NCBI RefSeq assembly: GCF_050920415.1 | Contig: NZ_CP169309.1 | Length of the DNA: 64,000 nt | Origin: Escherichia coli | GTDB taxonomy: Bacteria; Pseudomonadota; Gammaproteobacteria; Enterobacterales; Enterobacteriaceae | Strand: one strand, 5' to 3' | In this document: positions 1 to 64,000 of the stretch, in pieces | How positions within the stretch are numbered: position 1 is the first letter of the stretch | How the letters are laid out: each line of letters starts with the position of its first letter | Made by a program: the position numbers and the translations under genes | Notes under the pieces: model-generated | Databases searched by the model: none | Told to the model about the DNA's origin: nothing | Seen by the model: only the letters and a program-made list of their open reading frames with translations

Positions 1-2
1 CC

Positions 3-383
3 CGTTTTCTCGACAGTAAAAAATTCCTTTCATTAATGATGTATATGTTACGTAATTGTGTAAGTGACAGCGTTTATCAAATTATTGAAAGCGATATCCA
101 CAAAGACTGGAATCTTAGTATGGTAGCCAGTTGTTTATGTCTTAGCCCAAGTCTGTTAAAGAAAAAGCTGAAAAGCGAAAACACCAGTTATAGCCAAATA
201 ATCACCACCTGCCGCATGCGTTATGCCGTCAATGAATTAATGATGGACGGTAAAAATATCTCTCAGGTCTCACAATCGTGTGGCTACAACAGTACGTCGT
301 ACTTTATTTCTGTCTTTAAAGACTTCTACGGTATGACGCCTCTGCATTATGTTAGTCAGCACAGAGAACGCACTGTCGCCTGA
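3..383 (+). CDS. adiY: AraC-family regulator AdiY, C-terminal part (5' end lies outside the window)
   Basis: Frame is open from the window edge; translation matches the AdiY C-terminal AraC-type HTH region as recalled; sits immediately upstream of adiC as in E. coli. Confidence 0.8.
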   Translation, partial: RFLDSKKFLSLMMYMLRNCVSDSVYQIIESDIHKDWNLSMVASCLCLSPSLLKKKLKSENTSYSQIITTCRMRYAVNELMMDGKNISQVSQSCGYNSTSYFISVFKDFYGMTPLHYVSQHRERTVA

Positions 384-519
384 TTTTTAACCTTAACGAA
401 GAGCTATATTAATAACGGCATCAGCGATAACCCGGTCGATAATAATTCAACTATCGAATGCAGGCGTATGATATGACGTAATTTATTGTCACGAAGCTCG
501 CCTTCGCAGGAGTTTAATT

Positions 520-1857
520 ATGTCTTCGGATGCTGATGCTCACAAAGTGGGCTTAATCCCCGTCACCCTGATGGTGTCGGGGAATATTATGGGGTCAGGT
601 GTTTTTCTGTTACCTGCAAACCTGGCCTCCACTGGCGGGATTGCCATTTATGGATGGTTGGTGACGATTATCGGTGCGCTGGGGCTCTCGATGGTATACG
701 CCAAAATGTCGTTCCTCGACCCAAGTCCTGGTGGTTCTTACGCTTACGCCCGCCGCTGCTTTGGCCCGTTTCTCGGTTATCAAACCAACGTCCTCTACTG
801 GCTGGCCTGCTGGATCGGCAATATCGCCATGGTGGTCATTGGCGTTGGATATTTAAGTTACTTCTTCCCGATTCTGAAAGATCCACTGGTATTAACCATC
901 ACCTGCGTCGTGGTGCTGTGGATCTTCGTCCTGCTGAACATTGTCGGTCCGAAAATGATCACCCGCGTGCAGGCCGTTGCCACCGTGCTGGCGCTGATCC
1001 CCATCGTCGGGATTGCCGTATTTGGCTGGTTCTGGTTCCGTGGTGAAACCTATATGGCGGCATGGAACGTCAGCGGCCTGGGCACCTTCGGCGCGATTCA
1101 AAGTACCCTTAACGTTACGCTGTGGTCGTTCATCGGTGTGGAAAGTGCCTCCGTTGCCGCAGGTGTGGTGAAAAACCCGAAACGCAACGTCCCTATCGCC
1201 ACCATTGGTGGGGTATTGATTGCCGCCGTTTGCTATGTGCTCTCCACCACCGCGATTATGGGGATGATCCCTAATGCCGCACTGCGCGTTTCTGCCTCGC
1301 CATTCGGTGATGCCGCACGGATGGCGTTGGGTGACACCGCCGGGGCCATTGTTTCCTTCTGCGCAGCTGCGGGTTGCTTAGGTTCACTGGGCGGCTGGAC
1401 GTTGCTGGCGGGTCAAACGGCGAAAGCCGCTGCCGATGACGGACTGTTCCCACCGATTTTTGCCCGTGTAAATAAAGCGGGTACGCCAGTGGCAGGGCTG
1501 ATTATCGTCGGTATTTTGATGACCATCTTCCAGCTCAGTAGCATTTCGCCAAACGCGACTAAAGAGTTCGGTCTGGTTTCTTCCGTGTCGGTCATCTTTA
1601 CACTGGTGCCATATCTTTACACCTGTGCGGCGTTACTGCTGCTCGGCCACGGCCACTTTGGTAAAGCACGCCCTGCATATCTGGCTGTTACTACCATTGC
1701 CTTCCTCTACTGCATCTGGGCCGTAGTAGGGTCCGGCGCGAAAGAGGTTATGTGGTCATTTGTCACCCTGATGGTCATCACCGCCATGTATGCGCTGAAT
1801 TACAACCGGCTGCATAAAAACCCGTATCCCTTAGATGCACCAATAAGCAAAGATTAA
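520..1857 (+). CDS. adiC: Arginine:agmatine antiporter (APC family)
   Basis: 445-aa polytopic membrane protein; N-terminus [27 protein letters not shown] recognised as AdiC; synteny with adiY. Confidence 0.93.
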
Positions 1858-1883
1858 TTCCCCTTAGTCAAGCAAACATAAAA

Positions 1884-1920
1884 GCCAACCTTAAGAACTT
1901 AAGGTTGGCTTAATTTTGCT
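1884..1920 (+). terminator. Intrinsic terminator downstream of adiC
   Basis: Perfect inverted repeat gccaaccttaag / cttaaggttggc followed by a T-rich tract (ttaattttgcttt), about 30 nt after the adiC stop. Confidence 0.5.
1898..1914 (+). promoter_or_regulatory. Candidate BasR (PmrA) box upstream of eptA
   Basis: CTTAAG-GTTGG-CTTAAT direct repeat (hexamer, 5 bp, hexamer) about 50 bp upstream of the eptA start; resembles the PmrA/BasR consensus YTTAAK-N5-YTTAAK. Confidence 0.5.
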
Positions 1921-1960
1921 TTGCGAGCATATGCGCACTTTGTTCGATGGAAACACCGTG

Positions 1961-3604
1961 ATGTTGAAGCGCCTACTAAAAAGACCCTCTTTGAATTTAC
2001 TCGCCTGGCTATTGCTGGCCGCTTTTTATATCGCTATCTGCCTGAATATTGCCTTTTTTAAACAGGTATTGCAGGCGTTGCCGCTGGACTCGCTGCATAA
2101 CGTACTTGTTTTCTTGTCGATGCCGGTCGTCGCTTTCAGCGTGATTAATATTGTCCTGACACTAAGCTCTTTCTTATGGCTTAATCGACCGCTGGCCTGC
2201 CTGTTTATTCTGGTTGGCGCGGCTGCACAATATTTCATAATGACTTACGGCATCGTCATCGACCGCTCGATGATTGCCAATATTATTGATACCACCCCAG
2301 CAGAAAGTTATGCGCTGATGACACCGCAAATGTTATTAACGCTGGGACTCAGCGGCGTACTTGCTGCGCTAATTGCCTGCTGGATTAAAATCAAACCTGC
2401 CACCTCGCATCTGCGCAGTGTTCTTTTCCGTGGTGCCAATATTCTGGTTTCTGTACTGCTGATTTTGCTGGTCGCCGCACTGTTTTATAAAGACTACGCC
2501 TCGTTGTTCCGCAACAACAAAGAGCTGGTGAAGTCCTTAAGCCCCTCTAACAGCATTGTTGCCAGCTGGTCATGGTACTCCCATCAGCGACTAGCAAATC
2601 TGCCACTGGTGCGAATTGGTGAAGACGCGCACCGCAACCCGTTAATGCAGAACGAGAAACGTAAAAATTTGACCATCCTGATTGTCGGCGAAACCTCGCG
2701 GGCGGAGAACTTCTCCCTCAACGGCTACCCGCGTGAAACGAACCCGCGGCTGGCGAAAGATAACGTGGTCTATTTCCCCAATACTGCGTCTTGCGGCACG
2801 GCAACGGCAGTTTCAGTACCGTGCATGTTCTCGGATATGCCGCGTGAGCATTACAAAGAAGAACTGGCACAGCACCAGGAAGGCGTGCTGGATATCATTC
2901 AGCGAGCGGGCATCAACGTGCTGTGGAATGACAACGATGGTGGCTGCAAAGGTGCCTGCGATCGCGTGCCTCACCAGAACGTCACTGCGCTGAACCTGCC
3001 TGGTCAGTGTATCAACGGCGAATGTTATGACGAAGTGCTTTTCCACGGGCTGGAAGAGTACATCACTAACCTGCAAGGTGATGGCGTAATTGTCTTACAC
3101 ACCATCGGCAGTCACGGCCCGACCTATTACAATCGCTATCCGCCACAGTTCAGGAAATTTACCCCTACCTGCGACACCAACGAGATCCAGACCTGTACCC
3201 AAGAGCAACTGGTAAACACTTACGACAATACGCTGGTCTACGTCGACTATATTGTTGATAAAGCAATTAATCTACTGAAAGAACATCAGGATAAATTTAC
3301 CACCAGCCTGGTTTATCTTTCTGACCACGGTGAATCGTTAGGTGAAAATGGCATCTATCTGCACGGTTTGCCTTATGCCATCGCCCCGGATAGCCAAAAA
3401 CAGGTGCCGATGCTGCTGTGGCTGTCTGAGGATTATCAAAAACGGTATCAGGTTGACCAAAGTTGCCTACAGAAACAGGCGCAAACGCAACACTATTCAC
3501 AAGACAATTTATTCTCCACGCTATTGGGATTAACTGGCGTTGAGACGAAGTATTACCAGGCTGCGGATGATATTCTGCAAACTTGCAGGAGAGTGAGTGA
3601 ATGA
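1961..3604 (+). CDS. eptA: Lipid A phosphoethanolamine transferase
   Basis: Track ORF 1916..3604; start placed at the internal ATG giving [14 protein letters not shown] (547 aa), matching EptA/PmrC as recalled; stop overlaps the basR start (ATGA). Confidence 0.88.
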
Positions 3605-4269
3605 AAATTCTGATTGTTGAAGACGATACGCTGTTATTGCAGGGATTGATTCTGGCGGCGCAAACCGAAGGCTACGCGTGCGATGGCGTGACAACCGCGC
3701 GGATGGCGGAACAAAGCCTTGAGGCAGGTCATTACAGCCTGGTGGTACTGGATTTAGGGTTACCCGACGAAGATGGGCTGCATTTTCTCGCCCGAATCCG
3801 GCAGAAAAAATACACCCTGCCGGTACTGATCCTCACCGCTCGCGATACGCTGACTGACAAAATCGCCGGACTGGATGTCGGGGCTGACGATTATCTGGTG
3901 AAGCCTTTTGCGCTGGAAGAGTTACACGCCCGTATCCGCGCCCTGCTACGACGCCATAATAATCAGGGCGAAAGTGAGTTGATTGTTGGCAATCTGACGC
4001 TGAATATGGGTCGCCGTCAGGTATGGATGGACGGTGAAGAGTTGATTCTGACGCCCAAAGAATATGCTCTGCTATCACGGTTAATGCTTAAAGCAGGTAG
4101 TCCGGTGCATCGGGAAATTCTCTACAACGACATCTATAACTGGGACAATGAACCCTCGACCAACACCCTGGAAGTGCATATCCACAATCTGCGCGACAAA
4201 GTGGGCAAAGCCCGTATCCGCACCGTGCGCGGCTTTGGCTATATGCTGGTCGCGAATGAGGAAAACTAA
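3601..4269 (+). CDS. basR: Two-component response regulator BasR (PmrA), OmpR family
   Basis: 222 aa; N-terminal receiver domain ([29 protein letters not shown]) and C-terminal winged helix; operon with eptA and basS. Confidence 0.93.
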
Positions 4270-4278
4270 TTGAATCTG

Positions 4279-5370
4279 ATGCGTTTTCTGCGCCGACCAA
4301 TATCGCTGCGCCAACGGCTGATATTGACCATTGGGGCCATTTTGTTGGTGTTTGAGTTGATCAGCGTCTTCTGGCTATGGCATGAAAGTACCGAGCAGAT
4401 TCAGCTGTTTGAGCAGGCGCTACGCGACAATCGTAACAACGATCGCCACATCATGCGTGAGATCCGCGAGGCGGTCGCCAGCCTGATTGTCCCTGGCGTC
4501 TTTATGGTCAGCCTGACGCTATTTATCTGCTATCAGGCGGTACGCCGCATCACCCGCCCGCTGGCGGAGCTGCAAAAAGAGCTGGAAGCGCGCACCGCCG
4601 ACAACTTAACGCCCATTGCCATTCACAGCGCCACCCTCGAAATCGAAGCGGTGGTTTCAGCGTTAAACGATCTGGTCAGTCGCCTGACCAACACGCTGGA
4701 TAACGAAAGGTTGTTTACCGCTGACGTCGCGCACGAACTGCGAACGCCACTGGCGGGGGTGCGTTTGCATCTGGAACTGCTGGCGAAAACGCATCACATT
4801 GATGTAGCACCGTTAGTGGCACGACTTGATCAGATGATGGAGAGTGTCTCCCAGCTACTGCAACTGGCGCGTGCCGGACAGTCATTTTCTTCCGGTAATT
4901 ATCAACATGTAAAACTGCTGGAAGATGTCATTCTCCCCTCGTATGACGAACTCAGTACCATGCTCGACCAGCGCCAGCAAACCCTGCTATTGCCAGAGAG
5001 CGCCGCCGACATCATCGTTCAGGGTGATGCAACCCTGCTGCGGATGTTATTGCGAAACCTGGTAGAAAATGCCCATCGTTACAGCCCGCAAGGCAGCAAC
5101 ATTATGATTAAGCTGCAAGACGATGGCGGAGCGGTCATGGCCGTTGAAGATGAAGGACCGGGTATTGATGAGAGTAAATGCGGGGAGTTGAGTAAAGCGT
5201 TTGTACGAATGGACAGCCGTTATGGCGGGATTGGTCTGGGGTTAAGTATTGTCAGCCGCATTACACAGTTGCATCACGGGCAGTTTTTCCTGCAAAACCG
5301 GCAAGAGACTTCCGGCACGCGGGCCTGGGTACGGCTGAAGAAAGATCAGTACGTGGCAAACCAGATATAA
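4279..5370 (+). CDS. basS: Sensor histidine kinase BasS (PmrB)
   Basis: 363 aa from the first ATG (track ORF begins at an upstream TTG); H-box ADVAHELRTPLAG and ATPase motifs; follows basR. Confidence 0.9.
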   Translation: MRFLRRPISLRQRLILTIGAILLVFELISVFWLWHESTEQIQLFEQALRDNRNNDRHIMREIREAVASLIVPGVFMVSLTLFICYQAVRRITRPLAELQKELEARTADNLTPIAIHSATLEIEAVVSALNDLVSRLTNTLDNERLFTADVAHELRTPLAGVRLHLELLAKTHHIDVAPLVARLDQMMESVSQLLQLARAGQSFSSGNYQHVKLLEDVILPSYDELSTMLDQRQQTLLLPESAADIIVQGDATLLRMLLRNLVENAHRYSPQGSNIMIKLQDDGGAVMAVEDEGPGIDESKCGELSKAFVRMDSRYGGIGLGLSIVSRITQLHHGQFFLQNRQETSGTRAWVRLKKDQYVANQI

Positions 5371-5435
5371 AGAAAGCTGCTGACCACCAGCACGCTGAAC
5401 ACGGTAGTTAAACTTTCATAAACACGGTTTTTCAT
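5346..5435 (-). CDS. pmrR: Small membrane protein PmrR (29 aa), convergent with and overlapping the 3' end of basS
   Basis: Minus-strand ORF atgaaaaaccgtgtttatgaaagtttaactaccgtg...tggtttgccacgtactga translates to MKNRVYESLTTVFSVLVVSSFLYIWFATY; below the 60-aa cutoff of the ORF track; its 3' end overlaps the last codons of basS. Confidence 0.75.
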   Translation of the reverse strand: MKNRVYESLTTVFSVLVVSSFLYIWFATY

Positions 5436-5439
5436 TGCA

Positions 5440-5465
5440 CTCTCCTCCGTTAACCTGGAGGAGAG
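5440..5465. terminator. Hairpin between basS/pmrR and proP (possible terminator for the eptA-basRS transcript)
   Basis: Inverted repeat ctctcctcc-N8-ggaggagag; no strong T-tract follows, so the function is uncertain. Confidence 0.3.
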
Positions 5466-5479
5466 TATGCGTGTCAGAG

Positions 5480-5496
5480 ATTAAGTGAACCTTAAG
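5480..5496 (-). promoter_or_regulatory. Candidate BasR (PmrA) box for pmrR
   Basis: Minus-strand reading CTTAAG-GTTCA-CTTAAT, about 45-60 nt upstream of the pmrR start codon. Confidence 0.5.
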
Positions 5497-5548
5497 AGTC
5501 AATTGTTGGCCTGATGAGACAGCATCCCATCAGGCAATTCGTTTCAGC

Positions 5549-7051
5549 TTACTCATCAATTCGCGGATGCTGCTGCACCAGGCGGGTACGTTTCTCCTGC
5601 AAATCGGCAATCTCGTGGTCAATATCATCGATTTTTTGCTCGATATTATCGTAATGCTCGACGAGAATTTCCTTCGCTTCCTGTATATCTGACGCCGCCG
5701 GTGTCGCACCTTTCAACGGACGATTCGCCGTCTCTTTCATGGTTACGCCGGTGATTAAACCAACCACCGCCACTACCATCAGGTAATAGGCAGGCATCAT
5801 CAGATTCTGCGAGCTTTCGACCAGCCAGGCCGCCAACGTTGGCGTCAGACCGGCAACCAGCACCGAAATATTAAATGCCGCCGCCAGCGCGCTGTAACGG
5901 ATATGCGTCGGGAACATCGCTGGCAAGGTAGAAGCCATAACGCCCGTAAAGCAGTTAAGGATCACCGCCAGCATCAGTAACCCGGCAAAAATCAGGCCGA
6001 TGACGTTACTGTTAATCAGAATAAACGCCGGGATCGCCAACACAAACAGTGCAACACTACCAAGTAGCACAAACGGACGACGGCCAAAACGGTCACTCAG
6101 CAAGCCCATCACCGGCTGGACAAACAGCATACCGATCATAATGGCGATAATAATCAGCACCCCGTGGTCTTCGGAGTAATGCAGGTTATGCGACAAATAA
6201 CTCGGCATATAGGTCAGCAACATGTAGTAAGTCACGTTGGTGGCAATTACCAGACCAATACATGTCAACAGGCTGCGCCAGTATTTAGTGGCAATCTCTT
6301 TAAACGAGACTTTCGGGCCATCCTGCAAACCTTCGCGGTCGCCCTGTTCCAGTTTATCAACATGCTGCTGGAACGCCGGAGTTTCTTCCAGCGCATGGCG
6401 CAGGTAAAGCCCGATAATCCCTAACGGCAGAGCAATAAAGAACGGAATACGCCAGCCCCAGTCGAGGAAGTTCGCTTCGCCGACAATGGTCGAAATTAAC
6501 ACCACCACGCCCGCACCCAGCACAAACCCGGCAATAGAACCGAAGTCCAGCCAGCTGCCCATAAAGCCACGTTTACGGTCAGGGGAGTATTCCGCAACAA
6601 ATATCGACGCCCCGGTATATTCACCGCCGACCGAGAAACCTTGTGCCATCTTACAGATCAACAGCAGAATCGGTGCCCAAATACCAATCGTGTCGTAGGA
6701 CGGTATTAAGCCAATACAGAACGTACTGATCGACATAATCACAATAGTGATAGCGAGGATCTTCTGGCGACCATATTTATCGCCCAACATACCAAAGAAG
6801 AGTCCGCCAAGCGGTCGAATCAGAAAGGGAACGGAGAAAGTGGCAAGTGCAGCAACCATCTGCACGCTGGGGTCAGCCCCCGGGAAAAAAACTTTACCTA
6901 ATGCGTAAGCAACAAAACCATAAACACCAAAATCGAACCATTCCATTGCATTACCCAGTGATGCTGCGGTAATGGCTTTACGCAGTTTACCGTCATCAAT
7001 AATAGTGACATCACGAAGGGTAATCGGTTTTACTTTTTTCCTTTTCAGCAT
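5549..7051 (-). CDS. proP: Proline/glycine betaine:H+ symporter ProP (MFS osmosensor)
   Basis: Track ORF 5549..7084; start placed at MLKRKKVKPITLRD (500 aa); C-terminal coiled-coil tail (DIQEAKEILVEHYDNIEQKIDDIDHEIADLQEKRTRL) typical of ProP. Confidence 0.92.
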   Translation of the reverse strand: MLKRKKVKPITLRDVTIIDDGKLRKAITAASLGNAMEWFDFGVYGFVAYALGKVFFPGADPSVQMVAALATFSVPFLIRPLGGLFFGMLGDKYGRQKILAITIVIMSISTFCIGLIPSYDTIGIWAPILLLICKMAQGFSVGGEYTGASIFVAEYSPDRKRGFMGSWLDFGSIAGFVLGAGVVVLISTIVGEANFLDWGWRIPFFIALPLGIIGLYLRHALEETPAFQQHVDKLEQGDREGLQDGPKVSFKEIATKYWRSLLTCIGLVIATNVTYYMLLTYMPSYLSHNLHYSEDHGVLIIIAIMIGMLFVQPVMGLLSDRFGRRPFVLLGSVALFVLAIPAFILINSNVIGLIFAGLLMLAVILNCFTGVMASTLPAMFPTHIRYSALAAAFNISVLVAGLTPTLAAWLVESSQNLMMPAYYLMVVAVVGLITGVTMKETANRPLKGATPAASDIQEAKEILVEHYDNIEQKIDDIDHEIADLQEKRTRLVQQHPRIDE

Positions 7052-7314
7052 AGCTTTCCTCGCAGAGTTGGCCCATTTCCGCAAACGCCAGAAAAATCAG
7101 CGCGACGGCCGCAAAAGGGGAGCGGGAATTGCAGGATGCAATCTCTGTAACAAGCGTAGCGGGTTTGCTTACACCCTCCGGTTAAGGAATGTACAATCAA
7201 ACCAGTTGACGCCTGAATTGGGCAGTTAATGACCTTTTTACCCTACCAGTGTTTAAATTTGTGATCAACTTCACACATGGATTTCGTTTAGGACTCATTG
7301 ATGTAACTGATTAT

Positions 7315-8193
7315 TTACGCCAAATTTACAGAGAAGATTTCCTCGACCATTGCCCCCACCAAACGCTGCGCTGAACAGAGTCGTGGCATCCCCAGCGCGA
7401 CAGTTTGCCAGCGTTGGGTCACTGACCAGCAAACGGGTTGTTTATCTGCCGTGGACCACTTTCCCAGCCAACTTAAAAAATCAGCATGATCCCCACCCGT
7501 CGGGGCGGTTGAAGAGGTAAACCACTGATGGTAATAGTGACGCGTGGTCGTTGCCGCATTAATACTCTCTGCCAGATGTTGTGTCGCTTTCTCGCGCAAA
7601 TCACCCAGCAACAACGCCACCGCTTGCGGGCTTCCTAGACGGCAGGCATCGCCAAATGCCCCCCAGCGCAGTTCCTCCAGAACGATAAAACAGCGCCCAG
7701 GCAACGACCAGGCGTTATACGCACCAGCACGCCAGCGGGTAAAAATTTGCTCACTCTGATCACCGGCCTGTACCAGTAATCCTCGTTGCGTTAACGCCTT
7801 TTCCTTCCAGCGACAACGGGCTGAAAACAACTCATACAAGGCGGCAATTTGCTGGGGGAGCTCCGGGAAAGCAGAGTGCTGGCGGTGATCCATTTTTTGC
7901 AGCAGCGCCAGATGCTGCGCGATCTGCGTCAGCGCCAGATGACCGGGATCCAGCATCGACGCCAGTTTTTCCACCAATGTCAGACGCAGGCTAAGCGGCG
8001 CATTTAACATGCCGCCGTTCGTCCATGCCTGAAGCTGCACGCGCGCAAGAAGTTCCTGCATCAGTCGTTCACGAAACTGCTGCTGATGGGCTTGTGGATG
8101 GCGGGCATCATCGCCCTGCGCCAGATCCACTAAAAAGCGGGAATGAATCGACTCCAGCACGCGACCGGGGCCGTCCAGTAACGTCTTGGTCAA
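7315..8193 (-). CDS. yjcZ: Uncharacterised protein YjcZ, translationally coupled to crfC
   Basis: 292 aa; start overlaps the crfC stop by 4 nt (ATGA); recognised as E. coli YjcZ. Confidence 0.8.
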   Translation of the reverse strand: MTKTLLDGPGRVLESIHSRFLVDLAQGDDARHPQAHQQQFRERLMQELLARVQLQAWTNGGMLNAPLSLRLTLVEKLASMLDPGHLALTQIAQHLALLQKMDHRQHSAFPELPQQIAALYELFSARCRWKEKALTQRGLLVQAGDQSEQIFTRWRAGAYNAWSLPGRCFIVLEELRWGAFGDACRLGSPQAVALLLGDLREKATQHLAESINAATTTRHYYHQWFTSSTAPTGGDHADFLSWLGKWSTADKQPVCWSVTQRWQTVALGMPRLCSAQRLVGAMVEEIFSVNLA

Positions 8194-10418
8194 TATCGTT
8201 CTGCCGTGAAAAGTGTTTGAATATCATCGCGTAACAGCTGAGCGTCGGTGTAAATCCAGCCATGAGTCATCACAGTCTGCTGCAATTGCTGCTGCATCAG
8301 CCTGACCACCGATTCATTTTGTTGACGCAGAGCCAGACTTTCGCATAAACGCGTCTGTAATTCCGTCAAACATGAAGCGAACTCAGCGAAAAAAGTATTC
8401 ATGCCTGCCGTAACAGATTCATCGACCTGCTCTGCCAGAACTTTAGCCATTTGTTGGCAATAAAGATCGACTTCTGCGCTTAATGCTCGTTGCAACGCAC
8501 TGTAATCAACCGTCTCTATCGGGGATTTCTCATTTCCCCGTCCCCAGTCGGGCTGATTCAACCAGCGCGAAAAAGTCTCACGCACAACGCCTAAACGCGT
8601 GCTCTGCTCGTCCATTGCGTCCTGGCGCGAAATGACTTCACTGAACAGCTGGCGAGTGTTGAAGTGGGGAACTGCGCCGTGAAAAACAGGAAAATGAAAC
8701 CCAGGACGAAACCCTGACTCGCTCAATTCCATTTTGACTTGTTGCTCAATGGGCCGAATAACATCGGTTAACACCCGGCAAAGAGTGGATTCAAGCTCGG
8801 CAAAACGCAGCGTAAAGTCGCGACTGATGGTGTTCTGCGCCGTCTGTAACAGTGTCTCACAGCAGGTACGAATCTCGCTTAATGACCCCGAATCATCCTG
8901 AAACAACGCGGCTAACTGGGCATTCACCGCATCTTGCTGTTGACGCAGAAAGAGGTTGGCGGAGGTCAGGGCCAGCTCGATTTCATGTTTAATCTCGCCG
9001 CTCACCTGAGCCTGATTGAGTTGAAATAGCTGCAAACTTTCTTCGATCTGGTGGATATTTTGCCGCAATTGTTCACAAGCGACGTTTAACCCGTGCGCAC
9101 GAAAATCCAGGTATTCCCGCGCCTGCTGCGCGTAATTCAACAGTTTATGCGCGGCAGATCGCAGAGCATACAACGAGGCGTTAGCGTAAGCGGCATGAAG
9201 CAACGCCTGAATTGGCTGGGCGAACAGCGAATCTTCCCACAACTGATCGGCAGCATGACGAATATGTTCGAGGTCCGCCAGGTCGGCATGACGCCAGCGC
9301 CTGCCGAGCGCGGCATGGGCAAAATCTTCCACCCAGCGTTGTTGCTCTGGCGCGGGTAACTTACCGTTGTTGGCTAACTCATTACGCGCCCGATTCGCCA
9401 GGTAGCCCCACATCGACGACACTGGAAATATCTGCTGTGGCGTAATACAGCCTTTCATCAGCGTCCCGGAAATCAGTGCCCGCACCTGGTCGGCGTCGTC
9501 ACTGTTACGATCCTGTTGATCGAACTTATTGACCAGCACATACAGCGGCACCGATTGCCCCACCGCCAAAATCGCCTCACGGACCTCTTCATCGGAGATC
9601 GATTTCAGTTGCGTATAATCCAGCACCGCCAGTACCGCCGAGGCGCGAGCCAGCTGCTGGTTAAGCATTTTTTGCAGATGCGGTTGCCCGGCTTCATTTG
9701 GCCCAGGGGTATCCAGTAACGTCAACTGACCGGGATAACTCTCCAGCCCCGCCAGATGGACAAACTCCACTTCAATCACGGGAATATGCTCAATGGCGGC
9801 GTAAGCAGAAAAAGGAAAATCGACGTCCAGCGCCTTCGCCAGTCGCACCAAATCATTCAAACTTTTCAGACAATGAAAAATAGGCTGGGCACCCAGATAA
9901 TATTTTTCGAAAGCGACGCCATTTTCGATCCGCTGCATAAGCGCACGCATATCTTTATCTATTTCCAGCACATCGGTCAGATGCTTAATATCGCAGTCAC
10001 GCAGGCGCTGTTGTAATTGTTGAATTAAACAGTCGATTGGCGCGACATGTGAAAAATGCAGTACCGGTTCTTTTTGCCCGGGCGTATGGCGAATAAGCGT
10101 CGGCAGCGCAGTCATTGGGCGATTGCGATTAGGCAGAACCTCCGTACCAACAATGGCATTAATGGTGGTTGATTTCCCTGCTTTCATAGTACCGACAATT
10201 GCCAGCACCATTTCCAGTCGGGAAATTTTACGCAACTCATTATTCAGCATCGCGTGACGTTCGGCGATATTAGGCTGACTCCAGGGTAAAGCCAGTTGTG
10301 GCGCATCGTCTCCGGGTACAGAGAGAGGCATTTTTTCTAGTAACTGCAACTGTTGGCGAGAAAGCTGTAACAGGCGTTCAGCCTCCTGACTTAACTCATA
10401 CAGGGTCTGTGTGTACAT
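8190..10418 (-). CDS. crfC: Bacterial dynamin-like GTPase CrfC (YjdA)
   Basis: 742 aa; P-loop GTMKAGKSTTINAIVG near the N-terminus, then a long helical, Q/L-rich stalk region. Confidence 0.88.
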   Translation of the reverse strand: MYTQTLYELSQEAERLLQLSRQQLQLLEKMPLSVPGDDAPQLALPWSQPNIAERHAMLNNELRKISRLEMVLAIVGTMKAGKSTTINAIVGTEVLPNRNRPMTALPTLIRHTPGQKEPVLHFSHVAPIDCLIQQLQQRLRDCDIKHLTDVLEIDKDMRALMQRIENGVAFEKYYLGAQPIFHCLKSLNDLVRLAKALDVDFPFSAYAAIEHIPVIEVEFVHLAGLESYPGQLTLLDTPGPNEAGQPHLQKMLNQQLARASAVLAVLDYTQLKSISDEEVREAILAVGQSVPLYVLVNKFDQQDRNSDDADQVRALISGTLMKGCITPQQIFPVSSMWGYLANRARNELANNGKLPAPEQQRWVEDFAHAALGRRWRHADLADLEHIRHAADQLWEDSLFAQPIQALLHAAYANASLYALRSAAHKLLNYAQQAREYLDFRAHGLNVACEQLRQNIHQIEESLQLFQLNQAQVSGEIKHEIELALTSANLFLRQQQDAVNAQLAALFQDDSGSLSEIRTCCETLLQTAQNTISRDFTLRFAELESTLCRVLTDVIRPIEQQVKMELSESGFRPGFHFPVFHGAVPHFNTRQLFSEVISRQDAMDEQSTRLGVVRETFSRWLNQPDWGRGNEKSPIETVDYSALQRALSAEVDLYCQQMAKVLAEQVDESVTAGMNTFFAEFASCLTELQTRLCESLALRQQNESVVRLMQQQLQQTVMTHGWIYTDAQLLRDDIQTLFTAERY

Positions 10419-10819
10419 AGAAAATTTTTCCTTAAAGCAAATTTTATTACTTTTATTTAGCCAGATTGTTTTTGAGTTCTGTTTTCGGCTTTTATAATTA
10501 CTGCAAGAAATAATTTTATATTTAGAGTGTTGTTTTTTATTAGAATAAATAACGTCTTCCGATACGTTTAAAACGTCAGAAAGATAAAAATATCATTTGA
10601 ATTAAAAAAAGAACAAGTAGAGCATTAACCTTATCTTAAATAATAAATGGAGGCAAAAAGATTATTTTCTTTTTGCGTTTCCTTTCAAATGAAAACGATC
10701 GTCGTCTAAAATCAGCAGTACCCCCGACAAACTCAGGGATTTTGTGTATAATTGCGGCCTTTTTCGGCAATCTGCCGTTTTTTGGCGCTTTTGCCCTGCT
10801 GACTTTTGAGGAAATCCAC

Positions 10820-11155
10820 ATGTCATTACCACACTGCCCAAAATGCAACTCCGAATACACCTACGAAGATAACGGCATGTACATCTGCCCGGAATGTGCC
10901 TACGAATGGAACGACGCAGAACCTGCACAGGAAAGCGACGAGCTGATCGTTAAAGATGCTAACGGCAATCTGCTGGCTGACGGCGACAGCGTTACCATCA
11001 TTAAAGATCTGAAGGTGAAAGGTAGCTCTTCGATGCTGAAGATCGGTACCAAAGTGAAAAACATTCGCCTGGTTGAAGGCGACCACAACATCGATTGCAA
11101 AATCGACGGTTTTGGTCCGATGAAACTGAAATCTGAGTTTGTGAAAAAGAACTGA
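10820..11155 (+). CDS. yjdM: Zinc-ribbon protein YjdM (PhnA)
   Basis: 111 aa beginning [30 protein letters not shown] (two CxxC pairs); the longer track ORF (10673..) extends through an AT-rich leader and was trimmed. Confidence 0.88.
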
Positions 11156-11187
11156 TTGTATTGCTCAATGTAATATTGGCACATGAT

Positions 11188-11335
11188 CGGTAGGCCGGAT
11201 AAGGCGCTCGCGCCGCATCCGGCTACGGTGCCGACTGCCTGATGCGACGCTCGCGCGTCTTATCAGGCCTACAAATTCTCGCACCATCCGGCAACGGTGC
11301 CTAATGCGACGCTTACCGAGTCTTATCAGCCCCCG
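11188..11335. repeat. REP/BIME cluster (about 3 REP palindromes)
   Basis: Repeated taggccggataaggcg...cgccgcatccggc and gcctgatgcgacgc...gtcttatcaggcctac units between yjdM and yjdN. Confidence 0.75.
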
Positions 11336-11394
11336 CTCATCTGTATAATTTTCGAACTACACTTAACTGGCTTCTCTTAACTGAGGTCACCATC

Positions 11395-11838
11395 ATGCCG
11401 TTAAGTCCCTACCTCTCTTTTGCTGGTAACTGTTCCGATGCGATTGCCTATTATCAACGCACGTTGGGCGCGGAACTGCTTTATAAAATCAGCTTCGGCG
11501 AAATGCCGAAATCAGCGCAGGACAGCGCCGAGAACTGCCCTTCCGGTATGCAATTTCCCGATACCGCTATCGCCCATGCTAACGTGCGTATTGCCGGAAG
11601 CGATATCATGATGAGCGATGCCATACCGTCAGGAAAAGCCAGCTACTCCGGTTTTACACTGGTACTCGATTCGCAACAGGTCGAAGAAGGAAAACGCTGG
11701 TTTGATAACCTTGCTGCTAACGGAAAAATCGAAATGGCCTGGCAGGAAACTTTCTGGGCGCATGGCTTCGGCAAAGTCACCGATAAATTTGGCGTGCCGT
11801 GGATGATTAATGTCGTCAAACAACAACCAACGCACTAA
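11395..11838 (+). CDS. yjdN: Glyoxalase/bleomycin-resistance-fold protein YjdN (PhnB)
   Basis: 147 aa; recognised as E. coli YjdN/PhnB. Confidence 0.82.
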   Translation: MPLSPYLSFAGNCSDAIAYYQRTLGAELLYKISFGEMPKSAQDSAENCPSGMQFPDTAIAHANVRIAGSDIMMSDAIPSGKASYSGFTLVLDSQQVEEGKRWFDNLAANGKIEMAWQETFWAHGFGKVTDKFGVPWMINVVKQQPTH

Positions 11839-11893
11839 CCCGCCGGGAGGCCCGCCCTCCCGCACTGTCATCGAATTCCCGTTAACTCTTCAT

Positions 11894-11932
11894 CTGTTAG
11901 TCACTTTTAGTTAACAAAATCGTCACGATAAT
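11894..11932 (+). promoter_or_regulatory. PhoB-dependent phnC promoter (Pho box plus -10)
   Basis: Three phased 11-bp repeats ctgttagtcac / ttttagttaac / aaaatcgtcac followed by gataat, about 40 bp upstream of the phnC ATG; matches Pho-box architecture. Confidence 0.55.
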
Positions 11933-11970
11933 CCGCCACGATGGAGCCACTTTTTTAGGGAGGCTGCATC

Positions 11971-12759
11971 ATGCAAACGATTATCCGTGTCGAGAAGCTC
12001 GCCAAAACCTTCAATCAGCATCAGGCGCTGCATGCGGTTGATCTGAACATTCATCACGGTGAAATGGTGGCTCTGCTTGGGCCGTCCGGTTCCGGCAAAT
12101 CCACCCTTTTACGTCATTTAAGCGGTTTGATTACCGGCGATAAATCTGCCGGTAGCCATATCGAGCTGCTGGGCCGCACAGTCCAACGCGAAGGCCGCCT
12201 GGCCCGCGATATCCGCAAAAGCCGCGCCAACACCGGCTACATCTTCCAACAATTCAACCTGGTGAATCGCCTGAGCGTACTGGAGAACGTGCTGATTGGC
12301 GCGCTCGGCAGCACGCCATTCTGGCGCACCTGTTTTAGCTACTTCACCCGCGAGCAGAAACAGCGCGCGTTACAGGCGCTGACCCGCGTTGGCATGGTGC
12401 ACTTTGCCCATCAGCGCGTTTCCACCCTCTCCGGCGGACAGCAGCAGCGTGTGGCGATTGCCCGTGCGCTGATGCAGCAGGCGAAGGTGATTCTGGCCGA
12501 TGAACCCATCGCCTCGCTGGACCCGGAATCGGCGCGCATCGTGATGGACACCCTGCGCGACATTAACCAGAACGACGGCATTACCGTGGTCGTCACGCTG
12601 CATCAGGTGGATTACGCCCTGCGCTACTGCGAACGCATCGTCGCCCTGCGCCAGGGGCACGTCTTCTACGACGGCAGCAGCCAACAGTTTGATAACGAAC
12701 GTTTTGACCATCTCTACCGCAGCATTAACCGCGTCGAAGAGAACGCGAAAGCTGCCTGA
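11971..12759 (+). CDS. phnC: Phosphonate ABC transporter ATP-binding protein
   Basis: 262 aa; Walker [13 protein letters not shown] signature LSGGQQQR, Walker B ILADEP. Confidence 0.93.
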
Positions 12760-12783
12760 CATCCCCATCATTGAGGAAAACGA

Positions 12784-13800
12784 ATGAACGCTAAGATAAT
12801 TGCCTCGCTGGCCTTCACCAGCATGTTCAGCCTCAGCACCCTGTTCAGCCCGGCGCACGCCGAAGAGCAGGAAAAGGCGCTGAATTTCGGCATTATTTCA
12901 ACGGAATCACAGCAAAACCTGAAACCGCAATGGACGCCTTTCCTGCAAGATATGGAGAAGAAACTGGGCGTAAAGGTCAACGCCTTCTTTGCTCCGGACT
13001 ACGCGGGCATTATCCAGGGGATGCGCTTCAACAAAGTGGATATCGCCTGGTACGGCAACCTGTCGGCGATGGAAGCGGTGGATCGCGCCAACGGTCAGGT
13101 CTTCGCCCAGACGGTCGCGGCGGATGGATCGCCGGGTTACTGGAGCGTGTTGATCGTCAACAAAGATAGCCCGATCAACAACCTGAACGATCTGCTGGCC
13201 AAGCGTAAAGATCTCACCTTCGGCAATGGCGATCCTAACTCCACCTCTGGCTTCCTCGTCCCCGGCTACTACGTCTTCGCCAAAAACAATATCTCCGCCA
13301 GCGACTTCAAGCGCACCGTCAACGCCGGGCATGAAACCAACGCCCTCGCCGTCGCCAACAAGCAGGTGGATGTCGCCACCAACAACACTGAAAACCTCGA
13401 CAAGCTGAAAACCTCCGCGCCGGAGAAGCTGAAAGAACTGAAGGTGATCTGGAAATCGCCGCTGATCCCAGGCGATCCGATCGTCTGGCGCAAAAATCTG
13501 TCCGAAACCACCAAAGACAAGATCTACGACTTCTTTATGAACTACGGCAAAACGCCGGAAGAGAAAGCGGTGCTGGAACGCCTGGGCTGGGCGCCGTTCC
13601 GCGCCTCCAGCGACCTGCAACTGGTGCCAATTCGCCAGCTCGCACTGTTTAAAGAGATGCAAAGCGTGAAGGACAACAAAGGGCTGAACGAACAGGACAA
13701 GCTCGCGAAAACCACCGAGATACAGGCGCAACTGGATGACCTGGATCGCCTGAACAACGCGTTAAGCGCGATGAGTTCGGTGAGTAAAGCGGTGCAGTAA
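12784..13800 (+). CDS. phnD: Phosphonate ABC transporter periplasmic binding protein
   Basis: 338 aa with an N-terminal signal peptide (MNAKIIASLAFTSMFSLSTLFSPAHA). Confidence 0.92.
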   Translation: MNAKIIASLAFTSMFSLSTLFSPAHAEEQEKALNFGIISTESQQNLKPQWTPFLQDMEKKLGVKVNAFFAPDYAGIIQGMRFNKVDIAWYGNLSAMEAVDRANGQVFAQTVAADGSPGYWSVLIVNKDSPINNLNDLLAKRKDLTFGNGDPNSTSGFLVPGYYVFAKNNISASDFKRTVNAGHETNALAVANKQVDVATNNTENLDKLKTSAPEKLKELKVIWKSPLIPGDPIVWRKNLSETTKDKIYDFFMNYGKTPEEKAVLERLGWAPFRASSDLQLVPIRQLALFKEMQSVKDNKGLNEQDKLAKTTEIQAQLDDLDRLNNALSAMSSVSKAVQ

Positions 13801-13809
13801 TGTGCTCGA

Positions 13810-13912
13810 TCGGTCCCCTCTCCCTTGAGGGAGAGGGTTAGGGTGAGGGGGGAAATACGCACGCTGATGCCCTCACCCCGGCCCTCTCCCACAGGGAGAG
13901 GGAGAAAACATT
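13810..13912. repeat. GC-rich composite palindromic repeat (two ~40-bp imperfect palindromes), copy 1
   Basis: ggtcccctctcccttgagggagagggttagggtgagggg ... ccctcaccccggccctctcccacagggagagggagaaaac in the phnD-phnE spacer; closely related copy at 19165..19278. Confidence 0.7.
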
Positions 13913-13926
13913 AAACGGAGCCAAAC

Positions 13927-14706
13927 ATGCAAACCATCACCATCGCCCCACCCAAGCGCAGCTGGTTCTCGCTTCTGAGCTGGGCCATTGTTCTCGCCGT
14001 GCTGGTCGTCTCGTGGCAGGGCGCGGAAATGGCCCCGCTCACGCTGATTAAAGACGGCGGCAACATGGCGACGTTCGCCGCCGACTTCTTCCCGCCCGAT
14101 TTCAGCCAGTGGCAGGATTACCTCACCGAAATGGCCGTCACGCTGCAAATCGCCGTCTGGGGCACTGCGCTGGCAGTCGTTCTCTCCATCCCCTTCGGCC
14201 TGATGAGCGCCGAAAACCTGGTGCCGTGGTGGGTTTACCAGCCCGTTCGCCGCCTGATGGACGCCTGCCGCGCCATTAACGAGATGGTCTTCGCCATGCT
14301 GTTCGTGGTCGCCGTCGGTCTCGGTCCGTTCGCTGGCGTACTGGCGCTGTTTATCCACACCACCGGCGTGCTCTCCAAACTGCTTTCCGAAGCGGTGGAA
14401 GCGATTGAACCCGGCCCGGTGGAAGGCATTCGCGCCACCGGTGCCAATAAGCTCGAAGAGATCCTCTACGGCGTGCTGCCGCAGGTCATGCCGCTACTGA
14501 TTTCCTACTCACTCTATCGTTTCGAATCCAACGTGCGTTCCGCCACCGTTGTTGGCATGGTCGGCGCTGGCGGAATTGGCGTCACGCTGTGGGAAGCGAT
14601 TCGCGGTTTCCAGTTCCAGCAAACCTGCGCCCTGATGGTGCTGATTATCGTCACGGTCAGCCTGCTGGATTTCCTCTCTCAACGGTTGCGTAAGCACTTT
14701 ATCTGA
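13927..14706 (+). CDS. phnE: Phosphonate ABC transporter permease (intact reading frame)
   Basis: 259-aa uninterrupted ORF beginning [28 protein letters not shown] with permease topology; GGAG RBS 8 nt upstream. Confidence 0.88.
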
Positions 14707-14726
14707 TAAGCGAGGCATTGATATCT

Positions 14727-15452
14727 ATGCACTTGTCTACACCTCCGACCAGCTACCCAACACGCTATCAGGAGATAGCCGCAAAACTTGAGCAGGAGCT
14801 TCGTCAACACTACCGCTGCGGCGACTATCTTCCCGCCGAGCAGCAACTGGCAGCGCGCTTTGAGGTGAATCGCCACACCCTGCGCCGTGCCATCGACCAA
14901 CTGGTGGAAAAAGGCTGGGTACAGCGCCGTCAGGGCATCGGCGTACTGGTGCTGATGCGCCCGTTCGATTACCCGCTCAACGCCCAGGCGCGTTTTAGCC
15001 AGAACCTGCTGGATCAGGGTAGCCATCCCACCAGCGAAAAACTGCTGTCCGTGCTGCGCCCGGCCTCCGGTCACGTCGCTGACGCGCTGGGGATAACCGA
15101 GGGCGAGAACGTTATCCACCTGCGCACCCTGCGCCGGGTCAACGGCGTCGCGCTCTGTTTAATCGACCACTACTTTGCGGACCTCACTCTCTGGCCGACG
15201 CTGCAACGCTTCGACAGCGGCTCGCTGCACGATTTTTTGCACGAGCAAACGGGAATTGCGCTGCGCCGCAGCCAGACGCGGATCAGCGCCCGCCGCGCCC
15301 AGGCCAAAGAGTGCCAGCGTCTTGAAATTCCGAATATGTCGCCGCTGCTGTGCGTGCGCACCCTTAACCACCGTGACGGTGAAAGCAGCCCGGCGGAGTA
15401 CTCCGTCAGCCTGACGCGCGCCGACATGATTGAATTCACCATGGAGCACTGA
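14727..15452 (+). CDS. phnF: GntR-family repressor of the phn operon
   Basis: 241 aa from ATG (MHLSTPPTSYPTRYQEIAAKLEQ); N-terminal GntR HTH, UTRA-like C-terminus. Confidence 0.9.
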   Translation: MHLSTPPTSYPTRYQEIAAKLEQELRQHYRCGDYLPAEQQLAARFEVNRHTLRRAIDQLVEKGWVQRRQGIGVLVLMRPFDYPLNAQARFSQNLLDQGSHPTSEKLLSVLRPASGHVADALGITEGENVIHLRTLRRVNGVALCLIDHYFADLTLWPTLQRFDSGSLHDFLHEQTGIALRRSQTRISARRAQAKECQRLEIPNMSPLLCVRTLNHRDGESSPAEYSVSLTRADMIEFTMEH

Positions 15453-15905
15453 ATGCACGCAGATACCGCGACCCGCCAGCACTGGATGTCCGTGCTGGCG
15501 CACAGCCAACCGGCTGAACTGGCTAACCGCCTTAAAGCGCTAAACATCACCACCGACTATGACATTATCCGCGCCGCCGAAACCGGCCTGGTACAGATTC
15601 AGGCGCGAATGGGTGGCACCGGCGAACGCTTTTTTGCTGGCGACGCTACGCTCACCCGCGCCGCTGTACGCCTTACTGACGGCACGCTCGGCTACAGCTG
15701 GGTGCTGGGGCGCGACAAACAGCACGCCGAACGCTGCGCGCTGATTGACGCGCTGATGCAGCAATCTCGCCACTTTCAAAACTTATCAGAAACCCTTATT
15801 GCCCCGCTGGACGCTGACCGTATGGCACGCATTGCCGCACGCCAGGCCGAAGTGAACGCCAGTCGGGTCGACTTCTTTACGATGGTTCGCGGAGACAACG
15901 CATGA
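15453..15905 (+). CDS. phnG: C-P lyase core complex subunit PhnG
   Basis: 150 aa; position and sequence in the phnGHIJ block. Confidence 0.9.
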
Positions 15906-16486
15906 CCCTGGAAACCGCTTTTATGCTTCCCGTGCAGGATGCCCAGCACAGTTTTCGTCGCCTGTTAAAGGCAATGAGCGAGCCGGGCGTGATTGTCGCC
16001 CTGCATCAGCTCAAACGCGGCTGGCAGCCGCTGAATATCGCCACCACCAGCGTGCTGCTGACGCTGGCCGATAACGACACGCCGGTGTGGCTTTCCGCGC
16101 CATTAAGTAACGATATCGTCAGCCAGAGCCTGCGTTTTCATACCAACGCCCCGCTGGTCAATCAGCCGGAACAGGCGACCTTCGCAGTGACGGATGAGGC
16201 GATTGCCAGCGAGCAGCTCAACGCCCTTTCCACCGGCACCGCCGTTGCGCCGGAAGCCGGTGCGACGTTGATTTTACAGGTCACCAGCCTGAGCGGCGGA
16301 CGCATGCTGCGCCTCACCGGCGCGGGTATTGCCGAAGAACGGATGATCGCCCCGCAACTGCCGGAGTGCATTCTGCACGAACTCACCGAGCGCCCGCACC
16401 CGTTCCCGCTCGGCATCGACCTGATCCTGACCTGCGGCGAGCGCCTGCTGGCTATTCCGCGAACCACTCATGTGGAGGTGTGCTGA
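15902..16486 (+). CDS. phnH: C-P lyase core complex subunit PhnH
   Basis: 194 aa; overlaps the phnG stop (ATGA). Confidence 0.9.
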
Positions 16487-17550
16487 TGTACGTTGCCGTG
16501 AAAGGGGGCGAGAAGGCGATCGACGCCGCCCACGCCCTGCAAGAGAGCCGACGCCGGGTCGATACCGATTTGCCTGAACTGAGCGTCGCCCAGATTGAAC
16601 AGCAGCTTAATCTCGCGGTGGATCGCGTGATGACCGAAGGCGGCATTGCCGACCGCGAACTGGCCGCACTGGCGCTGAAACAGGCCAGTGGCGATAACGT
16701 TGAAGCAATTTTCCTGCTGCGCGCCTACCGCACGACGCTGGCAAAACTGGCGGTAAGCGAGCCGCTCGACACCACCGAGATGCGTCTCGAACGCCGTATC
16801 TCCGCCGTTTATAAAGACATTCCTGGCGGCCAGCTGCTTGGCCCGACCTACGACTACACCCATCGCCTGCTCGATTTCACCCTGCTGGCGAATGGCGAAG
16901 CGCCGACGCTGACCACCACCGACAGCGAGCAAGCCCCATCGCCGCACGTTTTCAGCCTGCTGGCGCGTCAGGGGCTGGCGAAGTTTGAAGAGGATAGCGG
17001 CGCACAGCCGGATGACATCACCCGTACACCGCCGGTTTACCCTTGCTCTCGCGCCTCCCGCCTGCAACAGCTCATGCGCGGCGACGAAGGCTACTTGCTG
17101 GCGCTGGCCTACTCCACCCAGCGTGGTTACGGACGCAATCACCCGTTCGCAGGCGAAATCCGCAGTGGCTATATCGACGTGTCTATTGTGCCGGAAGAGC
17201 TGGGATTTGCGGTGAACGTCGGTGAACTGCTGATGACCGAGTGTGAAATGGTTAACGGTTTTATCGACCAGCCGGATGAGCCGCCGCACTTCACGCGCGG
17301 CTACGGGCTGGTGTTTGGCATGAGCGAGCGCAAAGCGATGGCAATGGCGCTGGTTGACCGCGCTCTACAAGCCCCGGAGTACGGCGAGCACGCGACAGGC
17401 CCGGCGCAGGATGAAGAGTTCGTGCTGGCGCATGCCGACAACGTCGAAGCCGCAGGCTTTGTCTCGCACCTCAAACTCCCGCACTACGTCGATTTCCAGG
17501 CCGAGCTGGAGCTACTCAAACGTCTGCAACAGGAGCAGAACCATGGCTAA
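16486..17550 (+). CDS. phnI: C-P lyase subunit PhnI (ribosyl-triphosphate-forming nucleosidase)
   Basis: 354 aa from [13 protein letters not shown]; start overlaps the phnH stop by 1 nt (TGATG); the longer upstream track extension was rejected. Confidence 0.9.
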   Translation: MYVAVKGGEKAIDAAHALQESRRRVDTDLPELSVAQIEQQLNLAVDRVMTEGGIADRELAALALKQASGDNVEAIFLLRAYRTTLAKLAVSEPLDTTEMRLERRISAVYKDIPGGQLLGPTYDYTHRLLDFTLLANGEAPTLTTTDSEQAPSPHVFSLLARQGLAKFEEDSGAQPDDITRTPPVYPCSRASRLQQLMRGDEGYLLALAYSTQRGYGRNHPFAGEIRSGYIDVSIVPEELGFAVNVGELLMTECEMVNGFIDQPDEPPHFTRGYGLVFGMSERKAMAMALVDRALQAPEYGEHATGPAQDEEFVLAHADNVEAAGFVSHLKLPHYVDFQAELELLKRLQQEQNHG

Positions 17551-18388
17551 TCTGAGCGGCTACAACTTTGCGTACCTCGACGAGCAGACCAAACGTATGA
17601 TCCGCCGCGCCATCTTAAAAGCGGTGGCGATCCCCGGTTATCAGGTGCCGTTTGGCGGGCGCGAGATGCCGATGCCATACGGCTGGGGAACCGGCGGCAT
17701 ACAGCTTACCGCCAGTGTGATTGGCGAAAGCGACGTGTTGAAGGTGATTGACCAGGGCGCGGATGACACCACCAACGCCGTATCAATTCGCAACTTTTTC
17801 AAGCGCGTGACCGGGGTAAACACCACTGAACGTACGGATGATGCGACGCTTATCCAGACGCGCCACCGCATCCCCGAAACGCCGCTGACCGAAGATCAGA
17901 TCATTATCTTCCAGGTGCCGATCCCGGAACCGCTGCGCTTTATCGAGCCGCGCGAAACGGAGACCCGCACCATGCACGCGCTGGAGGAGTACGGCGTGAT
18001 GCAGGTGAAACTGTATGAAGATATCGCCCGCTTCGGTCATATCGCCACCACCTACGCCTATCCGGTGAAGGTGAACGGACGCTACGTCATGGACCCATCG
18101 CCGATCCCGAAATTTGATAACCCGAAAATGGACATGATGCCCGCCCTGCAACTGTTCGGCGCGGGGCGTGAGAAGCGTATTTATGCGGTGCCGCCGTTTA
18201 CCCGCGTGGAAAGCCTCGATTTCGACGATCATCCGTTCACCGTTCAGCAGTGGGATGAACCCTGCGCCATCTGCGGATCGACCCACAGCTATCTCGATGA
18301 AGTGGTGCTGGATGACGCCGGAAACCGCATGTTTGTCTGCTCCGATACCGATTATTGCCGCCAACAGAGCGAGGCGAGAAGCCAATGA
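17543..18388 (+). CDS. phnJ: C-P lyase radical-SAM subunit PhnJ
   Basis: 281 aa from MANLSGYNFAYLDEQTKRMIRRAILKAVAIPGYQVPFGGREMPMPYGWGTGG; C-terminal Cys cluster CAICGSTHSYLDE...CSDTDYC. Confidence 0.92.
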   Translation: MANLSGYNFAYLDEQTKRMIRRAILKAVAIPGYQVPFGGREMPMPYGWGTGGIQLTASVIGESDVLKVIDQGADDTTNAVSIRNFFKRVTGVNTTERTDDATLIQTRHRIPETPLTEDQIIIFQVPIPEPLRFIEPRETETRTMHALEEYGVMQVKLYEDIARFGHIATTYAYPVKVNGRYVMDPSPIPKFDNPKMDMMPALQLFGAGREKRIYAVPPFTRVESLDFDDHPFTVQQWDEPCAICGSTHSYLDEVVLDDAGNRMFVCSDTDYCRQQSEARSQ

Positions 18389-19143
18389 ATCAACCGTTAC
18401 TTTCGGTCAATAACCTGACCCACCTTTACGCGCCGGGCAAAGGCTTCAGCGATGTCTCTTTTGATTTATGGCCGGGGGAAGTGCTGGGCATTGTCGGGGA
18501 ATCCGGTTCCGGGAAGACCACGCTGCTGAAATCAATCTCCGCCCGTCTGACACCGCAACAGGGGGAGATTCACTATGAAAACCGTTCCCTCTATGGCATG
18601 AGCGAGGCCGACCGCCGTCGCCTGCTGCGCACCGAATGGGGCGTGGTGCATCAGCATCCGCTCGACGGCCTGCGCCGTCAGGTGTCAGCAGGCGGCAATA
18701 TCGGCGAACGGCTGATGGCGACCGGGGCGCGTCATTACGGCGATATTCGCGCCACCGCGCAGAAGTGGCTGGAGGAGGTGGAGATTCCCTCCAACCGTAT
18801 CGACGACCTGCCGACCACTTTTTCCGGCGGTATGCAGCAGCGTTTGCAGATTGCCCGCAACCTGGTGACGCATCCGAAGCTGGTGTTTATGGATGAACCG
18901 ACCGGCGGGCTGGATGTATCGGTACAGGCGCGCCTGCTCGATCTGCTGCGCGGTCTGGTGGTGGAGCTGAATCTGGCGGTGGTGATTGTCACCCATGATT
19001 TAGGCGTCGCCCGCCTGCTGGCGGACCGTTTGCTGGTGATGAAGCAGGGGCAGGTGGTGGAGAGTGGGTTAACCGACCGCGTACTCGACGACCCGCATCA
19101 TCCGTATACCCAGTTGCTGGTGTCATCGGTTTTGCAGAATTGA
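18385..19143 (+). CDS. phnK: C-P lyase associated ABC-type ATPase PhnK
   Basis: 252 aa from MNQPLLSVNNLTHLY; Walker A GESGSGKTT, signature FSGGMQQR. Confidence 0.92.
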   Translation: MNQPLLSVNNLTHLYAPGKGFSDVSFDLWPGEVLGIVGESGSGKTTLLKSISARLTPQQGEIHYENRSLYGMSEADRRRLLRTEWGVVHQHPLDGLRRQVSAGGNIGERLMATGARHYGDIRATAQKWLEEVEIPSNRIDDLPTTFSGGMQQRLQIARNLVTHPKLVFMDEPTGGLDVSVQARLLDLLRGLVVELNLAVVIVTHDLGVARLLADRLLVMKQGQVVESGLTDRVLDDPHHPYTQLLVSSVLQN

Positions 19144-19164
19144 GTTGCAACACTTTGCGCACTG

Positions 19165-19278
19165 ATCCCCTCACCCCGGCCCTCTCCCGGAGGGAGAGGG
19201 AGAAAACCGGCGCAATATTCAACACCGTGCACAAGCGGTCCCCTCGCCCCTTTGGGGAGAGGGTTAGGGTGAGGGGCA
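19165..19278. repeat. GC-rich composite palindromic repeat, copy 2 (inverted relative to copy 1)
   Basis: cccctcaccccggccctctcccggagggagagggagaaaacc ... ggtcccctcgcccctttggggagagggttagggtgagggg in the phnK-phnL spacer. Confidence 0.7.
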
Positions 19279-19320
19279 ATGTGCGCACCGCTCCCAAACA
19301 TGCGAACCACGAGGCGAAAA

Positions 19321-20001
19321 ATGATTAACGTACAAAACGTCAGTAAAACCTTCATCCTGCACCAGCAAAACGGCGTGCGCCTGCCCGTCTTACAACGCGC
19401 CTCGCTCACCGTCAACGCGGGCGAATGCGTGGTGCTCCACGGTCACTCCGGCAGCGGCAAATCAACTCTGCTACGCTCGCTGTACGCCAACTATCTGCCC
19501 GACGAAGGGCAAATCCAGATCAAACACGGTGACGAATGGGTAGACCTGGTCACCGCGCCAACGCGCAAAGTGGTGGAAATCCGCAAAACCACTGTCGGCT
19601 GGGTAAGCCAGTTTCTGCGCGTCATCCCGCGTATTTCGGCACTGGAAGTGGTGATGCAGCCGCTGCTCGATACCGGCGTTTCGCGTGATGCCTGCGCCGC
19701 TAAAGCCGCGCGTCTGCTCACCCGCCTGAACGTGCCGGAACGTCTGTGGCACCTGGCGCCATCGACCTTCTCCGGCGGCGAACAGCAGCGCGTCAACATC
19801 GCGCGCGGCTTTATCATCGATTACCCCATTCTGCTGCTCGACGAACCTACTGCCTCGCTGGACGCCAAAAACAGCGCCGCGGTGGTGGAACTGATCCGCG
19901 AAGCTAAAACCCGCGGCGCAGCCATCGTCGGCATCTTCCACGACGAAGCCGTACGCAATGACGTCGCCGACCGCCTGCACCCAATGGGAGCCTCTGCATG
20001 A
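19321..20001 (+). CDS. phnL: C-P lyase associated ABC-type ATPase PhnL
   Basis: 226 aa from [25 protein letters not shown]; Walker [10 protein letters not shown], signature FSGGEQQR. Confidence 0.9.
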
Positions 20002-21134
20002 TTATCAATAACGTCAAACTGGTGCTGGAAAACGAAGTGGTACACGGTTCGCTGGAGGTGCAGGACGGCGAAATTCGCGCCTTTGCCGAAAGCCAGAGCC
20101 GCCTGCCAGAAGCGATGGACGGCGAAGGTGGCTGGCTGCTGCCGGGACTGATTGAGCTGCATACCGATAATCTGGATAAATTCTTCACCCCGCGCCCGAA
20201 AGTGGACTGGCCCGCCCACTCGGCGATGAGCAGCCACGATGCGCTGATGGTGGCGAGCGGCATCACCACCGTGCTGGACGCCGTGGCGATTGGCGACGTG
20301 CGCGACGGCGGCGATCGGCTGGAGAATCTGGAAAAGATGATCAACGCCATCGAAGAGACGCAGAAACGCGGCGTCAACCGCGCCGAGCACCGCCTGCACC
20401 TGCGCTGCGAACTGCCGCATCACACTACGCTGCCGCTGTTTGAAAAACTGGTGCAGCGCGAGCCGGTCACGCTGGTGTCGCTAATGGACCACTCACCGGG
20501 CCAGCGCCAGTTCGCCAATCGCGAGAAGTATCGCGAATATTACCAGGGCAAATACTCGCTCACCGATGCGCAGATGCAGCAGTACGAAGAGGAACAACTG
20601 GCGCTTGCCGCACGCTGGTCGCAGCCGAATCGCGAAACCATCGCCGCAATGTGCCGCGCGCGACAAATTGCCCTCGCCAGCCACGATGACGCCACGCACG
20701 CGCACGTTGCCGAATCCCACCAGCTTGGCAGCGTAATCGCCGAATTTCCCACCACGTTCGAAGCGGCGGAAGCTTCGCGCAAGCATGGCATGAATGTATT
20801 GATGGGCGCGCCGAATATTGTGCGCGGCGGTTCGCACTCCGGCAACGTGGCGGCCAGTGAACTGGCACAGCTTGGTCTGCTGGATATCCTCTCTTCCGAC
20901 TACTACCCCGCCAGCCTGCTCGATGCGGCATTCCGCGTCGCCGATGACGAGAGCAACCGCTTTACGCTGCCGCAGGCGGTGAAGCTGGTGACTAAAAATC
21001 CGGCGCAGGCGCTTAATCTTCAGGATCGCGGGGTGATTGGCGAGGGCAAACGCGCCGACCTGGTGCTGGCGCATCGCAAGGGCAACCACATTCATATCGA
21101 TCACGTCTGGCGTCAGGGTAAAAGGGTGTTCTGA
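19998..21134 (+). CDS. phnM: Amidohydrolase-family PhnM (ribosyl-triphosphate diphosphohydrolase)
   Basis: 378 aa; overlaps the phnL stop (ATGA). Confidence 0.9.
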
Positions 21135-21691
21135 TGACGGGAAAACTGATTTGGTTAATGGGGGCCTCTGGCTCCGGAAAAGACAGTCTGTTGACGGAAC
21201 TCCGCCAGCGGGAACAAACTCAGCTACTGGTAGCGCATCGCTACATCACGCGCGCCGCCAGCGCCGGAAGTGAAAACCATATCGCCCTGAGCGAGCAGGA
21301 GTTTTTTACCCGCGCGGGGCAGAACCTTCTGGCCTTAAGCTGGCACGCCAACGGCCTGTATTATGGCATCGGCGTCGAGATTGACCTCTGGCTGCACGCT
21401 GGATTTGACGTGGTGGTCAACGGCTCACGCGCCCATCTACCGCAGGCGCGGGCGCGCTATCAATCGGCGCTGCTGCCCGTTTGTTTACAGGTTTCGCCAG
21501 AGATCCTGCGCCAGCGCCTGGAAAACCGTGGTCGTGAAAATGCCAGTGAAATTAACGCCCGGCTGGCGCGCGCTGCCCGCTATACTCCTCAGGATTGTCT
21601 TACGCTCAATAATGACGGCAGCCTGCGCCAGTCGGTCGACAAGCTGCTGACGCTGATTGATCTGAAGGAGAAACACCATGCCTGCTTGTGA
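21134..21691 (+). CDS. phnN: Ribose 1,5-bisphosphate phosphokinase PhnN
   Basis: 185 aa; P-loop [12 protein letters not shown]; guanylate-kinase-like. Confidence 0.9.
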
Positions 21692-22112
21692 GCTTCGCCC
21701 GGCTACGCAGTACGACACCGACGCAGTTTACGCGCTGATTTGTGAGCTAAAACAGGCGGAGTTTGACCACCACGCGTTTCGCGTGGGCTTTAACGCCAAT
21801 CTGCGCGACCCGAACATGCGCTACCATCTGGCGCTGCTGGATGGCGAAGTTGTCGGCATGATCGGCCTGCATTTGCAGTTTCATCTGCATCATGTCAACT
21901 GGATCGGCGAAATTCAGGAACTGGTGGTGATGCCGCAGGCGCGCGGTCTGAACGTCGGCAGTAAATTACTGGCATGGGCCGAAGAAGAAGCCCGCCAGGC
22001 CGGGGCCGAAATGACCGAGCTTTCCACCAACGTCAAGCGCCACGACGCGCACCGTTTCTATCTGCGCGAAGGCTACGAGCAGAGCCACTTCCGCTTCACC
22101 AAGGCGCTGTAA
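21678..22112 (+). CDS. phnO: Aminoalkylphosphonate N-acetyltransferase PhnO (GNAT)
   Basis: 144 aa; GNAT-like acetyl-CoA region; overlaps phnN by 14 nt. Confidence 0.88.
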
Positions 22113-22113
22113 C

Positions 22114-22872
22114 ATGAGCCTGACCCTCACACTTACTGGCACTGGCGGCGCACAGGGTGTTCCCGCATGGGGCTGTGAGTGCGCGGCCTGCGCCAGAGCG
22201 CGGCGCTCACCGCAGTATCGCCGCCAGCCATGCAGCGGCGTCGTGAAGTTTAACGACGCGATCACCCTGATCGACGCCGGGCTGCACGATCTCGCCGATC
22301 GCTGGTCGCCCGGATCGTTCCAGCAGTTTTTGCTGACGCACTACCATATGGATCACGTGCAGGGGCTGTTTCCGCTGCGCTGGGGCGTGGGCGATTCGAT
22401 CCCGGTCTACGGCCCGCCGGATGAACAGGGCTGCGACGATCTGTTTAAACATCCGGGCCTGCTTGATTTCAGCCACACGGTGGAGCCATTTGTGGTGTTT
22501 GATTTGCAGGGATTGCAGGTGACGCCGCTACCGCTTAACCATTCGAAACTCACTTTCGGCTATTTACTGGAAACGGCGCACAATCGGGTGGCGTGGCTGT
22601 CTGACACCGCGGGCCTGCCAGAAAACACGCTGAAATTTTTACTCAATAATCATCCGCAGGTGATGGTGATTGATTGCAGCCATCCGCCGCGCGAGGATGT
22701 GCCGCGTAATCACTGCGATTTAAACACCGTGCTGGCGCTGAATGAGATTATCCGTTCACCGCGCGTGATTCTGACGCACATCAGCCACCAGTTTGATGCG
22801 TGGCTGATGGAAAATACGCTGCCATCGGGGGTTGAGGCGGGGTTTGATGGGATGGAGATTGGGGTGGAGTGA
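22114..22872 (+). CDS. phnP: Phosphoribosyl cyclic phosphodiesterase PhnP (metallo-beta-lactamase fold)
   Basis: 252 aa; HxHxDH motif ([11 protein letters not shown]). Confidence 0.9.
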
Positions 22873-22906
22873 TGGGTGAGGGGCGATGCCTGCTCTAGAC
22901 TCAACA

Positions 22907-23236
22907 TCACCGCCCATACTCATCTTCCATTCTCCGCTCTTCATCTTCTAGCTGCCGACGCTCCTGATCCAGCTGGCGCTGGCGATCGTCCAGCTGCTTG
23001 CGGCGATCTTCAAACTGGCGGCGGCGATCGTCATATTGTCTGCGCCGATCGTCGTTCACTTCACGCTGCCAGCCGTCGTCGCGCGAATCTTCATAGTCTC
23101 GCCCACGGTCAGGGTTATAAGCATCGTTAATCGCCTGCTGAATATTGCCAATGGTGTCGTCGATAATATCGGCCTGGGCCGGAACGGTGGACAGCGTGAG
23201 CAGGGTGAATAAAATAAATAGCGGAAAACGTTTCAT
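22907..23236 (-). CDS. yjdP: Small secreted protein YjdP with a highly charged D/E/R/Q repeat region
   Basis: 109 aa; signal peptide MKRFPLFILFTLLTLSTVPAQA followed by DDRRRQYDDRRRQFEDRRKQLDDRQRQLDQERRQLEDEERR. Confidence 0.75.
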   Translation of the reverse strand: MKRFPLFILFTLLTLSTVPAQADIIDDTIGNIQQAINDAYNPDRGRDYEDSRDDGWQREVNDDRRRQYDDRRRQFEDRRKQLDDRQRQLDQERRQLEDEERRMEDEYGR

Positions 23237-23304
23237 TAGCCAACCTCAAAAAGAAACTCTATCCACATTAGTCATTACTCATCCATGCAAGTAGTGGATG
23301 AATC

Positions 23305-23622
23305 TCAATTTTTCCGCTGCTCTATTGCCGTAATCGCCTCCACGCGTTGTTGATGACGACCGCCTTCGTACTGCGCGCCCAGCCACGCATCCACAATCAT
23401 TTTTGCCAGTTCGAGGCCAACCACTCGTGAACCAAAAGCCAGTGCAACTTCACTGGCGTAATGCGGATAATCAGTGCGCTCTGACGACCTGGTTTCTTTA
23501 TCAATCCCCTCACTCATTGACTATGAATAAAAGGCTGGCACAGCAACGCAGAATCCTGCGGTGCCAGCGACATGACCGCCCATTGCTCCGGTACGTTTTT
23601 TAATAAGAAACACCGGTTGCAT
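23305..23622 (-). pseudogene. rpiB: Remnant of ribose-5-phosphate isomerase B (internally deleted, 5' region degenerate)
   Basis: 70-aa ORF MSEGIDKETRSSERTDYPHYASEVALAFGSRVVGLELAKMIVDAWLGAQYEGGRHQQRVEAITAIEQRKN matches the RpiB N-proximal segment (WSSERTDYPHYASQVALA) and C-terminus as recalled, but lacks the central part with the catalytic Cys; an in-frame stop lies 2 codons upstream. Confidence 0.55.
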
Positions 23623-23874
23623 TGATTAATTGTGCTCAGTATTTGCCGAAGTACAATATATATAATAAATATATAAAACACCTCATATTATTTACAGAGA
23701 TAATGAATTCGCGTACTTTTCCCTCTTCAGCACAAATGCCTAATAAAATGGCTCGTTCCGCTCACACTTCCACTTATTAAAGTCGCAAATTCCCAATTAT
23801 GATAACGCCAGCTTTAAATGACGTATTTTGCATGGATTACATATTTACGACATAAATGATAAATGGAGATTTAT

Positions 23875-25860
23875 ATGAATAACTCTCGGTTATTCCGTTT
23901 GAGCAGGATTGTTATTGCGTTAACTGCCGCCAGCGGCATGATGGTAAATACCGCTCACGCAACAGATGAAGCGAAAGCCGCGACTCAATATACCCAGCAG
24001 GTTAATCAGCATTACGCAAAATCATTACCGTTTAGCGATCGTCAGGACTTTGACGATGCCCAGCGCGGATTTATCGCCCCGCTGCTGGATGAAGGTATTC
24101 TGCGCGATGCGAATGGCAAAGTTTACTACCGCGCGGATGATTACAAATTTGATATTAATGCCGCTGCGCCGGAAACCGTAAACCCCAGCCTGTGGCGTCA
24201 GTCGCAGATCAACGGCATTTCTGGCCTGTTCAAAGTCACCGATAAAATGTATCAGGTACGCGGCCAGGATATCTCTAACATTACATTCGTTGAGGGCGAG
24301 AAAGGCATTATTGTTATCGACCCACTGGTAACGCCGCCTGCCGCAAAAGCCGCACTTGACCTTTACTTCCAGCATCGTCCGCAAAAACCGATTGTTGCTG
24401 TGATTTACACCCACAGCCACGCCGACCATTATGGCGGTGTGAAAGGCATTATCTCTGAAGCGGATGTTAAATCTGGCAAAGTGCAAGTGATCGCTCCGGC
24501 AGGCTTTATGGACGAAGCCATCAGCGAAAACGTGCTGGCGGGTAACATCATGAGCCGCCGTGCGCTCTACTCTTACGGTCTGTTACTGCCGCATAACGCG
24601 CAAGGCAACGTGGGCAACGGCCTGGGCGTGACGCTGGCAACGGGCGACCCGAGCATTATTGCGCCAACCAAAACGATTGTCAGAACTGGCGAGAAGATGA
24701 TTATCGACGGCCTGGAATTTGACTTCCTGATGACTCCGGGTAGCGAAGCGCCAGCCGAAATGCACTTCTATATTCCGGCCCTGAAAGCCCTGTGTACCGC
24801 CGAAAACGCCACGCATACCCTGCACAACTTCTACACCCTGCGCGGCGCGAAAACCCGCGATACCAGCAAGTGGACAGAGTATCTGAACGAAACGCTGGAT
24901 ATGTGGGGTAACGACGCGGAAGTACTGTTTATGCCACACACCTGGCCGGTCTGGGGCAATAAGCATATCAATGATTATATTGGTAAATATCGCGATACTA
25001 TCAAATACATTCACGACCAGACCCTGCACCTGGCGAACCAGGGTTACACCATGAATGAAATTGGCGACATGATTAAGCTGCCACCTGCGCTTGCCAATAA
25101 CTGGGCCAGCCGCGGCTATTACGGTTCTGTCAGCCACAACGCCCGCGCGGTGTATAACTTCTATCTTGGCTATTACGACGGTAACCCGGCTAACCTGCAT
25201 CCGTATGGTCAGGTGGAGATGGGTAAACGTTACGTGCAAGCTCTGGGCGGTTCTGCCCGCGTTATTAACCTGGCGAAAGAAGCGAACAAGCAAGGTGATT
25301 ATCGCTGGTCGGCAGAACTGCTGAAACAGGTGATTGCCGCCAACCCGGGTGACCAGGTCGCGAAGAATCTGCAAGCGAATAACTTTGAACAGCTGGGCTA
25401 TCAGGCCGAGTCCGCCACCTGGCGCGGTTTCTACCTGACCGGCGCAAAAGAGCTGCGCGAAGGGGTGCATAAGTTCAGCCACGGCACCACCGGTTCTCCG
25501 GACACCATTCGCGGGATGTCGGTCGAAATGCTGTTCGACTTTATGGCCGTTCGCCTCGATAGCGCGAAAGCCGCAGGTAAGAATATCAGCCTGAACTTCA
25601 ATATGAGCAACGGCGATAACCTCAACCTGACGCTGAACGATAGCGTGCTTAACTACCGTAAAACGCTGCAACCTGAAGCCAACGCCTCTTTCTACATCAG
25701 CCGTGAAGATCTTCACGCCGTGCTGACCGGACAAGCCAAAATGGCGGATCTGGTAAAAGCGAAGAAAGCCAAAATTATTGGCAATGGCGCGAAACTGGAA
25801 GAAATTATTGCCTGTCTGGATAATTTCGATTTGTGGGTGAATATCGTAACCCCAAATTAA
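23875..25860 (+). CDS. yjcS: Putative alkyl/aryl sulfatase (metallo-beta-lactamase fold, SdsA1-like)
   Basis: 661 aa from [29 protein letters not shown] (signal peptide); HSHADH motif ([11 protein letters not shown]); RBS-supported second ATG chosen. Confidence 0.88.
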
Positions 25861-25867
25861 TGCCACT

Positions 25868-25905
25868 CACTTTTGGGGGCGCTTAAGCCCCCAAAAGTAT
25901 TTATT
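25868..25905 (+). terminator. Intrinsic terminator after yjcS
   Basis: cttttgggggcgcttaagcccccaaaag hairpin followed by tatttatttt. Confidence 0.65.
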
Positions 25906-26068
25906 TTAAAAATACATACAACCAATTAATACATAAAATATATAAGTTATGAATGCGGTGGCTGAATAAAGCTATTTTTATTCATCGAGAAAATAGCCAT
26001 ACTGACGCCTTCAATGGATATTGATATTCACTACAGATATTGTTCGCAGCAGACAGGATGTATTTAAT

Positions 26069-26344
26069 ATGCCAACAGTTCTCTCTCGCATGGCGATGCA
26101 ACTCAAAAACACAGCCTGGATAATTCCCGTCTCCATGGTTTCGGGATGCTCATTATCTCCGGCAATCCCGGTGATCGGCGCTTATTATCCCAGCTGGTTT
26201 TTCTGCGCCATTGCCAGCCTTATTTTGACGCTCATCACGAGGCGAATTATTCAGCGGGCAAATATCAATCTGGCATTTGTCGGAATTATTTATACCGCCC
26301 TTTTTGCTCTCTACGCCATGCTGTTCTGGCTGGCATTTTTCTAA
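26069..26344 (+). CDS. ytcA: Small lipoprotein/membrane protein YtcA
   Basis: 91 aa from MPTVLSRMAMQLKNTAWIIPVSMVSGCSLSP (lipobox-like SGCS) plus a hydrophobic C-terminal segment; immediately upstream of mdtN. Confidence 0.75.
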   Translation: MPTVLSRMAMQLKNTAWIIPVSMVSGCSLSPAIPVIGAYYPSWFFCAIASLILTLITRRIIQRANINLAFVGIIYTALFALYAMLFWLAFF

Positions 26345-26362
26345 TCTATTTGAGACGCGCTC

Positions 26363-27394
26363 ATGGAAAGTACGCCGAAAAAAGCTCCTCGCAGTAAATT
26401 CCCTGCTCTGTTAGTGGTTGCGTTGGCGCTGGTTGCCCTTGTTTTCGTTATCTGGCGCGTAGACAGTGCGCCATCAACTAATGACGCCTACGCGTCAGCA
26501 GATACCATTGATGTGGTGCCGGAAGTCAGCGGTCGCATTGTAGAACTGGCGGTCACCGACAACCAGGCGGTGAAACAGGGCGATTTGCTGTTCCGCATCG
26601 ACCCGCGCCCGTACGAAGCCAATCTGGCGAAAGCCGAAGCCTCCCTCGCGGCGCTGGATAAGCAAATTATGCTCACCCAGCGTAGCGTTGACGCACAACA
26701 GTTTGGTGCCGACTCGGTTAATGCCACGGTAGAAAAAGCCCGTGCCGCCGCGAAACAGGCCAGTGATACATTACGCCGCACCGAGCCATTACTGAAAGAA
26801 GGTTTCGTCTCAGCGGAAGACGTTGACCGTGCAAGAACGGCGCAGCGCGCCGCAGAAGCCGATCTTAACGCCGTATTGTTGCAGGCGCAGTCAGCCGCCA
26901 GCGCCGTCAGCGGCGTGGATGCGCTGGTGGCGCAACGTGCGGCAGTGGAAGCGGATATTGCGTTGACGAAACTGCATCTGGAAATGGCGACCGTTCGCGC
27001 GCCGTTTGATGGCCGGGTCATTTCCCTCAAAACCTCCGTCGGGCAATTTGCTTCTGCCATGCGCCCTATTTTCACCCTAATCGACACCCGTCACTGGTAC
27101 GTGATCGCCAACTTCCGCGAAACCGATCTGAAAAATATTCGCTCGGGTACACCCGCAACGATTCGCCTGATGAGCGACAGCGGCAAAACCTTCGCAGGTA
27201 AAGTGGATTCGATTGGCTACGGCGTGCTACCGGATGACGGCGGCCTGGTGCTGGGCGGCCTGCCGAAAGTGTCTCGTTCTATTAACTGGGTCCGCGTTGC
27301 CCAGCGTTTTCCGGTCAAAATCATGGTTGAAAAACCTGACCCGGAAATGTTCCGCATCGGCGCTTCGGCAGTCGCTAATCTTGAGCCGCAATAA
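26363..27394 (+). CDS. mdtN: Membrane fusion protein of a putative efflux system (HlyD/EmrA-like)
   Basis: 343 aa; N-terminal TM helix, coiled-coil middle region, beta-barrel C-terminus. Confidence 0.88.
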   Translation: MESTPKKAPRSKFPALLVVALALVALVFVIWRVDSAPSTNDAYASADTIDVVPEVSGRIVELAVTDNQAVKQGDLLFRIDPRPYEANLAKAEASLAALDKQIMLTQRSVDAQQFGADSVNATVEKARAAAKQASDTLRRTEPLLKEGFVSAEDVDRARTAQRAAEADLNAVLLQAQSAASAVSGVDALVAQRAAVEADIALTKLHLEMATVRAPFDGRVISLKTSVGQFASAMRPIFTLIDTRHWYVIANFRETDLKNIRSGTPATIRLMSDSGKTFAGKVDSIGYGVLPDDGGLVLGGLPKVSRSINWVRVAQRFPVKIMVEKPDPEMFRIGASAVANLEPQ

Positions 27395-29445
27395 TGAGCG
27401 CGCTCAACTCCCTGCCATTACCGGTGGTCAGGCTGCTGGCGTTCTTTCATGAAGAGTTAAGCGAGCGGCGACCAGGCCGCGTGCCGCAGACTATGCAACT
27501 CTGGGTAGGCTGCTTGCTGGTGATTCTGATCTCGATGACTTTTGAGATCCCTTTTGTGGCGTTATCACTGGCAGTGCTGTTTTACGGTATTCAGTCGAAC
27601 GCGTTTTACACCAAATTTGTCGCGATCTTGTTTGTGGTCGCCACGATGCTGGAAATCGCCAGCCTGTTTTTGATCTACAAATGGTCATATGGCGAACCGT
27701 TGATCCGATTGATCATTGCCGGACCGATCCTGATGGGCTGTATGTTTTTGATGCGCACCCATCGGTTGGGGCTGGTTTTTTTCGCCGTCGCCATTGTCGC
27801 CATTTACGGGCAAACATTCCCCGCCATGCTCGACTATCCGGAAGTGGTCGTGCGCTTAACGCTGTGGTGTATCGTTGTCGGCCTCTACCCGACGTTATTG
27901 ATGACGTTAATCGGCGTGCTGTGGTTTCCCAGCCGCGCTATCACGCAGATGCATCAGGTGCTTAATGATCGGCTTGATGATGCCATTAGCCACCTGACGG
28001 ACAGCCTCGCACCGCTACCCGAAACGCGGATTGAAAGAGAGGCGCTGGCGCTGCAAAAACTCAATGTCTTTTGCCTCGCGGACGATGCCAACTGGCGAAC
28101 TCAGAGCGCATGGTGGCAAAGCTGCGTGGCAACGGTAACCTACATTTACTCGACGCTGAATCGCTACGATCCCACCTCTTTTGCTGATTCTCAGGCAATT
28201 ATTGAATTTCGGCAAAAATTAGCCTCAGAAATCAACAAACTGCAGCATGCCATTGCCGAAGGTCAGTGCTGGCAAAGCGACTGGCGGATCACTGAAAGTG
28301 AAGCGATGGCGGCACGGGAATGTAACCTGGAGAATATCTGCCAGACATTGTTGCAACTGGGTCAGATGGACCCGAATACACCGCCAACGCCCGCCGCCAA
28401 ACCGCCATCAATGGTCGCCGATGCTTTTACCAATCCAGACTATATGCGCTACGCGGTAAAAACGCTGCTCGCCTGTTTGATCTGTTACACCTTCTACAGC
28501 GGCGTGGACTGGGAAGGCATTCACACCTGTATGCTGACCTGCGTGATCGTCGCTAACCCCAATGTCGGTTCGTCGTACCAGAAGATGGTGTTGCGTTTTG
28601 GCGGGGCTTTTTGCGGCGCAATTCTGGCGCTGTTATTCACGCTACTGGTCATGCCCTGGCTGGACAATATTGTCGAATTGCTATTTGTGCTGGCACCGAT
28701 TTTCCTGTTGGGCGCATGGATTGCCACCAGCTCTGAACGCTCTTCTTATATCGGCACACAGATGGTGGTCACCTTCGCGCTCGCCACGCTCGAAAACGTT
28801 TTTGGCCCGGTGTACGACCTGGTGGAAATTCGCGATCGCGCCCTGGGTATCATCATTGGTACCGTGGTGTCCGCGGTGATTTACACCTTTGTCTGGCCTG
28901 AAAGTGAAGCGCGCACACTGCCGCAAAAACTGGCTGGCGCGCTGGGTATGTTGAGTAAAGTAATGCGGATCCCACGCCAGCAGGAAGTCACGGCTCTGCG
29001 CACTTATCTGCAAATTCGTATAGGTCTGCATGCGGCGTTTAATGCCTGTGAACAGATGTGCCAACGCGTGGCGCTGGAGCGTCAACTGGACAGCGAAGAA
29101 CGCGCTTTACTGATTGAACGTTCGCAAACGGTTATTCGTCAGGGCCGCGATATTCTTCACGCCTGGGATGCAACCTGGAACTCGGCGCAGGCGCTGGATA
29201 ACGCACTACAGCCGGACAGAGCAGGCCTGTTTGCCGACGCACTGGAGAAATACGCCGCCGGCCTGGCAAGCGCACTCAGCCGTTCTCCTCAAATTACACT
29301 TGAAGAGACACCCGCCTCGCAGGCCATCCTGCCGACCTTATTAAAACAGGAGCAATACGTCTGCCAGCTTTTTGCCCGCTTGCCAGACTGGACTGCCCCG
29401 GCATTAACGCCCGCCACGGAACAGGCACAAGGAGCCACGCAATGA
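27394..29445 (+). CDS. mdtO: Inner-membrane efflux component (FUSC/aromatic acid exporter family)
   Basis: 683 aa; multiple TM segments in both halves; start overlaps the mdtN stop by 1 nt. Confidence 0.88.
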   Translation: MSALNSLPLPVVRLLAFFHEELSERRPGRVPQTMQLWVGCLLVILISMTFEIPFVALSLAVLFYGIQSNAFYTKFVAILFVVATMLEIASLFLIYKWSYGEPLIRLIIAGPILMGCMFLMRTHRLGLVFFAVAIVAIYGQTFPAMLDYPEVVVRLTLWCIVVGLYPTLLMTLIGVLWFPSRAITQMHQVLNDRLDDAISHLTDSLAPLPETRIEREALALQKLNVFCLADDANWRTQSAWWQSCVATVTYIYSTLNRYDPTSFADSQAIIEFRQKLASEINKLQHAIAEGQCWQSDWRITESEAMAARECNLENICQTLLQLGQMDPNTPPTPAAKPPSMVADAFTNPDYMRYAVKTLLACLICYTFYSGVDWEGIHTCMLTCVIVANPNVGSSYQKMVLRFGGAFCGAILALLFTLLVMPWLDNIVELLFVLAPIFLLGAWIATSSERSSYIGTQMVVTFALATLENVFGPVYDLVEIRDRALGIIIGTVVSAVIYTFVWPESEARTLPQKLAGALGMLSKVMRIPRQQEVTALRTYLQIRIGLHAAFNACEQMCQRVALERQLDSEERALLIERSQTVIRQGRDILHAWDATWNSAQALDNALQPDRAGLFADALEKYAAGLASALSRSPQITLEETPASQAILPTLLKQEQYVCQLFARLPDWTAPALTPATEQAQGATQ

Positions 29446-30908
29446 TCAATCGTCAACTTTCACGCCTGCTGTTATGCAGCATTCTCGGCAGCACGACGCT
29501 GATTTCGGGCTGTGCCCTGGTACGTAAGGATTCTGCCCCGCATCAACAGCTCAAACCGGAACAAATCAAACTGGCCGATGATTTTCATCTCGCCAGCTCC
29601 GGCTGGCCACAGGCGCAGTGGTGGAAACAACTCAATGATCCGCAGTTGGATGCGCTGATCCAACGGACGCTAAGTGGTTCACATACCCTCGCCGAAGCGA
29701 AACTGCGGGAAGAAAAAGCGCAGTCGCAGGCGGATTTGTTAGATGCCGGTTCACAATTACAGGTGGCAGCGTTAGGGATGCTAAACCGCCAACGTGTCTC
29801 GACGAACGGCTTTTTAAGCCCTTATGCTATGGATGCGCCAGCACTGGGTATGGACGGGCCGTACTATACGGAAGCCACAGTCGGTTTGTTTGCCGGACTG
29901 GATCTTGATTTGTGGGGTGTGCATCGCTCAGCGGTTGCCGCCGCCATTGGCGCGCATAATGCAGCGCTGGCAGAAACCGCAGCAGTAGAGCTATCGCTGA
30001 CCACGGGCGTAGCGCAGCTTTATTACAGTATGCAGGCCAGCTATCAGATGCTCGATCTGTTAGAACAAACACGCGATGTGATTGATTACGCGGTGAAAGC
30101 GCACCAGAGTAAAGTGGCGCACGGTCTGGAAGCGCAAGTGCCTTTCCACGGCGCGCGGGCACAGATTCTGGCGGTCGATAAACAAATTGCTGCCGTTAAA
30201 GGGCAAATCACCGAAACGCGAGAATCTCTGCGTGCATTGATTGGCGCAGGAGCCAGCGATATGCCGGAGATCAAACCGGTGGCATTACCGCAAGTCCAGA
30301 CCGGCATTCCAGCGACACTCTCTTATGAGTTGCTCGCCAGACGCCCGGATCTGCAAGCCATGCGCTGGTATGTTCAGGCGTCATTAGATCAGGTGGATTC
30401 CGCGCGGGCGCTGTTCTATCCGAGCTTTGATATCAAAGCGTTTTTCGGCCTGGATTCTATCCACCTGGATACCTTATTCAAAAAAACCAGTCGCCAGTTC
30501 AACTTTATCCCAGGTCTGAAATTGCCGCTGTTTGACGGTGGACGGTTGAATGCCAATCTCGAAGGCACTCGCGCCGCCAGCAACATGATGATTGAACGTT
30601 ACAACCAGTCAGTGCTAAATGCGGTGCGCGACGTTGCAGTCAACGGCACGCGTCTGCAAACGCTCAACGACGAGCGGGAGATGCAGGCAGAACGCGTAGA
30701 AGCAACGCGCTTCACCCAGCGCGCTGCCGACGCCGCCTACCAACGCGGCTTAACCAGTCGCTTACAGGCCACCGAAGCCCAGTTGCCGGTGCTTGCCGAA
30801 GAGATGTCATTACTGATGCTGGACAGCCGCCGGGTGATCCAAAGCATTCAGTTGATGAAATCGCTGGGTGGCGGGTATCAGGCGGCTCCCGTCGTCGAGA
30901 AAAAATAA
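29442..30908 (+). CDS. mdtP: Outer-membrane efflux lipoprotein (OprM/NodT-like)
   Basis: 488 aa; lipoprotein signal (LISGCAL); overlaps the mdtO stop (ATGA). Confidence 0.88.
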   Translation: MINRQLSRLLLCSILGSTTLISGCALVRKDSAPHQQLKPEQIKLADDFHLASSGWPQAQWWKQLNDPQLDALIQRTLSGSHTLAEAKLREEKAQSQADLLDAGSQLQVAALGMLNRQRVSTNGFLSPYAMDAPALGMDGPYYTEATVGLFAGLDLDLWGVHRSAVAAAIGAHNAALAETAAVELSLTTGVAQLYYSMQASYQMLDLLEQTRDVIDYAVKAHQSKVAHGLEAQVPFHGARAQILAVDKQIAAVKGQITETRESLRALIGAGASDMPEIKPVALPQVQTGIPATLSYELLARRPDLQAMRWYVQASLDQVDSARALFYPSFDIKAFFGLDSIHLDTLFKKTSRQFNFIPGLKLPLFDGGRLNANLEGTRAASNMMIERYNQSVLNAVRDVAVNGTRLQTLNDEREMQAERVEATRFTQRAADAAYQRGLTSRLQATEAQLPVLAEEMSLLMLDSRRVIQSIQLMKSLGGGYQAAPVVEKK

Positions 30909-30919
30909 AATGTCAGCCG

Positions 30920-30975
30920 CGTGATGGCTGTCACGCGGTATTTCGTTTCGTCACGTCAAAACTGACGACAGCCTG
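30920..30975. promoter_or_regulatory. Candidate FhlA upstream activating region for fdhF
   Basis: Cluster of gtcacg / cgtcacgtc / ctgacgac / cgtcag repeats about 100 bp upstream of the sigma54 promoter; placement by analogy with the known fdhF UAS. Confidence 0.4.
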
Positions 30976-31037
30976 TTTTTCGTCAGAGTTTTGAATAAAT
31001 AGTGCCCGTAATATCAGGGAATGCCCCCAAATAAAAT

Positions 31038-31054
31038 GTGGCATAAAAGATGCA
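31038..31054 (+). promoter_or_regulatory. Sigma54 (-24/-12) promoter of fdhF
   Basis: tGGcataaaagatGCa: GG and GC spaced exactly as in the TGGCAC-N5-TTGCA consensus, about 50 bp upstream of the fdhF ATG. Confidence 0.65.
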
Positions 31055-31105
31055 TACTGTAGTCGAGAGCGCGTATGCGTGATTTGATTAACTGGAGCGA
31101 GACCG

Positions 31106-33253
31106 ATGAAAAAAGTCGTCACGGTTTGCCCCTATTGCGCATCAGGTTGCAAAATCAACCTGGTCGTCGATAACGGCAAAATCGTCCGGGCGGAGGCAGC
31201 GCAGGGGAAAACCAACCAGGGTACCCTGTGTCTGAAGGGTTATTATGGCTGGGACTTCATTAACGATACCCAGATCCTGACCCCGCGCCTGAAAACCCCC
31301 ATGATCCGTCGCCAGCGTGGCGGCAAACTCGAACCTGTTTCCTGGGATGAGGCACTGAATTACGTTGCCGAGCGCCTGAGCGCCATCAAAGAGAAGTACG
31401 GTCCGGATGCCATCCAGACGACCGGCTCCTCGCGTGGTACGGGTAACGAAACCAACTATGTAATGCAAAAATTTGCGCGCGCCGTTATTGGTACCAATAA
31501 CGTTGACTGCTGCGCTCGTGTCTGACACGGCCCATCGGTTGCAGGTCTGCACCAATCGGTCGGTAATGGCGCAATGAGCAATGCTATTAACGAAATTGAT
31601 AATACCGATTTAGTGTTCGTTTTCGGGTACAACCCGGCGGATTCCCACCCTATCGTGGCGAATCACGTAATTAACGCTAAACGTAACGGGGCGAAAATTA
31701 TCGTCTGCGATCCGCGCAAAATTGAAACCGCGCGCATTGCTGACATGCACATTGCACTGAAAAACGGCTCGAATATCGCGCTGTTGAATGCGATGGGCCA
31801 TGTCATTATTGAAGAAAATCTGTACGACAAAGCGTTCGTCGCTTCCCGTACAGAAGGCTTTGAAGAGTATCGTAAAATCGTTGAAGGCTACACGCCGGAG
31901 TCGGTTGAAGATATCACCGGCGTTAGCGCCAGTGAGATTCGTCAGGCAGCGCGGATGTATGCCCAGGCGGAAAGCGCAGCCATTCTGTGGGGCATGGGTG
32001 TTACCCAGTTCTATCAGGGCGTGGAAACCGTACGTTCTCTGACCAGCCTCGCGATGCTGACCGGTAACCTCGGTAAGCCGCATGCGGGGGTAAACCCAGT
32101 TCGTGGTCAAAACAACGTGCAGGGGGCCTGCGATATGGGCGCGCTGCCAGATACTTACCCTGGCTACCAGTACGTGAAAGATCCGGCTAACCGCGAGAAA
32201 TTCGCCAAAGCCTGGGGCGTAGAGAGCCTGCCTGCACATACCGGTTATCGCATCAGCGAGCTACCGCATCGCGCAGCGCATGGCGAAGTGCGCGCCGCGT
32301 ACATTATGGGCGAGGATCCGCTGCAAACGGATGCGGAACTGTCGGCAGTACGTAAAGCTTTTGAAGATCTGGAACTGGTCATCGTTCAGGACATCTTTAT
32401 GACCAAAACCGCGTCGGCGGCGGATGTCATTTTACCGTCAACGTCGTGGGGCGAGCATGAAGGCGTGTTTACTGCGGCTGACCGTGGCTTCCAGCGTTTC
32501 TTCAAAGCAGTTGAACCGAAATGGGATCTGAAAACGGACTGGCAGATTATCAGTGAAATCGCCACCCGTATGGGTTATCCGATGCACTACAACAACACCC
32601 AGGAGATCTGGGATGAGTTGCGTCATCTGTGCCCGGATTTCTACGGTGCGACTTACGAGAAAATGGGCGAACTGGGCTTCATTCAGTGGCCTTGCCGCGA
32701 TACTTCAGATGCCGATCAGGGGACTTCTTATCTGTTTAAAGAGAAGTTTGATACTCCGAACGGTCTGGCGCAGTTCTTCACCTGCGACTGGGTAGCGCCA
32801 ATCGACAAACTCACCGACGAGTATCCGATGGTACTGTCAACGGTGCGTGAAGTCGGTCACTACTCTTGCCGTTCGATGACCGGTAACTGTGCGGCACTGG
32901 CGGCGCTGGCTGATGAACCAGGCTACGCACAAATCAATACCGAAGACGCCAAACGTCTGGGTATTGAAGATGAGGCATTGGTTTGGGTGCACTCGCGTAA
33001 AGGCAAAATTATCACCCGTGCGCAGGTCAGCGATCGTCCGAACAAAGGGGCGATTTACATGACCTACCAGTGGTGGATTGGTGCCTGTAACGAGCTGGTT
33101 ACCGAAAACTTAAGCCCGATTACGAAAACGCCGGAATACAAATACTGCGCCGTGCGCGTCGAGCCGATCGCCGATCAGCGCGCCGCCGAGCAGTACGTGA
33201 TTGACGAGTACAACAAGTTGAAAACTCGCCTGCGCGAAGCGGCACTGGCGTAA
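31106..33253 (+). CDS. fdhF: Formate dehydrogenase H (selenocysteine-containing molybdoenzyme); in-frame TGA at 31523..31525 decoded as Sec
   Basis: Track ORFs 31106..31525 and 31574..33253 are in the same frame, separated only by one TGA (codon 140); N-terminal Cys cluster CPYCASGCKINLVV; 715 aa total. Confidence 0.93.
31523..31570 (+). other. SECIS stem-loop directing Sec insertion at the fdhF UGA
   Basis: tgacacggcccatcggttgcaggtctgcaccaatcggtcggtaatggc immediately 3' of the UGA, matching the fdhF SECIS as recalled. Confidence 0.85.
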
Positions 33254-33265
33254 TACAGTCCTTTC

Positions 33266-33296
33266 TACAGCCTCCTGTCGGAGGCTGTTTTTTTAT
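33266..33296 (+). terminator. Intrinsic terminator after fdhF
   Basis: cagcctcc-tgtc-ggaggctg hairpin followed by a run of 8 T. Confidence 0.8.
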
Positions 33297-33346
33297 CCAT
33301 TCGAACTCTTTATACTGGTCACTCCCTACCCAATCGTATTATCAAA

Positions 33347-34036
33347 ATGAAAAAAATTATCGCATTGATGTTGTTTTTGACATTCTTTGCCCATGCGAAC
33401 GGCTCCGAGCCTGGCAGTCAGTATCTCAAGGCTGCAGAGGCTGGAGACCGACGCGCACAATATTTTCTTGCCGACAGCTGGTTTAGCTCCGGCGATTTGA
33501 GCAAAGCCGAATATTGGGCACAGAAAGCCGCCGACAGCGGTGATGCTGATGCCTGCGCGCTGTTAGCGCAGATCAAAATCACCAATCCGGTCAGTCTGGA
33601 CTATCCACAAGCAAAAGTTCTTGCAGAGAAAGCGGCGCAAGCGGGCAGTAAAGAAGGTGAAGTAACGCTGGCGCATATTCTGGTAAATACGCAAGCGGGT
33701 AAACCGGATTATCCAAAGGCGATTTCGCTGTTAGAAAACGCCTCTGAAGATCTGGAGAACGACTCCGCCGTCGATGCTCAGATGCTGCTTGGTTTGATTT
33801 ACGCTAACGGCGTGGGCATTAAGGCCGACGATGAGAAGGCAACCTGGTATTTCAAACGCAGCTCTGCGATTTCACGAACCGGTTATTCCGAGTACTGGGC
33901 GGGAATGATGTTCTTAAATGGTGAAGAAGGTTTTATCGAGAAGAACAAACAGAAGGCGCTGCACTGGCTGAACCTGAGCTGTATGGAAGGGTTTGATACC
34001 GGGTGTGAAGAGTTTGAAAAATTAACTAACGGTTAA
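33347..34036 (+). CDS. yjcO: Sel1-repeat (TPR-like) periplasmic protein
   Basis: 229 aa; signal peptide MKKIIALMLFLTFFAHA; repeated A-x-YWAQKAADSGD / LAQI / KAAQAGS motifs typical of Sel1 repeats. Confidence 0.82.
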   Translation: MKKIIALMLFLTFFAHANGSEPGSQYLKAAEAGDRRAQYFLADSWFSSGDLSKAEYWAQKAADSGDADACALLAQIKITNPVSLDYPQAKVLAEKAAQAGSKEGEVTLAHILVNTQAGKPDYPKAISLLENASEDLENDSAVDAQMLLGLIYANGVGIKADDEKATWYFKRSSAISRTGYSEYWAGMMFLNGEEGFIEKNKQKALHWLNLSCMEGFDTGCEEFEKLTNG

Positions 34037-34037
34037 T

Positions 34038-34222
34038 GTAGGCCTGATAAGGCGCGCCAAGCGTCGCATCAGGCATTGATGTCGGATGCGGCGTAAACGC
34101 CTTATCCGACCTACAAAATCACCCTAAATCAAGCTATTGCGCAGTCTGGCGTAGGCCTGATAAGACGCGGCAAGCGTCGCATCAGGCATCCACACATTGC
34201 CGGGTGTATGTCCCCGGCAATC
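34038..34222. repeat. REP/BIME cluster
   Basis: Several gcctgataaggcgc...gcgtcgcatcaggc and gtcggatgcggcgtaaacgccttatccgacctac units between yjcO and gltP. Confidence 0.75.
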
Positions 34223-34227
34223 CTCAA

Positions 34228-35541
34228 TTATTGATCCGCAGTTTTATCAAATTTGCCCAGCACTTCGCGCTCATAAGCCAGCGCTTTCTTACGGTCAAAT
34301 TTGTGTTCCCACTTGGCAATCACCAGCACCGCCAGCGCATTACCCACCACGTTCAGCGCAGTACGCGCCATGTCGAGGATACGGTCAACACCGGCAATAA
34401 ACGCCAGACCTTCCAGCGGGATCCCTACGCTGCCCAGCGTTGCCAGCAACACCACAAACGACACGCCCGGCACGCCAGCAATCCCTTTCGAGGTCACCAT
34501 CAGCGTCAGCACCAGAATGATTTCCTGCCAGATGGACAGGTCAATGCCATACAACTGCGCGATGAAAATAGCGGCAATACTTTGATACAGCGTCGAACCA
34601 TCAAGGTTAAAAGAGTAACCGGTCGGCACCACGAAACTGGTGATCGACGCCGGTGCACCATAGGCTTCCATCTTCTCAATAATTCGCGGCAGCACGCTTT
34701 CAGAGCTGGCAGTGGAGTACGCCAGAATCAGCTCATCTTTCAGAATACGAATCAGGATCCAGACGCTTAACCCGCACAGGCGCGCCACAATTCCCAGCAC
34801 TACCAGCGCGAAAAACAGAATGGCGAAATGCACCAGCAGCACCAGTTTCGCCAGTGGCCACAGAGACGAGAAACCAAAGTTAGCCACCGTCACCGCAATC
34901 AGCGCAAACACACCCACTGGCGCATAACGCATCACCATGTGAGTCACTTTAAACATGGTTTCAGAGATGGAGCGGAACACGGTCACCAGCGGTTCACGAT
35001 GCGTTGCGGGCAGGGAGGAAAGCCCCAGACCAAACAGTACCGAGAAGAAGATGATCGGTAACATTTCGCCTTTCGCCATCGACGCCACAATATTCGTCGG
35101 CACCAGAGACAAAATCGTGCCCATAATACCGTGGGAACTGCTCTGTACCGCTTCTGTAGTGCTCTGATATTTCGAGATATCGACGGTTGCCAGCTGCGAC
35201 ATATCCACCCCGGCACCGGGCTGGAAGACGTTCGCCAGGGTGATCCCCAGAATGATGGCGACAGTGGTGATCACCTCGAAATAGATAATGGTTTTCGCGC
35301 CAATACGCCCGAGCTGTTTGGCATCACCAACACCCGCAATACCCACCACCAGCGTGGAGATCACAATCGGCACAACAATCATTTTGATCAGATGGATGAA
35401 GATATCACCCGCCGGAGAGAGCAAATTGACGACCAGCCATTCGCGACTGTCGCTATGGTAGTGCAGGTAGCTTCCCAGGAGAATGCCCAGCACCATAGCA
35501 AACAGAATCTGCCAGGCCAGGCTGAATTTTATATTTTTCAT
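34228..35541 (-). CDS. gltP: Proton/glutamate-aspartate symporter
   Basis: 437 aa from MKNIKFSLAWQILFAMVLGILLG; the track ORF extends 41 codons upstream and was trimmed. Start coordinate taken from the track frame. Confidence 0.9.
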   Translation of the reverse strand: MKNIKFSLAWQILFAMVLGILLGSYLHYHSDSREWLVVNLLSPAGDIFIHLIKMIVVPIVISTLVVGIAGVGDAKQLGRIGAKTIIYFEVITTVAIILGITLANVFQPGAGVDMSQLATVDISKYQSTTEAVQSSSHGIMGTILSLVPTNIVASMAKGEMLPIIFFSVLFGLGLSSLPATHREPLVTVFRSISETMFKVTHMVMRYAPVGVFALIAVTVANFGFSSLWPLAKLVLLVHFAILFFALVVLGIVARLCGLSVWILIRILKDELILAYSTASSESVLPRIIEKMEAYGAPASITSFVVPTGYSFNLDGSTLYQSIAAIFIAQLYGIDLSIWQEIILVLTLMVTSKGIAGVPGVSFVVLLATLGSVGIPLEGLAFIAGVDRILDMARTALNVVGNALAVLVIAKWEHKFDRKKALAYEREVLGKFDKTADQ

Positions 35542-35881
35542 CAGAATAACTTCCTCAATGGAGCGCCGTTCCCGTTCAGAAACGCGAGAACGTGACATAC
35601 TGCCAGGGCATGAATTGTGTTGCGTTGGTTTGTAGATTTTTTTAACGCTTATAATCAGTATCATTTGCGCGGTATGTTGCGCAACCCTTTAACAACAGAG
35701 CTTTTCGCTGCATTAATGCATAATAACGCGAGTTTATGGTAGGATTAATGAATAACCATTTGTTATGGAAAGATTTTTATTTGTTTAATCTGCAATAATA
35801 CTGATTGGTGATTATTTTTGGTATATGTTCATTCGATTGTTTTTTATGCAGCTCAATAACATAATCTTCATCACCAAATGA

Positions 35882-36478
35882 TTAATCCGATCTTCGCTGC
35901 AACAATTTCGCCATATTAATCGACTCGACCAGCTGTGTCCGGTTGATCCGGGGTGAGTTGAGATCCATCACTTTTTGCCATAATCCGATGGCCTGCGCGT
36001 AGTTCGCCTGCATAAACGCATCGGAAGCCAGCAGCATCAGAGCGGTGATTTCGTTAGAGTCCAGCGCGAGGGCTTTGTCGATCATTGCGCGAGTCTGGGC
36101 GGTCATATGCTGGCTGGCCTGGTAATACAGCACCGTCGCCAGCGCCGCATACAGTTCAGCGTTCTCACCACGTAGTTGCAACGCCTGACGGTACGCCAGC
36201 AGCGAATTGCTGTAATCGTTTTGCCACAGATAATACTCGCCCAGTAACGCCCATTGTTCGCTGTTTTGTGGATTAGCGCGGATTTTATCCTGCAATGCCT
36301 GAAGCTGCGCTTCCGGGGTTTGCTGGCTGGCAAACTGATGTAGCGGATCGCGCTGACGCTGATACTCCGCACGTACCGCCTGCCATTTTGGGCTTAACAG
36401 ATAACTGCCGACACAGAGAAATACCATAAATATCGTGAGTGTTGTCAGCATTTTCACCGGTATTTGAGGCTGTTTCAT
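35882..36478 (-). CDS. nrfG: Cytochrome c nitrite reductase biogenesis protein NrfG (TPR)
   Basis: 198 aa from [20 protein letters not shown]; TPR repeats; last gene of the nrf operon. Confidence 0.88.
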
Positions 36479-36858
36479 CGCTTCGCCCTTACCCGCCAGA
36501 GGATCAGTATCATCAGCAGTAACAACACCACTGGCAGCGCCCACAACATCAGCGTCTGACCGGTTAACGGTGGGTTATAGCGAACAAAATCTCCGTAGCG
36601 TTCGGTCATCCAGCCAATGATTTCGACTTCACTTTTCCCCTCCGCCACCATGCTGTAAACCTGATGGCGCATACTGACTGCCACCGGCGCATTGGATTCC
36701 AGTAAGTTCTGATTCTGGCATTGCGGACAACGTAACTGGCTGGCAATAGTTAACGCCTGTTCCTGTTGTTGCGGATTGGCGAATTGCCAGGTGTCTACAA
36801 CCTGAGCGCGCGCAAAACAGGTAAATAACAGCAGTAGCGTGAGAAGCCCTTTATTCAT
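36475..36858 (-). CDS. nrfF: Heme lyase subunit NrfF (CcmH-like)
   Basis: 127 aa; CcmH motif LRCPQCQNQ. Confidence 0.88.
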
Positions 36859-38533
36859 CGCGCTTCCTCCCCCGCCATCCGCTTAACAATGCGCCCGCAA
36901 TCATCAACAATCCTCCCCCCCAGATCCAGCGCACACCGCGTTGTACATACAAACGAAAAGCGTAACGATCCGGTCCGGTTTTCTCGCCCATGACCGCATA
37001 CCAGTCATGGATGCCGTTCCAGCGAATTGCCGGTTCCATCATTTGCTGACGACGTGCTTCGTAAAAACGCCGCTCCGGCGTCAGTTCACCAATGCGTTGC
37101 TGATGGTCAAACAGCGCCACTATCGCTTTTTCGCTGGTGTAATTACCTTTGGCTTGCAGATCGAGGCGCTCAAAACGGAAGGTATATCCTGCCAGAGTCA
37201 CCTGCTGACCCGGCTGTAAATTCAGGCTGATCTCCTGACGGCTGACGCTTGAAACCACGATCCCCGCGGCAAATAACAGCACACCCGCATGCGCCAGCAG
37301 CGCCGGAAGCTGCACGCGTTTGCCAGAGACAAACGTCGCCAGCACAATCACCACCAGCATCAACAGACCAAACGGTAACGTCGCGCGGTTAAAATACGGC
37401 GCGCCAACGGAGAGGCGTCCCCAGCCCAGCAGGCCGTAAATCATCGGATAAAGCGTTCCCACCAGCACGATCAGTAGCACTGCGCAAAACAGCAACAGCG
37501 TAGCGAGGATTAACATTTCCCGCGATAACCCCGAAAAATGCACCGCCGGGCCACCGTCCCGCGCTCGCCAGCCATACAGAGCCAGAGACACAAGGCTAAT
37601 CAACGCAAACAGGCTGAACAACGGCACGGCGCGGACGTTATCCAGTGCGAACGCATGAACCGAAACCAGAATGCCAGAGCGGACAATTAAGGTGCCCAGC
37701 AGCGACAGCATCAGAGTAACTATCGCCAGTAACAGCGACCAGTGGCGGAAAATCCCCCGCTGGCGTGTCAGGGACAAACTGTGCAGCAGCGCAGTGGCAG
37801 AAAGCCAGGGTAATAAAGAGGCGTTTTCCACCGGGTCCCAGAACCACCAGCCGCCCCAGCCCAGTTCGCAATAGGCCCACCAGGAACCAAGGATGATCCC
37901 CGCAGTTAATGCCCCCCAGCCTGGTAGTGCCCAACGCCAGCAAATTCGGGCGCTGGCAGCATCAAACTCACCGCGCAGTAGACTCGCCAGCGCCACACTC
38001 GCCGCCACCATCAAACCACCATAGCCGAGATAAAGCAGCGGCGGATGAAAGATAAGACCGGGATGTTGCAGCATCGGATTGAGATCGCGACCTTCGATTG
38101 CTGGCGGAAATATCCGCGCAAACGGATCGGACCACAGCACCACAAACAGTAGCAGTGCGGTGAGCATGAGAGATAAAACGGCTAGCGTCAGCGGAAATAG
38201 CGGATCGGTTTGCTGCCGATAATGCCAGGCAAACAGCGCACTCCACGCGGAAAGGAGTAGCACCCAAAGTAGCAACGAACCTTCATGCCCTCCCCACACT
38301 GCCGCCAGTTTGAGTTCCCACGACAGCAGGCTGTAGCTATGTTGGGCGACATAAATGACCGAGAAATCGCTGATGAGAAAACAATACGTCAGTACGCCAA
38401 AGGCGAGCAGCAGGAGCGCGAACTGCGCCAGAGTGCCGATGCAAGTGAGTCGCATCATGGCAGGCCAGCGCAACCGCACTCCCGCAAAGGTTGTCAACGG
38501 GGTCAACACGTTGACCCCAAGACTTAACAACAA
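36851..38533 (-). CDS. nrfE: Heme lyase subunit NrfE (CcmF-like); exact start uncertain
   Basis: 560-aa track ORF; polytopic membrane protein with WWD-like region (WAYCELGWGGWWFWDPVEN). Confidence 0.85.
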   Translation of the reverse strand: MLLSLGVNVLTPLTTFAGVRLRWPAMMRLTCIGTLAQFALLLLAFGVLTYCFLISDFSVIYVAQHSYSLLSWELKLAAVWGGHEGSLLLWVLLLSAWSALFAWHYRQQTDPLFPLTLAVLSLMLTALLLFVVLWSDPFARIFPPAIEGRDLNPMLQHPGLIFHPPLLYLGYGGLMVAASVALASLLRGEFDAASARICWRWALPGWGALTAGIILGSWWAYCELGWGGWWFWDPVENASLLPWLSATALLHSLSLTRQRGIFRHWSLLLAIVTLMLSLLGTLIVRSGILVSVHAFALDNVRAVPLFSLFALISLVSLALYGWRARDGGPAVHFSGLSREMLILATLLLFCAVLLIVLVGTLYPMIYGLLGWGRLSVGAPYFNRATLPFGLLMLVVIVLATFVSGKRVQLPALLAHAGVLLFAAGIVVSSVSRQEISLNLQPGQQVTLAGYTFRFERLDLQAKGNYTSEKAIVALFDHQQRIGELTPERRFYEARRQQMMEPAIRWNGIHDWYAVMGEKTGPDRYAFRLYVQRGVRWIWGGGLLMIAGALLSGWRGRKRDE

Positions 38534-38588
38534 CGCCAGAAAACCGACTTCAGGAAGGAATACGTCCAGAAACCACCTCTTTTCTGGC

Positions 38589-39545
38589 TTACGCCACCGT
38601 CAACTGCCCAGCGTAGAGAATGAAAAAGCGCAGCATCAACACCCCGACCAGGCTGGCCCCACACGCCGCCAGCACGGCAGGAATCCCGGAACTGCGATTG
38701 ACCCACGGTTTGAGCAACATTGGCACAATCAGCCCCAGCCCGGCGACACCAAGCCAGAACCACCACGTCCAGAAACCGCCGCCCAATGCCGCCACCAGCG
38801 CACGCACTTTACCGTCATCGCCCAGGGCCAGACCGACGAAAAACGCCACCAGCAGGAAGATTTCGCCCCATACCACAGGGATTTCCATACGGTGAACAAA
38901 GTGCGCTTCCGTGGAATGCGGGTTACTGCGTTGGCGTATCGCCATAGCGATCAACGCCACCGCCGCACCGGACGAAATGCCGGAGAAGAGGAATAGCACC
39001 GGCAGGATCGGGTTATTGAGGAACGGATATGATTTCAGCGCCGACAGCAGAAAGCCGGTATAAGCCCCCAGCAGCACCGCCAGCACCAGCATCAATGTTT
39101 CCAGTCCGCGATGAACGGGCGTCAGCAGACTCAGAACCTTTTGTACGATCCCCAGCTTCGGCAACCAGCGTTGTTGCAGGGCAAGCAAATCATGTTCAAA
39201 GATTTTCGCCAGCCACAGCACCAGCACCACCATGTAGAGCTGAAACAGCATCACCCCCATCGACATCACCGAGGTAAAACTGTAGTGGAACATCAGCTTC
39301 CAGAAGGTCCACGGTCTTGTCAGGTGGAAGACGAGGATCAACAGACCGAGGATCACCGCGCCAGGCCCGACAATCAGCGTGGTGCGCAGCAACGTACTGT
39401 CTGCACCGCCCGCCTGCGGGTAGAAGCGACGTAACAGCACGGCCAGCGTCACCAGACCGGCAGAAATACCAATCAAAAACAGGTAGATGGCAATCGGCCA
39501 GTCCCACACCAGCGATTCAAAATGAAATGCGGAAGTCTGCGTCAT
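38589..39545 (-). CDS. nrfD: Membrane quinol dehydrogenase subunit NrfD
   Basis: 318 aa; polytopic NrfD/PsrC family. Confidence 0.9.
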   Translation of the reverse strand: MTQTSAFHFESLVWDWPIAIYLFLIGISAGLVTLAVLLRRFYPQAGGADSTLLRTTLIVGPGAVILGLLILVFHLTRPWTFWKLMFHYSFTSVMSMGVMLFQLYMVVLVLWLAKIFEHDLLALQQRWLPKLGIVQKVLSLLTPVHRGLETLMLVLAVLLGAYTGFLLSALKSYPFLNNPILPVLFLFSGISSGAAVALIAMAIRQRSNPHSTEAHFVHRMEIPVVWGEIFLLVAFFVGLALGDDGKVRALVAALGGGFWTWWFWLGVAGLGLIVPMLLKPWVNRSSGIPAVLAACGASLVGVLMLRFFILYAGQLTVA

Positions 39546-40213
39546 TGGCTCACCTCCCCGTATTTAAACGGTACGCGGTACAGCTTCGGTTTGGTTCCCA
39601 GCGCCAGCTTGTAGCGGTAAGTGGGCTTCTGGCGTAGCAGTTGTGAAATCTCACTGTTGGGATCGTCCAGATTGCCAAACGTCAGCGCCTTCGTCGGGCA
39701 AGCCTCAACGCACGCGGGGAGCTTACCGGCCTGCAAATTGGTCTTACGGCAGAAATCGCATTTGTCCGCCGTCTTCGTGACCGGATGGATAAAGCGCACA
39801 CGGTACGGACAGGCGGCGATGCAGTACTGACAACCGACGCAGAGATCCGGGTTAACATCGACAATCCCGCTGGCAGCATCGCGAAAAGACGCACCCGTTG
39901 GGCAGACGTCAACGCACGGTGCATGGTCGCAGTGCTGGCAAGACTTACGAAAGAAGCGATATTTCACATCAGGAAATTCGCCCTGCGGCTCGCTACGAAT
40001 AATTGTCAGGCGCGAGACGCCTTCCGGCACCTTGTTCACTTCCCGACAAGCATCCATACAGGCAGTACAGCCGATGCATAACGACTCGTCATGCACCATG
40101 CCGTAACGCACCCCATTGATATTCAACGTTTTCGCCACCACGCGTCCTGCGGTGCCGCTGACGGCTGCCAGCACGCCGACGCCGGTGAGAAACTGGCGAC
40201 GAGACCAGGTCAT
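39542..40213 (-). CDS. nrfC: 4Fe-4S ferredoxin-type subunit NrfC
   Basis: 223 aa; Tat-like leader ([16 protein letters not shown]), multiple CxxCxxCxxxCP clusters. Confidence 0.9.
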
Positions 40214-40776
40214 GGCTGCTCCTTAAGCAACGGAACAGACGCCGGGTTAAAGTTCGGATTGGTGCGCTGATCGCTGTGGCAATCGACGCAAATCTTAATC
40301 CGTCCTTTGTCACTTAACGTCTGCATCGTATCTTGCTGTGGATGCAGGGAATGGCAGCTGGCGCACGCCACTTTGGTTACGTGGACATCGTGCGGCCAGA
40401 ACGCTTTTTGCAACTGTTCCGGCAGATGGCAGGACATACAGACGCTGTTCTGCTCTCCAACCTTGTACATCGGCTCGTTAAAGCGCATCACATCTTTCAC
40501 CCCTTCGCGGTGTTGCGGTGATGGCTGGCCGTGACAGTTGGTGCAGGTGACCGGCAGTTTGTTATTTGGGTTGATAACAGAAGCATGTTTGCCATGCATA
40601 CCTTCGGTATCTGGTTTATGACAGTCCAGACAGGCGGCATCCGGGTTACGCTGCTGGGTAACTTCGTAGCAATCACCAGATGCCTGCGCCGCAGGGGTAG
40701 CGGTAATTCCGTTCAGGCTCCACAACAGGCCCGACGCCAGCACCCCGGCAGTTAATAACGAACGTAATACGCTCAT
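40210..40776 (-). CDS. nrfB: Pentaheme cytochrome c NrfB
   Basis: 188 aa from MSVLRS; five CxxCH motifs (CLDCH, CTNCH, CMSCH, CASCH, CVDCH). Confidence 0.9.
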
Positions 40777-40820
40777 ATTCACTCCATTGTGTTTTCCGCC
40801 CCTTGCGAGGCGGAACGGGG

Positions 40821-42299
<1,479 letters not shown>

Positions 42300-42373
42300 T
42301 TATTGTTTTCACGACAGTAACCGCACCTACACTGCCATGACATTGCTCGCTCCTATGTGTAACAAATAACCAC

Positions 42374-42387
42374 ACTGTGAATGTTGT
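42374..42387. promoter_or_regulatory. FNR-like site in the nrfA/acs divergent control region
   Basis: TTGTC-TTTA-ATCAA, one mismatch from TTGAT-N4-ATCAA, about 120 bp upstream of the nrfA ATG. Confidence 0.35.
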
Positions 42388-42648
42388 CTTTAATCAATTG
42401 TAAGTGCATGTAAAATACCACTTTAGAGTTAGTCAGTATTTTCCTCTTTTTCAATAGCATGCATAACTGCATGTTCCTCAAAGAATTAATCAACTTTTGT
42501 TGGTGGCCTTCAAAAATTACCCTGCCGTTTATTTGCACAATTCTACTTTTGCGTGATCTGTCGCCCAAATACTAAACAAAACTGCCAATACCCCTACATT
42601 TAACGCTTATGCCACATATTATTAACATCCTACAAGGAGAACAAAAGC

Positions 42649-44607
42649 ATGAGTCAAATTCACAAACACACCATTCCTGCCAACATCGCAGACCGTTGCC
42701 TGATAAACCCTCAGCAGTACGAGGCGATGTATCAACAATCTATTAACGCACCAGATACCTTCTGGGGCGAACAGGGAAAAATTCTCGACTGGATCAAACC
42801 GTACCAGAAGGTGAAAAACACCTCCTTTGCCCCCGGTAATGTGTCCATTAAATGGTACGAGGACGGCACGCTGAATCTGGCGGCAAACTGCCTTGACCGC
42901 CATCTGCAAGAAAACGGCGATCGTACCGCCATCATCTGGGAAGGCGACGACGCCAGCCAGAGCAAACATATCAGCTATAAAGAGCTGCACCGCGACATCT
43001 GCCGCTTCGCCAATACCCTGCTCGGGCTGGGCATTAAAAAAGGTGACGTGGTGGCGATTTATATGCCGATGGTGCCGGAAGCTGCGGTCGCAATGCTGGC
43101 CTGCGCCCGCATTGGCGCGGTGCATTCGGTAATTTTCGGCGGCTTCTCGCCGGAAGCCGTTGCCGGACGCATTATCGATTCTAACTCACGACTGGTGATC
43201 ACTTCCGACGAAGGCGTGCGTGCCGGGCGTAGTATTCCGCTGAAGAAAAACGTTGATGACGCGCTGAAAAACCCGAACGTCACCAGCATTGAACATGTGG
43301 TGGTACTGAAGCGTACTGGCGGAAAAATTGACTGGCAGGAAGGGCGCGACCTCTGGTGGCACGACCTGGTTGAGCAAGCCAGCGATCAGCACCAGGCGGA
43401 AGAGATGAACGCCGAAGATCCGCTGTTTATTCTCTATACCTCCGGTTCTACCGGTAAGCCGAAAGGCGTGCTGCACACTACCGGCGGTTATCTGGTGTAC
43501 GCGGCGCTGACCTTTAAATATGTCTTTGATTATCATCCTGGCGATATCTACTGGTGCACCGCCGATGTGGGCTGGGTTACCGGACACAGTTATTTGCTGT
43601 ATGGCCCGCTGGCCTGCGGCGCGACCACGTTGATGTTTGAAGGCGTACCGAACTGGCCGACGCCTGCCCGTATGGCCCAGGTGGTGGACAAGCATCAGGT
43701 CAATATTCTCTATACCGCGCCCACGGCGATCCGCGCGCTGATGGCAGAAGGCGATAAAGCGATCGAAGGCACTGACCGTTCGTCGCTGCGCATTCTCGGT
43801 TCCGTAGGCGAGCCAATCAACCCGGAAGCGTGGGAGTGGTACTGGAAGAAGATCGGCAACGAGAAATGTCCGGTAGTCGACACCTGGTGGCAGACCGAAA
43901 CCGGCGGTTTCATGATCACACCACTGCCTGGTGCTACCGAGCTAAAAGCAGGTTCTGCAACGCGTCCGTTCTTCGGCGTGCAACCGGCGCTGGTCGATAA
44001 CGAAGGTAACCCGTTGGAAGGGGCTACCGAAGGCAGCCTGGTGATCACCGACTCCTGGCCTGGTCAGGCGCGTACATTGTTTGGCGATCACGAACGCTTT
44101 GAACAGACCTACTTCTCCACCTTCAAAAATATGTATTTCAGCGGCGACGGCGCGCGTCGTGATGAAGATGGCTATTACTGGATCACCGGGCGTGTGGACG
44201 ACGTGCTGAACGTCTCGGGTCACCGTCTGGGAACAGCGGAGATTGAGTCGGCGCTGGTGGCGCATCCGAAGATTGCCGAAGCCGCTGTCGTGGGTATTCC
44301 GCACAATATTAAAGGTCAGGCGATCTACGCCTACGTCACGCTTAATCACGGGGAGGAACCGTCACCAGAACTGTACGCAGAAGTCCGCAACTGGGTGCGT
44401 AAAGAGATTGGCCCGCTGGCAACGCCAGACGTGCTGCACTGGACCGACTCCCTGCCAAAAACCCGCTCCGGCAAAATTATGCGCCGTATTCTGCGCAAAA
44501 TTGCGGCGGGCGATACCAGCAACCTGGGCGATACCTCGACGCTTGCCGATCCTGGCGTTGTCGAGAAGCTGCTTGAAGAGAAGCAGGCTATCGCGATGCC
44601 CTCGTAA
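42649..44607 (+). CDS. acs: Acetyl-CoA synthetase
   Basis: 652 aa; AMP-binding motif [11 protein letters not shown]; first gene of acs-yjcH-actP. Confidence 0.95.
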
Positions 44608-44614
44608 CTCTCAA

Positions 44615-44740
44615 TTGCCGGATGCGATCCGGGCAACAAGTCGGAAACGATTTGTAGGCCTGATAAGACGCGACAGCGTCGCATCAGGCATTGATTGCCG
44701 GATGCGGCGTATAACGCCTTATCCGGCCTACATAAGGCAA
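44615..44740. repeat. REP/BIME cluster
   Basis: ttgccggatgcg..., gtaggcctgataagacgcgacagcgtcgcatcaggc and gccggatgcggcgtataacgccttatccggcctac units between acs and yjcH. Confidence 0.75.
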
Positions 44741-44819
44741 GGGTTACCTGGGCGTTAACCCGCTCCCATAAGGGCGCGGGAATTAAAACAATCCCTACAT
44801 TACCTCTGGAGAATCTGTG

Positions 44820-46780
<1,961 letters not shown>

Positions 46781-46791
46781 TCTCTCCCCTT

Positions 46792-46811
46792 CCCCGGTCG
46801 TCTGACCGGGG
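46792..46811 (+). terminator. Hairpin after actP (possible terminator)
   Basis: ccccggtcgtctgaccgggg inverted repeat 12 nt after the actP stop; lacks a clear T-tract. Confidence 0.35.
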
Positions 46812-46958
46812 AATACTCTTCCTCTCCAATATGCATCATCTTTTCCCATAATATTAAACAAATAAACTCATTAAAAAAATGAGCGATTTTTGACAGTCGT
46901 AGAAAATGATAATGCAGAGAATATGCCTTTTCTTTCTTGTTAATTATAAGGATATTTT

Positions 46959-48251
46959 ATGCGCTATAATGGTTTAAATAATATGTTTTTCCCTCTTTGC
47001 CTGATTAACGATAACCACCCTGTCACAAGTCCATCACATACAAAGGAAACAAAATCAGATAATTATAGCAAACATCATAAAGACACGTTAATTGACAATA
47101 AAGCCCTCTCTCTTTTCAAAATGGATGATCATGAAAAAGTGATAGGCTTGATTCAGAAAATGAAAAGAACTTATGATACTTTACCATCAGGAAAAATCAC
47201 TAAAGAAACTGACAGGAAAATTCATAAATATTTTATAGATATAGCTTTATATGCAAGTAATAAATATGACGATAGAATTACGAGAAGAGTTTACCTTAAT
47301 AAAGATAAGGAAGTGTCAATTAAGGTAGTGTATTTTATAAATAATGTCACTGTCCATAATAATACTATCGAAATCCCACAGACAGTAAATGGTGGTTACG
47401 ATTTTTCACACCTTAGCCTGAAAGGTATCAGGATTAAAGATGAAGATTTATCCAATTCGGATTTTGCAGGTTGCAGACTACAAAATGCTATTTTCCAGGG
47501 CTGTAATATGTATCAAACGAATTTTAATTTTGCCATAATGGAAAAAATAATTTTTGATAATTGTATTCTCGATGACTCAAATTTCGCTCAGATAAAAATG
47601 ACTGACGGAACTCTAAATGCATGCTCCGCTATGCATGTTGAATTCTTCAATGCAACAATGATTAGAGCTAAAATTAAAAATACCTTCCTTGACTATTCAA
47701 ATTTTTATATGGCGTACATGGCTGAGGTGAATCTTTATAAAGTAATAGCGCCATATGTTAATTTATTTAGAGCCGACCTTAGTTTCTCTAAACTCGATTT
47801 AATTAACTTTGAACATGCTAATCTTTCTCGCGTCAACCTGAACAAAGCAACCCTCCAGAATATAAACTTAATTAATAGCAAACTCTTTTTTACGCGGCTG
47901 ACAAATACGTTCCTCGAAATGGTTATATGTACCGATTCTAATATGGCTAATGCTAATTTTAATAATGCCAATTTAAGCAATTGCCATTTCAACTGTTCTA
48001 TTTTAACAAAAGCCTGGATGTTTAATACCCGTTTCTATCGGGTTAATTTCGATGAGGCTATCGTCCAGGGAATGGGCATATCCATTCTCCGTGGGGAGGA
48101 TAATATTCCCATTAATAGTGATATCCTGATAACACTACAGCAACTCTTTGAAGAGGATTGTGCCACTCATACTGGCATGTCACAAACTGAGCATAATATT
48201 CAGGAAGTGTCTATGAATACCACTGAAGATACTATGCAATACGCAGATTGA
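46959..48251 (+). CDS. yjcF: Pentapeptide-repeat protein YjcF (AT-rich gene)
   Basis: 430 aa; long series of A(D/N)LSxxxFxxAxL-type pentapeptide repeats between about residues 150 and 350; visibly AT-rich codon usage compared with neighbours. Confidence 0.82.
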   Translation: MRYNGLNNMFFPLCLINDNHPVTSPSHTKETKSDNYSKHHKDTLIDNKALSLFKMDDHEKVIGLIQKMKRTYDTLPSGKITKETDRKIHKYFIDIALYASNKYDDRITRRVYLNKDKEVSIKVVYFINNVTVHNNTIEIPQTVNGGYDFSHLSLKGIRIKDEDLSNSDFAGCRLQNAIFQGCNMYQTNFNFAIMEKIIFDNCILDDSNFAQIKMTDGTLNACSAMHVEFFNATMIRAKIKNTFLDYSNFYMAYMAEVNLYKVIAPYVNLFRADLSFSKLDLINFEHANLSRVNLNKATLQNINLINSKLFFTRLTNTFLEMVICTDSNMANANFNNANLSNCHFNCSILTKAWMFNTRFYRVNFDEAIVQGMGISILRGEDNIPINSDILITLQQLFEEDCATHTGMSQTEHNIQEVSMNTTEDTMQYAD

Positions 48252-48340
48252 GATTAAGCCGAAGAATAGCCAATGAATTGACTTTAAAAGAGAGATACTC
48301 ACGGACTTCTGACTTATTTATTTTAGAATCATGAATGTTA

Positions 48341-48398
48341 GCCCGAGGTAATCTGAAAAAGGTGCAAAAGATTGCACCTTTTTCAGATTACCTCGGGC
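48341..48398. terminator. Perfect 27-bp-arm palindrome with 4-nt loop; bidirectional terminator between convergent yjcF and yjcE
   Basis: gcccgaggtaatctgaaaaaggtgcaa-aaga-ttgcacctttttcagattacctcgggc; the inner stem ggtgcaa/ttgcacc is flanked by A5 and T5 runs on both strands. Confidence 0.6.
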
Positions 48399-48418
48399 CT
48401 GGTTACGTCGCTTTCGGC

Positions 48419-50068
48419 TTACTGATTTTCCTCAATCAACAACGCTTCAAGCAAATCGAGATCGTGCAATAATTTTTGCAGCGTTTCATTGCTGATCTCC
48501 CGCGTGGCGCGCAGGTGGTACAGTTCAGCACGTTCAGAACGCAATGCCGCCAGACGGAAGCGACGCTCAAGGTTCTCTTCCTGCACGGAACTTTCAACGT
48601 CGTTACGTCCATCGGCGCGACGACGCAGGTTACCAATGACGCGAGAACTGACCTCCGTGAGCAGCTGGTTATCGATATTCTCTTCGGTATCCGCCGCCAG
48701 ACGCTCCTCCATTTTCTGGATTGCCACAATCGCCACTTCTGCCGTTGCCGCTCGCGCAATACGCTCCTCTTTCAACTGCTGCGAATGGTCTGCGACTTCA
48801 ATGTGTTGCAGCAAAATGGGCAACATCACCACGCCGACAAACAGCGAGAAGAGAATGACGCCAGCCGCCAGGAACACCAACTCATAGCGCGCCGGGAAGA
48901 CGTTGCCATCCGGCAAGAGCAGCGGGATAGAGAGCACACCGGCTAGTGTGATCGCCCCACGCACCCCGGCAAAAGACGCAATCAGGATTTCTCGTGTGGT
49001 CCACGAACCAAACTCCATCGGCTTCTTCTTCAGAAAACGGTTGCTGAACTTTTTCATCGTCCACAGCCAGCCAAAACGGACCAGCATCAGCGCCGCATAA
49101 ATCAGAATGATATCGGTAAACAGCATCCAGATTTCGACGTTAGGGTCGATTTCTGCCGCCATCAGCGACGTCTCCAGAATACCCGGCAACTGCAGACCTA
49201 ACAGCAGGAATACCATGCCGTTGAAGACAAATTCCAGCATCGCCCAGGTGCTGTTTGCGCGCAGGCGCATCGCCAGCGGCGCACGGCGCATTACACCGGA
49301 GCGGGTGATGGTCATCCCGGCGGCAACCGCAGCAAGAATACCGGAAACGCCAATATGTTCGGCAATCAGATAAGAAGCGAATGGCAGCAGGAACAGCAGT
49401 ACAATCTGCGTCGCGGGTTCATCACCGCCCCAGCGGCTGAGGAATCGCAGCGAACGACCATACAGCCAGCTCACCACAAAACCGGCGAGAATACCGCCTA
49501 TTGCCACTTTCATAAATTCCACCGTTGCACCGCCGACGGTGAAGATCATCGTCCCCATCGCCACTGCCACAGCAAACTTTAATGACACCAGGCCGGAGGC
49601 GTCATTCATCAACGCTTCGCCCTGCAAAATACCCATGATTTTTTTCGGGATGCGCCCTTCGCCAACAATACCGGAAAGCGCCACAGCATCGGTCGGAGAA
49701 AGCACCGCCGCCAGCGCAAAGGCGGGAATCAGCGGAATGCCCGGCACCACCCAGTAAATAAGGAAGCCAATGCCAACCACGGTGACCACCACCAGCGCCA
49801 GCGCGAGGCCGAAAATCTCCCGACCATGTTCGAGAAATTCACGGGTCGGCGTTTTCCAGCCATCTGCGAACAGCAACGGCGGGATAAACAAGACTAAAAA
49901 GAGTTCAGGATCAAACTCCACATGCAAACCAAACGTCGGCCACGCCAGTAGCGCACCGATGGCGATTTGCATAAGCGGAAGCGGGATCTGAAAGGGCATG
50001 ACACGAGTGACCACCCCGGACAGCGAGACCACGAGGGTCATTATCAGTATGGTGAAGAAGATTTCCAT
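48419..50068 (-). CDS. yjcE: Putative Na+(K+)/H+ exchanger (CPA1 family)
   Basis: 549 aa; about 12 TM helices plus a charged C-terminal domain. Confidence 0.88.
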   Translation of the reverse strand: MEIFFTILIMTLVVSLSGVVTRVMPFQIPLPLMQIAIGALLAWPTFGLHVEFDPELFLVLFIPPLLFADGWKTPTREFLEHGREIFGLALALVVVTVVGIGFLIYWVVPGIPLIPAFALAAVLSPTDAVALSGIVGEGRIPKKIMGILQGEALMNDASGLVSLKFAVAVAMGTMIFTVGGATVEFMKVAIGGILAGFVVSWLYGRSLRFLSRWGGDEPATQIVLLFLLPFASYLIAEHIGVSGILAAVAAGMTITRSGVMRRAPLAMRLRANSTWAMLEFVFNGMVFLLLGLQLPGILETSLMAAEIDPNVEIWMLFTDIILIYAALMLVRFGWLWTMKKFSNRFLKKKPMEFGSWTTREILIASFAGVRGAITLAGVLSIPLLLPDGNVFPARYELVFLAAGVILFSLFVGVVMLPILLQHIEVADHSQQLKEERIARAATAEVAIVAIQKMEERLAADTEENIDNQLLTEVSSRVIGNLRRRADGRNDVESSVQEENLERRFRLAALRSERAELYHLRATREISNETLQKLLHDLDLLEALLIEENQ

Positions 50069-50175
50069 GCGTTCCCTGTTTGCGATGTTTTTTTATGATC
50101 TGAGAAAGGCGTTATGCCTGAATTCTCATTTTTTCAGAATATCGCAAAAGCTCACACAATGTGCGGAGAAAATAA

Positions 50176-50205
50176 AAACGGGCAGCCATTGCCACCCGTT
50201 TTCAG
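50176..50205 (-). terminator. Probable terminator downstream of ghxP
   Basis: Minus-strand aaacgggtggcaatggctgcccgttt hairpin followed by tttattttctcc. Confidence 0.45.
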
Positions 50206-50219
50206 AATCTTATTAAAGC

Positions 50220-51569
50220 TTAGATAGCCCAGCCGCCCGCATAGAAGGTCACCAGCGCCACGGCGATAACGACCGTACCGATGTTCAACTTGCGCCATTC
50301 GCCGGAAACCAGACGACCAATCACCAGAGTCGCGAAGCCGATCATGATGCCTGTTACGATGTTACAGGTCAGCACGATGAATACCGCCGTAACCAGACCC
50401 GCCATCGCATCAACAAAATCAGCAAAGTCGATTTTCGCCACGTTGCTCAGCATCAGCAGGCCCACGTACATCAGCGCCGGAGCCGTTGCGTACCCAGGAA
50501 CGAGGTAAGAGAGTGGAGAGAGGAACAGAATCAGCAGGAACAACACGCCAACGGTGATAGCCGTCAGACCGGTTTTTCCGCCCGCCGCTGTACCCGCCGC
50601 AGACTCGATGTATACCGCTGCCGGTGCTGCCCCCACCAGACCAGAGAAAACACTGCTCATGGAGTCGGTGGTCAGTGCTTTCCCGCCGTCGATAATTTGC
50701 CCGTCTTTATCCAGCAGGTTTGCCTGGCCCGCGACGGCCCGGATGGTTCCGGTGGCATCGAAAACAGCAGTCATCACCAGTGCCAGCACGCTCGGCAGAA
50801 CCACAGGGTTCAGCGCGCCCATAATGTCCAGGCTGCCAATCAGTGAATTGCCGTTTTCATCGCTCAATGAAGGCATGGCGAAAACGCCAGAGAAGTGGAC
50901 GTTAGGATCGAAGATCAAACCGACAATTGAGATACCGATAATGGTCAGCAGAATGCCACCGGGGACTTTCAGTTTTTCCAGGCCAATGATCACAGCCAGA
51001 CCTACCAGTGACATAATCACCGGGAAGGTCGCGAAATCACCCAGCGCAACAGGCAGACCATCAAGCGGGTTTTTAATCACCAGACCGACACCATTAGCAG
51101 CAATCAGCAGCAGGAACAGACCGATACCGATCCCCGTGCCGTGCGCCACACCGTGCGGCAAGTTGCGCAAAATCCAGCTACGGATACCCGTGGCAGAAAT
51201 TATCGTAAACAGCACACCCATCAGGAACACGGCACCCAGCGCGACAGGTACGCTAATATGTTGCCCCAGTACCAGGCTGAATGCGGTAAACGCCGTCAGG
51301 GAGATAGCGCAACCAATCGCCAGCGGCAGATTAGCCCACAACCCCATCACGATAGAACCGAGTCCGGCAACCAGACAGGTCGCAACGAAAACTGCCGCAG
51401 GCGGAAAGCCCGCTTTACCCAACATGCCTGGAACGACGATAACCGAGTAGACCATCGCCAGAAACGTTGTTAACCCGGCAACCACTTCCTGACGGACAGA
51501 GCTTCCACGTTGTGAAATTTTAAACCAGGCGTCGAGTGAACCGCCGGTACGCGCTGATGGCGTAGACAT
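50220..51569 (-). CDS. ghxP: Guanine/hypoxanthine permease (NCS2/AzgA family)
   Basis: 449 aa; polytopic; recognised as YjcD/GhxP. Confidence 0.9.
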
Positions 51570-51946
51570 AAGAAAACATCCCCTGAGAGTTTAATTTTCG
51601 TCAAGATGCGTGGCGGACATTCCCCTGCCAGCGAAACGTTATCTTCCTGTTCCAGGTTTGCGACAATTTGGTGCGTCGCAAAAAAGCAAACGTTTAGCTC
51701 CGCGCATACAAAACGGGTGGTAAAAAAAGCAAACGATTATCCGGCGATCATAGCGGCTTTTTCAACCGAAGTTTGCTGCTTTTTTCTCTTTTATGGTCTT
51801 GACGATGAAAAACCAGGCAATTGATGCGCAAACGTTATCGTCGATGCGCAAGATTGCAGCGTTATCGAGCCGCATACCGTTCAGGATTGCGATAAAAAAT
51901 CGTCTGAGATGACAAAAATATTGCGGCTAAAAAGTATACTTTTACA

Positions 51947-51974
51947 CTGACGAAGAAACGCCGGTGACATACAA
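51947..51974 (+). promoter_or_regulatory. Candidate sigma70 promoter for the ryjA sRNA
   Basis: -35 ctgacg, 16-bp spacer, -10 tacaat, placing a start about 140 nt upstream of the terminator at 52093..52121. Confidence 0.45.
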
Positions 51975-51981
51975 TTAAAGC

Positions 51982-52121
51982 ATCAACACCAACCGGAACC
52001 TCCACCACGTGCTCGAATGAGGTGTGTTGACGTCGGGGGAAACCCTCCTGTGTACCAGCGGGATAGAGAGAAAGACAAAGACCGGAAAACAAACTAAAGC
52101 GCCCTTGTGGCGCTTTAGTTT
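51982..52121 (+). ncRNA. ryjA: Small RNA RyjA (about 140 nt), convergent with and overlapping the 3' end of soxR
   Basis: Intrinsic terminator ctaaagcgcc-cttgt-ggcgctttag plus ttttgtt ends a few nt inside the soxR stop region; promoter-like elements about 140 nt upstream; position matches RyjA as recalled (soxR-ghxP spacer). Confidence 0.5.
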
Positions 52122-52579
52122 TGTTCATCTTCCAGCAAGCGTGCGCCTGTGCCTTCTTCTCCTAAGCGGTCGCCCGGGTTACGCAATGGGCAATCACTGC
52201 GCGAAAGGCAGCCACAACCAATACATCCGTCCAGTTCGTCACGCAGCGCCACTAAGGTATGAATGCGCCGATCCAACTCTTCTCGCCATTGGGACGAAAG
52301 CTGTTTCCACTCTTTCGCACTTAATGTATGCCCTTCGGGCAACACGCCAAACGCTTCACGAATGGTCGCCAGCGGAATGCCAATACGCTGAGCAATTTTG
52401 ATGATTGCGACATATCGCAACACATCACGTTTATATCGCCGCTGATTGCCACTATTACGAATACTGCTAATCAACCCTTTGCTTTCATAGAAATGCAGCG
52501 CCGATACCGCCACACCGCTGCGTTTTGCCACTTCGCCGGGGGTTAGCAGCGCTTTAATGCGGGGTAATTTCTTTTCCAT
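52115..52579 (-). CDS. soxR: Redox-sensing MerR-family regulator SoxR ([2Fe-2S])
   Basis: 154 aa; MerR HTH; C-terminal cluster [17 protein letters not shown]. Confidence 0.95.
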
Positions 52580-52586
52580 AAATCGC

Positions 52587-52618
52587 TTTACCTCAAGTTA
52601 ACTTGAGGAATTATACTC
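52587..52618 (+). promoter_or_regulatory. soxS promoter with SoxR operator
   Basis: Palindrome cctcaagttaacttgagg (52591..52608) between tttacc (-35-like) and tatact (-10-like) with an overlong spacer, characteristic of MerR-type promoters. Confidence 0.8.
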
Positions 52619-52664
52619 CCCAACAGATGAATTAACGAACTGAACACTGAAAAGAGGCAGATTT

Positions 52665-52988
52665 ATGTCCCATCAGAAAATTATTCAGGATCTTATCGCA
52701 TGGATTGACGAGCATATTGACCAGCCGCTTAACATTGATGTCGTCGCAAAAAAATCAGGCTATTCAAAGTGGTACTTACAGCGGATGTTCCGCACGGTGA
52801 CGCATCAGACACTTGGTGATTACATTCGCCAACGCCGCCTGTTACTGGCCGCCGTTGAGTTGCGCACCACCGAGCGTCCGATTTTTGATATCGCAATGGA
52901 CCTGGGTTATGTCTCGCAGCAGACCTTCTCCCGCGTTTTCCGTCGGCAGTTTGATCGCACTCCCAGCGATTATCGCCACCGCCTGTAG
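52665..52988 (+). CDS. soxS: AraC-family superoxide response activator SoxS
   Basis: 107 aa; MSHQKIIQDLIAWIDEHIDQPLNIDVVAKKSGYSKWYLQRMF. Confidence 0.95.
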   Translation: MSHQKIIQDLIAWIDEHIDQPLNIDVVAKKSGYSKWYLQRMFRTVTHQTLGDYIRQRRLLLAAVELRTTERPIFDIAMDLGYVSQQTFSRVFRRQFDRTPSDYRHRL

Positions 52989-52990
52989 TT

Positions 52991-54577
52991 TTATTGCCCG
53001 CGCGTTAACTCCTGCGCGGGTGATTGCTCCATCCATTGCATGAACACCTGCGGTGGCATCGCCTTAGCAAAGAACCATCCCTGGCAATAGCGCACGCCGC
53101 GTTTACGCAACCAGTTAACCTGATCCTCAGTTTCTACCCCTTCTGCAATCGTTTTCAGCCCCAGGCTGTGCGCCAGCTCGATGATGTGTTCCGCAATCAA
53201 ATGACTGGTTTTATGGGTGGTCAGCGTCTCAACAAACGATTTATCGATTTTCAAAATATCGACATTCAATGATTTAAGGTTATGCAAGTTAGAGTAGCCA
53301 ATACCAAAATCATCAATTGCCACTTCGTAACCAGCCTGGCGGAAAGCCAGAATAATTGGTGTCATTTTGTCGACATCAAGAAATGCATGTTCAGTCACTT
53401 CAAATTTAATTTGCTGTGGACGCACCGCGTATTGCTCTGTTTTCTGATTGGTTCGCGCTATCAACCGTGACGTATGAAAATCGGAGGCCGACAGGTTAAT
53501 AGAAACATAGCGATCGGCATGTGTTGCCAGGTACGCGCCCAGATCGCGGAAGACATTATCAATAACATAATCAGTTACCTGTCCGATCATTCTCTCCTTT
53601 TCTGCCAGCGGAATAAACTCTGCCGGATTCATTACTTGCCCCTGCTCACCAGGCCAACGTAACAATGCTTCAGCGCCGATACATTTTTCTGTTTTGATAT
53701 CGATTATTGGCTGGTAATAAAGGCAAAGTTGATGTTTTTCGAGGGCGCGTTGCAATTTGCGTTTGGGAGACAAATAGTTTTGTCGAATACGTAGCCAGAG
53801 TAATAACAGAACAAGACTCCCCAAAATGCCGGCGGGTAACGCAAAAATAAGATGATTATAAAAATGTGCTATAAGACGTTGATATGAAGTCGCAACAATG
53901 GCTGCAATTGGGCGTTTTGTCGAATAAACTGTCGCATATAAATAGCCATTTCTTTGTACGGTTAAATCATTCAAATGAATCAGCGGAGAAAACGTTGCTG
54001 CCGAGGCCTCGTTGCTTAACGAGAAAAAGGTTTTCGTTACCGTATCATACACACCCCATTGCAATGTCGGATCATCAGACATCACTTCACTCCAGAATAG
54101 AGGGTTGATGACCGCCACATAATTTCCCCGCTGCATATAGGTCATTTTATAGCCAGAGAAAAAAGGCGTATCGCGGTAATAATAGATAGAAACGTTAGGT
54201 TCACGCTTATAATCGGCCGGTGCAATCGTATAACCGTTTACAGGCGCTATCAGCGATGAGCATAAAAAATGGTTATCACGGGCATAGATCAATTCATTAA
54301 TATAAAGATAGCCACGAATAATATTCAACATTCGCTTTTGATGGGCCGGAGTGCAAACTTGCCCCTGATAGCGTTCTGCTGCATCGCTCACTAAATCTGC
54401 CTGGCGAATGACCAGCTCGGATTTATCCAGCGCCAGCTGAGCAAAAGTTTGGAGCTGACTATTCACTTCTGATTTTGCCCAAAGGAAGGCAATCCATAGC
54501 GACAGAATGATGGGAAAGAGAACTAAAAAGATAATGCCCGGCAACGCCAGTAATTGGTGTCGTGCATGATGACTCAT
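52991..54577 (-). CDS. pdeC: Membrane-anchored c-di-GMP phosphodiesterase (CSS-motif sensor plus EAL domain)
   Basis: 528 aa from [14 protein letters not shown]; two TM helices flanking a periplasmic domain, C-terminal EAL domain ([20 protein letters not shown]). Confidence 0.88.
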
Positions 54578-55007
54578 TGCTATCAATTTCCTGCCTGTTT
54601 ATACCCGGTCATTGCAAGGCGAGAACCCTGGTTATCGACGTCTTTAGATAAATCTTACGGTATAAATAGCACTTTTGCCTGATTTGAAATTGATACCTTT
54701 TTAATCGTCACCTGAATAAAAATAATTCATTGATATTCAAAAATTAATTTCCTGCAGGAATGCAGAGGCGGCGGGAAGATATGCCCTTAATGCCGCTGAA
54801 AAAACACATAATCTGTACGGCAATAAAAGTCACGGCCTAATCTGGCTAACAAACAATCAATTGTGATATAGTTCACAAAATTAATGAAACAAACAGAGTG
54901 TTTCTTTTTTGTGTTTTGCAAGCCCCGCGATAGCCAGATTGTATCACGCCTCCCGTGAACAACGCCGCGCTGTCCAGGGCATCGGCTCTTTTCAGAGGAA
55001 TTGTTTG

Positions 55008-55289
55008 ATGGCTACCCTCACCACTGGCGTGGTTCTTCTTCGCTGGCAACTTCTTAGTGCCGTAATGATGTTTCTGGCCAGCACGCTCAACATCCGTTTT
55101 CGTCGGTCTGATTATGTCGGGCTTGCAGTGATCAGCAGCGGTCTGGGCGTGGTTTCCGCCTGTTGGTTCGCAATGGGGTTGCTTGGCATCACAATGGCGG
55201 ACATCACCGCCATCTGGCACAACATCGAGTCGGTGATGATAGAAGAGATGAATCAGACACCGCCACAATGGCCAATGATTTTGACTTGA
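55008..55289 (+). CDS. yjcB: Small membrane protein YjcB
   Basis: 93 aa from MATLTTGVVLLRWQLLSAVMMFLASTLN; the upstream track extension was trimmed. Confidence 0.75.
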   Translation: MATLTTGVVLLRWQLLSAVMMFLASTLNIRFRRSDYVGLAVISSGLGVVSACWFAMGLLGITMADITAIWHNIESVMIEEMNQTPPQWPMILT

Positions 55290-55295
55290 TATGTA

Positions 55296-55326
55296 GAAGC
55301 CTCCATAACGGAGGCTTCTTTTTTTA
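55296..55326 (+). terminator. Intrinsic terminator after yjcB
   Basis: gaagcctcc-ataac-ggaggcttc followed by a run of 9 T. Confidence 0.8.
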
Positions 55327-55388
55327 TGGCTGGCAGATGCTTTAATCATCCACCTTAAAACAATATAACCTATTGGTTTAATGACAAA

Positions 55389-55925
55389 TCAGAACGGAAT
55401 GTCGTCATCAAAGTCCATCGGCGGCTCGTTAGACGGCGCTGCCGGAGCGGACTGCTGCGGGCGAGACTGCGCGCCGCCGCTGAACTGATTACCACCCTGC
55501 GGCTGCTGAGGCTGACCCCAACCGCCCTGCGGCTGACCACCACCGATATTGCCACCTGCAGGTGCGCCACCGCCCTGACGACCACCCAGCATCTGCATGG
55601 TGCCGCCAACGTTCACCACGACTTCTGTGGTGTAGCGATCCTGACCGGATTGATCGGTCCATTTGCGGGTACGCAGCTGACCTTCGATATAAACCTGAGA
55701 ACCTTTACGCAGATATTCGCTGGCTACTTCTGCCAGTTTGCCGAACAGCACAACGCGGTGCCATTCAGTCTGCTCTTTCATCTCGCCGGTCGCTTTATCA
55801 CGCCAGGATTCGGAAGTAGCCAGCGTAATGTTGGCAACTGCGCCACCATTTGGCATGTAGCGTACTTCCGGGTCCTGACCCAGATTACCAACGAGAATAA
55901 CCTTGTTTACGCCTCTGCTGGCCAT
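55389..55925 (-). CDS. ssb: Single-stranded DNA-binding protein
   Basis: 178 aa; [28 protein letters not shown], Gly/Gln-rich linker, acidic tail DFDDDIPF. Confidence 0.97.
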
Positions 55926-56078
55926 GTTCGTGTCTCCTGAAAAAAAATCGTTCTGAATAAGTGTAAACGCGCGATTGTACCATTACCAATAGCGCTTTTA
56001 CTATGTTGTGACCTCGGTTCAGGGAAACAAACCTGGCCAGACATTGTTACACAACACTCCGGGTAATGCATTCCAATA

Positions 56079-56094
56079 CTGTATATTCATTCAG
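56079..56094. promoter_or_regulatory. LexA box in the divergent ssb/uvrA promoter region
   Basis: CTGTATATTCATTCAG fits CTGT-N8-ACAG, about 90 bp upstream of the uvrA start. Confidence 0.75.
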
Positions 56095-56179
56095 GTCAAT
56101 TTGTGTCATAATTAACCGTTTGTGATCGCCGGTAGCACCATGCCACCGGGCAAAAAAGCGTTTAATCCGGGAAAGGTGA

Positions 56180-59002
56180 ATGGATAAGATCGAAGTTCGG
56201 GGCGCCCGCACCCATAATCTCAAAAACATCAACCTCGTTATCCCCCGCGACAAGCTCATTGTCGTGACCGGGCTTTCGGGTTCTGGCAAATCCTCGCTCG
56301 CTTTCGACACCTTATATGCCGAAGGGCAGCGCCGTTACGTTGAATCCCTTTCCGCCTACGCGCGGCAGTTTCTGTCACTGATGGAAAAGCCGGACGTCGA
56401 CCATATTGAGGGGCTTTCTCCTGCCATCTCAATTGAGCAGAAATCGACGTCTCACAACCCGCGTTCTACGGTGGGGACAATCACCGAAATCCACGACTAT
56501 TTGCGTTTGTTGTTCGCCCGCGTCGGCGAGCCGCGCTGTCCGGACCACGACGTCCCGCTGGCGGCGCAAACCGTCAGCCAGATGGTGGATAACGTGCTGT
56601 CGCAGCCGGAAGGTAAACGCCTGATGCTGCTCGCGCCAATCATTAAAGAGCGCAAAGGCGAACACACCAAAACGCTGGAAAATCTGGCAAGCCAGGGTTA
56701 CATCCGTGCTCGTATTGATGGCGAAGTCTGCGATCTTTCCGATCCGCCGAAACTGGAACTGCAAAAGAAACATACCATTGAAGTGGTGGTTGATCGCTTC
56801 AAGGTGCGTGACGATCTCACCCAACGTCTGGCAGAGTCGTTTGAAACCGCGCTGGAGCTTTCCGGTGGTACCGCGGTAGTTGCCGATATGGACGATCCAA
56901 AAGCGGAAGAGCTGCTATTTTCCGCCAACTTCGCTTGTCCAATTTGCGGCTACAGTATGCGTGAACTGGAACCACGCCTGTTTTCGTTTAACAACCCGGC
57001 GGGGGCCTGCCCGACCTGTGACGGCCTTGGCGTACAGCAATATTTCGATCCTGATCGCGTGATCCAAAACCCGGAACTGTCGCTGGCTGGCGGTGCGATC
57101 CGTGGCTGGGATCGCCGCAACTTCTATTATTTCCAGATGCTGAAATCGCTGGCAGATCACTATAAGTTCGACGTCGAAGCGCCGTGGGGCAGCCTGAGCG
57201 CGAACGTGCATAAAGTGGTGTTGTACGGTTCTGGCAAAGAAAACATTGAATTCAAATACATGAACGATCGTGGCGATACCTCCATTCGTCGTCATCCGTT
57301 CGAAGGCGTGCTGCACAATATGGAGCGCCGTTATAAAGAGACGGAATCCAGTGCGGTACGCGAAGAATTAGCCAAGTTTATCAGCAATCGCCCGTGCGCC
57401 AGCTGCGAAGGAACGCGTCTGCGTCGGGAAGCGCGCCATGTGTATGTCGAGAATACGCCGCTGCCTGCTATCTCCGACATGAGCATCGGTCATGCGATGG
57501 AATTCTTCAACAATCTCAAACTCGCAGGTCAACGAGCGAAGATTGCGGAAAAAATTCTTAAGGAGATTGGCGATCGCCTGAAATTCCTCGTTAACGTCGG
57601 CCTGAATTACCTGACACTTTCCCGCTCGGCAGAAACGCTTTCTGGCGGTGAAGCCCAGCGTATCCGTCTGGCGAGCCAGATTGGTGCGGGCCTGGTTGGC
57701 GTTATGTACGTGCTCGATGAGCCGTCTATCGGCCTGCACCAGCGCGATAACGAGCGCCTGCTGGGTACGCTTATCCATCTGCGCGATCTCGGTAATACCG
57801 TGATTGTGGTGGAGCACGACGAAGACGCGATTCGCGCCGCTGACCATGTGATCGACATTGGCCCGGGCGCAGGTGTACACGGCGGTGAAGTAGTCGCGGA
57901 AGGTCCCCTGGAAGCGATTATGGCGGTGCCTGAGTCGTTAACCGGGCAGTACATGAGCGGCAAACGCAAGATTGAAGTGCCGAAGAAACGCGTTCCGGCG
58001 AATCCGGAAAAAGTGCTGAAGCTGACAGGCGCACGTGGTAATAACCTGAAAGACGTGACGCTGACGCTGCCAGTCGGTCTGTTTACCTGCATCACAGGGG
58101 TTTCAGGTTCCGGTAAATCGACGCTGATTAACGACACACTGTTCCCGATTGCCCAACGCCAGTTGAATGGTGCGACCATCGCCGAACCGGCACCTTATCG
58201 CGATATTCAGGGGCTGGAGCATTTCGATAAAGTGATCGATATCGACCAAAGCCCAATTGGTCGTACTCCGCGTTCTAACCCGGCGACCTATACCGGCGTG
58301 TTTACGCCTGTGCGCGAACTGTTTGCGGGCGTACCGGAATCCCGTGCGCGCGGTTATACACCAGGACGATTCAGCTTTAACGTTCGCGGCGGACGCTGCG
58401 AAGCCTGTCAGGGCGATGGCGTGATCAAAGTGGAGATGCACTTCCTACCGGACATTTACGTACCGTGCGACCAGTGCAAAGGTAAACGCTATAACCGTGA
58501 AACGCTGGAGATTAAGTACAAAGGCAAAACCATCCACGAAGTGCTGGATATGACCATCGAAGAGGCGCGTGAGTTCTTTGATGCGGTACCAGCTCTGGCA
58601 CGTAAGCTGCAAACATTGATGGACGTTGGCCTGACGTATATTCGTCTGGGTCAGTCCGCAACCACGCTTTCTGGTGGTGAAGCCCAGCGCGTGAAGCTGG
58701 CGCGTGAGTTGTCAAAACGCGGCACCGGGCAGACGCTGTATATTCTCGACGAGCCGACCACCGGTCTGCACTTCGCCGATATTCAGCAACTGCTCGACGT
58801 ACTGCATAAACTGCGCGATCAGGGCAATACCATCGTGGTGATTGAGCACAATCTCGACGTGATCAAAACCGCTGACTGGATTGTCGACCTGGGGCCGGAA
58901 GGCGGCAGTGGCGGCGGCGAGATCCTCGTCTCCGGTACACCAGAAACCGTCGCGGAGTGCGAAGCATCACACACGGCACGCTTCCTTAAGCCGATGCTGT
59001 AA
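56180..59002 (+). CDS. uvrA: Excinuclease ABC subunit A
   Basis: 940 aa; two ABC ATPase modules ([18 protein letters not shown]) and zinc-finger Cys pairs. Confidence 0.97.
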
Positions 59003-59007
59003 TCGTT

Positions 59008-59032
59008 AAGGCCGCTTTCTGAGCGGCCTTTT
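59008..59032. terminator. Bidirectional terminator between uvrA and yjbR
   Basis: aaggccgct-ttctg-agcggcctt followed by tttcctttc; A-rich on the opposite side. Confidence 0.7.
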
Positions 59033-59036
59033 CCTT

Positions 59037-59393
59037 TCAGAGTTGCACCAGCAATTTACGTTTTTCTTCCGGCAGTAAATTCACCGCCTGCTGATAAGAC
59101 GCATCCACCAGATAATAGATTTGCGAATCTGGCAGCGAACCGTCGAGATACACGGTGCTCCAGTGCGCTTTATTCAGATGGCGGCTTGGACGCACATCGC
59201 TGTGCTGCTGACGTAGCAGCTCCGCCAGCTCCGGGCTGGTTTTCAGCGAAACAGCTGGGCGATTTTCTACTTCTTTCACCATCGCAAACAGTACATCTTC
59301 CACTTTGATCTGCGTCGCTTTCCAGTCGTTATGCACGCTCTGTTCTGCGCCTGGTTTTGCCATGCAATATTGTAGCAACTCCGAAATGGTCAT
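59037..59393 (-). CDS. yjbR: Uncharacterised protein YjbR (MmcQ/YjbR family)
   Basis: 118 aa; recognised as E. coli YjbR; downstream of yjbQ. Confidence 0.8.
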   Translation of the reverse strand: MTISELLQYCMAKPGAEQSVHNDWKATQIKVEDVLFAMVKEVENRPAVSLKTSPELAELLRQQHSDVRPSRHLNKAHWSTVYLDGSLPDSQIYYLVDASYQQAVNLLPEEKRKLLVQL

Positions 59394-59396
59394 TTT

Positions 59397-59813
59397 TTAC
59401 TCCCCTTGTAGTGTCGCGATGATGCGACGCGATCCGCCGTGGATGCGATGTTCCCCCAGCCAGATGCCTTGCCAGGTGCCGGTCTGAATACGCCCTTTAT
59501 GCACCGGCAATACAAGCGATGTTCCCAACATTGAGGATTTGATATGAGAAGGCATATCGTCGGCCCCCTCATAGTCATGCTCATAATTTCCGTTATCGGG
59601 AACGGTGCGGAGGAAAAAACGCTCCATGTCCTGGCGTACGGTGGGATCGCAGTTCTCATTAAGTGTCAGAGAGGCGGAGGTATGTTGCAGCAACAGATGC
59701 AGTAAGCCGATGTTAACACGCGGCATATCAGCCAGCTGATGCAGTATTTCATCCGTTACCAGATGAAATCCACGAGATTTGGCGCTAAGCGTGAGCGTCT
59801 TTTGATACCACAT
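59397..59813 (-). CDS. yjbQ: Uncharacterised UPF0047-family protein YjbQ
   Basis: 138 aa; recognised as E. coli YjbQ. Confidence 0.8.
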
Positions 59814-59923
59814 GTGCTGCTCCTTGATAAAACTCTCTTAATCAGTTTGCAGCAAGACAGCGAAAGGATAAAGGTGTGATTAAAAAAACAGCATTCGGGA
59901 GAGCATCACGCTCTCCCGCTCTG

Positions 59924-60658
<735 letters not shown>

Positions 60659-60973
60659 CTATTGAAACGTTTTATTATGAGATTTGTTGCAAAAACCATC
60701 TGACCATAACGCCAGCTGCCAGGGAATAAAAGGATTATCTACGGCTTTTGTTAAGAAAGGGAGCAGGATCACATGCGATCAGACTATGTTTGTTGTATTT
60801 AATAACTTAATGGCTCTCTATTGTGTAAAAATATTCGGATATAAAAACTTCTATTTTCTCAGTAGGAAATATCGATTATCAGAACCCATTCCTTTGTACG
60901 ATTAGCCGAAAAAATACGTATACCCACTTATTGATGATTGAGCAGGCGGCTGTTCATCCGCCTGCCAACGACA

Positions 60974-62167
60974 TTACATCACCGCAGCAAACGCCTTTGC
61001 CACACGTTGTACATTTGCCGTATTTAACCCGGCGACACACATGCGACCGCTGGCGATGAGATAGACACCAAATTCTTCACGTAGTCGGTCAACCTGAGCG
61101 GCACTTAAACCGGTATAACTGAACATACCGCGCTGATTAAGCAGATAATCGAAATTGCGTTCTGGCATTTCTGTGCTCAATACCTTCACCAGTTCCTGAC
61201 GCATCGCCAGAATGCGAGTACGCATCTCTTCTACTTCCGCCAGCCAGCTGGCTTTCAATGCCTCGTCATTCAGCACCGCAGCCACCACCTGCGCACCAAA
61301 ATTCGGCGGGCTGGAGTAGTTGCGGCGAACTGTTGCTTTCAATTGCCCCAGTACGCGGCCTGCGGCTTCGGCATCTTCACACAGCACAGAAAGTCCGCCG
61401 ACGCGCTCGCCGTAAAGGGAGAAAATTTTCGAGAACGAATTGCTCACCAGAGCGGGTAATCCAGCGCTGGCAATGGCGCGAATGGCGTAGGCATCCTCTT
61501 CCATACCGGCACCAAATCCTTGATAGGCAATATCAAGAAATGGGATAAGCTCGCGGGCTTTGAGAATTTGAATCACCGCATCCCACTGGTCATTAGTGAG
61601 ATCGGCACCCGTTGGGTTGTGGCAACATGGGTGCAGCAACACAATACTGCGGGCAGGTAATGTTTTTAGCGTCGCCAACAGGTCATTAAAGCGCACGCCG
61701 TTAGTCGCTTCGTCATACCAGGGGTAAGTACTCACTTCGAATCCAGCCCCGGCGAATATTGCTACGTGGTTTTCCCAGGTAGGATCGCTGACCCAGACGC
61801 CTGATTCCGGGAAGTAGCGTTTCAGGAAATCTGCGCCCACTTTCAATGCCCCTGAGCCGCCAAGGGTTTGAATGGTTGCTACGCGCTGTTGTTGCAGTAC
61901 CGGATGGTCCGCACCAAACAGCAGCGGCGCAATGGCATGGCGATAGCTATTAAGCCCTTCCATCGGTAAATAAAGCGAAGCGCCATGAGGCTGCGCATTC
62001 AGGCGCACTTCCGCATCCGCCACGGCTTTCAGTTGGGGAATAATTCCGTCTTCGTTGTAGTACAGACCGATACTTAAATTCACTTTGTCGCTGCGAGGGT
62101 CTTCTTTGAAACGCTCCATAAGCGTAAGAATCGGGTCGCCAGCGTAGGCGTCAACTTTTTGAAACAC
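60974..62167 (-). CDS. tyrB: Aromatic-amino-acid aminotransferase (GTG start)
   Basis: 397 aa from [38 protein letters not shown]; PLP lysine region [16 protein letters not shown]; the track ORF extends 31 codons upstream with no convincing RBS. Confidence 0.9.
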
Positions 62168-62419
62168 GCGATGGTTCTCCAGGTTTACGAGCAGGTGGTT
62201 AAAAACACAATAAACCGGAAGGTGGGGAAGATCGAGAGGATGTTCAGGGGTGAACGACAATTAGCAACAAAAAGTGACCAATGACAAACGCACATTCGCC
62301 AGAGGCACGACCTTTATAACAGCATGAAATAATATCAATTTATTGAATTAGTAAGATTTTATTAGCCGGATAGGCATTCATACCACATCCGGCACAGATA
62401 ATCAGATATTACAGAACGA

Positions 62420-63499
62420 TTAATCCACGTATTTCATCGCGACCCTTGAAGTCAGGCGCGTGATAAGTTCGTAAGCGCTCACTTTCGTCATTTCAGCGAT
62501 ACGTTCTACGGGCAAACCTTCGCCCCATAAAATGACCGGGTCCCCGGCTTTATCCTGCGCCTGTGGACCTAAGTCGACGCAGATCATATCCATCGCGACT
62601 CGCCCGACAATCGGCACTTCGCGACCGTTCACCAGCACTGGCGTACCGGACGGCGCGGCGCGCGGATAACCATCGCCATAACCCATAGCGACTACGCCAA
62701 GACGGGTATTACGTTCGCTTACCCAGGTTCCACCATAACCGACAGGCTCTCCGGCTTTATGCTCACGCACAGCAATCAGGCTGGAGGTCAATGACATTAC
62801 CGGCTGACAGCCAAAATCGGCACCGGTGGAGCGATCTTCCAGCGGCGAGACACCGTAAAGAATGATGCCCGGGCGCACCCAGTCAAAATGTGACTGTGGC
62901 CACAGCAGAATGCCCCCCGACGCGGCAATGGAACGTTGACCAGGTTTGCCTTCACAAAAGGTATTAAAGATATCGAGTTGTTTCTCGGTTGCACCGCATT
63001 TTGGCTCATCCGCGCGCGCAAAATGGCTGACAATATTCACCGGCTGACGAACGTTTTTGCACCGCGTCAGACGATGATAAAACGCCTCAGCCTGTTCCGG
63101 CCTTACACCCAGACGGTGCATACCAGTATCGAGTTTCATCCAGACGGTAACCGGCTCGTCCAGGCTGGCCTCTTCCAGCGCAGCAAGCTGTTCTTCGTTA
63201 TGCACGGCGGTATGAAAATGTTGCGCAGAAATCGTCGGTAGATCTCTGGCATCAAAAAAGCCTTCGAGTAAAAGTACAGGTTTGGTGATTCCCCCCGCAC
63301 GCAGTCGCAGAGCTTCTTCGAGACGGGCTACGCCAAAGGCGTCAGCATCGGGGAGCGTTCGCGCGGTCTCAAGAAGACCGTGACCATAAGCGTTCGCTTT
63401 CACCACCGCAACCATTTTACTGGCAGGTGCCAGTTCACGAAGACGTTGCAGGTTGTGTCGCAGAGCGCGGCGGTTAATCACAACAGTTGCCGCTTGCAT
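62420..63499 (-). CDS. alr: Alanine racemase (biosynthetic)
   Basis: 359 aa; PLP-lysine region [11 protein letters not shown]. Confidence 0.93.
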
Positions 63500-63551
63500 T
63501 TGTGTTCCTTGATAAGTGTTTGCTTTAATTACCTAATTCATAAAATAATTA

Positions 63552-64000
63552 TTATTCGTCGTCGTACTGCGGCCCCGCATAGTTGTCGAAGCGCGACCAT
63601 TGACCGTTAAAGGTCAGGCGTACCGTCCCGATTGGGCCGTTACGTTGTTTACCGATAATAATTTCCGCGATGCCTTTTAAATCACTGTTTTCGTGATACA
63701 CCTCATCACGATAGATAAACATGATCAAGTCCGCATCCTGCTCGATAGAGCCAGATTCACGCAGGTCGGAGTTGACCGGGCGTTTGTCGGCACGTTGTTC
63801 CAGAGAACGGTTCAACTGGGACAGCGCCACCACCGGCACGTTCAGTTCTTTCGCCAGTGCTTTCAGCGAGCGGGAGATTTCTGCAATTTCCAGCGTACGG
63901 TTATCGGAAAGCGCCGGTACGCGCATCAGTTGCAGGTAGTCGATCATGATAAGCCCAATGCCGCCATGTTCTCGGGCAATACGCCGCGCGCGGGAGCGCA
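63552..64000 (-). CDS. dnaB: Replicative DNA helicase DnaB, C-terminal part (5' end beyond the window)
   Basis: Track ORF starts at an internal Met; the reading frame continues to the window edge; C-terminus ...[22 protein letters not shown] matches DnaB. Confidence 0.9.

Follow-up and report, generated by a model that had tools for sequence, protein, structure and literature searches.

The window analysed here, a stretch of 64,000 nucleotides of Escherichia coli DNA, carries in order the 3' part of adiY, adiC, an intergenic region of 103 nt, eptA, basR and basS, and adiC and eptA are transcribed in the same direction across these 103 nt. The genes eptA, basR and basS form a single operon (PMC10962826), in which basR codes for the regulator that binds the box described below and basS for its kinase. 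The 401 nt around the intergenic element were present in 5,412 of 5,426 complete E. coli genomes, with adiC and eptA as the flanking annotation. The program-made open reading frame for eptA opens at TTG 1916 (562 aa), and a further in-frame ATG lies at 1931. The true start is the annotated ATG at 1961 (547 aa), because the conserved BasR-dependent promoter, with its -10 element at 1925-1930, sits inside the TTG-1916 extension; the 5' UTR would be only about 24 nt long. Coordinates of all features are collected in Table 1.

Table 1. Features of the adiC-eptA intergenic region, its flanking genes and the pmrR promoter, in window coordinates.
Feature	Position	Strand	Basis or remark
adiC (arginine/agmatine antiporter), CDS	520-1857	+	Stop TAA 1855-1857; ORF list and RefSeq annotation of identical or near-identical E. 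coli loci
Spacer after the adiC stop, unconstrained and hairpin-free, ending in A-rich CATAAAA	1858-1881	+	Fold of 0 kcal/mol
Hairpin 5' arm, AAGCCAACCTTAAG	1882-1895	+	Perfect complement of 1898-1911; outside the canonical BasR box
Third TTAA, candidate inverted third half-site or other promoter contact	1891-1894		Alignment A1, columns 16-19
Hairpin 3' arm, CTTAAGGTTGGCTT	1898-1911	+	BasR half-site 1, spacer and start of half-site 2
BasR/PmrA box	1898-1914	+	Half-site 1 CTTAAG (1898-1903), spacer GTTGG, half-site 2 CTTAAT (1909-1914)
U-rich tail of the putative terminator, TTAATTTTGCTTT	1910-1922	+	Terminator scan; same bases as the box-to-(-10) spacer of the eptA promoter
Extended -10 of the eptA-basRS promoter	1922-1930	+	TGcGAGCAT: TG 1922-1923, hexamer GAGCAT 1925-1930
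eptA (phosphoethanolamine transferase), first gene of eptA-basR-basS	1961-3604	+	RefSeq start at window position 1961; ORF list
basR (3601-4269) and basS (about 4270-5370)	3601-5370	+	ORF list; gene order from the literature
pmrR, ORF of 29 aa	ATG 5436 to stop 5347	-	Overlaps the 3' end of basS
Second perfect BasR/PmrA box, CTTAAGGTTCACTTAAT, promoter of the pmrR ORF	5480-5496	-	Consensus match and -10 spacing

A perfect palindrome downstream of adiC had been noted in a preliminary description of this DNA, as gccaaccttaag (1884-1895) and cttaaggttggc (1898-1909) on either side of aa. Both arms were present at these positions, and the inverted repeat proved longer than described. Its perfect 14-nt arms (1882-1895 and 1898-1911) are separated by 2 nt, and the repeat begins 25 nt past the adiC stop codon. 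It contains two copies of CTTAAG, at 1890-1895 and 1898-1903, where the description had counted one. Among close-spaced, non-overlapping inverted repeats it ranked first in the 64-kb window. Elsewhere in the window, a 20-bp perfect palindrome (CGTTATTGGTACCAATAACG, 31483-31502) lies within an ORF of 139 aa (31106-31525, + strand).

Folding of positions 1858-1930 as RNA gave -26 kcal/mol (z = -5.8), a stability reached by none of 200 shuffled sequences, and the stem-loop alone gave -18.8 kcal/mol; in this fold the A-rich and U-rich runs that flank the stem on its 5' and 3' sides pair with each other. A simple terminator scan of the + strand, which required at least 5 T in 8 in the tail, returned 13 pairs (5 of them G-C), a loop of 4 nt and the tail AATTTTGCTT. 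The tail UUAAUUUUGCUUU satisfies the scan rule yet is broken by AA, and termination may be partial because the U-tract is interrupted in this way and only 5 of the 13 stem pairs are G-C. A scan of 1700-2100 against Rfam at a permissive threshold gave a best score of 22 bits against a gathering score of 50; all matches were at chance level and nothing came near any gathering score, so that membership in a known Rfam RNA family was rejected. The hairpin is single-copy, with one locus per E. coli genome (the median of 2 places corresponds to the two strands of the palindrome), which ruled out a REP sequence or any other repeated or mobile element. In the blood isolate E. coli GN04171 (L061, NZ_CP095520.1), an IS1 copy immediately follows ...AAAAGCC, the opening bases of the hairpin (equivalent to window position 1886), and a deletion extends from the remaining hairpin through eptA-basRS to alsA, leaving the genome without eptA and basRS. 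This homology break at the hairpin is an IS1-mediated deletion and a one-off among the E. coli genomes.

The sequence CTTAAGGTTGGCTTAAT (1898-1914), which had been described as a PmrA/BasR-type direct repeat (CTTAAG-GTTGG-CTTAAT), was indeed an exact match to YTTAAK-N5-YTTAAK with 0 mismatches and a period of 11 bp. Its distance from eptA, given earlier as about 50 bp, was confirmed as 46 nt from the box end and 63 nt from the box start to the ATG at 1961. The consensus was found twice in 64 kb against 0.06 occurrences expected, the second match being the promoter of pmrR. The box sits in the place of a -35 element, 10 nt upstream of the extended -10, and in 54 distinct sequences the pattern TGnNAnnAT was conserved at +24 to +32 from the box start, with G at +25 in 91%, A at +28 and T at +32 in 100%, and A at +31 in 93% of them. 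The spacing from box to -10 was identical at pmrR (CATACT) and at K-12 arnB (TAAAAT). From this layout, transcription of eptA would start near 1937 (about 1936-1938). A consensus scan for sigma-70 promoters over 1600-2200 on both strands found no promoter-like site, as expected because the promoter is activator-dependent. The PmrA box has been defined as CTTAAG-N5-xTTAAT, bound head-to-tail by a dimer (PMC3973317), and yjdB/pmrC is an experimentally confirmed PmrA target with CTTAA-N5-CTTAA (PMC1525208, citing Wosten & Groisman 1999); footprinting of Salmonella pmrC is taken here from its citation in PMC1525208 (Wosten & Groisman 1999). In E. coli, pmrC is activated by Fe3+/PmrA (PMC3140997). 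As judged by conservation, -10 spacing and the literature, 1898-1914 is the genuine and already known BasR/PmrA box of eptA-basRS.

The second box, read from 5496 to 5480, begins 12 nt after a REP-like hairpin (5535-5509) that itself follows the proP stop codon, and its -10 (CATACT) stands at the same distance from the box as at eptA. In BL21, at least 126 bp downstream of pmrB are required for colistin resistance (PMC8004244). The +126 primer of that study begins exactly at the pmrR box, and the paper never mentions a PmrA box. Because the primer starts at the box, the 'critical 3' region' of PMC8004244 is probably pmrR together with its BasR-dependent promoter. In the relevant literature CTTAAGGTT was encountered only within the primers of PMC8004244, which are aimed at the pmrR side. 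Literature searches with the exact 17-mer, with BasR box and eptA, and with adiC, eptA and terminator returned no paper describing the overlap of hairpin and box.

To place the box in a wider setting, 60 eptA loci were taken from one-genome-per-species contigs, and 57 usable Enterobacterales loci were retained. The upstream gene was adiC only in Escherichia, Salmonella and most Citrobacter; a ybhK-like gene stood upstream of eptA in Klebsiella, Raoultella, Kluyvera and relatives, and about eight loci had other upstream contexts, the upstream gene being divergent in three. All 57 of these loci had the box CTTAAGGTTnnCTTAA 61-67 nt (mostly 63 nt) ahead of the eptA ATG, a position that was near-fixed across at least 8 different upstream contexts, and the core CTTAAGGTT..CTTAA was invariant or nearly so in the alignment. 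Salmonella loci carried CTTAAGGTTCACTTAAT or CTTAAGGTTTGCTTAAT, likewise at -63. In some Kluyvera (L032, L033, L049, L057) the ybhK-like ORF extends into the box and is stopped by the TAA within the CTTAAG of half-site 1, some 58-59 nt ahead of the eptA start codon, so that the activator site overlaps a coding sequence. One contig titled Chryseobacterium sp. 18061 (L028, CACSKA010000002.1) carries a ybhK-like/eptA locus of Enterobacteriaceae type with an EptA identity of 71% and a typical box; this record is probably mislabelled or contaminated.

Within E. coli, the 42-mer at 1882-1923 was identical in 5,384 of 5,411 genomes, and the surrounding 401 nt showed 95-99% identity in most genomes and 90-95% in 984. 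Across six Escherichia lineages, variable sites numbered 14 of 27 in the adiC stop and spacer (1855-1881), 1 of 14 in the 5' arm and 1 of 17 in the box. This pattern suggests sharp purifying selection on the 5' arm in Escherichia, with the constraint starting abruptly at the arm. In Escherichia and C. amalonaticus the intergenic region measured 98-105 nt, the hairpin formed with the box folded at -15 to -22 kcal/mol, and the part upstream of the arm folded at 0 to -4.8 kcal/mol, which leaves the box-hairpin as the sole intergenic structure.

Outside these lineages the structure proved patchy. The box-hairpin was strong in Escherichia, C. amalonaticus and a few others, and it had decayed to -2.3 to -3.6 kcal/mol in six loci (Salmonella arizonae/diarizonae, C. 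braakii, C. portucalensis and relatives). All six of these loci carried a REP-like, GC-rich hairpin of -18 to -29 kcal/mol in an intergenic region of 131-147 nt; the REP-like substitutes of Salmonella and the C. freundii group had no U-tracts, and intermediate lineages carried both hairpins. Salmonella and many Citrobacter thus retained adiC-eptA synteny with the hairpin/box overlap absent, and the T-rich tail was kept in all species with adiC upstream, even those lacking the hairpin. Changes within the stem included U.G wobbles, which pair only in + strand RNA (L009, L016, L022, L023, L055), and a double change from C-G to A-U (L011, L013, L052). Over 52 Enterobacteriaceae sequences, 76.9% of cells were paired against 74.4% in shuffled alignments and only 2 pairs had double changes; with covariation this weak, a family-wide conserved RNA structure was rejected. 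On this comparative evidence, the long stem is lineage-specific, not family-wide. Constraint, 42-mer identity, distribution and stem changes taken together suggest that the 5' arm exists in Escherichia to form an RNA hairpin.

Part of the 5' arm nevertheless appears to be constrained for a reason other than termination, because its inner TTAA (1891-1894) is invariant even where no usable hairpin can form. This third TTAA was present in 52 of 52 Enterobacteriaceae eptA upstream regions, whatever the upstream gene, including species whose hairpin has only 4-6 bp, and it is as strongly conserved as the TTAA core of either half-site (1.4-1.5 bits when 54 distinct sequences, Erwiniaceae among them, are counted). 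It lies 4 bp upstream of the box, at an offset of 8 bp from the TTAA of half-site 1, and positions beside it (-3 to -1, and -8) vary freely. Read inverted, AACCTTAA mirrors TTAAGGTT of half-site 1. The corresponding position reads ATTG at pmrR and TTAG at arnB (3 of 4), and the third TTAA was therefore rejected as a general feature of BasR promoters. Its invariance is explained neither by termination nor by the canonical box of two half-sites. In some Citrobacter the palindrome extends to 16 bp and reproduces the whole box on the other strand. In the window, the second half-site of the mirrored pseudo-box is degenerate (CTTTTA) and a -10 is missing (ACTAAG), and an antisense BasR-dependent promoter was rejected on these grounds.

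Taken together, the data make it probable that 1882-1922 does two jobs on two molecules, as an RNA hairpin that ends or stabilises the adiC transcript and as a DNA box for BasR. As duplex DNA, 1898-1914 would serve as the box for BasR~P (PmrA) in the autoregulated eptA-basRS promoter, with a BasR dimer occupying the -35 place, 10 nt upstream of the extended -10, and activating a start near 1937. When polymerase arrives from adiC, the RNA of 1882-1911 would fold into a hairpin of 13-14 bp, which together with the U-rich stretch 1910-1922, doubling as the promoter spacer, would end and/or stabilise the adiC transcript and shield the eptA promoter against upstream transcription. The polymerase would in this course cross the entire box and be released at about 1912-1922, within the eptA core promoter between box and -10. 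In evolutionary terms, the box and the T-rich spacer would be ancient and the outer part of the 5' arm (GCCAAC) a later, lineage-specific addition in Escherichia and a few relatives, by which a pre-existing promoter sequence may have been turned into the 3' half of a terminator.

The earlier proposal that the same DNA acts as adiC terminator and as BasR site thus stands for the box, on conservation, the -10 and the literature, and stands for the hairpin as a predicted terminator, on substitute hairpins and selection on the 5' arm. The hairpin appears to be the only plausible terminator or 3'-end structure of adiC in Escherichia, because substitute hairpins occur in complementary fashion where it has decayed and because its 5' arm is under purifying selection. 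Termination of transcription at the hairpin is accordingly a likely prediction, and eptA would thereby be insulated. The gene adiC is induced only under anaerobic acid conditions. For this reason it was unsurprising that, when the adiC 3' end was sought in published 3'-end data, the supplements of Adams 2021 held no entry for adiC or eptA.

A different function for the hairpin would be that of a REP-like barrier to 3' exonucleases, stabilising the adiC mRNA while transcription is stopped by Rho or further downstream. The substitutes in Salmonella and the C. freundii group, GC-rich and lacking U-tracts, suggest that the conserved need is for a 3' stem-loop as such, and the E. coli stem is itself AT-rich with an interrupted U-tract; the A-run upstream and the U-rich run downstream that pair in the E. 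coli fold are, however, the typical layout of an intrinsic terminator, and the T-rich tail follows the stem immediately, so that a pure barrier is considered unlikely. It is somewhat less improbable, though still doubtful, that the palindrome serves the eptA promoter chiefly at the level of DNA, with the upstream arm serving as a third inverted half-site, a mirrored box or a contact for another protein and with the RNA hairpin as a by-product. Such a reading would account for the TTAA that is invariant in 52 of 52 regions across adiC, ybhK-like and other upstream genes, for the moderately conserved CAACC at -12 to -8, which makes the arm the reverse complement of TTAAGGTT, and for the long palindromes found without adiC upstream (L021 and L028, the latter additionally without a U-tract). 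Two loci with a divergent upstream gene (L024, L043) retain TTAAG-N3/4-CTTAA, the 16-bp palindromes of several Citrobacter repeat the whole box on the other strand, and domains of the OmpR family are able to bind head-to-head (PMC3973317). PmrA is documented on two direct repeats bound head-to-tail (PMC3973317), however, and the 8-bp offset would put the third TTAA on a different face of the helix from the 11-bp repeat. It is precisely in loci with a substitute RNA hairpin that the outer arm has decayed, and the U.G wobbles preserve pairing in RNA while breaking the symmetry of the DNA. The pmrR and arnB promoters do without a third TTAA, and the mirrored pseudo-box of the window lacks both an intact half-site 2 and a -10.

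The preliminary description had gone further and suggested a coupling, through the overlap, of acid-resistance read-through with lipid A modification; this claim found no support. In its fullest form this would require a leaky terminator, with acid-induced read-through from adiC into eptA-basRS raising lipid A modification and with interaction between BasR binding and the hairpin. The two genes are co-directional and only 103 nt apart, both are acid-responsive according to the literature, and the imperfect U-tract makes some read-through plausible. Overlap alone creates no coupling, however, because the RNA hairpin and BasR binding to DNA act on different molecules, and a perfect 14-bp stem under strong purifying selection favours stopping over passing transcription. 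Salmonella and many Citrobacter have the synteny without the overlap, and in loci lacking adiC the box is no less conserved. The response of eptA to acid has been put down to low-pH sensing by PmrB (review PMC8147483). Within the literature library that was searched, no paper linked adiC and eptA transcription; a preprint on the sRNA AdiZ was set aside as it concerns the adiA 3'UTR, not that of adiC. Release at 1912-1922, inside the eptA core promoter, would lead one to expect occlusion and not activation. Coupling of this kind is accordingly judged very improbable. A terminator at 1882-1922 is more likely to insulate eptA than to couple it to adiC, and at high adiC expression transient occlusion of the eptA promoter, not activation, would be expected.

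With the two-molecule reading preferred, the box is already known biology, and the overlapping adiC terminator is a well-supported prediction for Escherichia and a few relatives. The case is one of compact, lineage-specific dual use of DNA and introduces no new regulatory principle. In the evolution of this terminator, a transcription-factor site that was already present would have been taken over as one arm of the stem, and the terminator would be lost again once a REP-like hairpin arrives. For practical purposes, a construct or deletion whose boundary falls at the adiC stop, or which cuts into the 5' arm (1882-1895), may affect how the 3' end of the adiC mRNA is formed and also how far the eptA promoter is exposed to transcription from upstream. 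Beyond the textbook 17-bp box, the conserved promoter module takes in the invariant TTAA 4 bp upstream and the extended -10. It is conceivable, if rather unlikely, that the eptA-basRS promoter of all Enterobacteriaceae has a third, inverted element at this TTAA, to which an additional BasR/PmrA protomer or a different factor would bind; the element, 8 bp upstream of half-site 1, would in many lineages have AACC on its outer side. If so, it would give the autoregulated promoter a property not shared by those of pmrR and arnB, for instance another threshold, damping of feedback or a sensitivity to transcription arriving from upstream, and the Escherichia terminator hairpin would have been built on a pre-existing dyad. 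Of all these features, only the third TTAA might be worth an experiment.

In comparison with known systems, the eptA promoter resembles Salmonella pmrC (yjdB) and the other PmrA promoters (pbgP/arnB, pmrG/ais, ugd and pmrR) in its CTTAAG/xTTAAT hexamers 5 bp apart, and PmrA-activated promoters in having the box in place of the -35, 10 nt upstream of the -10. The E. coli box is orthologous in position to that of Salmonella pmrC, at -63 upstream of the same gene. It differs in that half-site 1 and the spacer GTTGG are exactly complementary to the 14 nt upstream; at Salmonella pmrC the match between the two stretches is disrupted (5 bp plus a mismatch), with a REP-like hairpin farther upstream. 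Like intrinsic terminators that overlap the next co-directional promoter, the adiC structure combines a stem-loop and a U-rich run soon after the stop codon with an A-run upstream, and its U-tract lies in the downstream (eptA) promoter. Unlike them, it has an AT-rich stem (5 G-C of 13 pairs) and a U-tract broken by AA, and the 3' arm of its stem, not just the tail, is the activator site, which means that a transcription-factor consensus fixes the sequence of the stem. The adiC hairpin follows a stop codon as REP-type stabilisers of mRNA 3' ends do, and REP-like hairpins stand at the corresponding site in Salmonella and in the C. freundii group, as well as after proP in the window; unlike REP-type palindromes, the adiC hairpin occurs as a single copy, is AT-rich and has a T-run behind it.

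Follow-up and report, generated by a model that had tools for sequence, protein, structure and literature searches.

Results

A 29-codon gene lies convergent with basS

We analysed a 64-kb stretch of Escherichia coli DNA (the window), in which a sequence-only reading had pointed to a very small gene on the minus strand, facing the 3' end of basS. The features around that gene, with positions in the window and the basis of each, are as follows.

1898..1914 (+): second PmrA box, CTTAAGGTTGGCTTAAT, directly upstream of eptA, in the eptA-basRS promoter
3601..4269 (+): basR/pmrA, encoding the response regulator that binds the box as activator (ORF list, RefSeq)
4270..5370 (+): basS/pmrB, sensor kinase gene, convergent with pmrR, its last 25 nt overlapping (ORF list, RefSeq)
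5339..5504 (-): match to Rfam RF02052, STnc630 (cmscan, 181.6 bits against a gathering threshold of 55; model positions 1-166 of 166)
5346..5435 (-): pmrR coding sequence, ATG at 5435, 29 codons plus TGA at 5348..5346 (ORF list, sequence)
5439..5466 (no strand assigned): perfect 10-bp inverted repeat, ACTCTCCTCC / GGAGGAGAGT, with an 8-nt loop (sequence, folding, covariation)
5440..5448 (-): Shine-Dalgarno sequence GGAGGAGAG, 4 nt before the pmrR ATG (sequence)
5464..5469 (-): putative -10 hexamer CATACT, 10 nt after the box (motif conservation, likeness to the eptA promoter)
5480..5496 (-): PmrA/BasR box CTTAAGGTTCACTTAAT, that is CTTAAG-GTTCA-CTTAAT, two directly repeated hexamers 5 nt apart
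5509..5535 (no strand assigned): REP-like palindrome GCCTGATGGGATGCTGTCTCATCAGGC, between the proP stop (5549) and the PmrA box (sequence)

The 90-nt minus-strand reading frame that had been described, with its peptide and one membrane helix, is found exactly at 5346..5435 (-). Its translation, MKNRVYESLTTVFSVLVVSSFLYIWFATY, is 29 aa long, and a hydrophobic stretch of 19 residues (L9-A27) suggests a single-helix membrane peptide. The overlap with the final basS codons, also part of that description, amounts to 25 nt, the two coding sequences (4270..5370 on the plus strand, 5346..5435 on the minus strand) meeting tail to tail. The name pmrR, which had been given to the frame from its letters, was confirmed as follows. 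First, the peptide matches the NCBIfam PmrR equivalog model NF033224 at 74.2 bits against a cutoff of 30, with residues 1-29 aligned to positions 1-29 of the 29-position profile. Second, a 501-base query (window positions 5200-5700) found its match in 5,408 of the 5,426 complete genomes of E. coli, and each of the ten records listed carries "LpxT activity modulator PmrR" at the matching place; one genome, 100% identical over the 501 bases, has the RefSeq coding sequence pmrR WP_000797657.1 at the same position, with eptA, basR and pmrB on one flank and proP on the other. Third, the counterpart in K-12 MG1655 is b4703, "small regulatory membrane protein PmrR". The coding sequence, Shine-Dalgarno sequence, hairpin and PmrA box are identical between K-12 and the window, as is the amino-acid sequence of PmrR. 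Nothing of substance separates the window from K-12 pmrR: a single SNP lies in the pmrR promoter spacer, and most of the differences between the end of proP and the box fall in and around the REP-like palindrome, which is probably the 3' stem-loop of proP.

A length of 29 codons is by itself not significant, since 5.5 kb hold about 80 ORFs that reach 20 aa or more. The pmrR frame rises above chance because it has a Shine-Dalgarno sequence, matches the NCBIfam model, keeps box, ORF and spacing across genera, and is under purifying selection. We are nearly certain that this is pmrR of E. coli, transcribed from a BasR/PmrA-activated promoter of its own. This is a known, named and experimentally studied gene, and our scan adds nothing new on the gene itself; the residual novelty lies in a conserved hairpin that pairs the putative -10 region with the Shine-Dalgarno sequence and in divergent orthologs that may be unannotated.

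The proposed anatomy of the pmrR promoter resembles that of eptA

The direct repeat that the earlier reading had placed about 45-60 nt upstream of the gene is indeed present, as CTTAAG-GTTCA-CTTAAT at 5496..5480 (-), 45-61 nt from the A of the ATG, with 44 nt from the end of the box to the ATG. It matches the YTTAAK-N5-YTTAAK direct-repeat consensus exactly. When the 64-kb window was searched for CTTAAK-N5-CTTAAK with at most one mismatch, each site being reported on both strands, only two sites were found: the one at pmrR (5496..5480, -) and one at eptA (1898..1914, +). These give 4 strand-hits where 0.52 were expected, a number that none of 100 shuffles reached. The eptA-basRS promoter also has the same spacing of box, -10 and ATG as pmrR.

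An alignment of 53 orthologous loci shows a common order of elements at pmrR. Downstream of the box come 10-11 variable nt and then nAnACT (A2 in at least 90%, T6 invariant), after which there are about 7 nt, frequently an A, the loop and, ahead of the ATG, GAGGA; GAGG hardly varies at the Shine-Dalgarno position. Exactly 10 nt separate the box from [C/G]AnCAT (A2 in 60/63, T6 in 62/63) at the eptA promoters of these loci, and the eptA ATG lies 45-47 nt after the box. Because nAnACT is conserved in the pmrR loci and the eptA promoters share this plan, we read CATACT (5469..5464) as the probable pmrR -10, albeit a weak one. PmrA-dependent transcription would then start at about 5457-5455 and give a leader of about 20 nt. 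A scan for generic sigma-70 promoters was negative at pmrR, which we do not count against the assignment because the promoter is activator-dependent and has no -35. As a start codon, we rejected an upstream in-frame ATG that would give a 42-aa ORF in two Escherichia genomes (L002 and L005); it stands 5 nt beyond the box, ahead of the putative transcription start.

A published set of pmrB clones in BL21 also bears on this promoter, as their colistin MIC varied with the downstream end of the cloned region (PMC8004244). The MIC was 0.5 for the clone ending at +86 (primer beginning CAGGTTAAC), 4 for that ending at +103 (primer beginning ACGCGCATACT) and 16 for that ending at +126, whose primer begins exactly at CTTAAGG, the box (PMC8004244). 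The authors ascribed the differences to the pmrB 3' UTR and only speculated on pmrR (PMC8004244). Once the primers are placed on the window, the +86 clone is seen to be without the -10, the +103 clone to have the -10 but to be without the box, and the +126 clone to reach the box. We infer that the three endpoints track the -10 and the box and, in effect, map the pmrR promoter.

The module is conserved across genera and its ORF is under purifying selection

To follow the locus beyond E. coli, we scanned genome contigs in a search anchored on BasS that did not presuppose pmrR, covering 80 Enterobacterales loci; Salmonella contributed none of the 80, and the Salmonella comparison was made through the Rfam STnc630 consensus and secondary citations. 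A PmrA box with 0-1 mismatch lies opposite basS in 55 of the 80 loci, followed 41-46 nt later by a start codon and an ORF of 28-33 aa that ends at or near the basS stop; in these loci, box, -10-like hexamer, Shine-Dalgarno sequence and ORF stand at fixed spacing. In all 55, BasS shares at least 60% identity with the query. The genera represented are Escherichia, Citrobacter, Klebsiella, Raoultella, Kluyvera, Kosakonia, Phytobacter, Pseudocitrobacter, Trabulsiella, Yokenella and Pluralibacter, together with several isolates labelled Enterobacter, Pantoea or Erwinia. The module was absent from 8 other Enterobacteriaceae-like loci among the 80 (Pseudescherichia, Superficieibacter and others) and from all 17 loci whose BasS is at most 58% identical (Pectobacterium, Rahnella, Rouxiella, Ewingella, Chimaeribacter and others).

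The orthologous peptides have diverged far, with identities down to 14-38% (mostly 21-38%), while F21 and W25 never vary and [TS][YF] is kept at the C-terminus. Per-position entropy among the orthologs is highest at codon position 3, lower at position 1 and lowest at position 2, and the median pairwise dN/dS is 0.135 in the 29-aa group and 0.287 in the 30-aa group. This codon periodicity, together with dN/dS values of 0.14-0.29, indicates purifying selection on the ORF. The NCBIfam PmrR model fails to detect the orthologs at this position in Klebsiella, Raoultella, Kluyvera, Kosakonia, Phytobacter and others, and such divergent orthologs may go unannotated for this reason. An example of the Klebsiella type reads MQKINFREYLAVATALVIIVAFFHQWVLTF.

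The overlap between the basS and pmrR coding sequences ranges from -8 (none) to 57 nt across genera, and many genera have no overlap. By the sequence comparison, what is conserved is the convergent neighbourhood with basS, not the overlap of coding sequences.

A conserved hairpin joins the putative -10 region to the Shine-Dalgarno sequence

The left arm of the 10-bp inverted repeat (5466..5457) comprises the end of the -10 and the discriminator, and the right arm (5448..5439) comprises the Shine-Dalgarno sequence. The minus-strand RNA folds at -19.9 kcal/mol (z = -4.7), and the plus strand is about equally stable. Across the 53 loci, the helix is paired in 82.8% of cells against 76.1% in column shuffles, of which 0 of 500 were as high; its covariation score is 0.250 against 0.138 in shuffles, again with 0 of 500 as high; and slid controls were 35-50% paired. 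Compensatory changes are seen, one pair, for example, being A-U in 17, C-G in 17, G-C in 6 and G-U in 6. The same helix lies within the consensus structure of Rfam STnc630.

We considered wobble asymmetry as a means of telling which strand the helix serves, and rejected it, as the inner and outer pairs are split. The inner pairs (35 G.T against 8 A.C) favour the pmrR-sense strand and the outer pairs (41 A.C against 0 G.T) favour the basS-sense strand; the outer asymmetry is probably due to A residues in the left arm that are fixed by the -10. Alternatively, the hairpin may belong to the opposite strand and form the 3' stem-loop of the eptA-basRS mRNA.

Should CATACT indeed be the -10, transcripts from the PmrA-dependent promoter would begin past the 5' arm, and the helix would form only in read-through RNA or in the 3' RNA of basS. 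We tentatively suggest, as a possibility that we hold with low confidence, that the hairpin insulates pmrR translation: PmrA-dependent transcripts, starting in the loop, would lack the 5' arm and be translated, whereas read-through transcripts would fold and hide the Shine-Dalgarno sequence. Read-through would come from the upstream gene, which is proP here and other genes elsewhere. Insulation of this kind, if true, would confine PmrR synthesis to the times when BasR fires the promoter. At many eptA promoters outside Escherichia, the -10 (CAGCAT) is complementary to the start-codon region (ATGCTG), and this complementarity and the pmrR hairpin hint at a shared design.

A precedent may be found in IS10, where fold-back inhibition was reportedly described by Davis, Simons and Kleckner in 1985. 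The sequence upstream of the native start is said to be complementary to the ribosome-binding site, such that only transcripts starting further upstream occlude the Shine-Dalgarno sequence. By analogy, the pmrR hairpin is a candidate for the same kind of control, although it could instead serve the 3' end of basS.

Published experiments on PmrR

The anatomy, family membership, conservation and purifying selection of pmrR come from our own analysis, and its PmrA dependence, translation, membrane location and link to LpxT have been reported in the literature. In Salmonella, according to second-hand accounts, Kato et al. in 2012 reportedly found binding by BasR/PmrA, mapped the start site and showed inhibition of LpxT by PmrR. 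For E. coli, the claim of the sequence-only reading that BasR drives pmrR has support from a box-deletion phenotype (PMC8129183) and from co-induction with the regulon (PMC13405929). In derivatives of W3110 with constitutive PmrA, deletion of the pmrR PmrA box alone abolishes polymyxin B resistance and restores deoxycholate resistance, and the polymyxin effect is reversed by deletion of lpxT or by pmrR in trans (PMC8129183). The overlap between pmrR and pmrB is drawn in the same paper (PMC8129183). In Fe(III)-adapted E. coli B, pmrR rises along with eptA, arnABC, ugd and basR (PMC13405929). When the region upstream of E. coli pmrR was placed in a plasmid reporter, low Mg2+ elicited no response (PMC11429745).

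Evidence for the protein comes from Ribo-RET, in which PmrR is among 17 small proteins induced by Mg2+ limitation, and from western blots that detect PmrR-6xHis in the membrane fraction (PMC11429745). The growth defect of a ΔpmrR strain is complemented by wild-type pmrR and not by a version with ATG changed to TAA, and overexpression of PmrR in unstressed cells is harmful (PMC11429745). The low-Mg2+ growth phenotypes of both ΔpmrR and overexpression persist without lpxT (PMC11429745).

Discussion

Convergence with basS and possible interference

The sequence-only reading had named transcriptional interference with basS as a potential effect of this layout. Transcription from the pmrR promoter might damp basS by polymerase collision or through cutting of the sense/antisense duplex by RNase III; with BasR activating both units, damping would place the kinase under negative feedback. 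We think this unlikely. The layout is convergent, and we find no convincing intrinsic terminator after pmrR: the one terminator-like hairpin, at 5392..5378 (-), was rejected, as it lies inside the pmrR ORF and such hairpins occur at chance level (1 found against 0.5-1.4 expected). An overlap of the two transcripts has been reported from RNA-seq, from which ExcludonFinder lists pmrR-basS as a convergent excludon (PMC12288877), and the convergent position beside basS is kept in 55 loci. This synteny, however, could be no more than co-inheritance of a regulon module. Moreover, induction of arnT by PmrA stays 50-fold after deletion of the pmrR box, so that PmrA signalling to arnT is unimpaired (PMC8129183), and the two units both carry PmrA boxes and are co-induced (PMC13405929), not mutually exclusive.

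A model for PmrR and its target

We favour a model in which PmrR acts within the lipid A pathway. Phosphorylated BasR would bind the direct repeat at 5496..5480, which would stand in for a -35 element 10 nt upstream of the weak CATACT, and would recruit RNA polymerase to start at about 5456, as judged from the position of the hexamer, on a leader of about 20 nt with a strong Shine-Dalgarno sequence. The 29-residue PmrR would then insert into the inner membrane as a single helix and inhibit LpxT, which phosphorylates position 1 of lipid A using undecaprenyl pyrophosphate. EptA, whose gene stands at the far end of this locus and answers to the same regulator, would in turn place phosphoethanolamine on this position. 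With phosphoethanolamine at position 1, the negative charge of the surface would fall, polymyxin resistance would rise and deoxycholate resistance would drop.

In E. coli, the support for PmrR acting on LpxT is genetic (PMC8129183), and the lpxT-independent growth phenotypes (PMC11429745) indicate that LpxT may not be its sole target. Could PmrR act mainly through another partner? The low-Mg2+ growth defects persist in ΔlpxT (PMC11429745), and a complex of LpxT and PmrR that affects EptA has been proposed (PMC8129183). Against this, deletion of lpxT in a PmrA-constitutive strain completely suppresses the polymyxin phenotype that comes from deleting the pmrR promoter (PMC8129183). We consider it quite improbable that a partner other than LpxT is the main one in E. 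coli.

STnc630 is the pmrR promoter and its mRNA

The same DNA is covered from end to end by the Rfam family STnc630. Its entry, RF02052, is filed as a non-coding enterobacterial (candidate) sRNA, whereas its consensus, which holds the PmrA box, the hairpin, the Shine-Dalgarno sequence and the complete pmrR reading frame, describes a promoter and a small-protein mRNA. With the whole pmrR ORF inside the model and under purifying selection, the family does not fit a non-coding class; the STnc630 'sRNA' is the pmrR promoter plus its mRNA. We found no mention of STnc630 in the literature searched. That the main product is nevertheless a non-coding antisense RNA on the 3' end of basS, with the ORF incidental, is highly implausible: the stretch 5339..5504 (-) matches the family at 181.6 bits, the pmrR transcript runs antisense to the basS 3' end, and the pair appears in a list of convergent excludons (PMC12288877), but the ORF shows purifying selection and codon periodicity, a strong Shine-Dalgarno sequence is retained in the orthologous loci, complementarity to the basS coding sequence is not conserved (overlap of -8 to 57 nt), the model takes in the non-transcribed PmrA box and hence does not have the boundaries of a mapped RNA, and, in results that largely refute this reading, ribosomes read the ORF and complementation needs its start codon (PMC11429745).

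PmrR among small membrane proteins

The gene in the window is alike in its position convergent with basS/pmrB, its PmrA box and its leader to pmrR of Salmonella enterica and E. coli K-12 (b4703). At the level of the protein, PmrR resembles MgrB, which exerts feedback on PhoQ, and MgtS, which protects MgtA: all three are single-helix proteins of fewer than 50 aa that are induced by the same signalling network, and each binds a larger membrane protein (PMC11429745). Unlike these two, PmrR has as its target an LPS-modifying enzyme and not a sensor kinase or a transporter, and its gene lies tail to tail with the kinase gene of its own regulator.

That a 29-codon gene missed by ORF tracks could be picked out by a reader using sequence alone shows that such genes are recoverable in this way. 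For the bacteria that carry it, PmrR ties the BasSR/PmrAB regulon to the choice made at position 1 of lipid A, between phosphorylation and phosphoethanolamine, and it is this choice that sets the susceptibility of enteric bacteria to polymyxin and bile salts.

Published pmrB deletions and the pmrR promoter

Deletions in pmrB's "3'-downstream region" with endpoints at +86, +103 and +126 have been reported to give colistin MICs of 0.5, 4 and 16, respectively (PMC8004244). Placing the primers of that study on the window, we find that these endpoints, counted from the basS stop, correspond to 5456, 5473 and 5496. The pmrR -10 is absent at the +86 endpoint (MIC 0.5), the -10 alone is present at +103 (MIC 4), and both the -10 and the PmrA box are present at +126 (MIC 16). 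The colistin effect of these deletions is probably one of PmrR expression, and not of pmrB 3'-UTR function.

The same region matches an Rfam family:

5339..5504, minus strand: match to RF02052 "STnc630", spanning the PmrA box and the full pmrR CDS

Rfam files RF02052 under non-coding enterobacterial sRNA; the family amounts to the promoter of pmrR with its PmrA box, together with the entire pmrR coding sequence.

The window carries a second PmrA box:

1887..1914, plus strand: eptA promoter, PmrA box with an extra upstream half-site

Here the sequence reads CTTAAG-AA-CTTAAG-GTTGG-CTTAAT. Box, 10 nt and -10 hexamer are spaced identically at eptA and pmrR, both in the window and at the eptA promoters of loci L002-L081 from our BasS-anchored scan. 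Many genera other than Escherichia have an eptA start-codon region (ATGCTG) complementary to the -10 (CAGCAT), and this complementarity yields stable hairpins.

A conserved hairpin at the pmrR start

An inverted repeat also lies at the pmrR promoter, as seen in the sequence and in alignment A1, which holds 53 loci carrying the box and a pmrR-like ORF:

5439..5466, either strand: perfect 10-bp inverted repeat

It pairs the pmrR SD with the inferred -10/discriminator region, and in A1 the helix is kept across Enterobacteriaceae with compensatory changes. PmrA-initiated pmrR mRNA should lack this hairpin; in read-through RNA it may mask the SD, or it may form a stem-loop at the 3' end of basS.

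An in-frame ATG further upstream lengthens the ORF in some genomes of Escherichia:

4205..4077 of loci L002 and L005, minus strand: 42-aa extended pmrR ORF

This ATG sits in the spacer between box and -10 (ctctgATGtgc), and its use is unlikely because it is 5' of the inferred transcription start.

PmrR-like ORFs and their surroundings

Syntenic 30-aa PmrR-like ORFs (for example, MQKLTFREYLAVTCAFVIVVAFFHQWVLTF) lie on the minus strand directly downstream of basS at L008, L011, L013, L016, L020, L021, L045 and about 40 more loci, in Klebsiella, Raoultella, Kluyvera, Kosakonia, Phytobacter, Pseudocitrobacter and other genera. Every one comes with a PmrA box, and F21 and W25 are invariant among PmrR-like ORFs. 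On the NCBIfam PmrR model, the 30-aa ORFs received no score or a sub-cutoff score, so these predicted orthologs may have been left unannotated.

Beyond the box lies a repeat:

5509..5535, between the PmrA box and the proP stop: REP-like palindrome GCCTGATGGGATGCTGTCTCATCAGGC

Most differences between the window and K-12 over 5330-5560 fall in or around this palindrome, in the stretch bounded by the box and the end of proP. Only 1 of 5,409 E. coli records has at least 99% identity to a 501-base query (5200-5700).

By eye, the gene convergent with basS/pmrR at L017, L025, L039 and L062 has a UvrB-like C-terminus (…EEAAQLRDRLHQLR…).

At these four loci, which represent several genera, the convergent gene downstream of basS is not proP; therefore, the chromosomal context of the eptA-basRS(-pmrR) module varies.

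Follow-up and report, generated by a model that had tools for sequence, protein, structure and literature searches.

In Escherichia coli K-12, the proteins encoded by crfC (yjdA) and yjcZ have been described as RdcA and RdcB, regulators of the diguanylate cyclase DgcE (Pfiffer, Sarenko, Possling, and Hengge 2019, PMC6510439). In two-hybrid assays, RdcB (YjcZ) binds RdcA (YjdA/CrfC) and RdcA binds DgcE(MASE1), and deletion of either rdcA or rdcB phenocopies deletion of dgcE in a non-additive manner. Both genes were also recovered among the low c-di-GMP mutants of a 2026 transposon screen (PMC13031359). Others have reported GTP hydrolysis and nucleotide-dependent self-assembly of CrfC/RdcA. In the mechanism that the experiments of others support, RdcA is a soluble, oligomerizing dynamin-like GTPase bound by the small protein RdcB; the two are jointly required, and DgcE is activated through docking on its MASE1 membrane domain, raising c-di-GMP and switching on CsgD, curli, and cellulose. 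Others have likewise reported that GTP hydrolysis by RdcA is required and that DgcE binding is lost in GTP-locked RdcA, and it has been hypothesized that the pair senses the drop in cellular GTP on entry into stationary phase.

The same protein has been studied as a clamp binder (Ozaki et al. 2013; Taniguchi et al. 2019, PMC6374313), and RdcA has been shown by others to attach to the replication clamp by an N-terminal motif. The Katayama group sees clamp-mediated chromosome partition as the role of CrfC (PMC6374313), and the main function of the protein is disputed. Two aspects of expression have also been described in K-12: repression of crfC by H-NS, which occupies its promoter region (Taniguchi et al. 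2019, PMC6374313), and transcription of yjcZ from a FliA promoter within crfC (Fitzgerald, Bonocora, and Wade 2014, PMC4183435). Campylobacter DLP1/DLP2, ETEC LeoA/LeoBC, B. subtilis DynA, and Eleos resemble the pair in that the gene of a stalked dynamin-superfamily GTPase shares its operon with a partner gene. They differ from it in that the RdcB partner is not a dynamin, that the output is a signaling enzyme rather than membrane remodeling, and that RdcA, according to the literature, has no membrane paddle. E. coli operons encoding a dynamin, an RdcB-like protein, and a patatin (PAI-CFT073-aspV, "island 8") were remarked on in BMC Genomics in 2026 (PMC12922286).

The locus analyzed here lies in a window of 64,000 nucleotides of E. 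coli DNA, by which we mean the whole stretch under study. Its two genes and their junction are as follows.

8190..10418, minus strand: crfC (= yjdA = rdcA), an open reading frame of 742 aa with an ATG start, encoding a dynamin-like GTPase
7315..8193, minus strand: yjcZ (= rdcB), an open reading frame of 292 aa with a TTG start, encoding the RdcA partner protein
8190..8193, minus strand: the TTGA overlap of the crfC TGA stop and the yjcZ TTG start, located in the junction sequence, a probable termination-reinitiation coupling site

The list of open reading frames and the junction sequence bear out the frames, lengths, and 4-nt overlap given in an earlier reading of this DNA (hereafter the sequence-only reading), and the RefSeq annotation of both genes has matching coordinates in two genomes, one of them 100% identical and the other a K-12 derivative. 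The DNA of the locus is identical (100%) to that of an E. coli chromosome on which crfC and rdcB are annotated, and RefSeq gives the yjcZ product as "diguanylate cyclase regulator RdcB family protein." K-12-derived strains are about 98% identical to the locus in DNA, with gene order, overlap, and lengths alike; relative to the published RdcA and RdcB, which are those of K-12, the window strain has strain-level substitutions only. K82 and T103, the RdcA residues mutated in the K82A and T103D alleles (PMC6510439), are both present in the window CrfC. At least 80% of the length of the locus is found in 5397 of 5426 E. coli genomes, and its position between yjdM and proP is fixed and is retained across the Enterobacteriaceae. 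A genome scan with a 21-sequence alignment retained 80 loci, all from Enterobacteriaceae, and in all 80 enterobacterial genomes the yjcZ homolog is immediately preceded by a crfC homolog. Outside this family, distant RdcB family members were sampled one at a time and linkage was counted wherever the sequence around them was long enough; a CrfC-type GTPase gene lies directly upstream of the RdcB-like gene in L004, L086, L090, L093, and L094, and likewise in the partial loci L003, L085, L088, and L092. A terminator scan, whose counts did not exceed those of shuffles, gave no convincing candidate between yjcZ and proP, and read-through into proP may occur; at "yjcZ-proP" a weak NtrC ChIP peak has been reported, with a negative gel shift. 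An Rfam scan of 6900..11300 left the AT-rich region upstream of crfC empty and found only a REP-derived naRNA4 element, beyond yjdM. We consider it highly probable that this is the core operon rdcA(crfC/yjdA)-rdcB(yjcZ) of E. coli, with the function outlined above and the three-layer expression proposed below.

The predicted proteins fit the described pair. One feature of CrfC can be placed directly on the DNA.

10170..10193, minus strand: codons of the P-loop/G1 motif GTMKAGKS (residues 76-83, including K82), located in the translation

CrfC carries the P-loop string GTMKAGKSTTINAIVG at residues 76-91, and its G motifs G1-G4 are GTMKAGKS (76-83), T103, DTPG (236-239), and NKFD (297-300). Pfam Dynamin_N covers residues 72-277 (E 7e-18), and the NCBIfam equivalog NF007368, "clamp-binding protein CrfC," aligns over residues 1-742 of 742 with 1583 bits against a cut-off of 1146. 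In the AlphaFold2 model, the G domain is followed by five helices, each of 40-62 residues, and the best structure matches of the fold belong to the dynamin superfamily. The P-loop of the sequence-only reading is therefore found, and the predicted structure agrees with its long helical stalk; by its G motifs, its predicted G domain and helical stalk, and its fold, CrfC appears to be a member of the dynamin superfamily. In YjcZ, residues 21-287 align with the whole Pfam YjcZ model (PF13990, positions 1-272 of 272; E 8e-141), and the protein has no P-loop, no Dynamin_N domain, no NCBIfam match, and no PADLOC match. Its AlphaFold2 model (pLDDT 91.7) is all-alpha. Foldseek of this model against AFDB50 returned YjcZ-family members only, some mislabeled "chemotaxis protein," a profile search of PDB sequences returned coiled-coil noise only, and neither search gave evidence of a GAP-like, GEF-like, or dynamin-stalk-like fold. 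RdcB is thus confidently predicted to be all-helical, with structural relatives confined to its own family.

Expression of the pair appears to be controlled upstream of crfC, within crfC, and at the junction. The relevant features are these.

10419..10819, no strand: AT-rich divergent crfC-yjdM intergenic region, the crfC promoter region, 401 bp, GC 31.2%
10661..10688, minus strand: candidate, best sigma-70-like match TTGAAA-16-AATAAT (10/12 in a consensus scan)
10429..10433, minus strand: crfC Shine-Dalgarno sequence AAGGA, from the sequence, anti-Shine-Dalgarno duplex energy -6.1 kcal/mol
8418..8445, minus strand: sigma-28 promoter TAAAGTTC-N11-GTCGATGA inside the crfC 3' end, an exact match to the K-12 site defined by ChIP-seq/RNA-seq

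The GC content of the intergenic region compares with 52.8% for the window, and its core, at about 10400-10700, falls to 25-26%. Only 0.8% of the 401-bp stretches of the window are equally AT-rich, the sole comparable other locus being yjcF, and the region is AT-rich in all other genera as well (mean GC 0.36 versus 0.55 for the gene). The sequence-only reading, which had placed this region exactly, proposed expression controlled by nucleoid proteins; the proposal agrees with the H-NS repression already published for K-12 (PMC6374313). This promoter region, whose repression by H-NS others have shown in K-12, would constitute the first layer of expression. Sigma-70-like sites number 7 in the region versus 4.3 expected from shuffles, a count not above shuffles, so the match at 10661..10688 should be read as a lead rather than as a mapped promoter.

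The second element, the sigma-28 promoter, is identical over its 28 nt (8445..8418) to the (yjdA)yjcZ site of Fitzgerald 2014. In motile K-12, yjcZ mRNA is almost wholly FliA-dependent, dropping from 52 to 1 on fliA deletion (PMC4183435). Scored against TAAAGTTT-N11-GCCGATAA-like elements, the site has 13 of 16 consensus positions and is the sole match of that quality on the minus strand of 8190..10900. To the published site we add its conservation: in most of the 80 enterobacterial species, its -35 and -10 elements are retained even where codon positions are synonymous. A 2017 preprint by that laboratory (Fitzgerald et al., bioRxiv 10.1101/188474) treats conservation mainly for the flhC/motA site. 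No sigma-28 site with at least 11 of 16 consensus positions was found upstream of crfC; we reject an older prediction of one there, in agreement with Fitzgerald et al., who called it incorrect (PMC4183435). The internal promoter, whose activity others have shown and whose site is present here, would give yjcZ its own flagellar-regulon transcript. The sequence-only reading had set independent transcription of yjcZ against a partnership with CrfC. Such transcription does occur, and the RdcA-RdcB partnership nonetheless stands; independent transcription was a badly chosen refutation because the partnership holds regardless. The possible role that it gave YjcZ, as partner or regulator of CrfC, was correct and already in the literature (PMC6510439, PMC13031359). 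Because yjcZ RNA is mostly FliA-dependent, much RdcB may derive from a transcript without the crfC start codon, an observation that counts against translational coupling.

At the junction, crfC ends ...GAA CGA TAT TGA, and TTG ACC AAG opens yjcZ at 8193; the start codon is TTG, not ATG. Four-nucleotide stop/start overlaps are very common in bacteria, and for that reason the overlap alone is unremarkable; the informative part is its conservation across genera. The 4-nt overlap is found in 73 of the 80 enterobacterial loci, the others having either a 1-nt overlap (3 loci) or a 2-nt gap (4 loci), so that an overlap or a gap of at most 2 nt is kept in every one of the 80 species, spanning about 40-60% protein divergence. 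The anti-Shine-Dalgarno energy is -2.8 kcal/mol for yjcZ, equal to coding background, versus -6.1 for crfC (medians over the 80 loci, -2.4 and -6.1), and a Shine-Dalgarno sequence above coding background is absent for yjcZ across the 80 loci. The co-translation that the sequence-only reading took the overlap to imply thus gains support from comparison. Because the overlap is conserved and yjcZ lacks a Shine-Dalgarno sequence, translation of yjcZ is probably coupled to that of crfC; ribosomes ending at the crfC stop codon would, we infer, supply translation of yjcZ at the overlapping TTG.

Several other readings of the locus deserve consideration. The overlap might be incidental packing, with RdcB made apart from crfC translation and essentially from the sigma-28 transcript, as the loss of yjcZ RNA on fliA deletion, the activity of the internal promoter in lacZ fusions, and the general frequency of such overlaps would suggest. 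We think this unlikely: the tight junction is retained in all 80 species, and a start that lacks a Shine-Dalgarno sequence in all of them, and is a weak TTG in Escherichia, is hard to square with efficient independent initiation. Moreover, an in-frame crfC ATG (Met673, 8402..8400), just 3' of the sigma-28 promoter and retained in 76 of 81 sequences, could, speculatively, bring ribosomes to the junction on the short transcript as well, where RdcB translation may depend on a 70-codon crfC remnant that carries ribosomes from Met673 to the TTG. A different challenge, which concerns the purpose of CrfC rather than the synthesis of RdcB, holds that CrfC is primarily a chromosome-partition factor whose oligomers bind the beta clamp through 41-QLALP, holding sister replication forks together, with yjcZ an uninvolved neighbor and the c-di-GMP role secondary. 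The motif is present in the window.

10284..10298, minus strand: codons of the beta-clamp-binding motif 41-QLALP, located in the translation (motif defined in PMC6374313)

Published localization and Q41A data (summarized in PMC6374313) favor this idea, as does the NCBI family name "clamp-binding protein CrfC," and the motif (residues 41-45) falls where the model has low confidence (residues 33-43), in a linker predicted to be disordered, which is usual for a linear motif. The window also has the AT-rich promoter region of the published clamp binder, which is reported to be repressed by H-NS in K-12. But QLALP is not conserved outside E. coli (Escherichia sp. E1V33 has PPLTLPW, with Q41 lost, and other genera have sequences of the VLPLHF type), whereas the G domain, the RdcB partner gene, and the gene junction are conserved in all 80 species. 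The motif thus appears E. coli-specific, and the RdcB partnership is no part of the clamp model. Pfiffer et al. contend that the effect on replication is mild and propose moonlighting (PMC6510439). A primary role in partition therefore seems improbable to us, although the partition and DgcE roles of CrfC are not mutually exclusive.

It is far less probable still that the pair is a dynamin system for membrane remodeling or phage defense, akin to LeoA/LeoBC (Eleos) or DynA, in which YjcZ would be the second subunit. In PADLOC, CrfC weakly matches LeoBC (24 bits, E 4e-6) and LeoA (21 bits, E 4e-5), and paralogous cassettes lie on islands beside defense-type genes (see below). However, PADLOC matched no defense system with CrfC and YjcZ, no effector gene is attached to crfC-yjcZ, the locus is core and fixed between yjdM and proP rather than island-borne, CrfC is reportedly a soluble protein with no membrane-binding motif, and direct experimental evidence names DgcE as the target. 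Membership in Eleos (LeoA plus LeoBC) was rejected, given the weak CrfC matches and a YjcZ that is no GTPase. The hint of the sequence-only reading at paired bacterial dynamins fails for a related reason: RdcB is all-helical, has no P-loop, is not a GTPase, and matches no LeoA/LeoB-like profile. The preferred reading remains that of a GTPase and a non-GTPase partner acting on DgcE.

Distant relatives of RdcB occur in dynamin/RdcB-like/patatin-phospholipase cassettes, in E. coli and also in many other proteobacteria. In E. coli, these cassettes lie on genomic islands, with neighboring defense-type genes, in about 45% of genomes (2443-2611 of 5426); their proteins are 33% identical to CrfC over its full length and 31% identical to RdcB, and the dynamin/RdcB-like junction overlaps as in crfC-yjcZ. 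They differ from the core pair in being accessory, in lying outside this window, and in carrying the extra patatin-like phospholipase gene. The three-gene cassettes are much more widespread than the core rdcAB pair. The cassette could be a GTP-sensing abortive-infection or conflict system, of which the core pair could be a domesticated relative. Because the gene order GTPase, RdcB-like protein, output enzyme is family-wide, we favor a role for RdcB as an adaptor or co-activator linking GTPase and output over one as a GTPase-activating or nucleotide-release factor, a preference whose basis is gene order only. The broader idea, that RdcB family proteins are general adaptors from a CrfC-type GTPase to an output, DgcE for the core pair and a membrane-degrading lipase for the cassettes, is tentative, and we would give it only about one chance in four.

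The window itself is of little consequence, as publications already cover both genes, the partnership of their products, control by H-NS, and the FliA promoter inside crfC. Added here are the conservation of the overlap, the synonymous-site conservation of the promoter, the RdcB fold model, and the cassette relatives (the cassettes themselves having been remarked on in 2026). The action of RdcB on RdcA matters to c-di-GMP signaling and is of real interest because DgcE is the E. coli master cyclase for the biofilm matrix. The stop/start overlap that lacks a Shine-Dalgarno sequence, the sigma-28 promoter kept at synonymous sites, and the link to patatin cassettes offer concrete handles on RdcB. 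Together, these features suggest that the subunit stoichiometry and flagellar timing of RdcB may be under selection, and that the GTPase-RdcB pair may be a reusable module with exchangeable outputs.

The crfC–yjcZ feature is confirmed; the sequence-only reading described it accurately and drew sound inferences from it, but the system to which it belongs has already been characterized. ORF calling gives the two frames and their 4-nt overlap at coordinates identical to those first proposed, and the P-loop quoted for CrfC lies at residues 76–91, with the remaining G motifs also present.

Features of the crfC–yjcZ locus
8190..10418, minus strand: crfC, ATG start, 742 aa (RefSeq crfC, same coordinates)
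7315..8193, minus strand: yjcZ, TTG start, 292 aa (RefSeq rdcB, same coordinates)
8445..8418, minus strand: sigma-28 site TAAAGTTCTGGCAGAGCAGGTCGATGAA (28 nt), unchanged relative to the published K-12 site
10284..10298: beta-clamp-binding motif 41-QLALP (CrfC residues 41–45), with the functionally important Q41
10419..10819: crfC–yjdM intergenic region, GC 31.2% versus 52.8% for the window

The DNA around these genes (7000..11200) is 100% identical to the chromosome of E. coli MFDS1022581 and ∼98% identical to K-12 derivatives, and at least 80% of it is found in 5397 of 5426 complete E. coli genomes. In some E. coli assemblies, ORFs of 438–442 aa (proteins P0020–P0022) combine the Dynamin_N and YjcZ Pfam domains, one sequence occurring on up to 13 contigs; these resemble products of a deletion or frameshift that joined crfC to yjcZ.

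YjcZ had been proposed as a possible partner or regulator of CrfC, and the literature already documents the pairing. Pfiffer et al. 2019 (PMC6510439) renamed YjdA (CrfC) and YjcZ as RdcA and RdcB, respectively. RdcA dimerizes and binds both RdcB and, through its MASE1 domain, the diguanylate cyclase DgcE; CsgD, curli, cellulose, and c-di-GMP are lost alike, and non-additively, on deletion of rdcA, rdcB, or dgcE (PMC6510439). GTPase-dead RdcA T103D neither activates nor binds DgcE, whereas K82A does, and a drop in GTP at stationary-phase entry has been proposed as the signal; for RdcB, roles as a GAP or a nucleotide-release factor were considered, and neither was assigned (PMC6510439). Both rdcA and rdcB came up again in a 2026 transposon screen that used c-di-GMP biosensors; ynjH was recovered with them and was strongly associated with the RdcA/RdcB system (PMC13031359). 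Fitzgerald et al. 2014 (PMC4183435) also count ynjH as a novel FlhDC/FliA target, so the DgcE activator may have a second component under sigma-28 control.

The arrangement of the two genes is highly conserved. In 80 loci fetched from different enterobacterial species (genera including Escherichia, Citrobacter, Enterobacter, Kosakonia, Leclercia, Lelliottia, Phytobacter, Trabulsiella, Siccibacter, and Franconibacter), every locus has a crfC homologue immediately 5′ of a yjcZ homologue. The two overlap by 4 nt in 73 of the 80 (ATGA, or TTGA in Escherichia) and by 1 nt in three, and are separated by 2 nt in four. In the window, the junction reads TAT TGA / TTG ACC, the 4 nt TTGA being common to both genes. 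The TTG start (8191..8193) is otherwise confined to the three Escherichia loci; the 77 loci from other genera have ATG at the same overlapping position. Pairing of the 20 nt 5′ of the yjcZ start with the anti-Shine–Dalgarno sequence is no better than that of random crfC coding sequence (−2.8 kcal/mol in the window, a value matched by 43% of crfC coding 20-mers; median over the 80 loci, −2.4), whereas crfC has a proper AAGGA with an energy of −6.1, which is also the median over loci. Since a conserved overlap without a ribosome-binding site is the signature of termination–reinitiation, we infer from these sequences that translation of yjcZ is coupled to that of crfC in this manner.

Transcription of yjcZ can be independent of the crfC promoter. 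A FliA (sigma-28) promoter inside yjdA drives yjcZ, and deleting fliA lowered the RNA from 52 to 1 (Fitzgerald et al. 2014, PMC4183435), and its FliA-dependent activity was seen in lacZ fusions (Fitzgerald et al. 2017 preprint, bioRxiv 10.1101/188474). The earlier reading had held that independent transcription of yjcZ would speak against the partnership; such transcription exists, and the partnership nonetheless stands. The site TAAAGTTCTGGCAGAGCAGGTCGATGAA is the sole 13/16 match to the sigma-28 consensus on the minus strand of 8190..10900. At least 7 of the 8 positions of its −35 element are kept in 64 of 81 sequences, and in the −10 element the GTCGAT core shows 81–100% conservation per column. 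Five third-codon positions fall within the two elements and are 79–93% conserved; over the final 330 nt of crfC, the 109 third positions average 58%, and only 14% of them reach 79%. Third positions in the spacer are mostly ordinary (41–63%), except the last, adjoining the −10 element (86%). Because element third positions are conserved above other crfC third positions, the comparison points to selection on the internal promoter itself (a “duon”), with the reservation that the species are related and that codon bias may contribute.

An in-frame crfC ATG, Met673 (8402..8400), lies ∼9 nt 3′ of the expected sigma-28 start (∼8411) and is present in 76 of 81 sequences. One may speculate that on the sigma-28 transcript this ATG would open a 70-codon frame delivering ribosomes to the SD-less TTG of yjcZ. 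The same conservation could also be plain protein constraint on CrfC.

Downstream of yjcZ, the gap to proP (7052..7314) contains no convincing intrinsic terminator, and the yjcZ transcript may read through into proP; one ChIP-seq study lists “yjcZ–proP” as a transcription unit with a weak NtrC peak and a negative gel shift. For proP itself (5549..7084), the mechanical ORF begins at TTG 7084 (511 aa) and RefSeq gives 500 aa from 7051, a difference of ORF calling only. In most non-Escherichia genera (loci L007–L084), proP begins ∼1.7 kb beyond the yjcZ homologue, versus ∼270 bp in Escherichia, so that an extra gene lies between the two in those genera.

Upstream of crfC, the region described as strongly AT-rich (10419..10819) indeed falls in the lowest-GC 0.8% of 401-bp windows. 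The nucleoid-protein control suggested for it has been documented in K-12: the crfC promoter region is bound by H-NS, and loss of hns markedly raises crfC mRNA (Taniguchi et al. 2019, PMC6374313). This idea, like the partner idea and the operon structure, is thus already known. The yjdM/crfC–yjcZ/proP neighborhood is conserved across the sampled genera, and the 300 nt 5′ of crfC are AT-rich in all other genera (mean GC 0.36, range 0.28–0.42, versus 0.55 for the gene), Escherichia being the most extreme. The sole other equally AT-rich stretch in the window (46800..48300; 401-bp GC down to 0.287) carries the pentapeptide-repeat gene yjcF (46959..48251, plus strand); the surrounding 4 kb, used as a query, diverge unusually within E. 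coli (90–95% identity in 5199 of 5422 records). Between yjdM and yjdN, 11193..11269 matches Rfam naRNA4 (CssrE, a REP-derived nucleoid-associated RNA) with 99.2 bits on the plus strand (gathering score 59.5) and 53.7 bits on the minus strand.

Taniguchi et al. 2019 (PMC6374313) also assign CrfC a role in nucleoid partition, with clamp binding through the motif 41-QLALP. The motif falls in a low-confidence linker of the CrfC model and is not conserved: in the CrfC alignment (A4), Escherichia sp. E1V33 has PPLTLPW, and all other genera sampled have a VLPLHF-type sequence with an insertion. Because the motif is replaced outside E. coli, the alignment fits a view of clamp binding as a recent, E. 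coli-specific addition and of RdcA–RdcB pairing as old.

The only Pfam family that YjcZ (RdcB) matches is its own (PF13990), and NCBIfam and PADLOC gave no match. The family comprises 202 clusters at 50% identity (E ≤ 0.001), and an AlphaFold2 model built with 64 diverse homologues from these clusters is all-helical with high confidence (pLDDT 91.7, pTM 0.91). Foldseek against AFDB50 returned family members only, with no informative relative, and a PDB profile search gave only coiled-coil noise; neither these searches nor the best-conserved motif, GRCY..LEELRWGxFGD (residues 166–182), marks RdcB as a GAP or exchange factor.

Distant relatives (≤33% identity to E. coli RdcB) were sampled one by one for gene order. 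In all eight patatin-type loci (L003, L085/L089, L086/L087, L088, L091, L092, L093, and L094), a patatin-like phospholipase gene directly follows the YjcZ homologue, and a gene for an ∼800-aa dynamin-like GTPase precedes it where the sequence reaches; the junctions often overlap. An example outside the window is L089:7361-11714, encoding a dynamin family protein, an RdcB-like protein, and a patatin-like phospholipase. Two other family members (33% and 38% identity) are of a two-gene type. Defense-type genes (MoxR/VWA, NERD-UvrD, and AAA_15 ATPases) adjoin two of the patatin-type loci, and paralogous three-gene cassettes occur on genomic islands in 2443–2611 of 5426 complete E. coli genomes. 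No PADLOC system matched the cassettes, and a 2026 paper names them a putative defense system, so that as an observation the cassette is already known. On the basis of this order, GTPase/RdcB-like protein/enzyme, we favor RdcB as a putative adaptor or co-activator.

Follow-up and report, generated by a model that had tools for sequence, protein, structure and literature searches.

The phn operon in the stretch of Escherichia coli DNA analysed here (64 kb, the window) raises the question of why two of its gene junctions, phnD-phnE (D-E) and phnK-phnL (K-L), are filled with GC-rich palindromic DNA. The gaps between adjacent genes measure 24 (CD), 126 (DE), 20 (EF), 0 (FG), -4 (GH), -1 (HI) and -8 nt (IJ) in the 5′ half of the operon, and -4 (JK), 177 (KL), -4 (LM), -1 (MN), -14 (NO) and 1 nt (OP) in the 3′ half. 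These values agree with the first-pass annotation, which had singled out D-E and K-L as the only sizeable gaps, every other junction (24 to -14 nt) being overlapping or tight. The gene order is collinear with that of K-12, phnD is named as such in a 100%-identical record (NZ_CP169399.1), and its TAA stop codon lies at 13798-13800. The K-L spacer does hold repeats as described, but its end at 19278 required amendment. The spacer extends to 19320 because phnL, with 226 aa as in K-12, begins at the ATG at 19321 and not at the in-frame ATG at 19279 (Table 1).

Table 1. Genes, spacers, BoxC composites and repeat units at the phn junctions (positions in the window)
Feature	Position	Strand	Description
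phnD	12784..13800	+	Periplasmic phosphonate-binding protein; from the ORF list
phnD-phnE intercistronic spacer	13801..13926	+	126 nt, nearly all repeat
D-E tail-to-tail BoxC composite	~13802..13909		A 5′ flank tgtgctcgatcggtc, A core, shared tail linker, B core, B flank agaaaac
U1	13816-13850	+	BoxC/TMECO type A core, CCCTCTCCCTTGAGGGAGAGGGTTAGGGTGAGGGG; TTA second loop, perfect stem
U2	13869-13902	-	BoxC/TMECO type B core, CCCTCTCCCTGTGGGAGAGGGCCGGGGTGAGGGC; CCG second loop
phnE (permease)	13927..14706	+	259 aa, intact
phnK	18385..19143	+	Stop TGA at 19141-19143
phnK-phnL intercistronic spacer	19144..19320	+	177 nt; phnL start at 19321 matches K-12
K-L head-to-head BoxC composite	~19156..19287		Inverted ends TGCGCACTGAT.../...CAATGTGCGCA; B core, 40-nt head linker, A core
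U3	19167-19200	-	BoxC/TMECO type B core, CCCTCTCCCTCCGGGAGAGGGCCGGGGTGAGGGG
U4	19241-19276	+	BoxC/TMECO type A 'mm' core, CCCTCGCCCCTTTGGGGAGAGGGTTAGGGTGAGGGG; one stem mismatch
phnL	19321..20001	+	226 aa; Shine-Dalgarno motif gagg ~7 nt upstream
Third BoxC site, remnant	22874..22884	+	GGGTGAGGGG; just downstream of phnP, only last G block kept

The palindromes in the two spacers are BoxC repeats, also known as PIT (potential intrastrand triplex) or TMECO elements (Bergler 1992; Bachellier 1999; Hoyne and Maher 2000, 2002; Holder et al. 2015, PMC4666352). Two inverted GC-rich units could be located in each spacer, as had been proposed, and all four (U1-U4) match, as a regular expression, the family consensus 5′-CCCTCNCCC N3-6 GGGNGAGGG N3 GGGNGAGGG[G/T/C/-]-3′; the two sites do therefore carry related copies of one repeat family. 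Compared with the K-12 TMECO copies in Table 1 of Holder et al. (2015, PMC4666352), U1 differs from no. 2 in its last base alone, U2 is identical to nos. 1 and 4, and U4 is identical to nos. 7, 11 and 15. The pattern GGGAGAGGGNNNGGGTGAGGGG, with up to three mismatches, found exactly U1-U4 in 64 kb and had no match in 100 shuffles, and a hairpin pattern search had the same outcome. Across 5,426 E. coli genomes the family occupies 24,577 places in 4,507 genomes (median 5 per genome), only 24 of these places being plasmid-borne. Copy number in Enterobacteriaceae ranges from 0 in Salmonella to as many as 143 in Enterobacter asburiae (Holder et al. 2015, PMC4666352). As a family, BoxC elements are multi-copy, dispersed, strictly intergenic and non-coding palindromic repeats that are not carried by mobile elements, and both phn copies likewise lie between genes. 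The phn units share with published BoxC the consensus, the A and B variants, the inverted pairing, the intergenic siting and the collapse to a single hairpin. The kind of repeat is already known, its first descriptions dating from the early 1990s and its characterisation from 2000 to 2015. Local symmetry alone would speak for a chance GC-rich palindrome, or for an operator or attenuator specific to phn. Such a reading retains virtually no probability, being refuted by the shuffles (0 matches in 100, against 4 observed), by the thousands of paralogous copies in E. coli and by the absence of the units from the phn operon in most E. coli.

The initial guess at the family, 'Box C or RSA-like', was correct in its first name, for which the consensus fits, and without support in its second, the complete fit to BoxC making RSA membership unnecessary. 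RSA elements are ~150 nt long, and ERIC elements 127 nt. Both ERIC/IRU and RSA resemble BoxC in being intergenic, imperfectly palindromic and often transcribed, but they are longer and unrelated in sequence (RSA by description only). The ERIC2 primer sequence, used as a proxy for ERIC, gave no matches with up to three mismatches. With a permissive E-value, a search of 11000-23500 against Rfam returned no family for either spacer, only sub-threshold chance microRNA matches (E 0.5-1), and detected a REP cluster at 11193-11269 as naRNA4. REP/BIME elements are palindromic units (Stern 1984), with malE-malF and hisJ-hisQ as their paradigm. The REP consensus GCC(G/T)GATGCG(G/A)CG...CTTATC(A/C)GGCCTAC, again with up to three mismatches, has no match in either spacer; its matches in the window are confined to 34038-34187, and the K-12 alleles of both spacers carry it. 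Most E. coli have REP/BIME elements at these two phn junctions, and such elements resemble BoxC in forming inverted pairs with linkers, mosaics with copy-number change and a long hairpin in the transcript. Their sequence, however, is unrelated, and they do not have the third G block that gives BoxC its potential for a triplex or G-quadruplex (G4).

Each spacer combines one type A unit (TTA loop) with one type B unit (CCG loop) on opposite strands; the published rule is that close BoxC pairs are always A plus B in inverted orientation (Holder et al. 2015, PMC4666352). At D-E an A(+) unit precedes a B(-) unit and their G-rich tails point inward; at K-L the B(-) unit comes first, the A(+) unit second, and the tails point outward. 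The two sites had been perceived as mirror images, and the opposed unit orders and strands confirm this; the 'mirror image' is a single mosaic of alternating A and B units, seen at D-E in its tail-to-tail phase and at K-L in its head-to-head phase. The repeats exceed their ~35-nt cores, as each has conserved flanks and linkers, and the published length of a BoxC unit is ~56 bp. Type A units are flanked by gtgcNcNatcggtc and g(g)aaatgNgcgcac, and type B units by gttttct and catcagcgcgcac, in copies from the window, K-12, Pseudocitrobacter, Leclercia and Kluyvera. Over 109 nt, the D-E composite and the hrpB-mrcB composite of K-12 share 93.6% identity. At K-L the inverted repeat arms span 19156-19188 and 19255-19287, and the head linker recurs, conserved, in P. 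faecalis and in the composite that follows phnP in K-12. Bachellier reportedly described a composite element that includes BoxC as early as 1999.

Spacer alleles were typed across 5,426 complete E. coli genomes by coverage classes. A REP pair is present at D-E in ~75% and at K-L in ~90% of these genomes, K-12 included. BoxC-derived alleles were found at D-E in 1,338 genomes, 352 of them with full pairs, and at K-L in 545. In ~18% of the genomes D-E carries a collapsed single hairpin, which is an exact deletion between two AGGGAGAGGG direct repeats; such collapse is known from the literature on BoxC/TMECO as the "palindromic effect". What is new here, to a modest degree, is the alternation of BoxC with REP at both of these phn junctions. 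Alleles at D-E and K-L assort independently, and the finding of all four combinations led to the rejection of a simple haplotype linking the two BoxC alleles. The stop codon and the ggagccaaacATG Shine-Dalgarno region are the sole parts common to all phnD-phnE spacer alleles. At both junctions the replacement of BoxC versus REP is wholesale, from stop codon to Shine-Dalgarno site. A homologous linker (tgatgcc) common to REP and BoxC alleles was considered and rejected, the string belonging to the REP unit and the remainder being unalignable.

By their K-L gap, the Enterobacteriaceae loci form two sets, one with 7-18 nt (8 of 16 loci) and one with 55-298 nt filled by repeats, and the overlapping junctions are invariant. 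The D-E spacer contains a REP or BoxC element in all nine readable loci; the BoxC pair of Leclercia is flipped in orientation relative to the window, and P. faecalis has amplified BoxC arrays. The elements had been suspected of being insertions, and relatives, like most E. coli, indeed have junctions that are short or hold another filling. The first-pass annotation had also held that absence from most E. coli phn operons, without effect on expression, would count against its proposal. The BoxC units are absent from most of them, but they are replaced by REP pairs and not by empty spacers.

The remnant downstream of phnP marks a third BoxC site. At the same spot K-12 has a ~112-bp BoxC composite (TMECO no. 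22 and a degenerate partner), the only phn-associated K-12 TMECO named in the supplement of Holder et al. (2015, PMC4666352). The D-E and K-L loci are without BoxC in K-12 and are thus missing from the K-12 TMECO list. Two further BoxC loci of K-12, hrpB-mrcB and lldD-trmL, were compared through their BoxC-free coverage classes, which account for about one third of the genomes sampled. The BoxC-free alleles fetched there are empty, remnant or otherwise interrupted and are not REP; alternation of BoxC and REP as a general rule was accordingly rejected.

Lying inside a polycistronic operon, the phn BoxC pairs are necessarily transcribed. Very stable stem-loops had been expected in the transcript, and fold prediction bears this out, with one long hairpin for the D-E composite (-70.2 kcal/mol, z -6.5) and a similarly stable structure for that of K-L (-87.6 kcal/mol, z -5.5). 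The REP alleles are predicted to fold likewise (-50.7 and -60.7 kcal/mol), and the collapsed BoxC allele at -24 kcal/mol. Neither a terminator-like site (hairpin and U-tract) nor a promoter-like signal was found on the + strand of 13801-13926 or 19144-19320. In earlier tests PIT elements acted neither as promoters nor as terminators, left RNA polymerase unaffected and had no influence on replication in vivo (via Holder et al. 2015, PMC4666352). The lack of promoter or terminator activity neither supports nor excludes a role as an exonuclease barrier. By analogy, the phn composites may be a REP-like barrier to mRNA decay, the putative role in mRNA stability or polarity being suggested because REP elements and the 3′ structures of ABC-transporter operons offer a parallel. 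Where the segments of E. coli ABC-transporter operons decay differentially, it is the binding-protein gene that is stabilised, and protective 3′ structures accompany most of the gene pairs in which the 5′ segment is stabilised.

The phn composites, which are inverted A plus B pairs of BoxC, are probably mainly selfish or neutral DNA, and their likeliest incidental effect is REP-like. They fill the only two phn junctions that are neither overlapping nor tightly spaced, and would persist as structure-prone and deletion-prone DNA where insertion is harmless. Their loss proceeds by deletion between internal direct repeats, giving collapsed hairpins and remnants, and amplification also occurs. RAYTs are transposases associated with REP; no mobilising enzyme is known for BoxC. 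A REP-like effect is proposed because the composites are transcribed in the phnC-P mRNA and are predicted to fold as a long GC-rich hairpin without a U-tract. Such a hairpin would be expected to block 3′-to-5′ exonucleases and to interrupt translational coupling, so that the phnCD segment, with the binding protein, would be favoured over phnE, and phnE-K over phnL-P. The effect would not be one of transcription termination.

It is also conceivable, although unlikely, that selection keeps a strong hairpin of any family after phnD and phnK, where it would set differential mRNA stability and translation as at malE-malF, with the binding-protein segment stabilised. Every E. coli allele seen has a stable predicted hairpin (BoxC -70/-88, collapsed -24, REP -51/-61 kcal/mol), and a REP or BoxC element at D-E in all readable Enterobacteriaceae loci points the same way, as does the siting after the binding-protein gene, which is the pattern reported for ABC-transporter operons. 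Additionally, a set of 59 evenly spaced E. coli chromosomes yielded no empty spacer at D-E or K-L, unlike the fetched BoxC-free alleles of hrpB-mrcB and lldD-trmL, and this is compatible with selection for some hairpin, beyond pure neutrality. Against this, the K-L gap of merely 7-18 nt in half of the Enterobacteriaceae loci implies that the operon works there without a hairpin. The collapsed allele retains its hairpin automatically, owing to the positions of the direct repeats, and selection need not be invoked; the fixation of REP pairs may be just historical, and the PIT elements tested earlier had neither terminator nor promoter activity. A related and equally doubtful proposition is that BoxC mosaics and REP/BIME pairs are interchangeable occupants of the same intercistronic niches. 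Interchangeability could reflect either selection, behind phnD and phnK, for whatever hairpin blocks exonucleases, or a route of insertion or gene conversion that the two unrelated families have in common and that is directed at one structural feature. Either option, if true, would give BoxC, which has been without a known function for ~30 years, a testable role.

The third G block of BoxC raises the prospect of a function at the DNA level, with a triplex, cruciform or G-quadruplex serving as a pause site for replication or recombination, or as a protein-binding site, and with adaptive variability. All four units have exact block symmetry for G.G-C, A.A-T and T.A-T triplets, and the window has no canonical G4 motifs besides them. 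In vitro, stable triplexes are formed by oligonucleotides of types A and B, whether or not the stem has a mismatch, and variability is higher at TMECO loci than at controls (Holder et al. 2015, PMC4666352). Instability is also evident in phn, with full, collapsed and replaced alleles at D-E, the remnant downstream of phnP and the amplification in P. faecalis, such that each of the three phn sites displays deletions, remnants or amplifications. No triplex was seen, however, by DMS footprinting in vivo or by CD/NMR of duplexes (Holder et al. 2015, PMC4666352), and the effect on replication sought in vivo was not found. Ordinary slippage between short direct repeats in palindromes explains the instability equally well, and instability is a property and no evidence for a function. 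A DNA-level function is accordingly deemed improbable, and the reading of the composites as mainly selfish or neutral BoxC pairs is preferred.

The phn junctions offer a natural allelic series within E. coli, in one inducible operon, of full BoxC pair, collapsed hairpin and REP pair. Related genera supply the empty junction, and the series is suited to tests of BoxC effects at the RNA or DNA level. For annotators, the phn spacers are to be regarded as hypervariable, and sequence differences there do not signal regulatory divergence. Within the adjoining coding sequence, K-12 differs from the window in having the pseudogene phnE1 at the position of the intact phnE.

The phnD-phnE (D-E) and phnK-phnL (K-L) spacers each contain two units on opposite strands, bearing out the palindromes described in the first-pass annotation, and are, as it held, the only sizeable gaps of the phn operon, with all remaining junctions at -14 to +24 nt. 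Genes were identified from collinearity with K-12 and from how NZ_CP169399.1, a 100%-identical record, is annotated. The sites had been placed correctly but the K-L spacer was drawn too short, because phnL starts at the ATG at 19321; the first in-frame ATG (19279) was rejected in favor of this start, which yields a phnL of K-12 length (226 aa) and lies downstream of a gagg Shine-Dalgarno (ribosome-binding) motif. A 22-nt pattern over both G blocks, allowing up to three mismatches, occurs at four places in 64 kb, exactly U1 to U4, and had no match in 100 dinucleotide-preserving shuffles. A hairpin pattern search had the same outcome.

Spacers, BoxC units and associated features of the window
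Feature	Position	Strand	Length	Type
phnD-phnE spacer	13801-13926		126 nt	
phnK-phnL spacer	19144-19320		177 nt	
U1	13816-13850	+		A (TTA second loop)
U2	13869-13902	-		B (CCG second loop)
U3	19167-19200	-		B (CCG second loop)
U4	19241-19276	+		A (TTA second loop)
G-quadruplex motif	13829-13852			
G-quadruplex motif	13870-13890			
G-quadruplex motif	19167-19188			
G-quadruplex motif	19254-19276			
phnE	13927-14706		259 aa	
GGGTGAGGGG after phnP stop	22874-22884			
REP/BIME cluster, yjdM-yjdN	11193-11269			
REP match	34038-34074	-		
REP match	34151-34187	-		
phn operon side	11187-23104			
rdcAB side	7553-11290			

By their sequence, U1 to U4 are BoxC repeats. According to the account in Holder et al. 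(2015; PMC4666352), BoxC first drew attention in the 1990s as a palindromic repeat of E. coli and was found anew under the name "potential intrastrand triplex" (PIT) elements (Hoyne and Maher 2000), which Holder et al. renamed TMECO, with the consensus CCCTCNCCC-N3-6-GGGNGAGGG-N3-GGGNGAGGG. All four units fit this consensus; U2 has exactly the sequence of TMECO nos. 1 and 4 of K-12, U4 that of nos. 7, 11 and 15, and U1 differs from no. 2 in its last base only. In K-12, inverted TMECO pairs occur at five sites, always as one A and one B unit (Holder et al. 2015; PMC4666352), and both phn spacers keep this rule. Of the original guess, "Box C or RSA-like", the first half stands and the second finds no support. 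The genomic copies it called for proved to be those of a dispersed family: with the D-E spacer as query, 4,507 of 5,426 complete E. coli genomes gave matches, at 24,577 places in all (median five per genome), of which only 24 are on plasmids. Rfam has no model for BoxC repeats, and neither the REP consensus nor the ERIC2 sequence has a match within either spacer. The phn elements are real, correctly described and essentially ordinary, both their family and their arrangement being known already.

An alignment of 29 cores with flanks, from the window, K-12, Pseudocitrobacter, Leclercia, Kluyvera and Cedecea, places conserved sequence beyond the ~35-nt core. The flanks are gtgcNcNatcggtc (C-rich side) and g(g)aaatgNgcgcac (G-rich side) in type A units, and gttttct and catcagcgcgcac in type B units. 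A unit therefore measures ~55-60 nt, which agrees with the 56 bp given for BoxC in older publications. The D-E units lie tail-to-tail with one shared tail linker of 18-20 nt, in a 109-nt composite that is 93.6% identical over its whole length to that of K-12 hrpB-mrcB. The K-L units lie head-to-head around a 40-nt head linker, conserved in Pseudocitrobacter faecalis and in the composite that follows phnP in K-12, and their outer tail flanks form the inverted ends TGCGCACTGAT/CAATGTGCGCA. Thus, the mirror images reported at the two sites exist, and are a single mosaic of alternating A and B units seen in its two phases. In P. faecalis (DSM 27453; L009, 1-11613) the D-E array reads A, tail linker, degenerate B, head linker, A, tail linker, B, while the K-L spacer (7759-8058, 298 nt) carries a 65-nt unit, composed of a CCCTCTCCC hairpin and the head linker, three times between B and A units; BoxC mosaics therefore expand as well as collapse. 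BIMEs are similarly organized.

In K-12 both spacers hold REP pairs, not BoxC, and outside the stop codon and the ~15-20 nt directly upstream of the start codon the REP and BoxC alleles have nothing in common. As coverage classes from flank-anchored megablast against the 5,426 genomes, BoxC-derived D-E alleles number 1,338 (352 full pairs and, by subtraction, ~986 collapsed) and full K-L pairs 545, with the rest showing the two-piece pattern typical of the REP allele. Fetched sequences confirm two alleles at K-L and four at D-E: the full BoxC pair (e.g. LSC52), the collapsed single hairpin (ECO8855), the REP pair (K-12, Z247) and an internally deleted REP pair (AH65). The ECO8855 allele is an exact deletion between two AGGGAGAGGG direct repeats. 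Both spacers were typed jointly in 59 evenly spaced chromosomes with a 5.7-kb query, alleles being inferred from match span and checked against fetched examples. REP at both sites was found in 41 and collapsed D-E with K-L REP in eight; collapsed D-E with K-L BoxC, and full D-E BoxC with K-L REP, accounted for four each, and D-E REP with K-L BoxC for one. The window's own combination, full BoxC at D-E with BoxC at K-L, is rare (one chromosome). BoxC and REP thus alternate in all four combinations, and the two sites assort independently. BoxC/TMECO instability, including the "palindromic effect", is already published (PMC4666352). The literature searched, with Bachellier 1997/1999 and Makino 1991 outside its scope, made no mention of BoxC/REP alternation at phn junctions, for which novelty is not claimed.

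Despite BoxC at its phn junctions, the strain also has ordinary REPs: the REP palindromic-unit consensus is matched perfectly at two places, 113 bp apart, which form a direct pair. The REP/BIME cluster between yjdM and yjdN, with degenerate copies to ~11330, scores 99 bits against Rfam naRNA4 (CssrE), which exceeds the gathering score; its K-12 counterpart is ~300 bp longer, indicating copy-number polymorphism of the array.

A PhnK scan of one genome per species returned 80 loci. In the 16 Enterobacteriaceae loci, K-L gaps fall into two size classes: 7-18 nt in eight (including Citrobacter sp. FP75, Leclercia and several Enterobacter) and 55-298 nt in the others, where BoxC or REP-like palindromes typical of the species occupy the gap. 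The overlapping junctions F-G to J-K and L-M to N-O are essentially invariant in these loci. All nine readable Enterobacteriaceae D-E junctions carry a REP or BoxC element. The BoxC pair is in the window's orientation in Kluyvera and flipped in Leclercia, and Enterobacter asburiae has a collapsed copy. This variation indicates that both junctions have been colonized repeatedly, and the short gaps that the operon works without any K-L element. Together with the K-12 REP pairs, these gaps uphold the first-pass impression that the elements look like insertions. In a few genera, junctions that are otherwise short are expanded as well, at E-F (99-118 nt; Cedecea, L018, and Enterobacter sp. R1, L020) and at O-P (94-109 nt; records L015 and L021). 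The P. faecalis phn operon, which has BoxC in both spacers and downstream of phnP, is 92-94% identical to the window at the nucleotide level, whereas its flanks are 74-78% identical and the operons of other genera about 77-85%; these contrasts point to transfer of the whole operon, BoxC alleles included, between genera.

As RNA, each spacer is predicted to form a single long, nearly perfect hairpin, at -70.2 kcal/mol for D-E (z -6.5 against 200 shuffles) and -87.6 kcal/mol for K-L (z -5.5), in keeping with the very stable stem-loops anticipated for the transcript. The K-12 REP alleles fold likewise (-50.7 kcal/mol, z -3.75, and -60.7 kcal/mol, z -6.5, respectively), and the collapsed D-E allele reaches -24.3 kcal/mol. 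The predicted hairpins start 13-14 nt past the stop codons and end 12-24 nt ahead of the Shine-Dalgarno sequences, which remain unpaired. The + strand of either spacer has no terminator-like hairpin-plus-T-run and no promoter-like site. At the DNA level, every unit has block symmetry for G.G-C, A.A-T and T.A-T triplets, and a search of both strands of the 64 kb for canonical G-quadruplex motifs, (G3+ N1-7)x4, yields the G-rich halves and nothing else.

By analogy, the most probable effect of the phn BoxC hairpins is REP-like. Within a polycistronic mRNA, a hairpin lacking a U-tract would stand in the way of 3'-to-5' exonucleases and uncouple translation, favoring phnCD over phnE and phnE-K over phnL-P. 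In differentially decaying E. coli ABC-transporter operons the substrate-binding gene is the stabilized segment, and most gene pairs with a stabilized 5' segment have protective 3' structures (Dar and Sorek; PMC5927463), a pattern that a hairpin after phnD fits. Persistence of BoxC probably owes most to site, as these are the only junctions where insertion spares overlapping, translationally coupled genes. Some retention of hairpins at phn junctions would suit the lack of an empty spacer at either site among the 59 chromosomes; by contrast, at hrpB-mrcB and lldD-trmL, where roughly a third of sampled genomes fall in lower-coverage classes, the representative alleles lack BoxC, being empty or remnant rather than REP. 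Against a dedicated role, half of the related genera have an empty K-L junction, and the collapsed allele retains its hairpin for mechanical reasons alone. Also against it, earlier experiments on PIT elements, as summarized by Holder et al. (PMC4666352), found no promoter or terminator activity, no influence on RNA polymerase, no replication effect in vivo and no detectable triplex formation in vivo. The alleles keep some value as a natural series in which any effect of BoxC could be tested.

Decay proceeds by deletion between internal direct repeats and leaves remnants, alongside amplification. Directly after the phnP stop, the window has only GGGTGAGGGG, by comparison a remnant of a ~112-bp BoxC composite still present in K-12 (TMECO no. 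22 plus a degenerate partner), which the supplement of Holder et al. (PMC4666352) lists 3' of the phn operon. In E. coli O145 RM12275 (L097), the BoxC pair of the lldD-trmL spacer is interrupted at ~159-193 by a ~35-bp palindrome, ctgtctcttgatcagatctcctgatcaagagacag, with a possible resemblance to a head-to-head pair of IS50 inside ends.

The phn side of the window is 94-95% identical to K-12 and the adjacent rdcAB side 97%, and only 2-3 of the 5,426 genomes match the window at 99% or above, NZ_CP169399.1 at 100%; this indicates a rare, divergent lineage or a divergent phn haplotype. Its phnE is intact, where K-12 has an annotated pseudogene (phnE1), and the strain should have a functional phosphonate permease.

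Follow-up and report, generated by a model that had tools for sequence, protein, structure and literature searches.

An uninterrupted phnE reading frame in an Escherichia coli chromosome and the spread of the cryptic K-12-type allele

Introduction

The phnE gene of E. coli K-12 has been known since 1991 to carry a frameshift. The locus analyzed here raises the question of whether its own phnE is the same cryptic allele or one that makes a permease, and how much an open frame says about the ability of the strain to use phosphonates. The gene lies within a 64,000-nucleotide stretch of E. coli DNA, called the window throughout. An original prediction held that phnE is intact in this strain, that the strain should use phosphonates without prior mutation (Phn+), and, by implication, that K-12 alone is odd at this site. 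Our analysis places the intact gene in its proper context: an open phnE frame is the normal state of E. coli, a finding already known from publications on the frameshift and on how prevalent the intact gene is, and beyond correct annotation it matters little. The distribution of the frameshifted allele and a private substitution in phnI bear on the remaining parts of the question.

The window as an E. coli chromosomal segment

Over its first 50 kb, the window has two nucleotide differences from E. coli MFDS1022581 (NZ_CP169399.1), a food isolate from Korea for which RefSeq annotates the gene order adiY-adiC-eptA-basRS-proP ... yjdM-yjdN-phnCDEFGHIJKLMNOP-yjdP ... yjcS-mdtNOP-fdhF-nrf-acs. This near identity and the annotated order identify the window as an ordinary E. 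coli chromosomal segment. At the nucleotide level the window phnE is 94–97% identical to most E. coli genomes, and an origin in a divergent Escherichia species was considered and rejected on two grounds, the two SNPs per 50 kb that separate the window from E. coli and the presence of its PhnE protein in other E. coli strains.

Two features outside the phn genes were also observed. At 23305-23622 and on to 23875, rpiB survives only as a pseudogene remnant (with an internal stop in the RefSeq annotation of MFDS1022581); the als/rpiR genes, which follow rpiB in K-12, are absent, and yjcS comes next. Between yjdM and yjdN, positions 11193-11269 match the Rfam family naRNA4 (CssrE, a nucleoid-associated REP-derived RNA) with 99.2 bits against a gathering score of 59.5; since the REP element is palindromic, the model also scores on the opposite strand.

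The phnE reading frame and its product

The features that define the gene and its product are as follows.

13927..14706, plus strand: phnE, a 259-codon ORF with an ATG start and a TGA stop, encoding the PhnE permease of the PhnCDE phosphonate/phosphate ABC importer
13917..13920, plus strand: Shine-Dalgarno sequence GGAG, 6 nt 5' of the phnE ATG, found by direct reading of the sequence
14422..14481, plus strand: EAA loop of PhnE, residues 166-185, located in the translation and lying 3' of the K-12 frameshift site

The ORF listing gives phnE as a single uninterrupted frame whose 259 aa extend through the EAA loop and on through the membrane segments at the C-terminus. It holds no upstream in-frame start, as no other start codon separates the ATG from the stop that precedes it. 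The single 259-codon ORF and good ribosome-binding site of the original prediction were thus both borne out. The sequence GGAGCCAAAC-ATG is kept in K-12 and in most sampled strains, and the sequence farther 5' is not. The MG1655 annotation (3444-4282 of the compared segment) starts 17 codons farther upstream, from an ATG that lies within a REP element, whereas the window at 13876-13926 is unrelated to this REP-borne extension and lacks an in-frame start. Because the extension has no counterpart in the window, the shared GGAG-N6-ATG, which yields the 259-aa protein called by PGAP, is likely the true start.

Membership of the product in the PhnE family is clear. The NCBIfam model TIGR01097 ('phosphonate ABC transporter, permease protein PhnE') recognizes the translation with an E-value of 4.5e-93 and 311.3 bits, above the curated cut-off of 216.7 bits for this equivalog model, and residues 16-258 correspond to profile positions 8-251 of 252. 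This match, together with the flanking phnC, phnD, and phnF genes, argues that 13927-14706 is not a chance ORF. Hydrophobic segments peak at residues 12-30, 75-93, 125-143, and 233-251. Searching the PDB by sequence brought up no PhnE structure. The nearest solved relatives in sequence are the structures of MetI, the permease of the methionine ABC importer (PDB 3DHW, 6CVL), which resembles PhnE in its type I ABC importer permease core over PhnE residues 125-254 (E 6e-06) but is a distant relative belonging to a system with another substrate.

The division of labor among PhnC, PhnD, and PhnE is established knowledge of ABC importers, and the EAA loop of an importer permease is its contact with the ATPase, here PhnC. 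In the window strain, PhnD would bind the phosphonate, a PhnE dimer would form the membrane pore, and the EAA loop would couple PhnE to the PhnC ATPase, the three proteins together making up a type I ABC importer for phosphonates, and also for phosphate, that would be induced by phosphate starvation.

The same gene is found elsewhere in the species. In MFDS1022581 the 780-bp phnE lies at the same coordinates, is identical in sequence, and is annotated by RefSeq as phnE, WP_001193496.1. This accession is also assigned in strains EECO1006 and STLEFF_47, whose translations are identical to the window PhnE, and the PhnE proteins of other natural E. coli (WP_001193500.1 and similar) differ from it by 1–3 aa in the sampled strains. 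Among 5426 complete E. coli genomes, phnE is present at a coverage of at least 80% in 5391. Nucleotide identity of at least 99% to the window gene was reached by only one of 5396 matching records, which come from 5394 of these genomes.

The 8-bp repeat and comparison with K-12

The K-12 lesion named in the original prediction is real and lies at the expected place, a short tandem repeat that is present in the window in a two-unit form.

14332..14347, plus strand: two-unit 8-bp slippage repeat GCTGGCGT ACTGGCGC, codons 136-141 (..FAGVLAL..), located by alignment to MG1655

The repeat site was extracted and compared across 11 strains. MG1655 (NC_000913.3) reads ..CCGTTC GCTGGCGT GCTGGCGT GCTGGCGC TGTTT.., with three units, and the window reads ..CCGTTC GCTGGCGT ACTGGCGC TGTTT.. 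in the same flanks, with two. The additional GCTGGCGT unit throws the MG1655 gene out of frame after about residue 141 and ends its product at 189 aa, and RefSeq flags the gene as a pseudogene (b4583, 'phnE1'). The K-12 frameshift thus costs the protein its EAA loop and C-terminal hydrophobic segment. The alignment to K-12 proposed with the original prediction therefore separates the two sequences at the 8-bp repeat itself: because the extra unit is absent, the window is not K-12-like there, and it is not a member of the cryptic K-12-type (EcoK) class of phnE, which has three tandem units and a frameshift. In other respects the two loci are alike, sharing the same place in the phnCDEFGHIJKLMNOP operon and the conserved Shine-Dalgarno sequence and ATG.

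Apart from the repeat, the two genes encode nearly the same protein. After removal of one unit in silico, the K-12 gene encodes a protein that differs from the window PhnE only by the conservative change V21I, and the corresponding genes differ at 36 of 780 nucleotides (~95% identity). Since just one of these differences alters the protein, the other 35 must be synonymous, a sign of strong purifying selection.

Revertants of K-12 to phnE+ by loss of 8 bp were reportedly described by Makino in 1991, by Iqbal in 2004, and by Guillemet and Moreau in 2012. In K-12, deletion of 8 bp (5'-GCTGGCGT, ORF position 407-414) activates PhnCDE and restores transport, and the transport of both phosphonate and phosphate by such revertants has been demonstrated by experiment (PMC6469041). 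Like the window allele, the phnE of these revertants (see also Stasi et al., 2019) has a two-unit repeat and an open frame of 259 aa; the window allele differs in being natural instead of selected, in its other synonymous background, and in a GTA variant of the repeat. In K-12 the third unit takes away the loop that couples to PhnC together with a portion of the pore, so that the system is silent until slippage deletes a unit; the two units in the window leave the frame open past the EAA loop to the final membrane segments, and a full-length permease would be made. The functional permease of the original prediction is well supported by the sequence comparison, with V21I as the sole difference from frame-restored K-12 and with the EAA loop and C-terminal segments intact. 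We consider it very probable that the window phnE is a wild-type in-frame allele that makes the permease, and from this allele we infer expression and transport.

The GTA variant is a synonymous change, GTG>GTA (Val), at position 14340 in codon 139, where MG1655 has GTG; through it, the second unit of the window begins with A instead of G. The two window units accordingly share 6/8 bases, compared with 7/8 in the common GTG form, GCTGGCGT GCTGGCGC. CTGGCG is still repeated at period 8.

Distribution of repeat alleles in E. coli

The repeat alleles were counted in the 5426 complete E. coli genomes with exact-word probes, each of which seeds on one repeat configuration only. The counts are of genomes and not of independent events.

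Three units, K-12 type: about 1010 genomes (~19%)
Two units, common GTG form: 2259 genomes
Two units, GTA form, as in the window: 408 genomes, with the same 31-nt repeat site
Three-unit derivative of the GTA form: 0 genomes
Repeat site without a probe seed, owing to nearby SNPs: about 1714 genomes

One genome sampled from those without a seed carries CTG>CTA beside the repeat and has an intact two-unit phnE.

The census corrects the implication that K-12 alone is odd, as the same frameshifted allele is carried by roughly one in five complete genomes, natural isolates included. About a third of an evenly spaced sample of three-unit genomes were obvious K-12 or laboratory strains, and the remainder came from humans, pigs, poultry (chickens), wastewater, and one kangaroo. 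Seven natural three-unit isolates were fetched, each of which has its phnE labeled 'frameshifted' by RefSeq; after removal of one unit, their alleles lie 0–2 nt from K-12 and make up one haplotype. Recurrent independent origin of the OFF allele in nature was rejected on this evidence. Judged from these sequences, the cryptic allele is a single K-12-like haplotype that owes its wide distribution to descent; it is not restricted to K-12, and no recurrence is visible. Far from a laboratory curiosity, this one haplotype, the 'K-12' cryptic allele, accounts for roughly a fifth of complete genomes and is found in many natural isolates.

The census also bears on whether the open frame in the window could be an artefact of assembly, in which a collapsed tandem repeat hides a third unit. 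Short tandem repeats can be miscalled, and the window does differ from its closest complete genome at two other positions. However, an independent complete genome carries the identical 780-bp phnE, the 31-nt site recurs in all 408 genomes of the GTA form, sequencing reads far exceed an 8-bp unit in length, and the synonymous character of 35 of the 36 differences from K-12 is that of a live gene. Such an artefact is extremely improbable.

Possible switching at the repeat

A second alternative concerns the stability of the allele. The window phnE could be the ON state of a phase-variable contingency switch that is turned OFF by gain of 8 bp at appreciable frequency, as has been reported for derivatives of K-12. 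The 8-bp deletion in K-12 arises through high-frequency replication slippage between direct repeats (PMC4759930; PMC6469041). Reversible phase variation is attributed to Iqbal et al. (2004) in one of these reports (PMC6469041), and the period-8 CTGGCG repeat that persists in the window would provide a substrate for it. The distribution of alleles speaks against frequent switching. No three-unit GTA derivative occurs among the 5426 genomes, although 408 of them have the two-unit form, and the units in the window match each other less well than those of the GTG form do. Furthermore, the eight sequenced three-unit alleles (K-12 and the seven natural ones) are one haplotype, 0–2 nt apart, which points to inheritance and not to frequent switching in nature. 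We therefore regard a switch of this kind as unlikely.

The change from GTG to GTA lowers the identity of the units from 7/8 to 6/8, which may make both gain and loss of a unit by slippage less frequent. That no three-unit GTA alleles exist among these genomes fits such a reduction, and shared ancestry could explain it equally well. We can also speculate, with considerable doubt, that phnE has become locked ON in the GTA lineage with loss of its contingency role, the counts being 0 three-unit to 408 two-unit genomes for GTA and about 1010 to at least 2259 for GTG, and that the replacement of REP by BoxC pairs described below might retune the expression of phnE and phnL.

The phn operon and the Phn phenotype

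The other parts of the operon in the window are listed here.

11839..11970, plus strand: yjdN-phnC spacer, in which a Pho-regulated promoter of phnC would be expected
11971..12759, plus strand: phnC, ATP-binding subunit (NF007438, 606 bits; 98.5% identity with K-12 across 262/262 aa)
12784..13800, plus strand: phnD, periplasmic phosphonate-binding protein (TIGR03431, 376 bits; 99.1% identity with K-12 across 338/338 aa)
14727..22872, plus strand: phnFGHIJKLMNOP, encoding the regulator, the C-P lyase core, and accessory enzymes, full length by tblastn and by the RefSeq annotation of MFDS1022581

The phnCDEFGHIJKLMNOP operon is complete, with all 14 genes at full length and phnE beside the genes for its ATPase and binding protein. 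The K-12 proteins PhnC, PhnD, and PhnF to PhnP align without gaps in tblastn, in the same order and at 94–100% identity, over their full lengths except for PhnP (251/252 aa). The product of phnF, which lies directly downstream of phnE, matches NF007486 with 515 bits.

The yjdN-phnC spacer is the presumed site of the PhoB-dependent phnC promoter, reportedly described by Makino and colleagues in 1991. A scan with the Pho-box consensus CTGTCATAWAWCTGTCAY, which is generic, found no site in this spacer with up to 3 mismatches; its sole match, at 46879, is at chance level and was rejected. Because the scan was empty upstream of phnC, we relied instead on conservation of the region, of which 146 nt align with K-12 at 97% identity. 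Three SNPs close by made a 40-nt probe for the variant upstream of phnC uninformative. Promoter and terminator scans were near the expectation from shuffled sequence (promoter-like matches, 5 against 5.1; terminator-like matches, 20 against 13.1, sd 4.5), and a terminator-like match at 14331-14346 was discarded, being merely the 8-bp phnE repeat read as a hairpin.

The PhnCDE importer of the strain should be active under phosphate starvation, a prediction that bears on the use of phosphonates, glyphosate, and aminomethylphosphonate and on phosphate scavenging.

One of the two differences from MFDS1022581 lies in phnI, where GGC>GTC at position 16559 changes codon 25 and produces PhnI G25V; the other is synonymous and lies in phnM. 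A 35-nt probe centered on the phnI change had no match in the 5426 complete E. coli genomes. Glycine is present at position 25 in all 113 enterobacterial cluster representatives that have a matchable N-terminus, in which residues 20-23 vary. Among 107 representatives of 50%-identity PhnI clusters, Gly25 is present in all 65 that are ungapped there, down to about 35–40% identity, and the remaining 42 have a gap at column 25, with no other residue in any of them. PhnI is part of the essential C-P lyase core complex; its N-terminus moves by more than 30 Å during ATP-driven opening of the core, and its N-terminal amino group then completes a Zn site in the catalytic cycle (Amstrup et al., 2023; PMC9947105).

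These observations raise the possibility that phnE and the transporter work and the strain is nevertheless Phn- or poorly Phn+, with G25V crippling the C-P lyase core. The absence of the substitution from all complete genomes, the glycine in every aligned homologue, and the movement and metal binding of the PhnI N-terminus favor such an effect. Against it, the gaps at column 25 indicate a loop that tolerates variation in length, and G25V could itself be a sequencing error in the source assembly. We consider a crippled core a real possibility, if somewhat improbable. Phn+ can thus not be read from phnE alone, because the private G25V falls at a glycine without substitution in aligned homologues, and an open phnE frame is by itself no predictor of phenotype. 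The expectation that the strain is Phn+ without prior mutation consequently stands in part: the 14 full-length genes and the 97% identity upstream of phnC make it likely, and PhnI G25V leaves it short of assured. A functional permease is very likely as judged by sequence, and for the full Phn+ phenotype of the strain we lean modestly toward the affirmative.

BoxC pairs in the intra-operon spacers

The intergenic DNA on the 5' side of phnE differs from that of K-12. It contains the following elements.

13801..13926, plus strand: phnD-phnE spacer, 126 bp, with an inverted pair of BoxC/PIT/TMECO intrastrand-triplex motifs
13816-13850, plus strand: type A triplex motif, CCCTCTCCCTTGAGGGAGAGGGTTAGGGTGAGGGG
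13869-13902, minus strand: type B triplex motif, whose reverse complement reads CCCTCTCCCTGTGGGAGAGGGCCGGGGTGAGGGC

A triplex motif of this kind consists of a C-rich 9-mer, a loop of 3–6 nt, GGGNGAGGG, a 3-nt loop (TTA in type A, CCG in type B), and a second GGGNGAGGG, and it often occurs as an inverted pair of type A and type B. The spacer element conforms to this definition. Its type B motif is identical to TMECO no. 1 of MG1655, and its type A motif differs from TMECO no. 2 at the last base only (PMC4666352, Table 1); in MG1655 the hrpB-mrcB interval contains both of these (Holder et al., 2015; PMC4666352). The phnD-phnE spacer of K-12, in contrast, is 105 bp long, holds two REP sequences, and has no alignment with that of the window. 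K-12 and most strains have the REP pair at this site, and about 348 of 5426 genomes have the BoxC pair. EECO1006 has a collapsed form of 60 bp in which one hairpin is kept, which fits the 'palindrome effect' of Holder et al. (PMC4666352).

As RNA, the spacer has a predicted folding energy of -70.2 kcal/mol (z -5.8 against shuffles). The very stable BoxC palindrome lies 14 nt upstream of the phnE Shine-Dalgarno sequence, which the predicted outer helix touches, and the palindrome may affect phnE translation or mRNA stability. No T-run follows the palindrome, and PIT/BoxC elements reportedly act neither as promoters nor as terminators (PMC4666352), so read-through across the spacer is expected. 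Matches of Rfam microRNA models to the palindrome were sub-threshold and were rejected as artefacts; the Rfam scan of 11000-23500 yielded no credible RNA family for phnE or its surroundings.

The phnK-phnL spacer (window 19144-19320), where K-12 again has REP, contains another inverted pair of BoxC/TMECO motifs.

19167-19200, minus strand: type B motif of the phnK-phnL spacer
19241-19276, plus strand: type A-mm motif of the phnK-phnL spacer

With BoxC in both intra-operon spacers where K-12 has REP, the repeat family has been swapped in this lineage.

Follow-up and report, generated by a model that had tools for sequence, protein, structure and literature searches.

The yjdP gene of Escherichia coli encodes a 109-residue protein whose reading frame is under purifying selection and in which a signal peptide, a conserved N-terminal segment and an acidic linker precede six tandem heptads that are predicted to form one long helix. 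The number of heptads and their hydrophobic stripe are conserved across the family, and a discrete footprint resembling an RcsB box lies upstream of the gene. We tentatively propose, giving the reading as a whole a little less than an even chance, that yjdP is a stand-alone gene under Rcs control whose exported, periplasmic product pairs through antiparallel helical rods; RcsB dependence, dimerisation, the orientation of the pair and what the N-terminal helix does are the parts of this model that we infer. The analysis concerns a 64,000-nucleotide stretch of E. coli contig NZ_CP169309.1 (assembly GCF_050920415.1), called the window below, and all positions refer to it.

In the list of open reading frames, yjdP runs on the minus strand from an ATG to a stop codon at 22907-22909 (Table 1), and its product reads MKRFPLFILFTLLTLSTVPAQA followed, after the putative cleavage site, by DIIDDTIGNIQQAINDAYNPDRGRDYEDSRDDGWQREVNDDRRRQYDDRRRQFEDRRKQLDDRQRQLDQERRQLEDEERRMEDEYGR. 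The locus is 100% identical to that of E. coli strain MFDS1022581, in which RefSeq annotates the same ORF as "yjdP: DDRRRQL repeat protein YjdP", with the convergent phnP, a rpiB pseudogene remnant and yjcS as its neighbours. The protein matches the NCBIfam equivalog NF041443 (DDRRRQL_YjdP) over positions 1-101 of the 101 in the profile, with 145.5 bits (E 5e-43) against a curated cutoff of 90 bits. Likewise, a precomputed match to Pfam PF28054 ('YjdP') is present on all 120 homologues listed, which include proteins 96-97% identical to that of the window, and a Pfam-A scan using a model set that lacks PF28054 gave only sub-threshold, unrelated helical families, none of them above cutoff. The window protein is thus a member of this family, 96-97% identical to the K-12-type protein, with which it shares its length, signal peptide, N-terminal motif and six heptads, and from which it differs by allelic changes only (I8, N61 and K79 here; L, S and R in K-12).

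Since curated NCBIfam and Pfam families already name the repeat, it is not fair to call it unrecognised, and both gene and repeat are already catalogued in these public resources; what is added here is small and testable, namely the Rcs footprint, the constraint to six heptads and a signal-peptide microsatellite. The initial annotation was right that no function has been assigned, as the family is named without a described function, structure or regulation, and the literature yielded no paper devoted to the YjdP protein. Automatic names given to homologues at JGI ('Skp family chaperone', 'colicin uptake protein', 'RNase H-like nuclease') were rejected as artefacts of charged-helix similarity. 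The gene was also correctly placed beside the junction of an allose-operon deletion: a rpiB pseudogene remnant lies at 23305..23622 with yjcS next to it, and the same als-deletion junction occurs in 1571 of 5426 complete E. coli genomes.

Table 1. Features of the yjdP locus, in window coordinates.
Feature	Position	Strand	Basis
yjdP CDS, 109 aa plus stop	22907..23236	-	ORF list, RefSeq, NF041443, purifying selection in frame
Acidic C-terminal tail, residues 104-109 (EDEYGR)	22910..22927	-	family mean net charge -2.8
Six-heptad rod, residues 62-103	22928..23053	-	register, TRF, AF2, conservation, dN/dS 0.08
Acidic variable linker, residues 43-61, probably disordered	23054..23110	-	AF2, length variation
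Acidic amphipathic N-terminal helix, residues 23-42 (DIIDDTIGNIQQAINDAYNP)	23111..23170	-	invariant columns, AF2
Signal peptide, residues 1-22 (MKRFPLFILFTLLTLSTVPAQA; AQA before D)	23171..23236	-	n/h/c layout, conservation
Imperfect 9-bp repeat in signal-peptide core (TTCACCCTG CTCACGCTG TCCACC)	23186..23209	-	strain comparison
Shine-Dalgarno GAGG, 8-11 nt upstream of ATG	23244..23247	-	sequence; GAG conserved in alignment
-10-like hexamer TAATGT (family TAnnnT)	23265..23270	-	conserved columns +37, +38 and +42 from box start
RcsB-box-like element TGAGATTCATCCAC, 71 nt upstream of ATG	23294..23307	-	footprint, consensus

All members of the family share a signal peptide, a conserved helix of the form AD-IIDDAIGNIQQAINDAY-P, an acidic linker of 14-50 residues and the heptads. 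The N-terminus consists of MKR, a 17-residue uncharged core and the sequence AQA before D23, and so presents the basic n-region, the hydrophobic h-region and the small residues at -3 and -1, with no lipobox, that would be expected of a Sec substrate of signal peptidase I; to judge from these features, the initial annotation was right to see a clear signal peptide. The cleavage site was placed from the -3/-1 rule and from conservation; an Escherichia/Citrobacter alignment shows no variation at A22 or D23, and no Cys is present in any mature orthologue examined. At a dN/dS of 0.39 the signal peptide is under relaxed selection, as is typical of such sequences. The segment that follows is the best conserved in the protein (dN/dS 0.07) and carries hydrophobic residues spaced 3-4 apart in the sequence (I25, I29, I32, I36, A39). 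After it comes the linker, with a mean net charge of -2.7 across orthologues and a pN/pS of 0.38. The first 39 mature residues are a distinct conserved helix plus an acidic linker, and the description of the mature part as almost entirely repeats overstated the case: heptads and tail make up 48 of the 87 mature residues, and D, E, R and Q together account for 65% of the mature protein.

The DDRRRQ-type string to which the initial annotation drew attention is present and in strict register, as DDRRRQY DDRRRQF EDRRKQL DDRQRQL DQERRQL EDEERRM over residues 62-103, and in the DNA Tandem Repeats Finder (TRF) picks up a matching array with a 21-bp period, at 22973..23053 (3.9 copies, 73% matches, score 76). 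When charge pairs were counted against composition-matched shuffles, like-charge pairs at i+7 were in marked excess (24 observed, 9.7 expected, z 5.9), as were opposite-charge pairs at i+4 (19 against 10.9, z 3.3), and like-charge pairs at i+4 were depleted (2 against 10.3, z -3.35). The pattern is not a product of chance. Across the 45 orthologues compared, the seventh heptad position is hydrophobic (L/Y/F/M/I) in 270 of 270 units. Position 5 is Arg in 92% of units and position 6 Gln in 73%; Asp is the main acid at positions 1-2 (60-63%), and positions 3 and 4 are mostly Arg, Gln or Glu. The basic residues are nearly all arginine (865 Arg to 18 Lys in the orthologues), and the mature protein has a net charge of -5 to -12 in every orthologue. 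The charge is unevenly distributed along the repeat, with unit means of +0.5, +0.9, +1.1, 0, 0 and -1.5, and the tail completes this plus-to-minus gradient.

Both the phylogenetic distribution of the protein and the variation of its repeat number among strains had been put forward as informative checks. An exhaustive HMMER search over 1.84 billion cluster representatives recovered 55 related clusters only, many of them fragments, with named members in Escherichia, Shigella, Citrobacter, Klebsiella, Buttiauxella, Cronobacter and Entomohabitans. Species-representative genomes, when scanned, yielded at least 45 loci and added Enterobacter, Kosakonia, Leclercia, Raoultella, Kluyvera and Pluralibacter, as well as Pseudocitrobacter, Atlantibacter, Cedecea, Phytobacter, Trabulsiella and Lelliottia. 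The family was thus found in Enterobacteriaceae only, in about 20 genera among the matches listed, and within E. coli it is core, being present in 5404 of 5426 complete genomes (99.6%). Exactly six heptads are found in 43 of 46 orthologues, and the individual units keep their identity: the first has Y as its last residue throughout, the fourth reads D[DE]RQRQL and the sixth E[DE][DE]ERR[LM]. By the Nei-Gojobori method applied to nine inter-genus pairs, in which synonymous sites are near saturation, dN/dS is about 0.09 for the mature region, 0.07 for the N-terminal helix and 0.08 for the rod, pointing to sequence-specific constraint on the protein in the minus-strand frame. Because the heptads remain individually recognisable in about 20 genera, at a dN/dS of about 0.08, the rod appears to make sequence-specific contacts, which would not be expected of a spacer defined by composition only.

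Alleles that differ in heptad number do exist, at 95, 102, 109 and 123 residues (4, 5, 6 and 8 units, with the eight-unit form in E. albertii), and they are rare. Common copy-number polymorphism of the heptads in E. coli can be rejected, as the commonest five-unit allele is found in 16 of 5405 records (at least 99% identity) and no heptad indel was seen in 60 evenly sampled E. coli genomes. A different repeat varies within the signal peptide. Comparison of strains EcPF18, uk_P46212, G749 and GCU-H1 revealed a perfect 9-bp microsatellite, (TTCACGCTG)n with n = 3, 5, 6 or 9, in the hydrophobic core, which generates signal peptides of 25-43 residues in front of an identical mature protein. Expanded alleles were present in 6 of 60 and 4 of 40 sampled E. 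coli genomes, about 10%; the window and K-12 carry an imperfect, short version, which is the stable counterpart of the repeat expanded in other E. coli strains.

As to structure, disorder without helix propensity had been named as the prediction that would count against a helical repeat, and the confident helix predicted here is the opposite outcome. In a monomer run of AF2 with a 28-sequence alignment, residues 53-108 form one continuous straight helix (pLDDT 86-96), whose 56 residues would span ~8.4 nm at 1.5 A per residue; residues 20-40 are also helical (pLDDT 57-69), and residues 41-52 are without regular structure at low pLDDT. Together with the enrichment of i/i+4 opposite-charge pairs and the depletion of like-charge pairs, this straight single helix is what would be expected if the rod were a monomeric, salt-bridged ER/K-like single alpha-helix (SAH) that holds the N-terminal module at a fixed distance from the C-terminus, as a rigid spacer would. 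This reading can also point to one hydrophobic residue per heptad being too few for a classical coiled coil, and to a tandem AF2 construct in which pLDDT is no better than in the monomer. SAH domains, however, have no hydrophobic seam, and the stripe of YjdP is invariant in 270 of 270 units. The ER/K domains of eukaryotes (myosin VI/X, caldesmon) are likewise long, highly charged helices with dense i/i+3 and i/i+4 acid-base pairs, but YjdP differs from them in having a hydrophobic residue every seven positions, almost only Arg as its base and much Asp, in the conservation of both its sequence and its length and in being bacterial and, by its signal peptide, presumably periplasmic. The near absence of Lys and the abundance of Asp depart from the Glu/Lys/Arg-rich composition of ER/K motifs, the strong conservation of each heptad's identity is unlike that of composition-driven spacers, there is no anchor or domain after the rod to be spaced, and the conserved charge dipole would be left unexplained. 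The likeness to SAH or ER/K domains noted in the initial annotation thus holds for the i/i+4 salt-bridge pattern and the long helix, and fails for the hydrophobic stripe, the Arg/Asp chemistry and the strict conservation. Although it is a charged helix, the rod is probably not a monomeric SAH spacer, and we regard that explanation as unlikely, if well short of negligible. Such a domain in a small periplasmic protein can fairly be called unusual.

The suggestion that the repeat serves as a ruler or spacer fared less well, given its heptad-by-heptad conservation at a dN/dS of about 0.08, and it is unsupported because YjdP has no anchor at either end, which a ruler needs. Braun's lipoprotein Lpp is a periplasmic coiled-coil ruler and, like YjdP, a small heptad-repeat helix of conserved length; YjdP, however, has neither the lipobox Cys nor a C-terminal Lys for attachment to peptidoglycan, ending instead in ...YGR. 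With lipobox, Cys and C-terminal Lys all absent, we rejected a lipoprotein or an Lpp-like anchored ruler.

Turning to coiled coils, YjdP shows the heptad periodicity (a 21-bp/7-aa register, and the i+7 signal at z 5.9) but, instead of hydrophobic residues at both a and d, has one hydrophobic position per heptad. In a parallel, in-register homodimer the gradient of charge along the rod would cause repulsion, and in an antiparallel dimer the two gradients would complement each other. When two copies were fused in tandem for AF2, the rods folded as an antiparallel hairpin at a pLDDT of 74-90, compared with 86-96 in the monomer, an arrangement towards which the fusion itself biases the model, and the N-terminal helices lost confidence (pLDDT about 40). 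The tandem model superposes over 107-117 residues, at 6-13% identity, on the hairpins of 7uh4, 5wkq, 2y3a, 4whe and 1fxk. With such leucine zippers and antiparallel coiled coils (LapD2, IpaB, p85 iSH2, PspA and prefoldin, respectively) YjdP shares strict heptads with Leu at one core position, but its second core position is Arg, Gln or Glu, it has no sequence relationship to them, and its pairing is seen only in an artificial fusion at moderate confidence. Foldseek searches found nothing, and a search of PDB sequences with the family profile gave no significant match, the best being M protein at E 0.04. Together, the conserved charge gradient and the tandem model favour antiparallel pairing of the rods, which is the best-supported, if unproven, arrangement; a single hydrophobic residue per heptad, with Arg or Gln at the second core position, argues against a dimer, as it would make for a weak coiled coil.

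We then considered how the gene is controlled. Downstream, yjdP invariably borders on the last part of the phn operon or on yjdM, its upstream neighbour differs in every genus, and in O157:H7 the DNA upstream of the gene has been replaced by the OI-167 island with the box retained, so that yjdP should have a promoter of its own. An alignment of the upstream regions contains one strongly conserved block, aTTTGAGAtTCCTCCGCTAC, within which TGRGA-N4-TCY starts 70-74 nt before the ATG in 46 of 46 loci. In a box-anchored alignment its columns carry 1.3-2.0 bits, against about 0 in the flanks, making it a discrete footprint; in the window, the box opens with a TGA that also serves as the rpiB remnant's stop codon. 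The RcsB homodimer recognises a box of the form TN(G/A)GAN4TC(T/C)NA, found upstream of the transcription start or the ATG in most RcsB-activated genes (PMC7913699). The yjdP box agrees with this degenerate consensus at 7 of its 8 specified positions, in all 46 loci, and the final A is a C in all species. At RcsB-activated promoters the same half-sites and spacing are found upstream of the start codon (PMC7913699), and yjdP expression is raised by a treatment to which known Rcs targets respond strongly; the invariant C in place of the last A sets its box apart from theirs, and yjdP is to be read as a candidate for direct RcsB control. For the specific yjdP 13-mer, 0.07 occurrences would be expected in the window and one is present. 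The generic pattern TNRGAN4TCY is not enriched (8 in the 64-kb window, 17.5 expected), and the argument for Rcs control therefore rests on the phylogenetic footprint and not on motif counts. As a control, the bdm-osmC intergenic region does contain 7/8 boxes, but osmC's own site misfits the strict consensus, so that the comparison is weakly informative.

The -10-like element begins 37 nt from the start of the box, which would centre the box at about -42 relative to the inferred start site. A sigma-70 scan detected no canonical promoter on the strand of yjdP, as would fit a promoter that depends on an activator and has no -35 element. With regard to expression, inhibition of LolCDE raised yjdP 9.5- and 10.6-fold, alongside osmB, bdm, wca, ivy, mliC, rcsA and spy, with spy up 31-fold and cpxP 12.6-fold in the same experiment, a response that mixes the Rcs, Cpx and RpoS regulons (PMC5105897). 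The gene is thus induced under a stress on lipoprotein trafficking that activates Rcs, in a response that also takes in Cpx and RpoS genes. In another dataset the read count of yjdP exceeds that of rpiB 5-10 times and moves the opposite way, which again speaks for a separate promoter. Lack of expression, which had been named as a second finding that would count against the repeat protein, is contradicted by these transcripts. The colicin M and early-antibiotic transcriptome studies do not list the gene in their supplements, and the searchable literature and supplements returned no rcsB-mutant or RcsB-binding data for yjdP. A GadE site at yjdP was considered and rejected, as the row in question in the acid-resistance ChIP data belongs to Nac/CsiR induction lists. 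Taken together, yjdP most likely belongs to the Rcs envelope-stress response, and we infer that it depends on RcsB.

Co-induction with spy, cpxP, ivy and mliC also lends some weight to a different view of the rod, namely that it is a docking surface for another protein or polymer, with YjdP acting as a chaperone or modulator of the Spy/CpxP type or binding charged envelope polymers or cationic peptides through its Arg/Asp surface and acidic linker. The net charge of -5 to -12 and the almost exclusive use of Arg would suit phosphates, carboxylates or cationic ligands, and the N-terminal helix is left unpacked in both AF2 models, as expected of a partner-binding element. As far as sequence and model can tell, YjdP resembles the LTXXQ proteins Spy, CpxP and ZraP in being small, exported, all-helical, charged and co-induced, but it is without the LTXXQ motif and has a rod instead of a cradle. 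No match between YjdP and the LTXXQ family was found in Pfam at E up to 10 or among PDB sequences with the family profile; these searches likewise gave no homology to any other family, and there is no conserved neighbouring gene. We consider this explanation improbable, though worth keeping in view, and note that it is compatible with dimerisation and in part complementary to the antiparallel-rod model that we prefer.

It seems decidedly less probable that YjdP is a disordered polyampholyte, a hydrophilin- or LEA-like protectant or a buffer of ions or water, whose helix exists in prediction only. The protein is extremely hydrophilic and of low complexity, its linker is predicted to be disordered, it is induced together with the osmotic and desiccation genes osmB, osmY, otsBA and wca, and AF2 often over-predicts helices in charged repeats; yet position-specific conservation, a fixed number of units and an invariant stripe would be unexpected in a protectant defined by composition only, and the charge pattern is specifically helix-stabilising. 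That there is no functional protein at all, the ORF lying by chance on a tandem repeat or the DNA or RNA being the functional element, is effectively refuted by the selection analysis: although a 21-bp array is detectable and an 84-aa antisense ORF overlaps the gene at 22876..23130 (+), the minus-strand frame has a dN/dS of about 0.08, a constraint that disposes of both the antisense ORF and a DNA-level explanation, saturated synonymous sites at so low a dN/dS mean that conservation does not extend to the repeat as DNA, the gene belongs to the E. coli core, is shared by about 20 genera and is transcribed, and an Rfam scan of 22000-24200 found nothing at E up to 1.

In the preferred model, then, yjdP would be transcribed from its own promoter, with an RcsB-type box in place of the -35 region, and its product would be exported by Sec and cut by signal peptidase I to yield a periplasmic protein of about 10 kDa. 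The mature protein would have three parts: a conserved acidic amphipathic helix, which is probably a partner-binding or assembly surface; a variable, acidic, disordered linker; and a length-constrained rod, in which six Arg/Asp/Gln heptads would form a single helix of about 8 nm held by intrahelical i/i+3 and i/i+4 salt bridges between Asp/Glu and Arg. The rod would display a Leu/Tyr/Phe/Met stripe one residue wide and a basic-to-acidic gradient of charge, and two rods would pair antiparallel through the stripe and their complementary charges, giving a dimer with its N-terminal modules at opposite ends, from which the conserved N-terminal helices may engage a partner.

A more speculative extension, which we think quite unlikely, is that this dimer serves as an Rcs-induced bivalent tether, in which a rigid rod pair of ~8 nm would carry the N-terminal helices on flexible linkers and so bridge or space two copies of an envelope partner under stress. 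Such a tether would account for the retention of six heptads by nearly all species and, if true, would be an inducible ruler or cross-linker in soluble form, made from a coiled coil in which each heptad supplies a single hydrophobic residue and all the basic residues are Arg. As a corollary, expansion of (TTCACGCTG)n could turn the cleavable signal into a membrane anchor, tethering one end of the assembly to the inner membrane.

What the analysis adds is a set of testable hypotheses and not a new kind of system. The rod is a natural helix of fixed length that combines Arg/Asp salt bridges with a single leucine stripe, placing it between an SAH and a coiled coil, and could inform helix design. 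If the Rcs footprint is real, it would provide a defined expression condition and a simple genetic test for yjdP, and the gene would join the small periplasmic proteins that are called upon when the outer membrane or the peptidoglycan suffers damage, for instance from cationic peptides, beta-lactams or Lol inhibitors.

The junction between yjdP and the phn genes seems to be a recurrent hotspot for insertion and deletion, since K-12 carries a REP-type element and Citrobacter farmeri a toxin-antitoxin module at this position, while the other side of yjdP is marked by the OI-167 island and the als deletion. In the window, the als operon is deleted and a pseudogene remnant of rpiB abuts yjcS, a junction common to 1571 of 5426 complete E. 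coli genomes. The gap between yjdP and phnP measures 34 nt, as compared with 146 nt in K-12, and the absence from the window of the intervening REP-type element explains the +112-bp length differences between the compared loci. The Citrobacter farmeri insertion between these two genes is a ParE/PhD-type pair.

Coordinates of features at and around yjdP (window positions unless a locus is named)
Feature	Position	Strand	Remark
84-aa ORF antisense to the yjdP repeat region	22876..23130	+	Ala/Gly/Arg-rich
yjdP-phnP gap	22873..22906		
Imperfect short form of the 9-bp repeat, yjdP signal-peptide core	23186..23209	-	same form in K-12
TGA stop of rpiB or its remnant	23305..23307	-	first three bases of the RcsB-like box
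rpiB pseudogene remnant	23305..23622	-	abuts yjcS
Toxin-antitoxin pair, Citrobacter farmeri	L005 5327..5862		

In O157:H7 (strain 8368), OI-167, which encodes a hybrid histidine kinase, terminates just upstream of yjdP, whose promoter region and N-terminal signal-peptide sequence (MKRHSTLFLF) belong to a different lineage and resemble the alleles of E. albertii and Shigella boydii. This resemblance suggests that recombination extended into the gene at its 5' end. The conserved RcsB-like box upstream of the gene is still present in this strain (TGAGAATCCTCCTC). Although this box overlaps the rpiB stop codon, rpiB coding can be ruled out as the cause of its conservation, as the box is kept even in genera in which an unrelated gene lies upstream of yjdP. 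In published data (PMC5217608), yjdP is listed together with csiD among the genes whose expression is influenced by inducing Nac or CsiR, with a 'genic' ChIP peak and ~3.5-fold repression recorded for yjdP, which may thus receive a stationary-phase or carbon-starvation input.

Within the coding sequence, about 10% of the complete E. coli genomes sampled carry a perfect 9-bp microsatellite, (TTCACGCTG)n, in the signal-peptide core, with n = 3, 5, 6 or 9 (loci L052, L053, L055 and L059). It is translated as (FTL)n, so that the signal peptide, 22 residues in the short form, grows to up to 43 residues, with an uncharged run of up to 38, and the mature protein is identical among these alleles. The expanded h-regions might block cleavage and so serve as a membrane anchor.

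The ORF antisense to the repeats was rejected as a gene, being a by-product of repeat codon composition, since it is the minus-strand frame that is under selection. The encoded protein family shows an extreme preference for Arg (865 Arg against 18 Lys across 45 orthologues), together with high use of Asp in the helical repeat, a bias that may reflect ligand chemistry, in the form of phosphate or carboxylate binding, or the avoidance of proteases.
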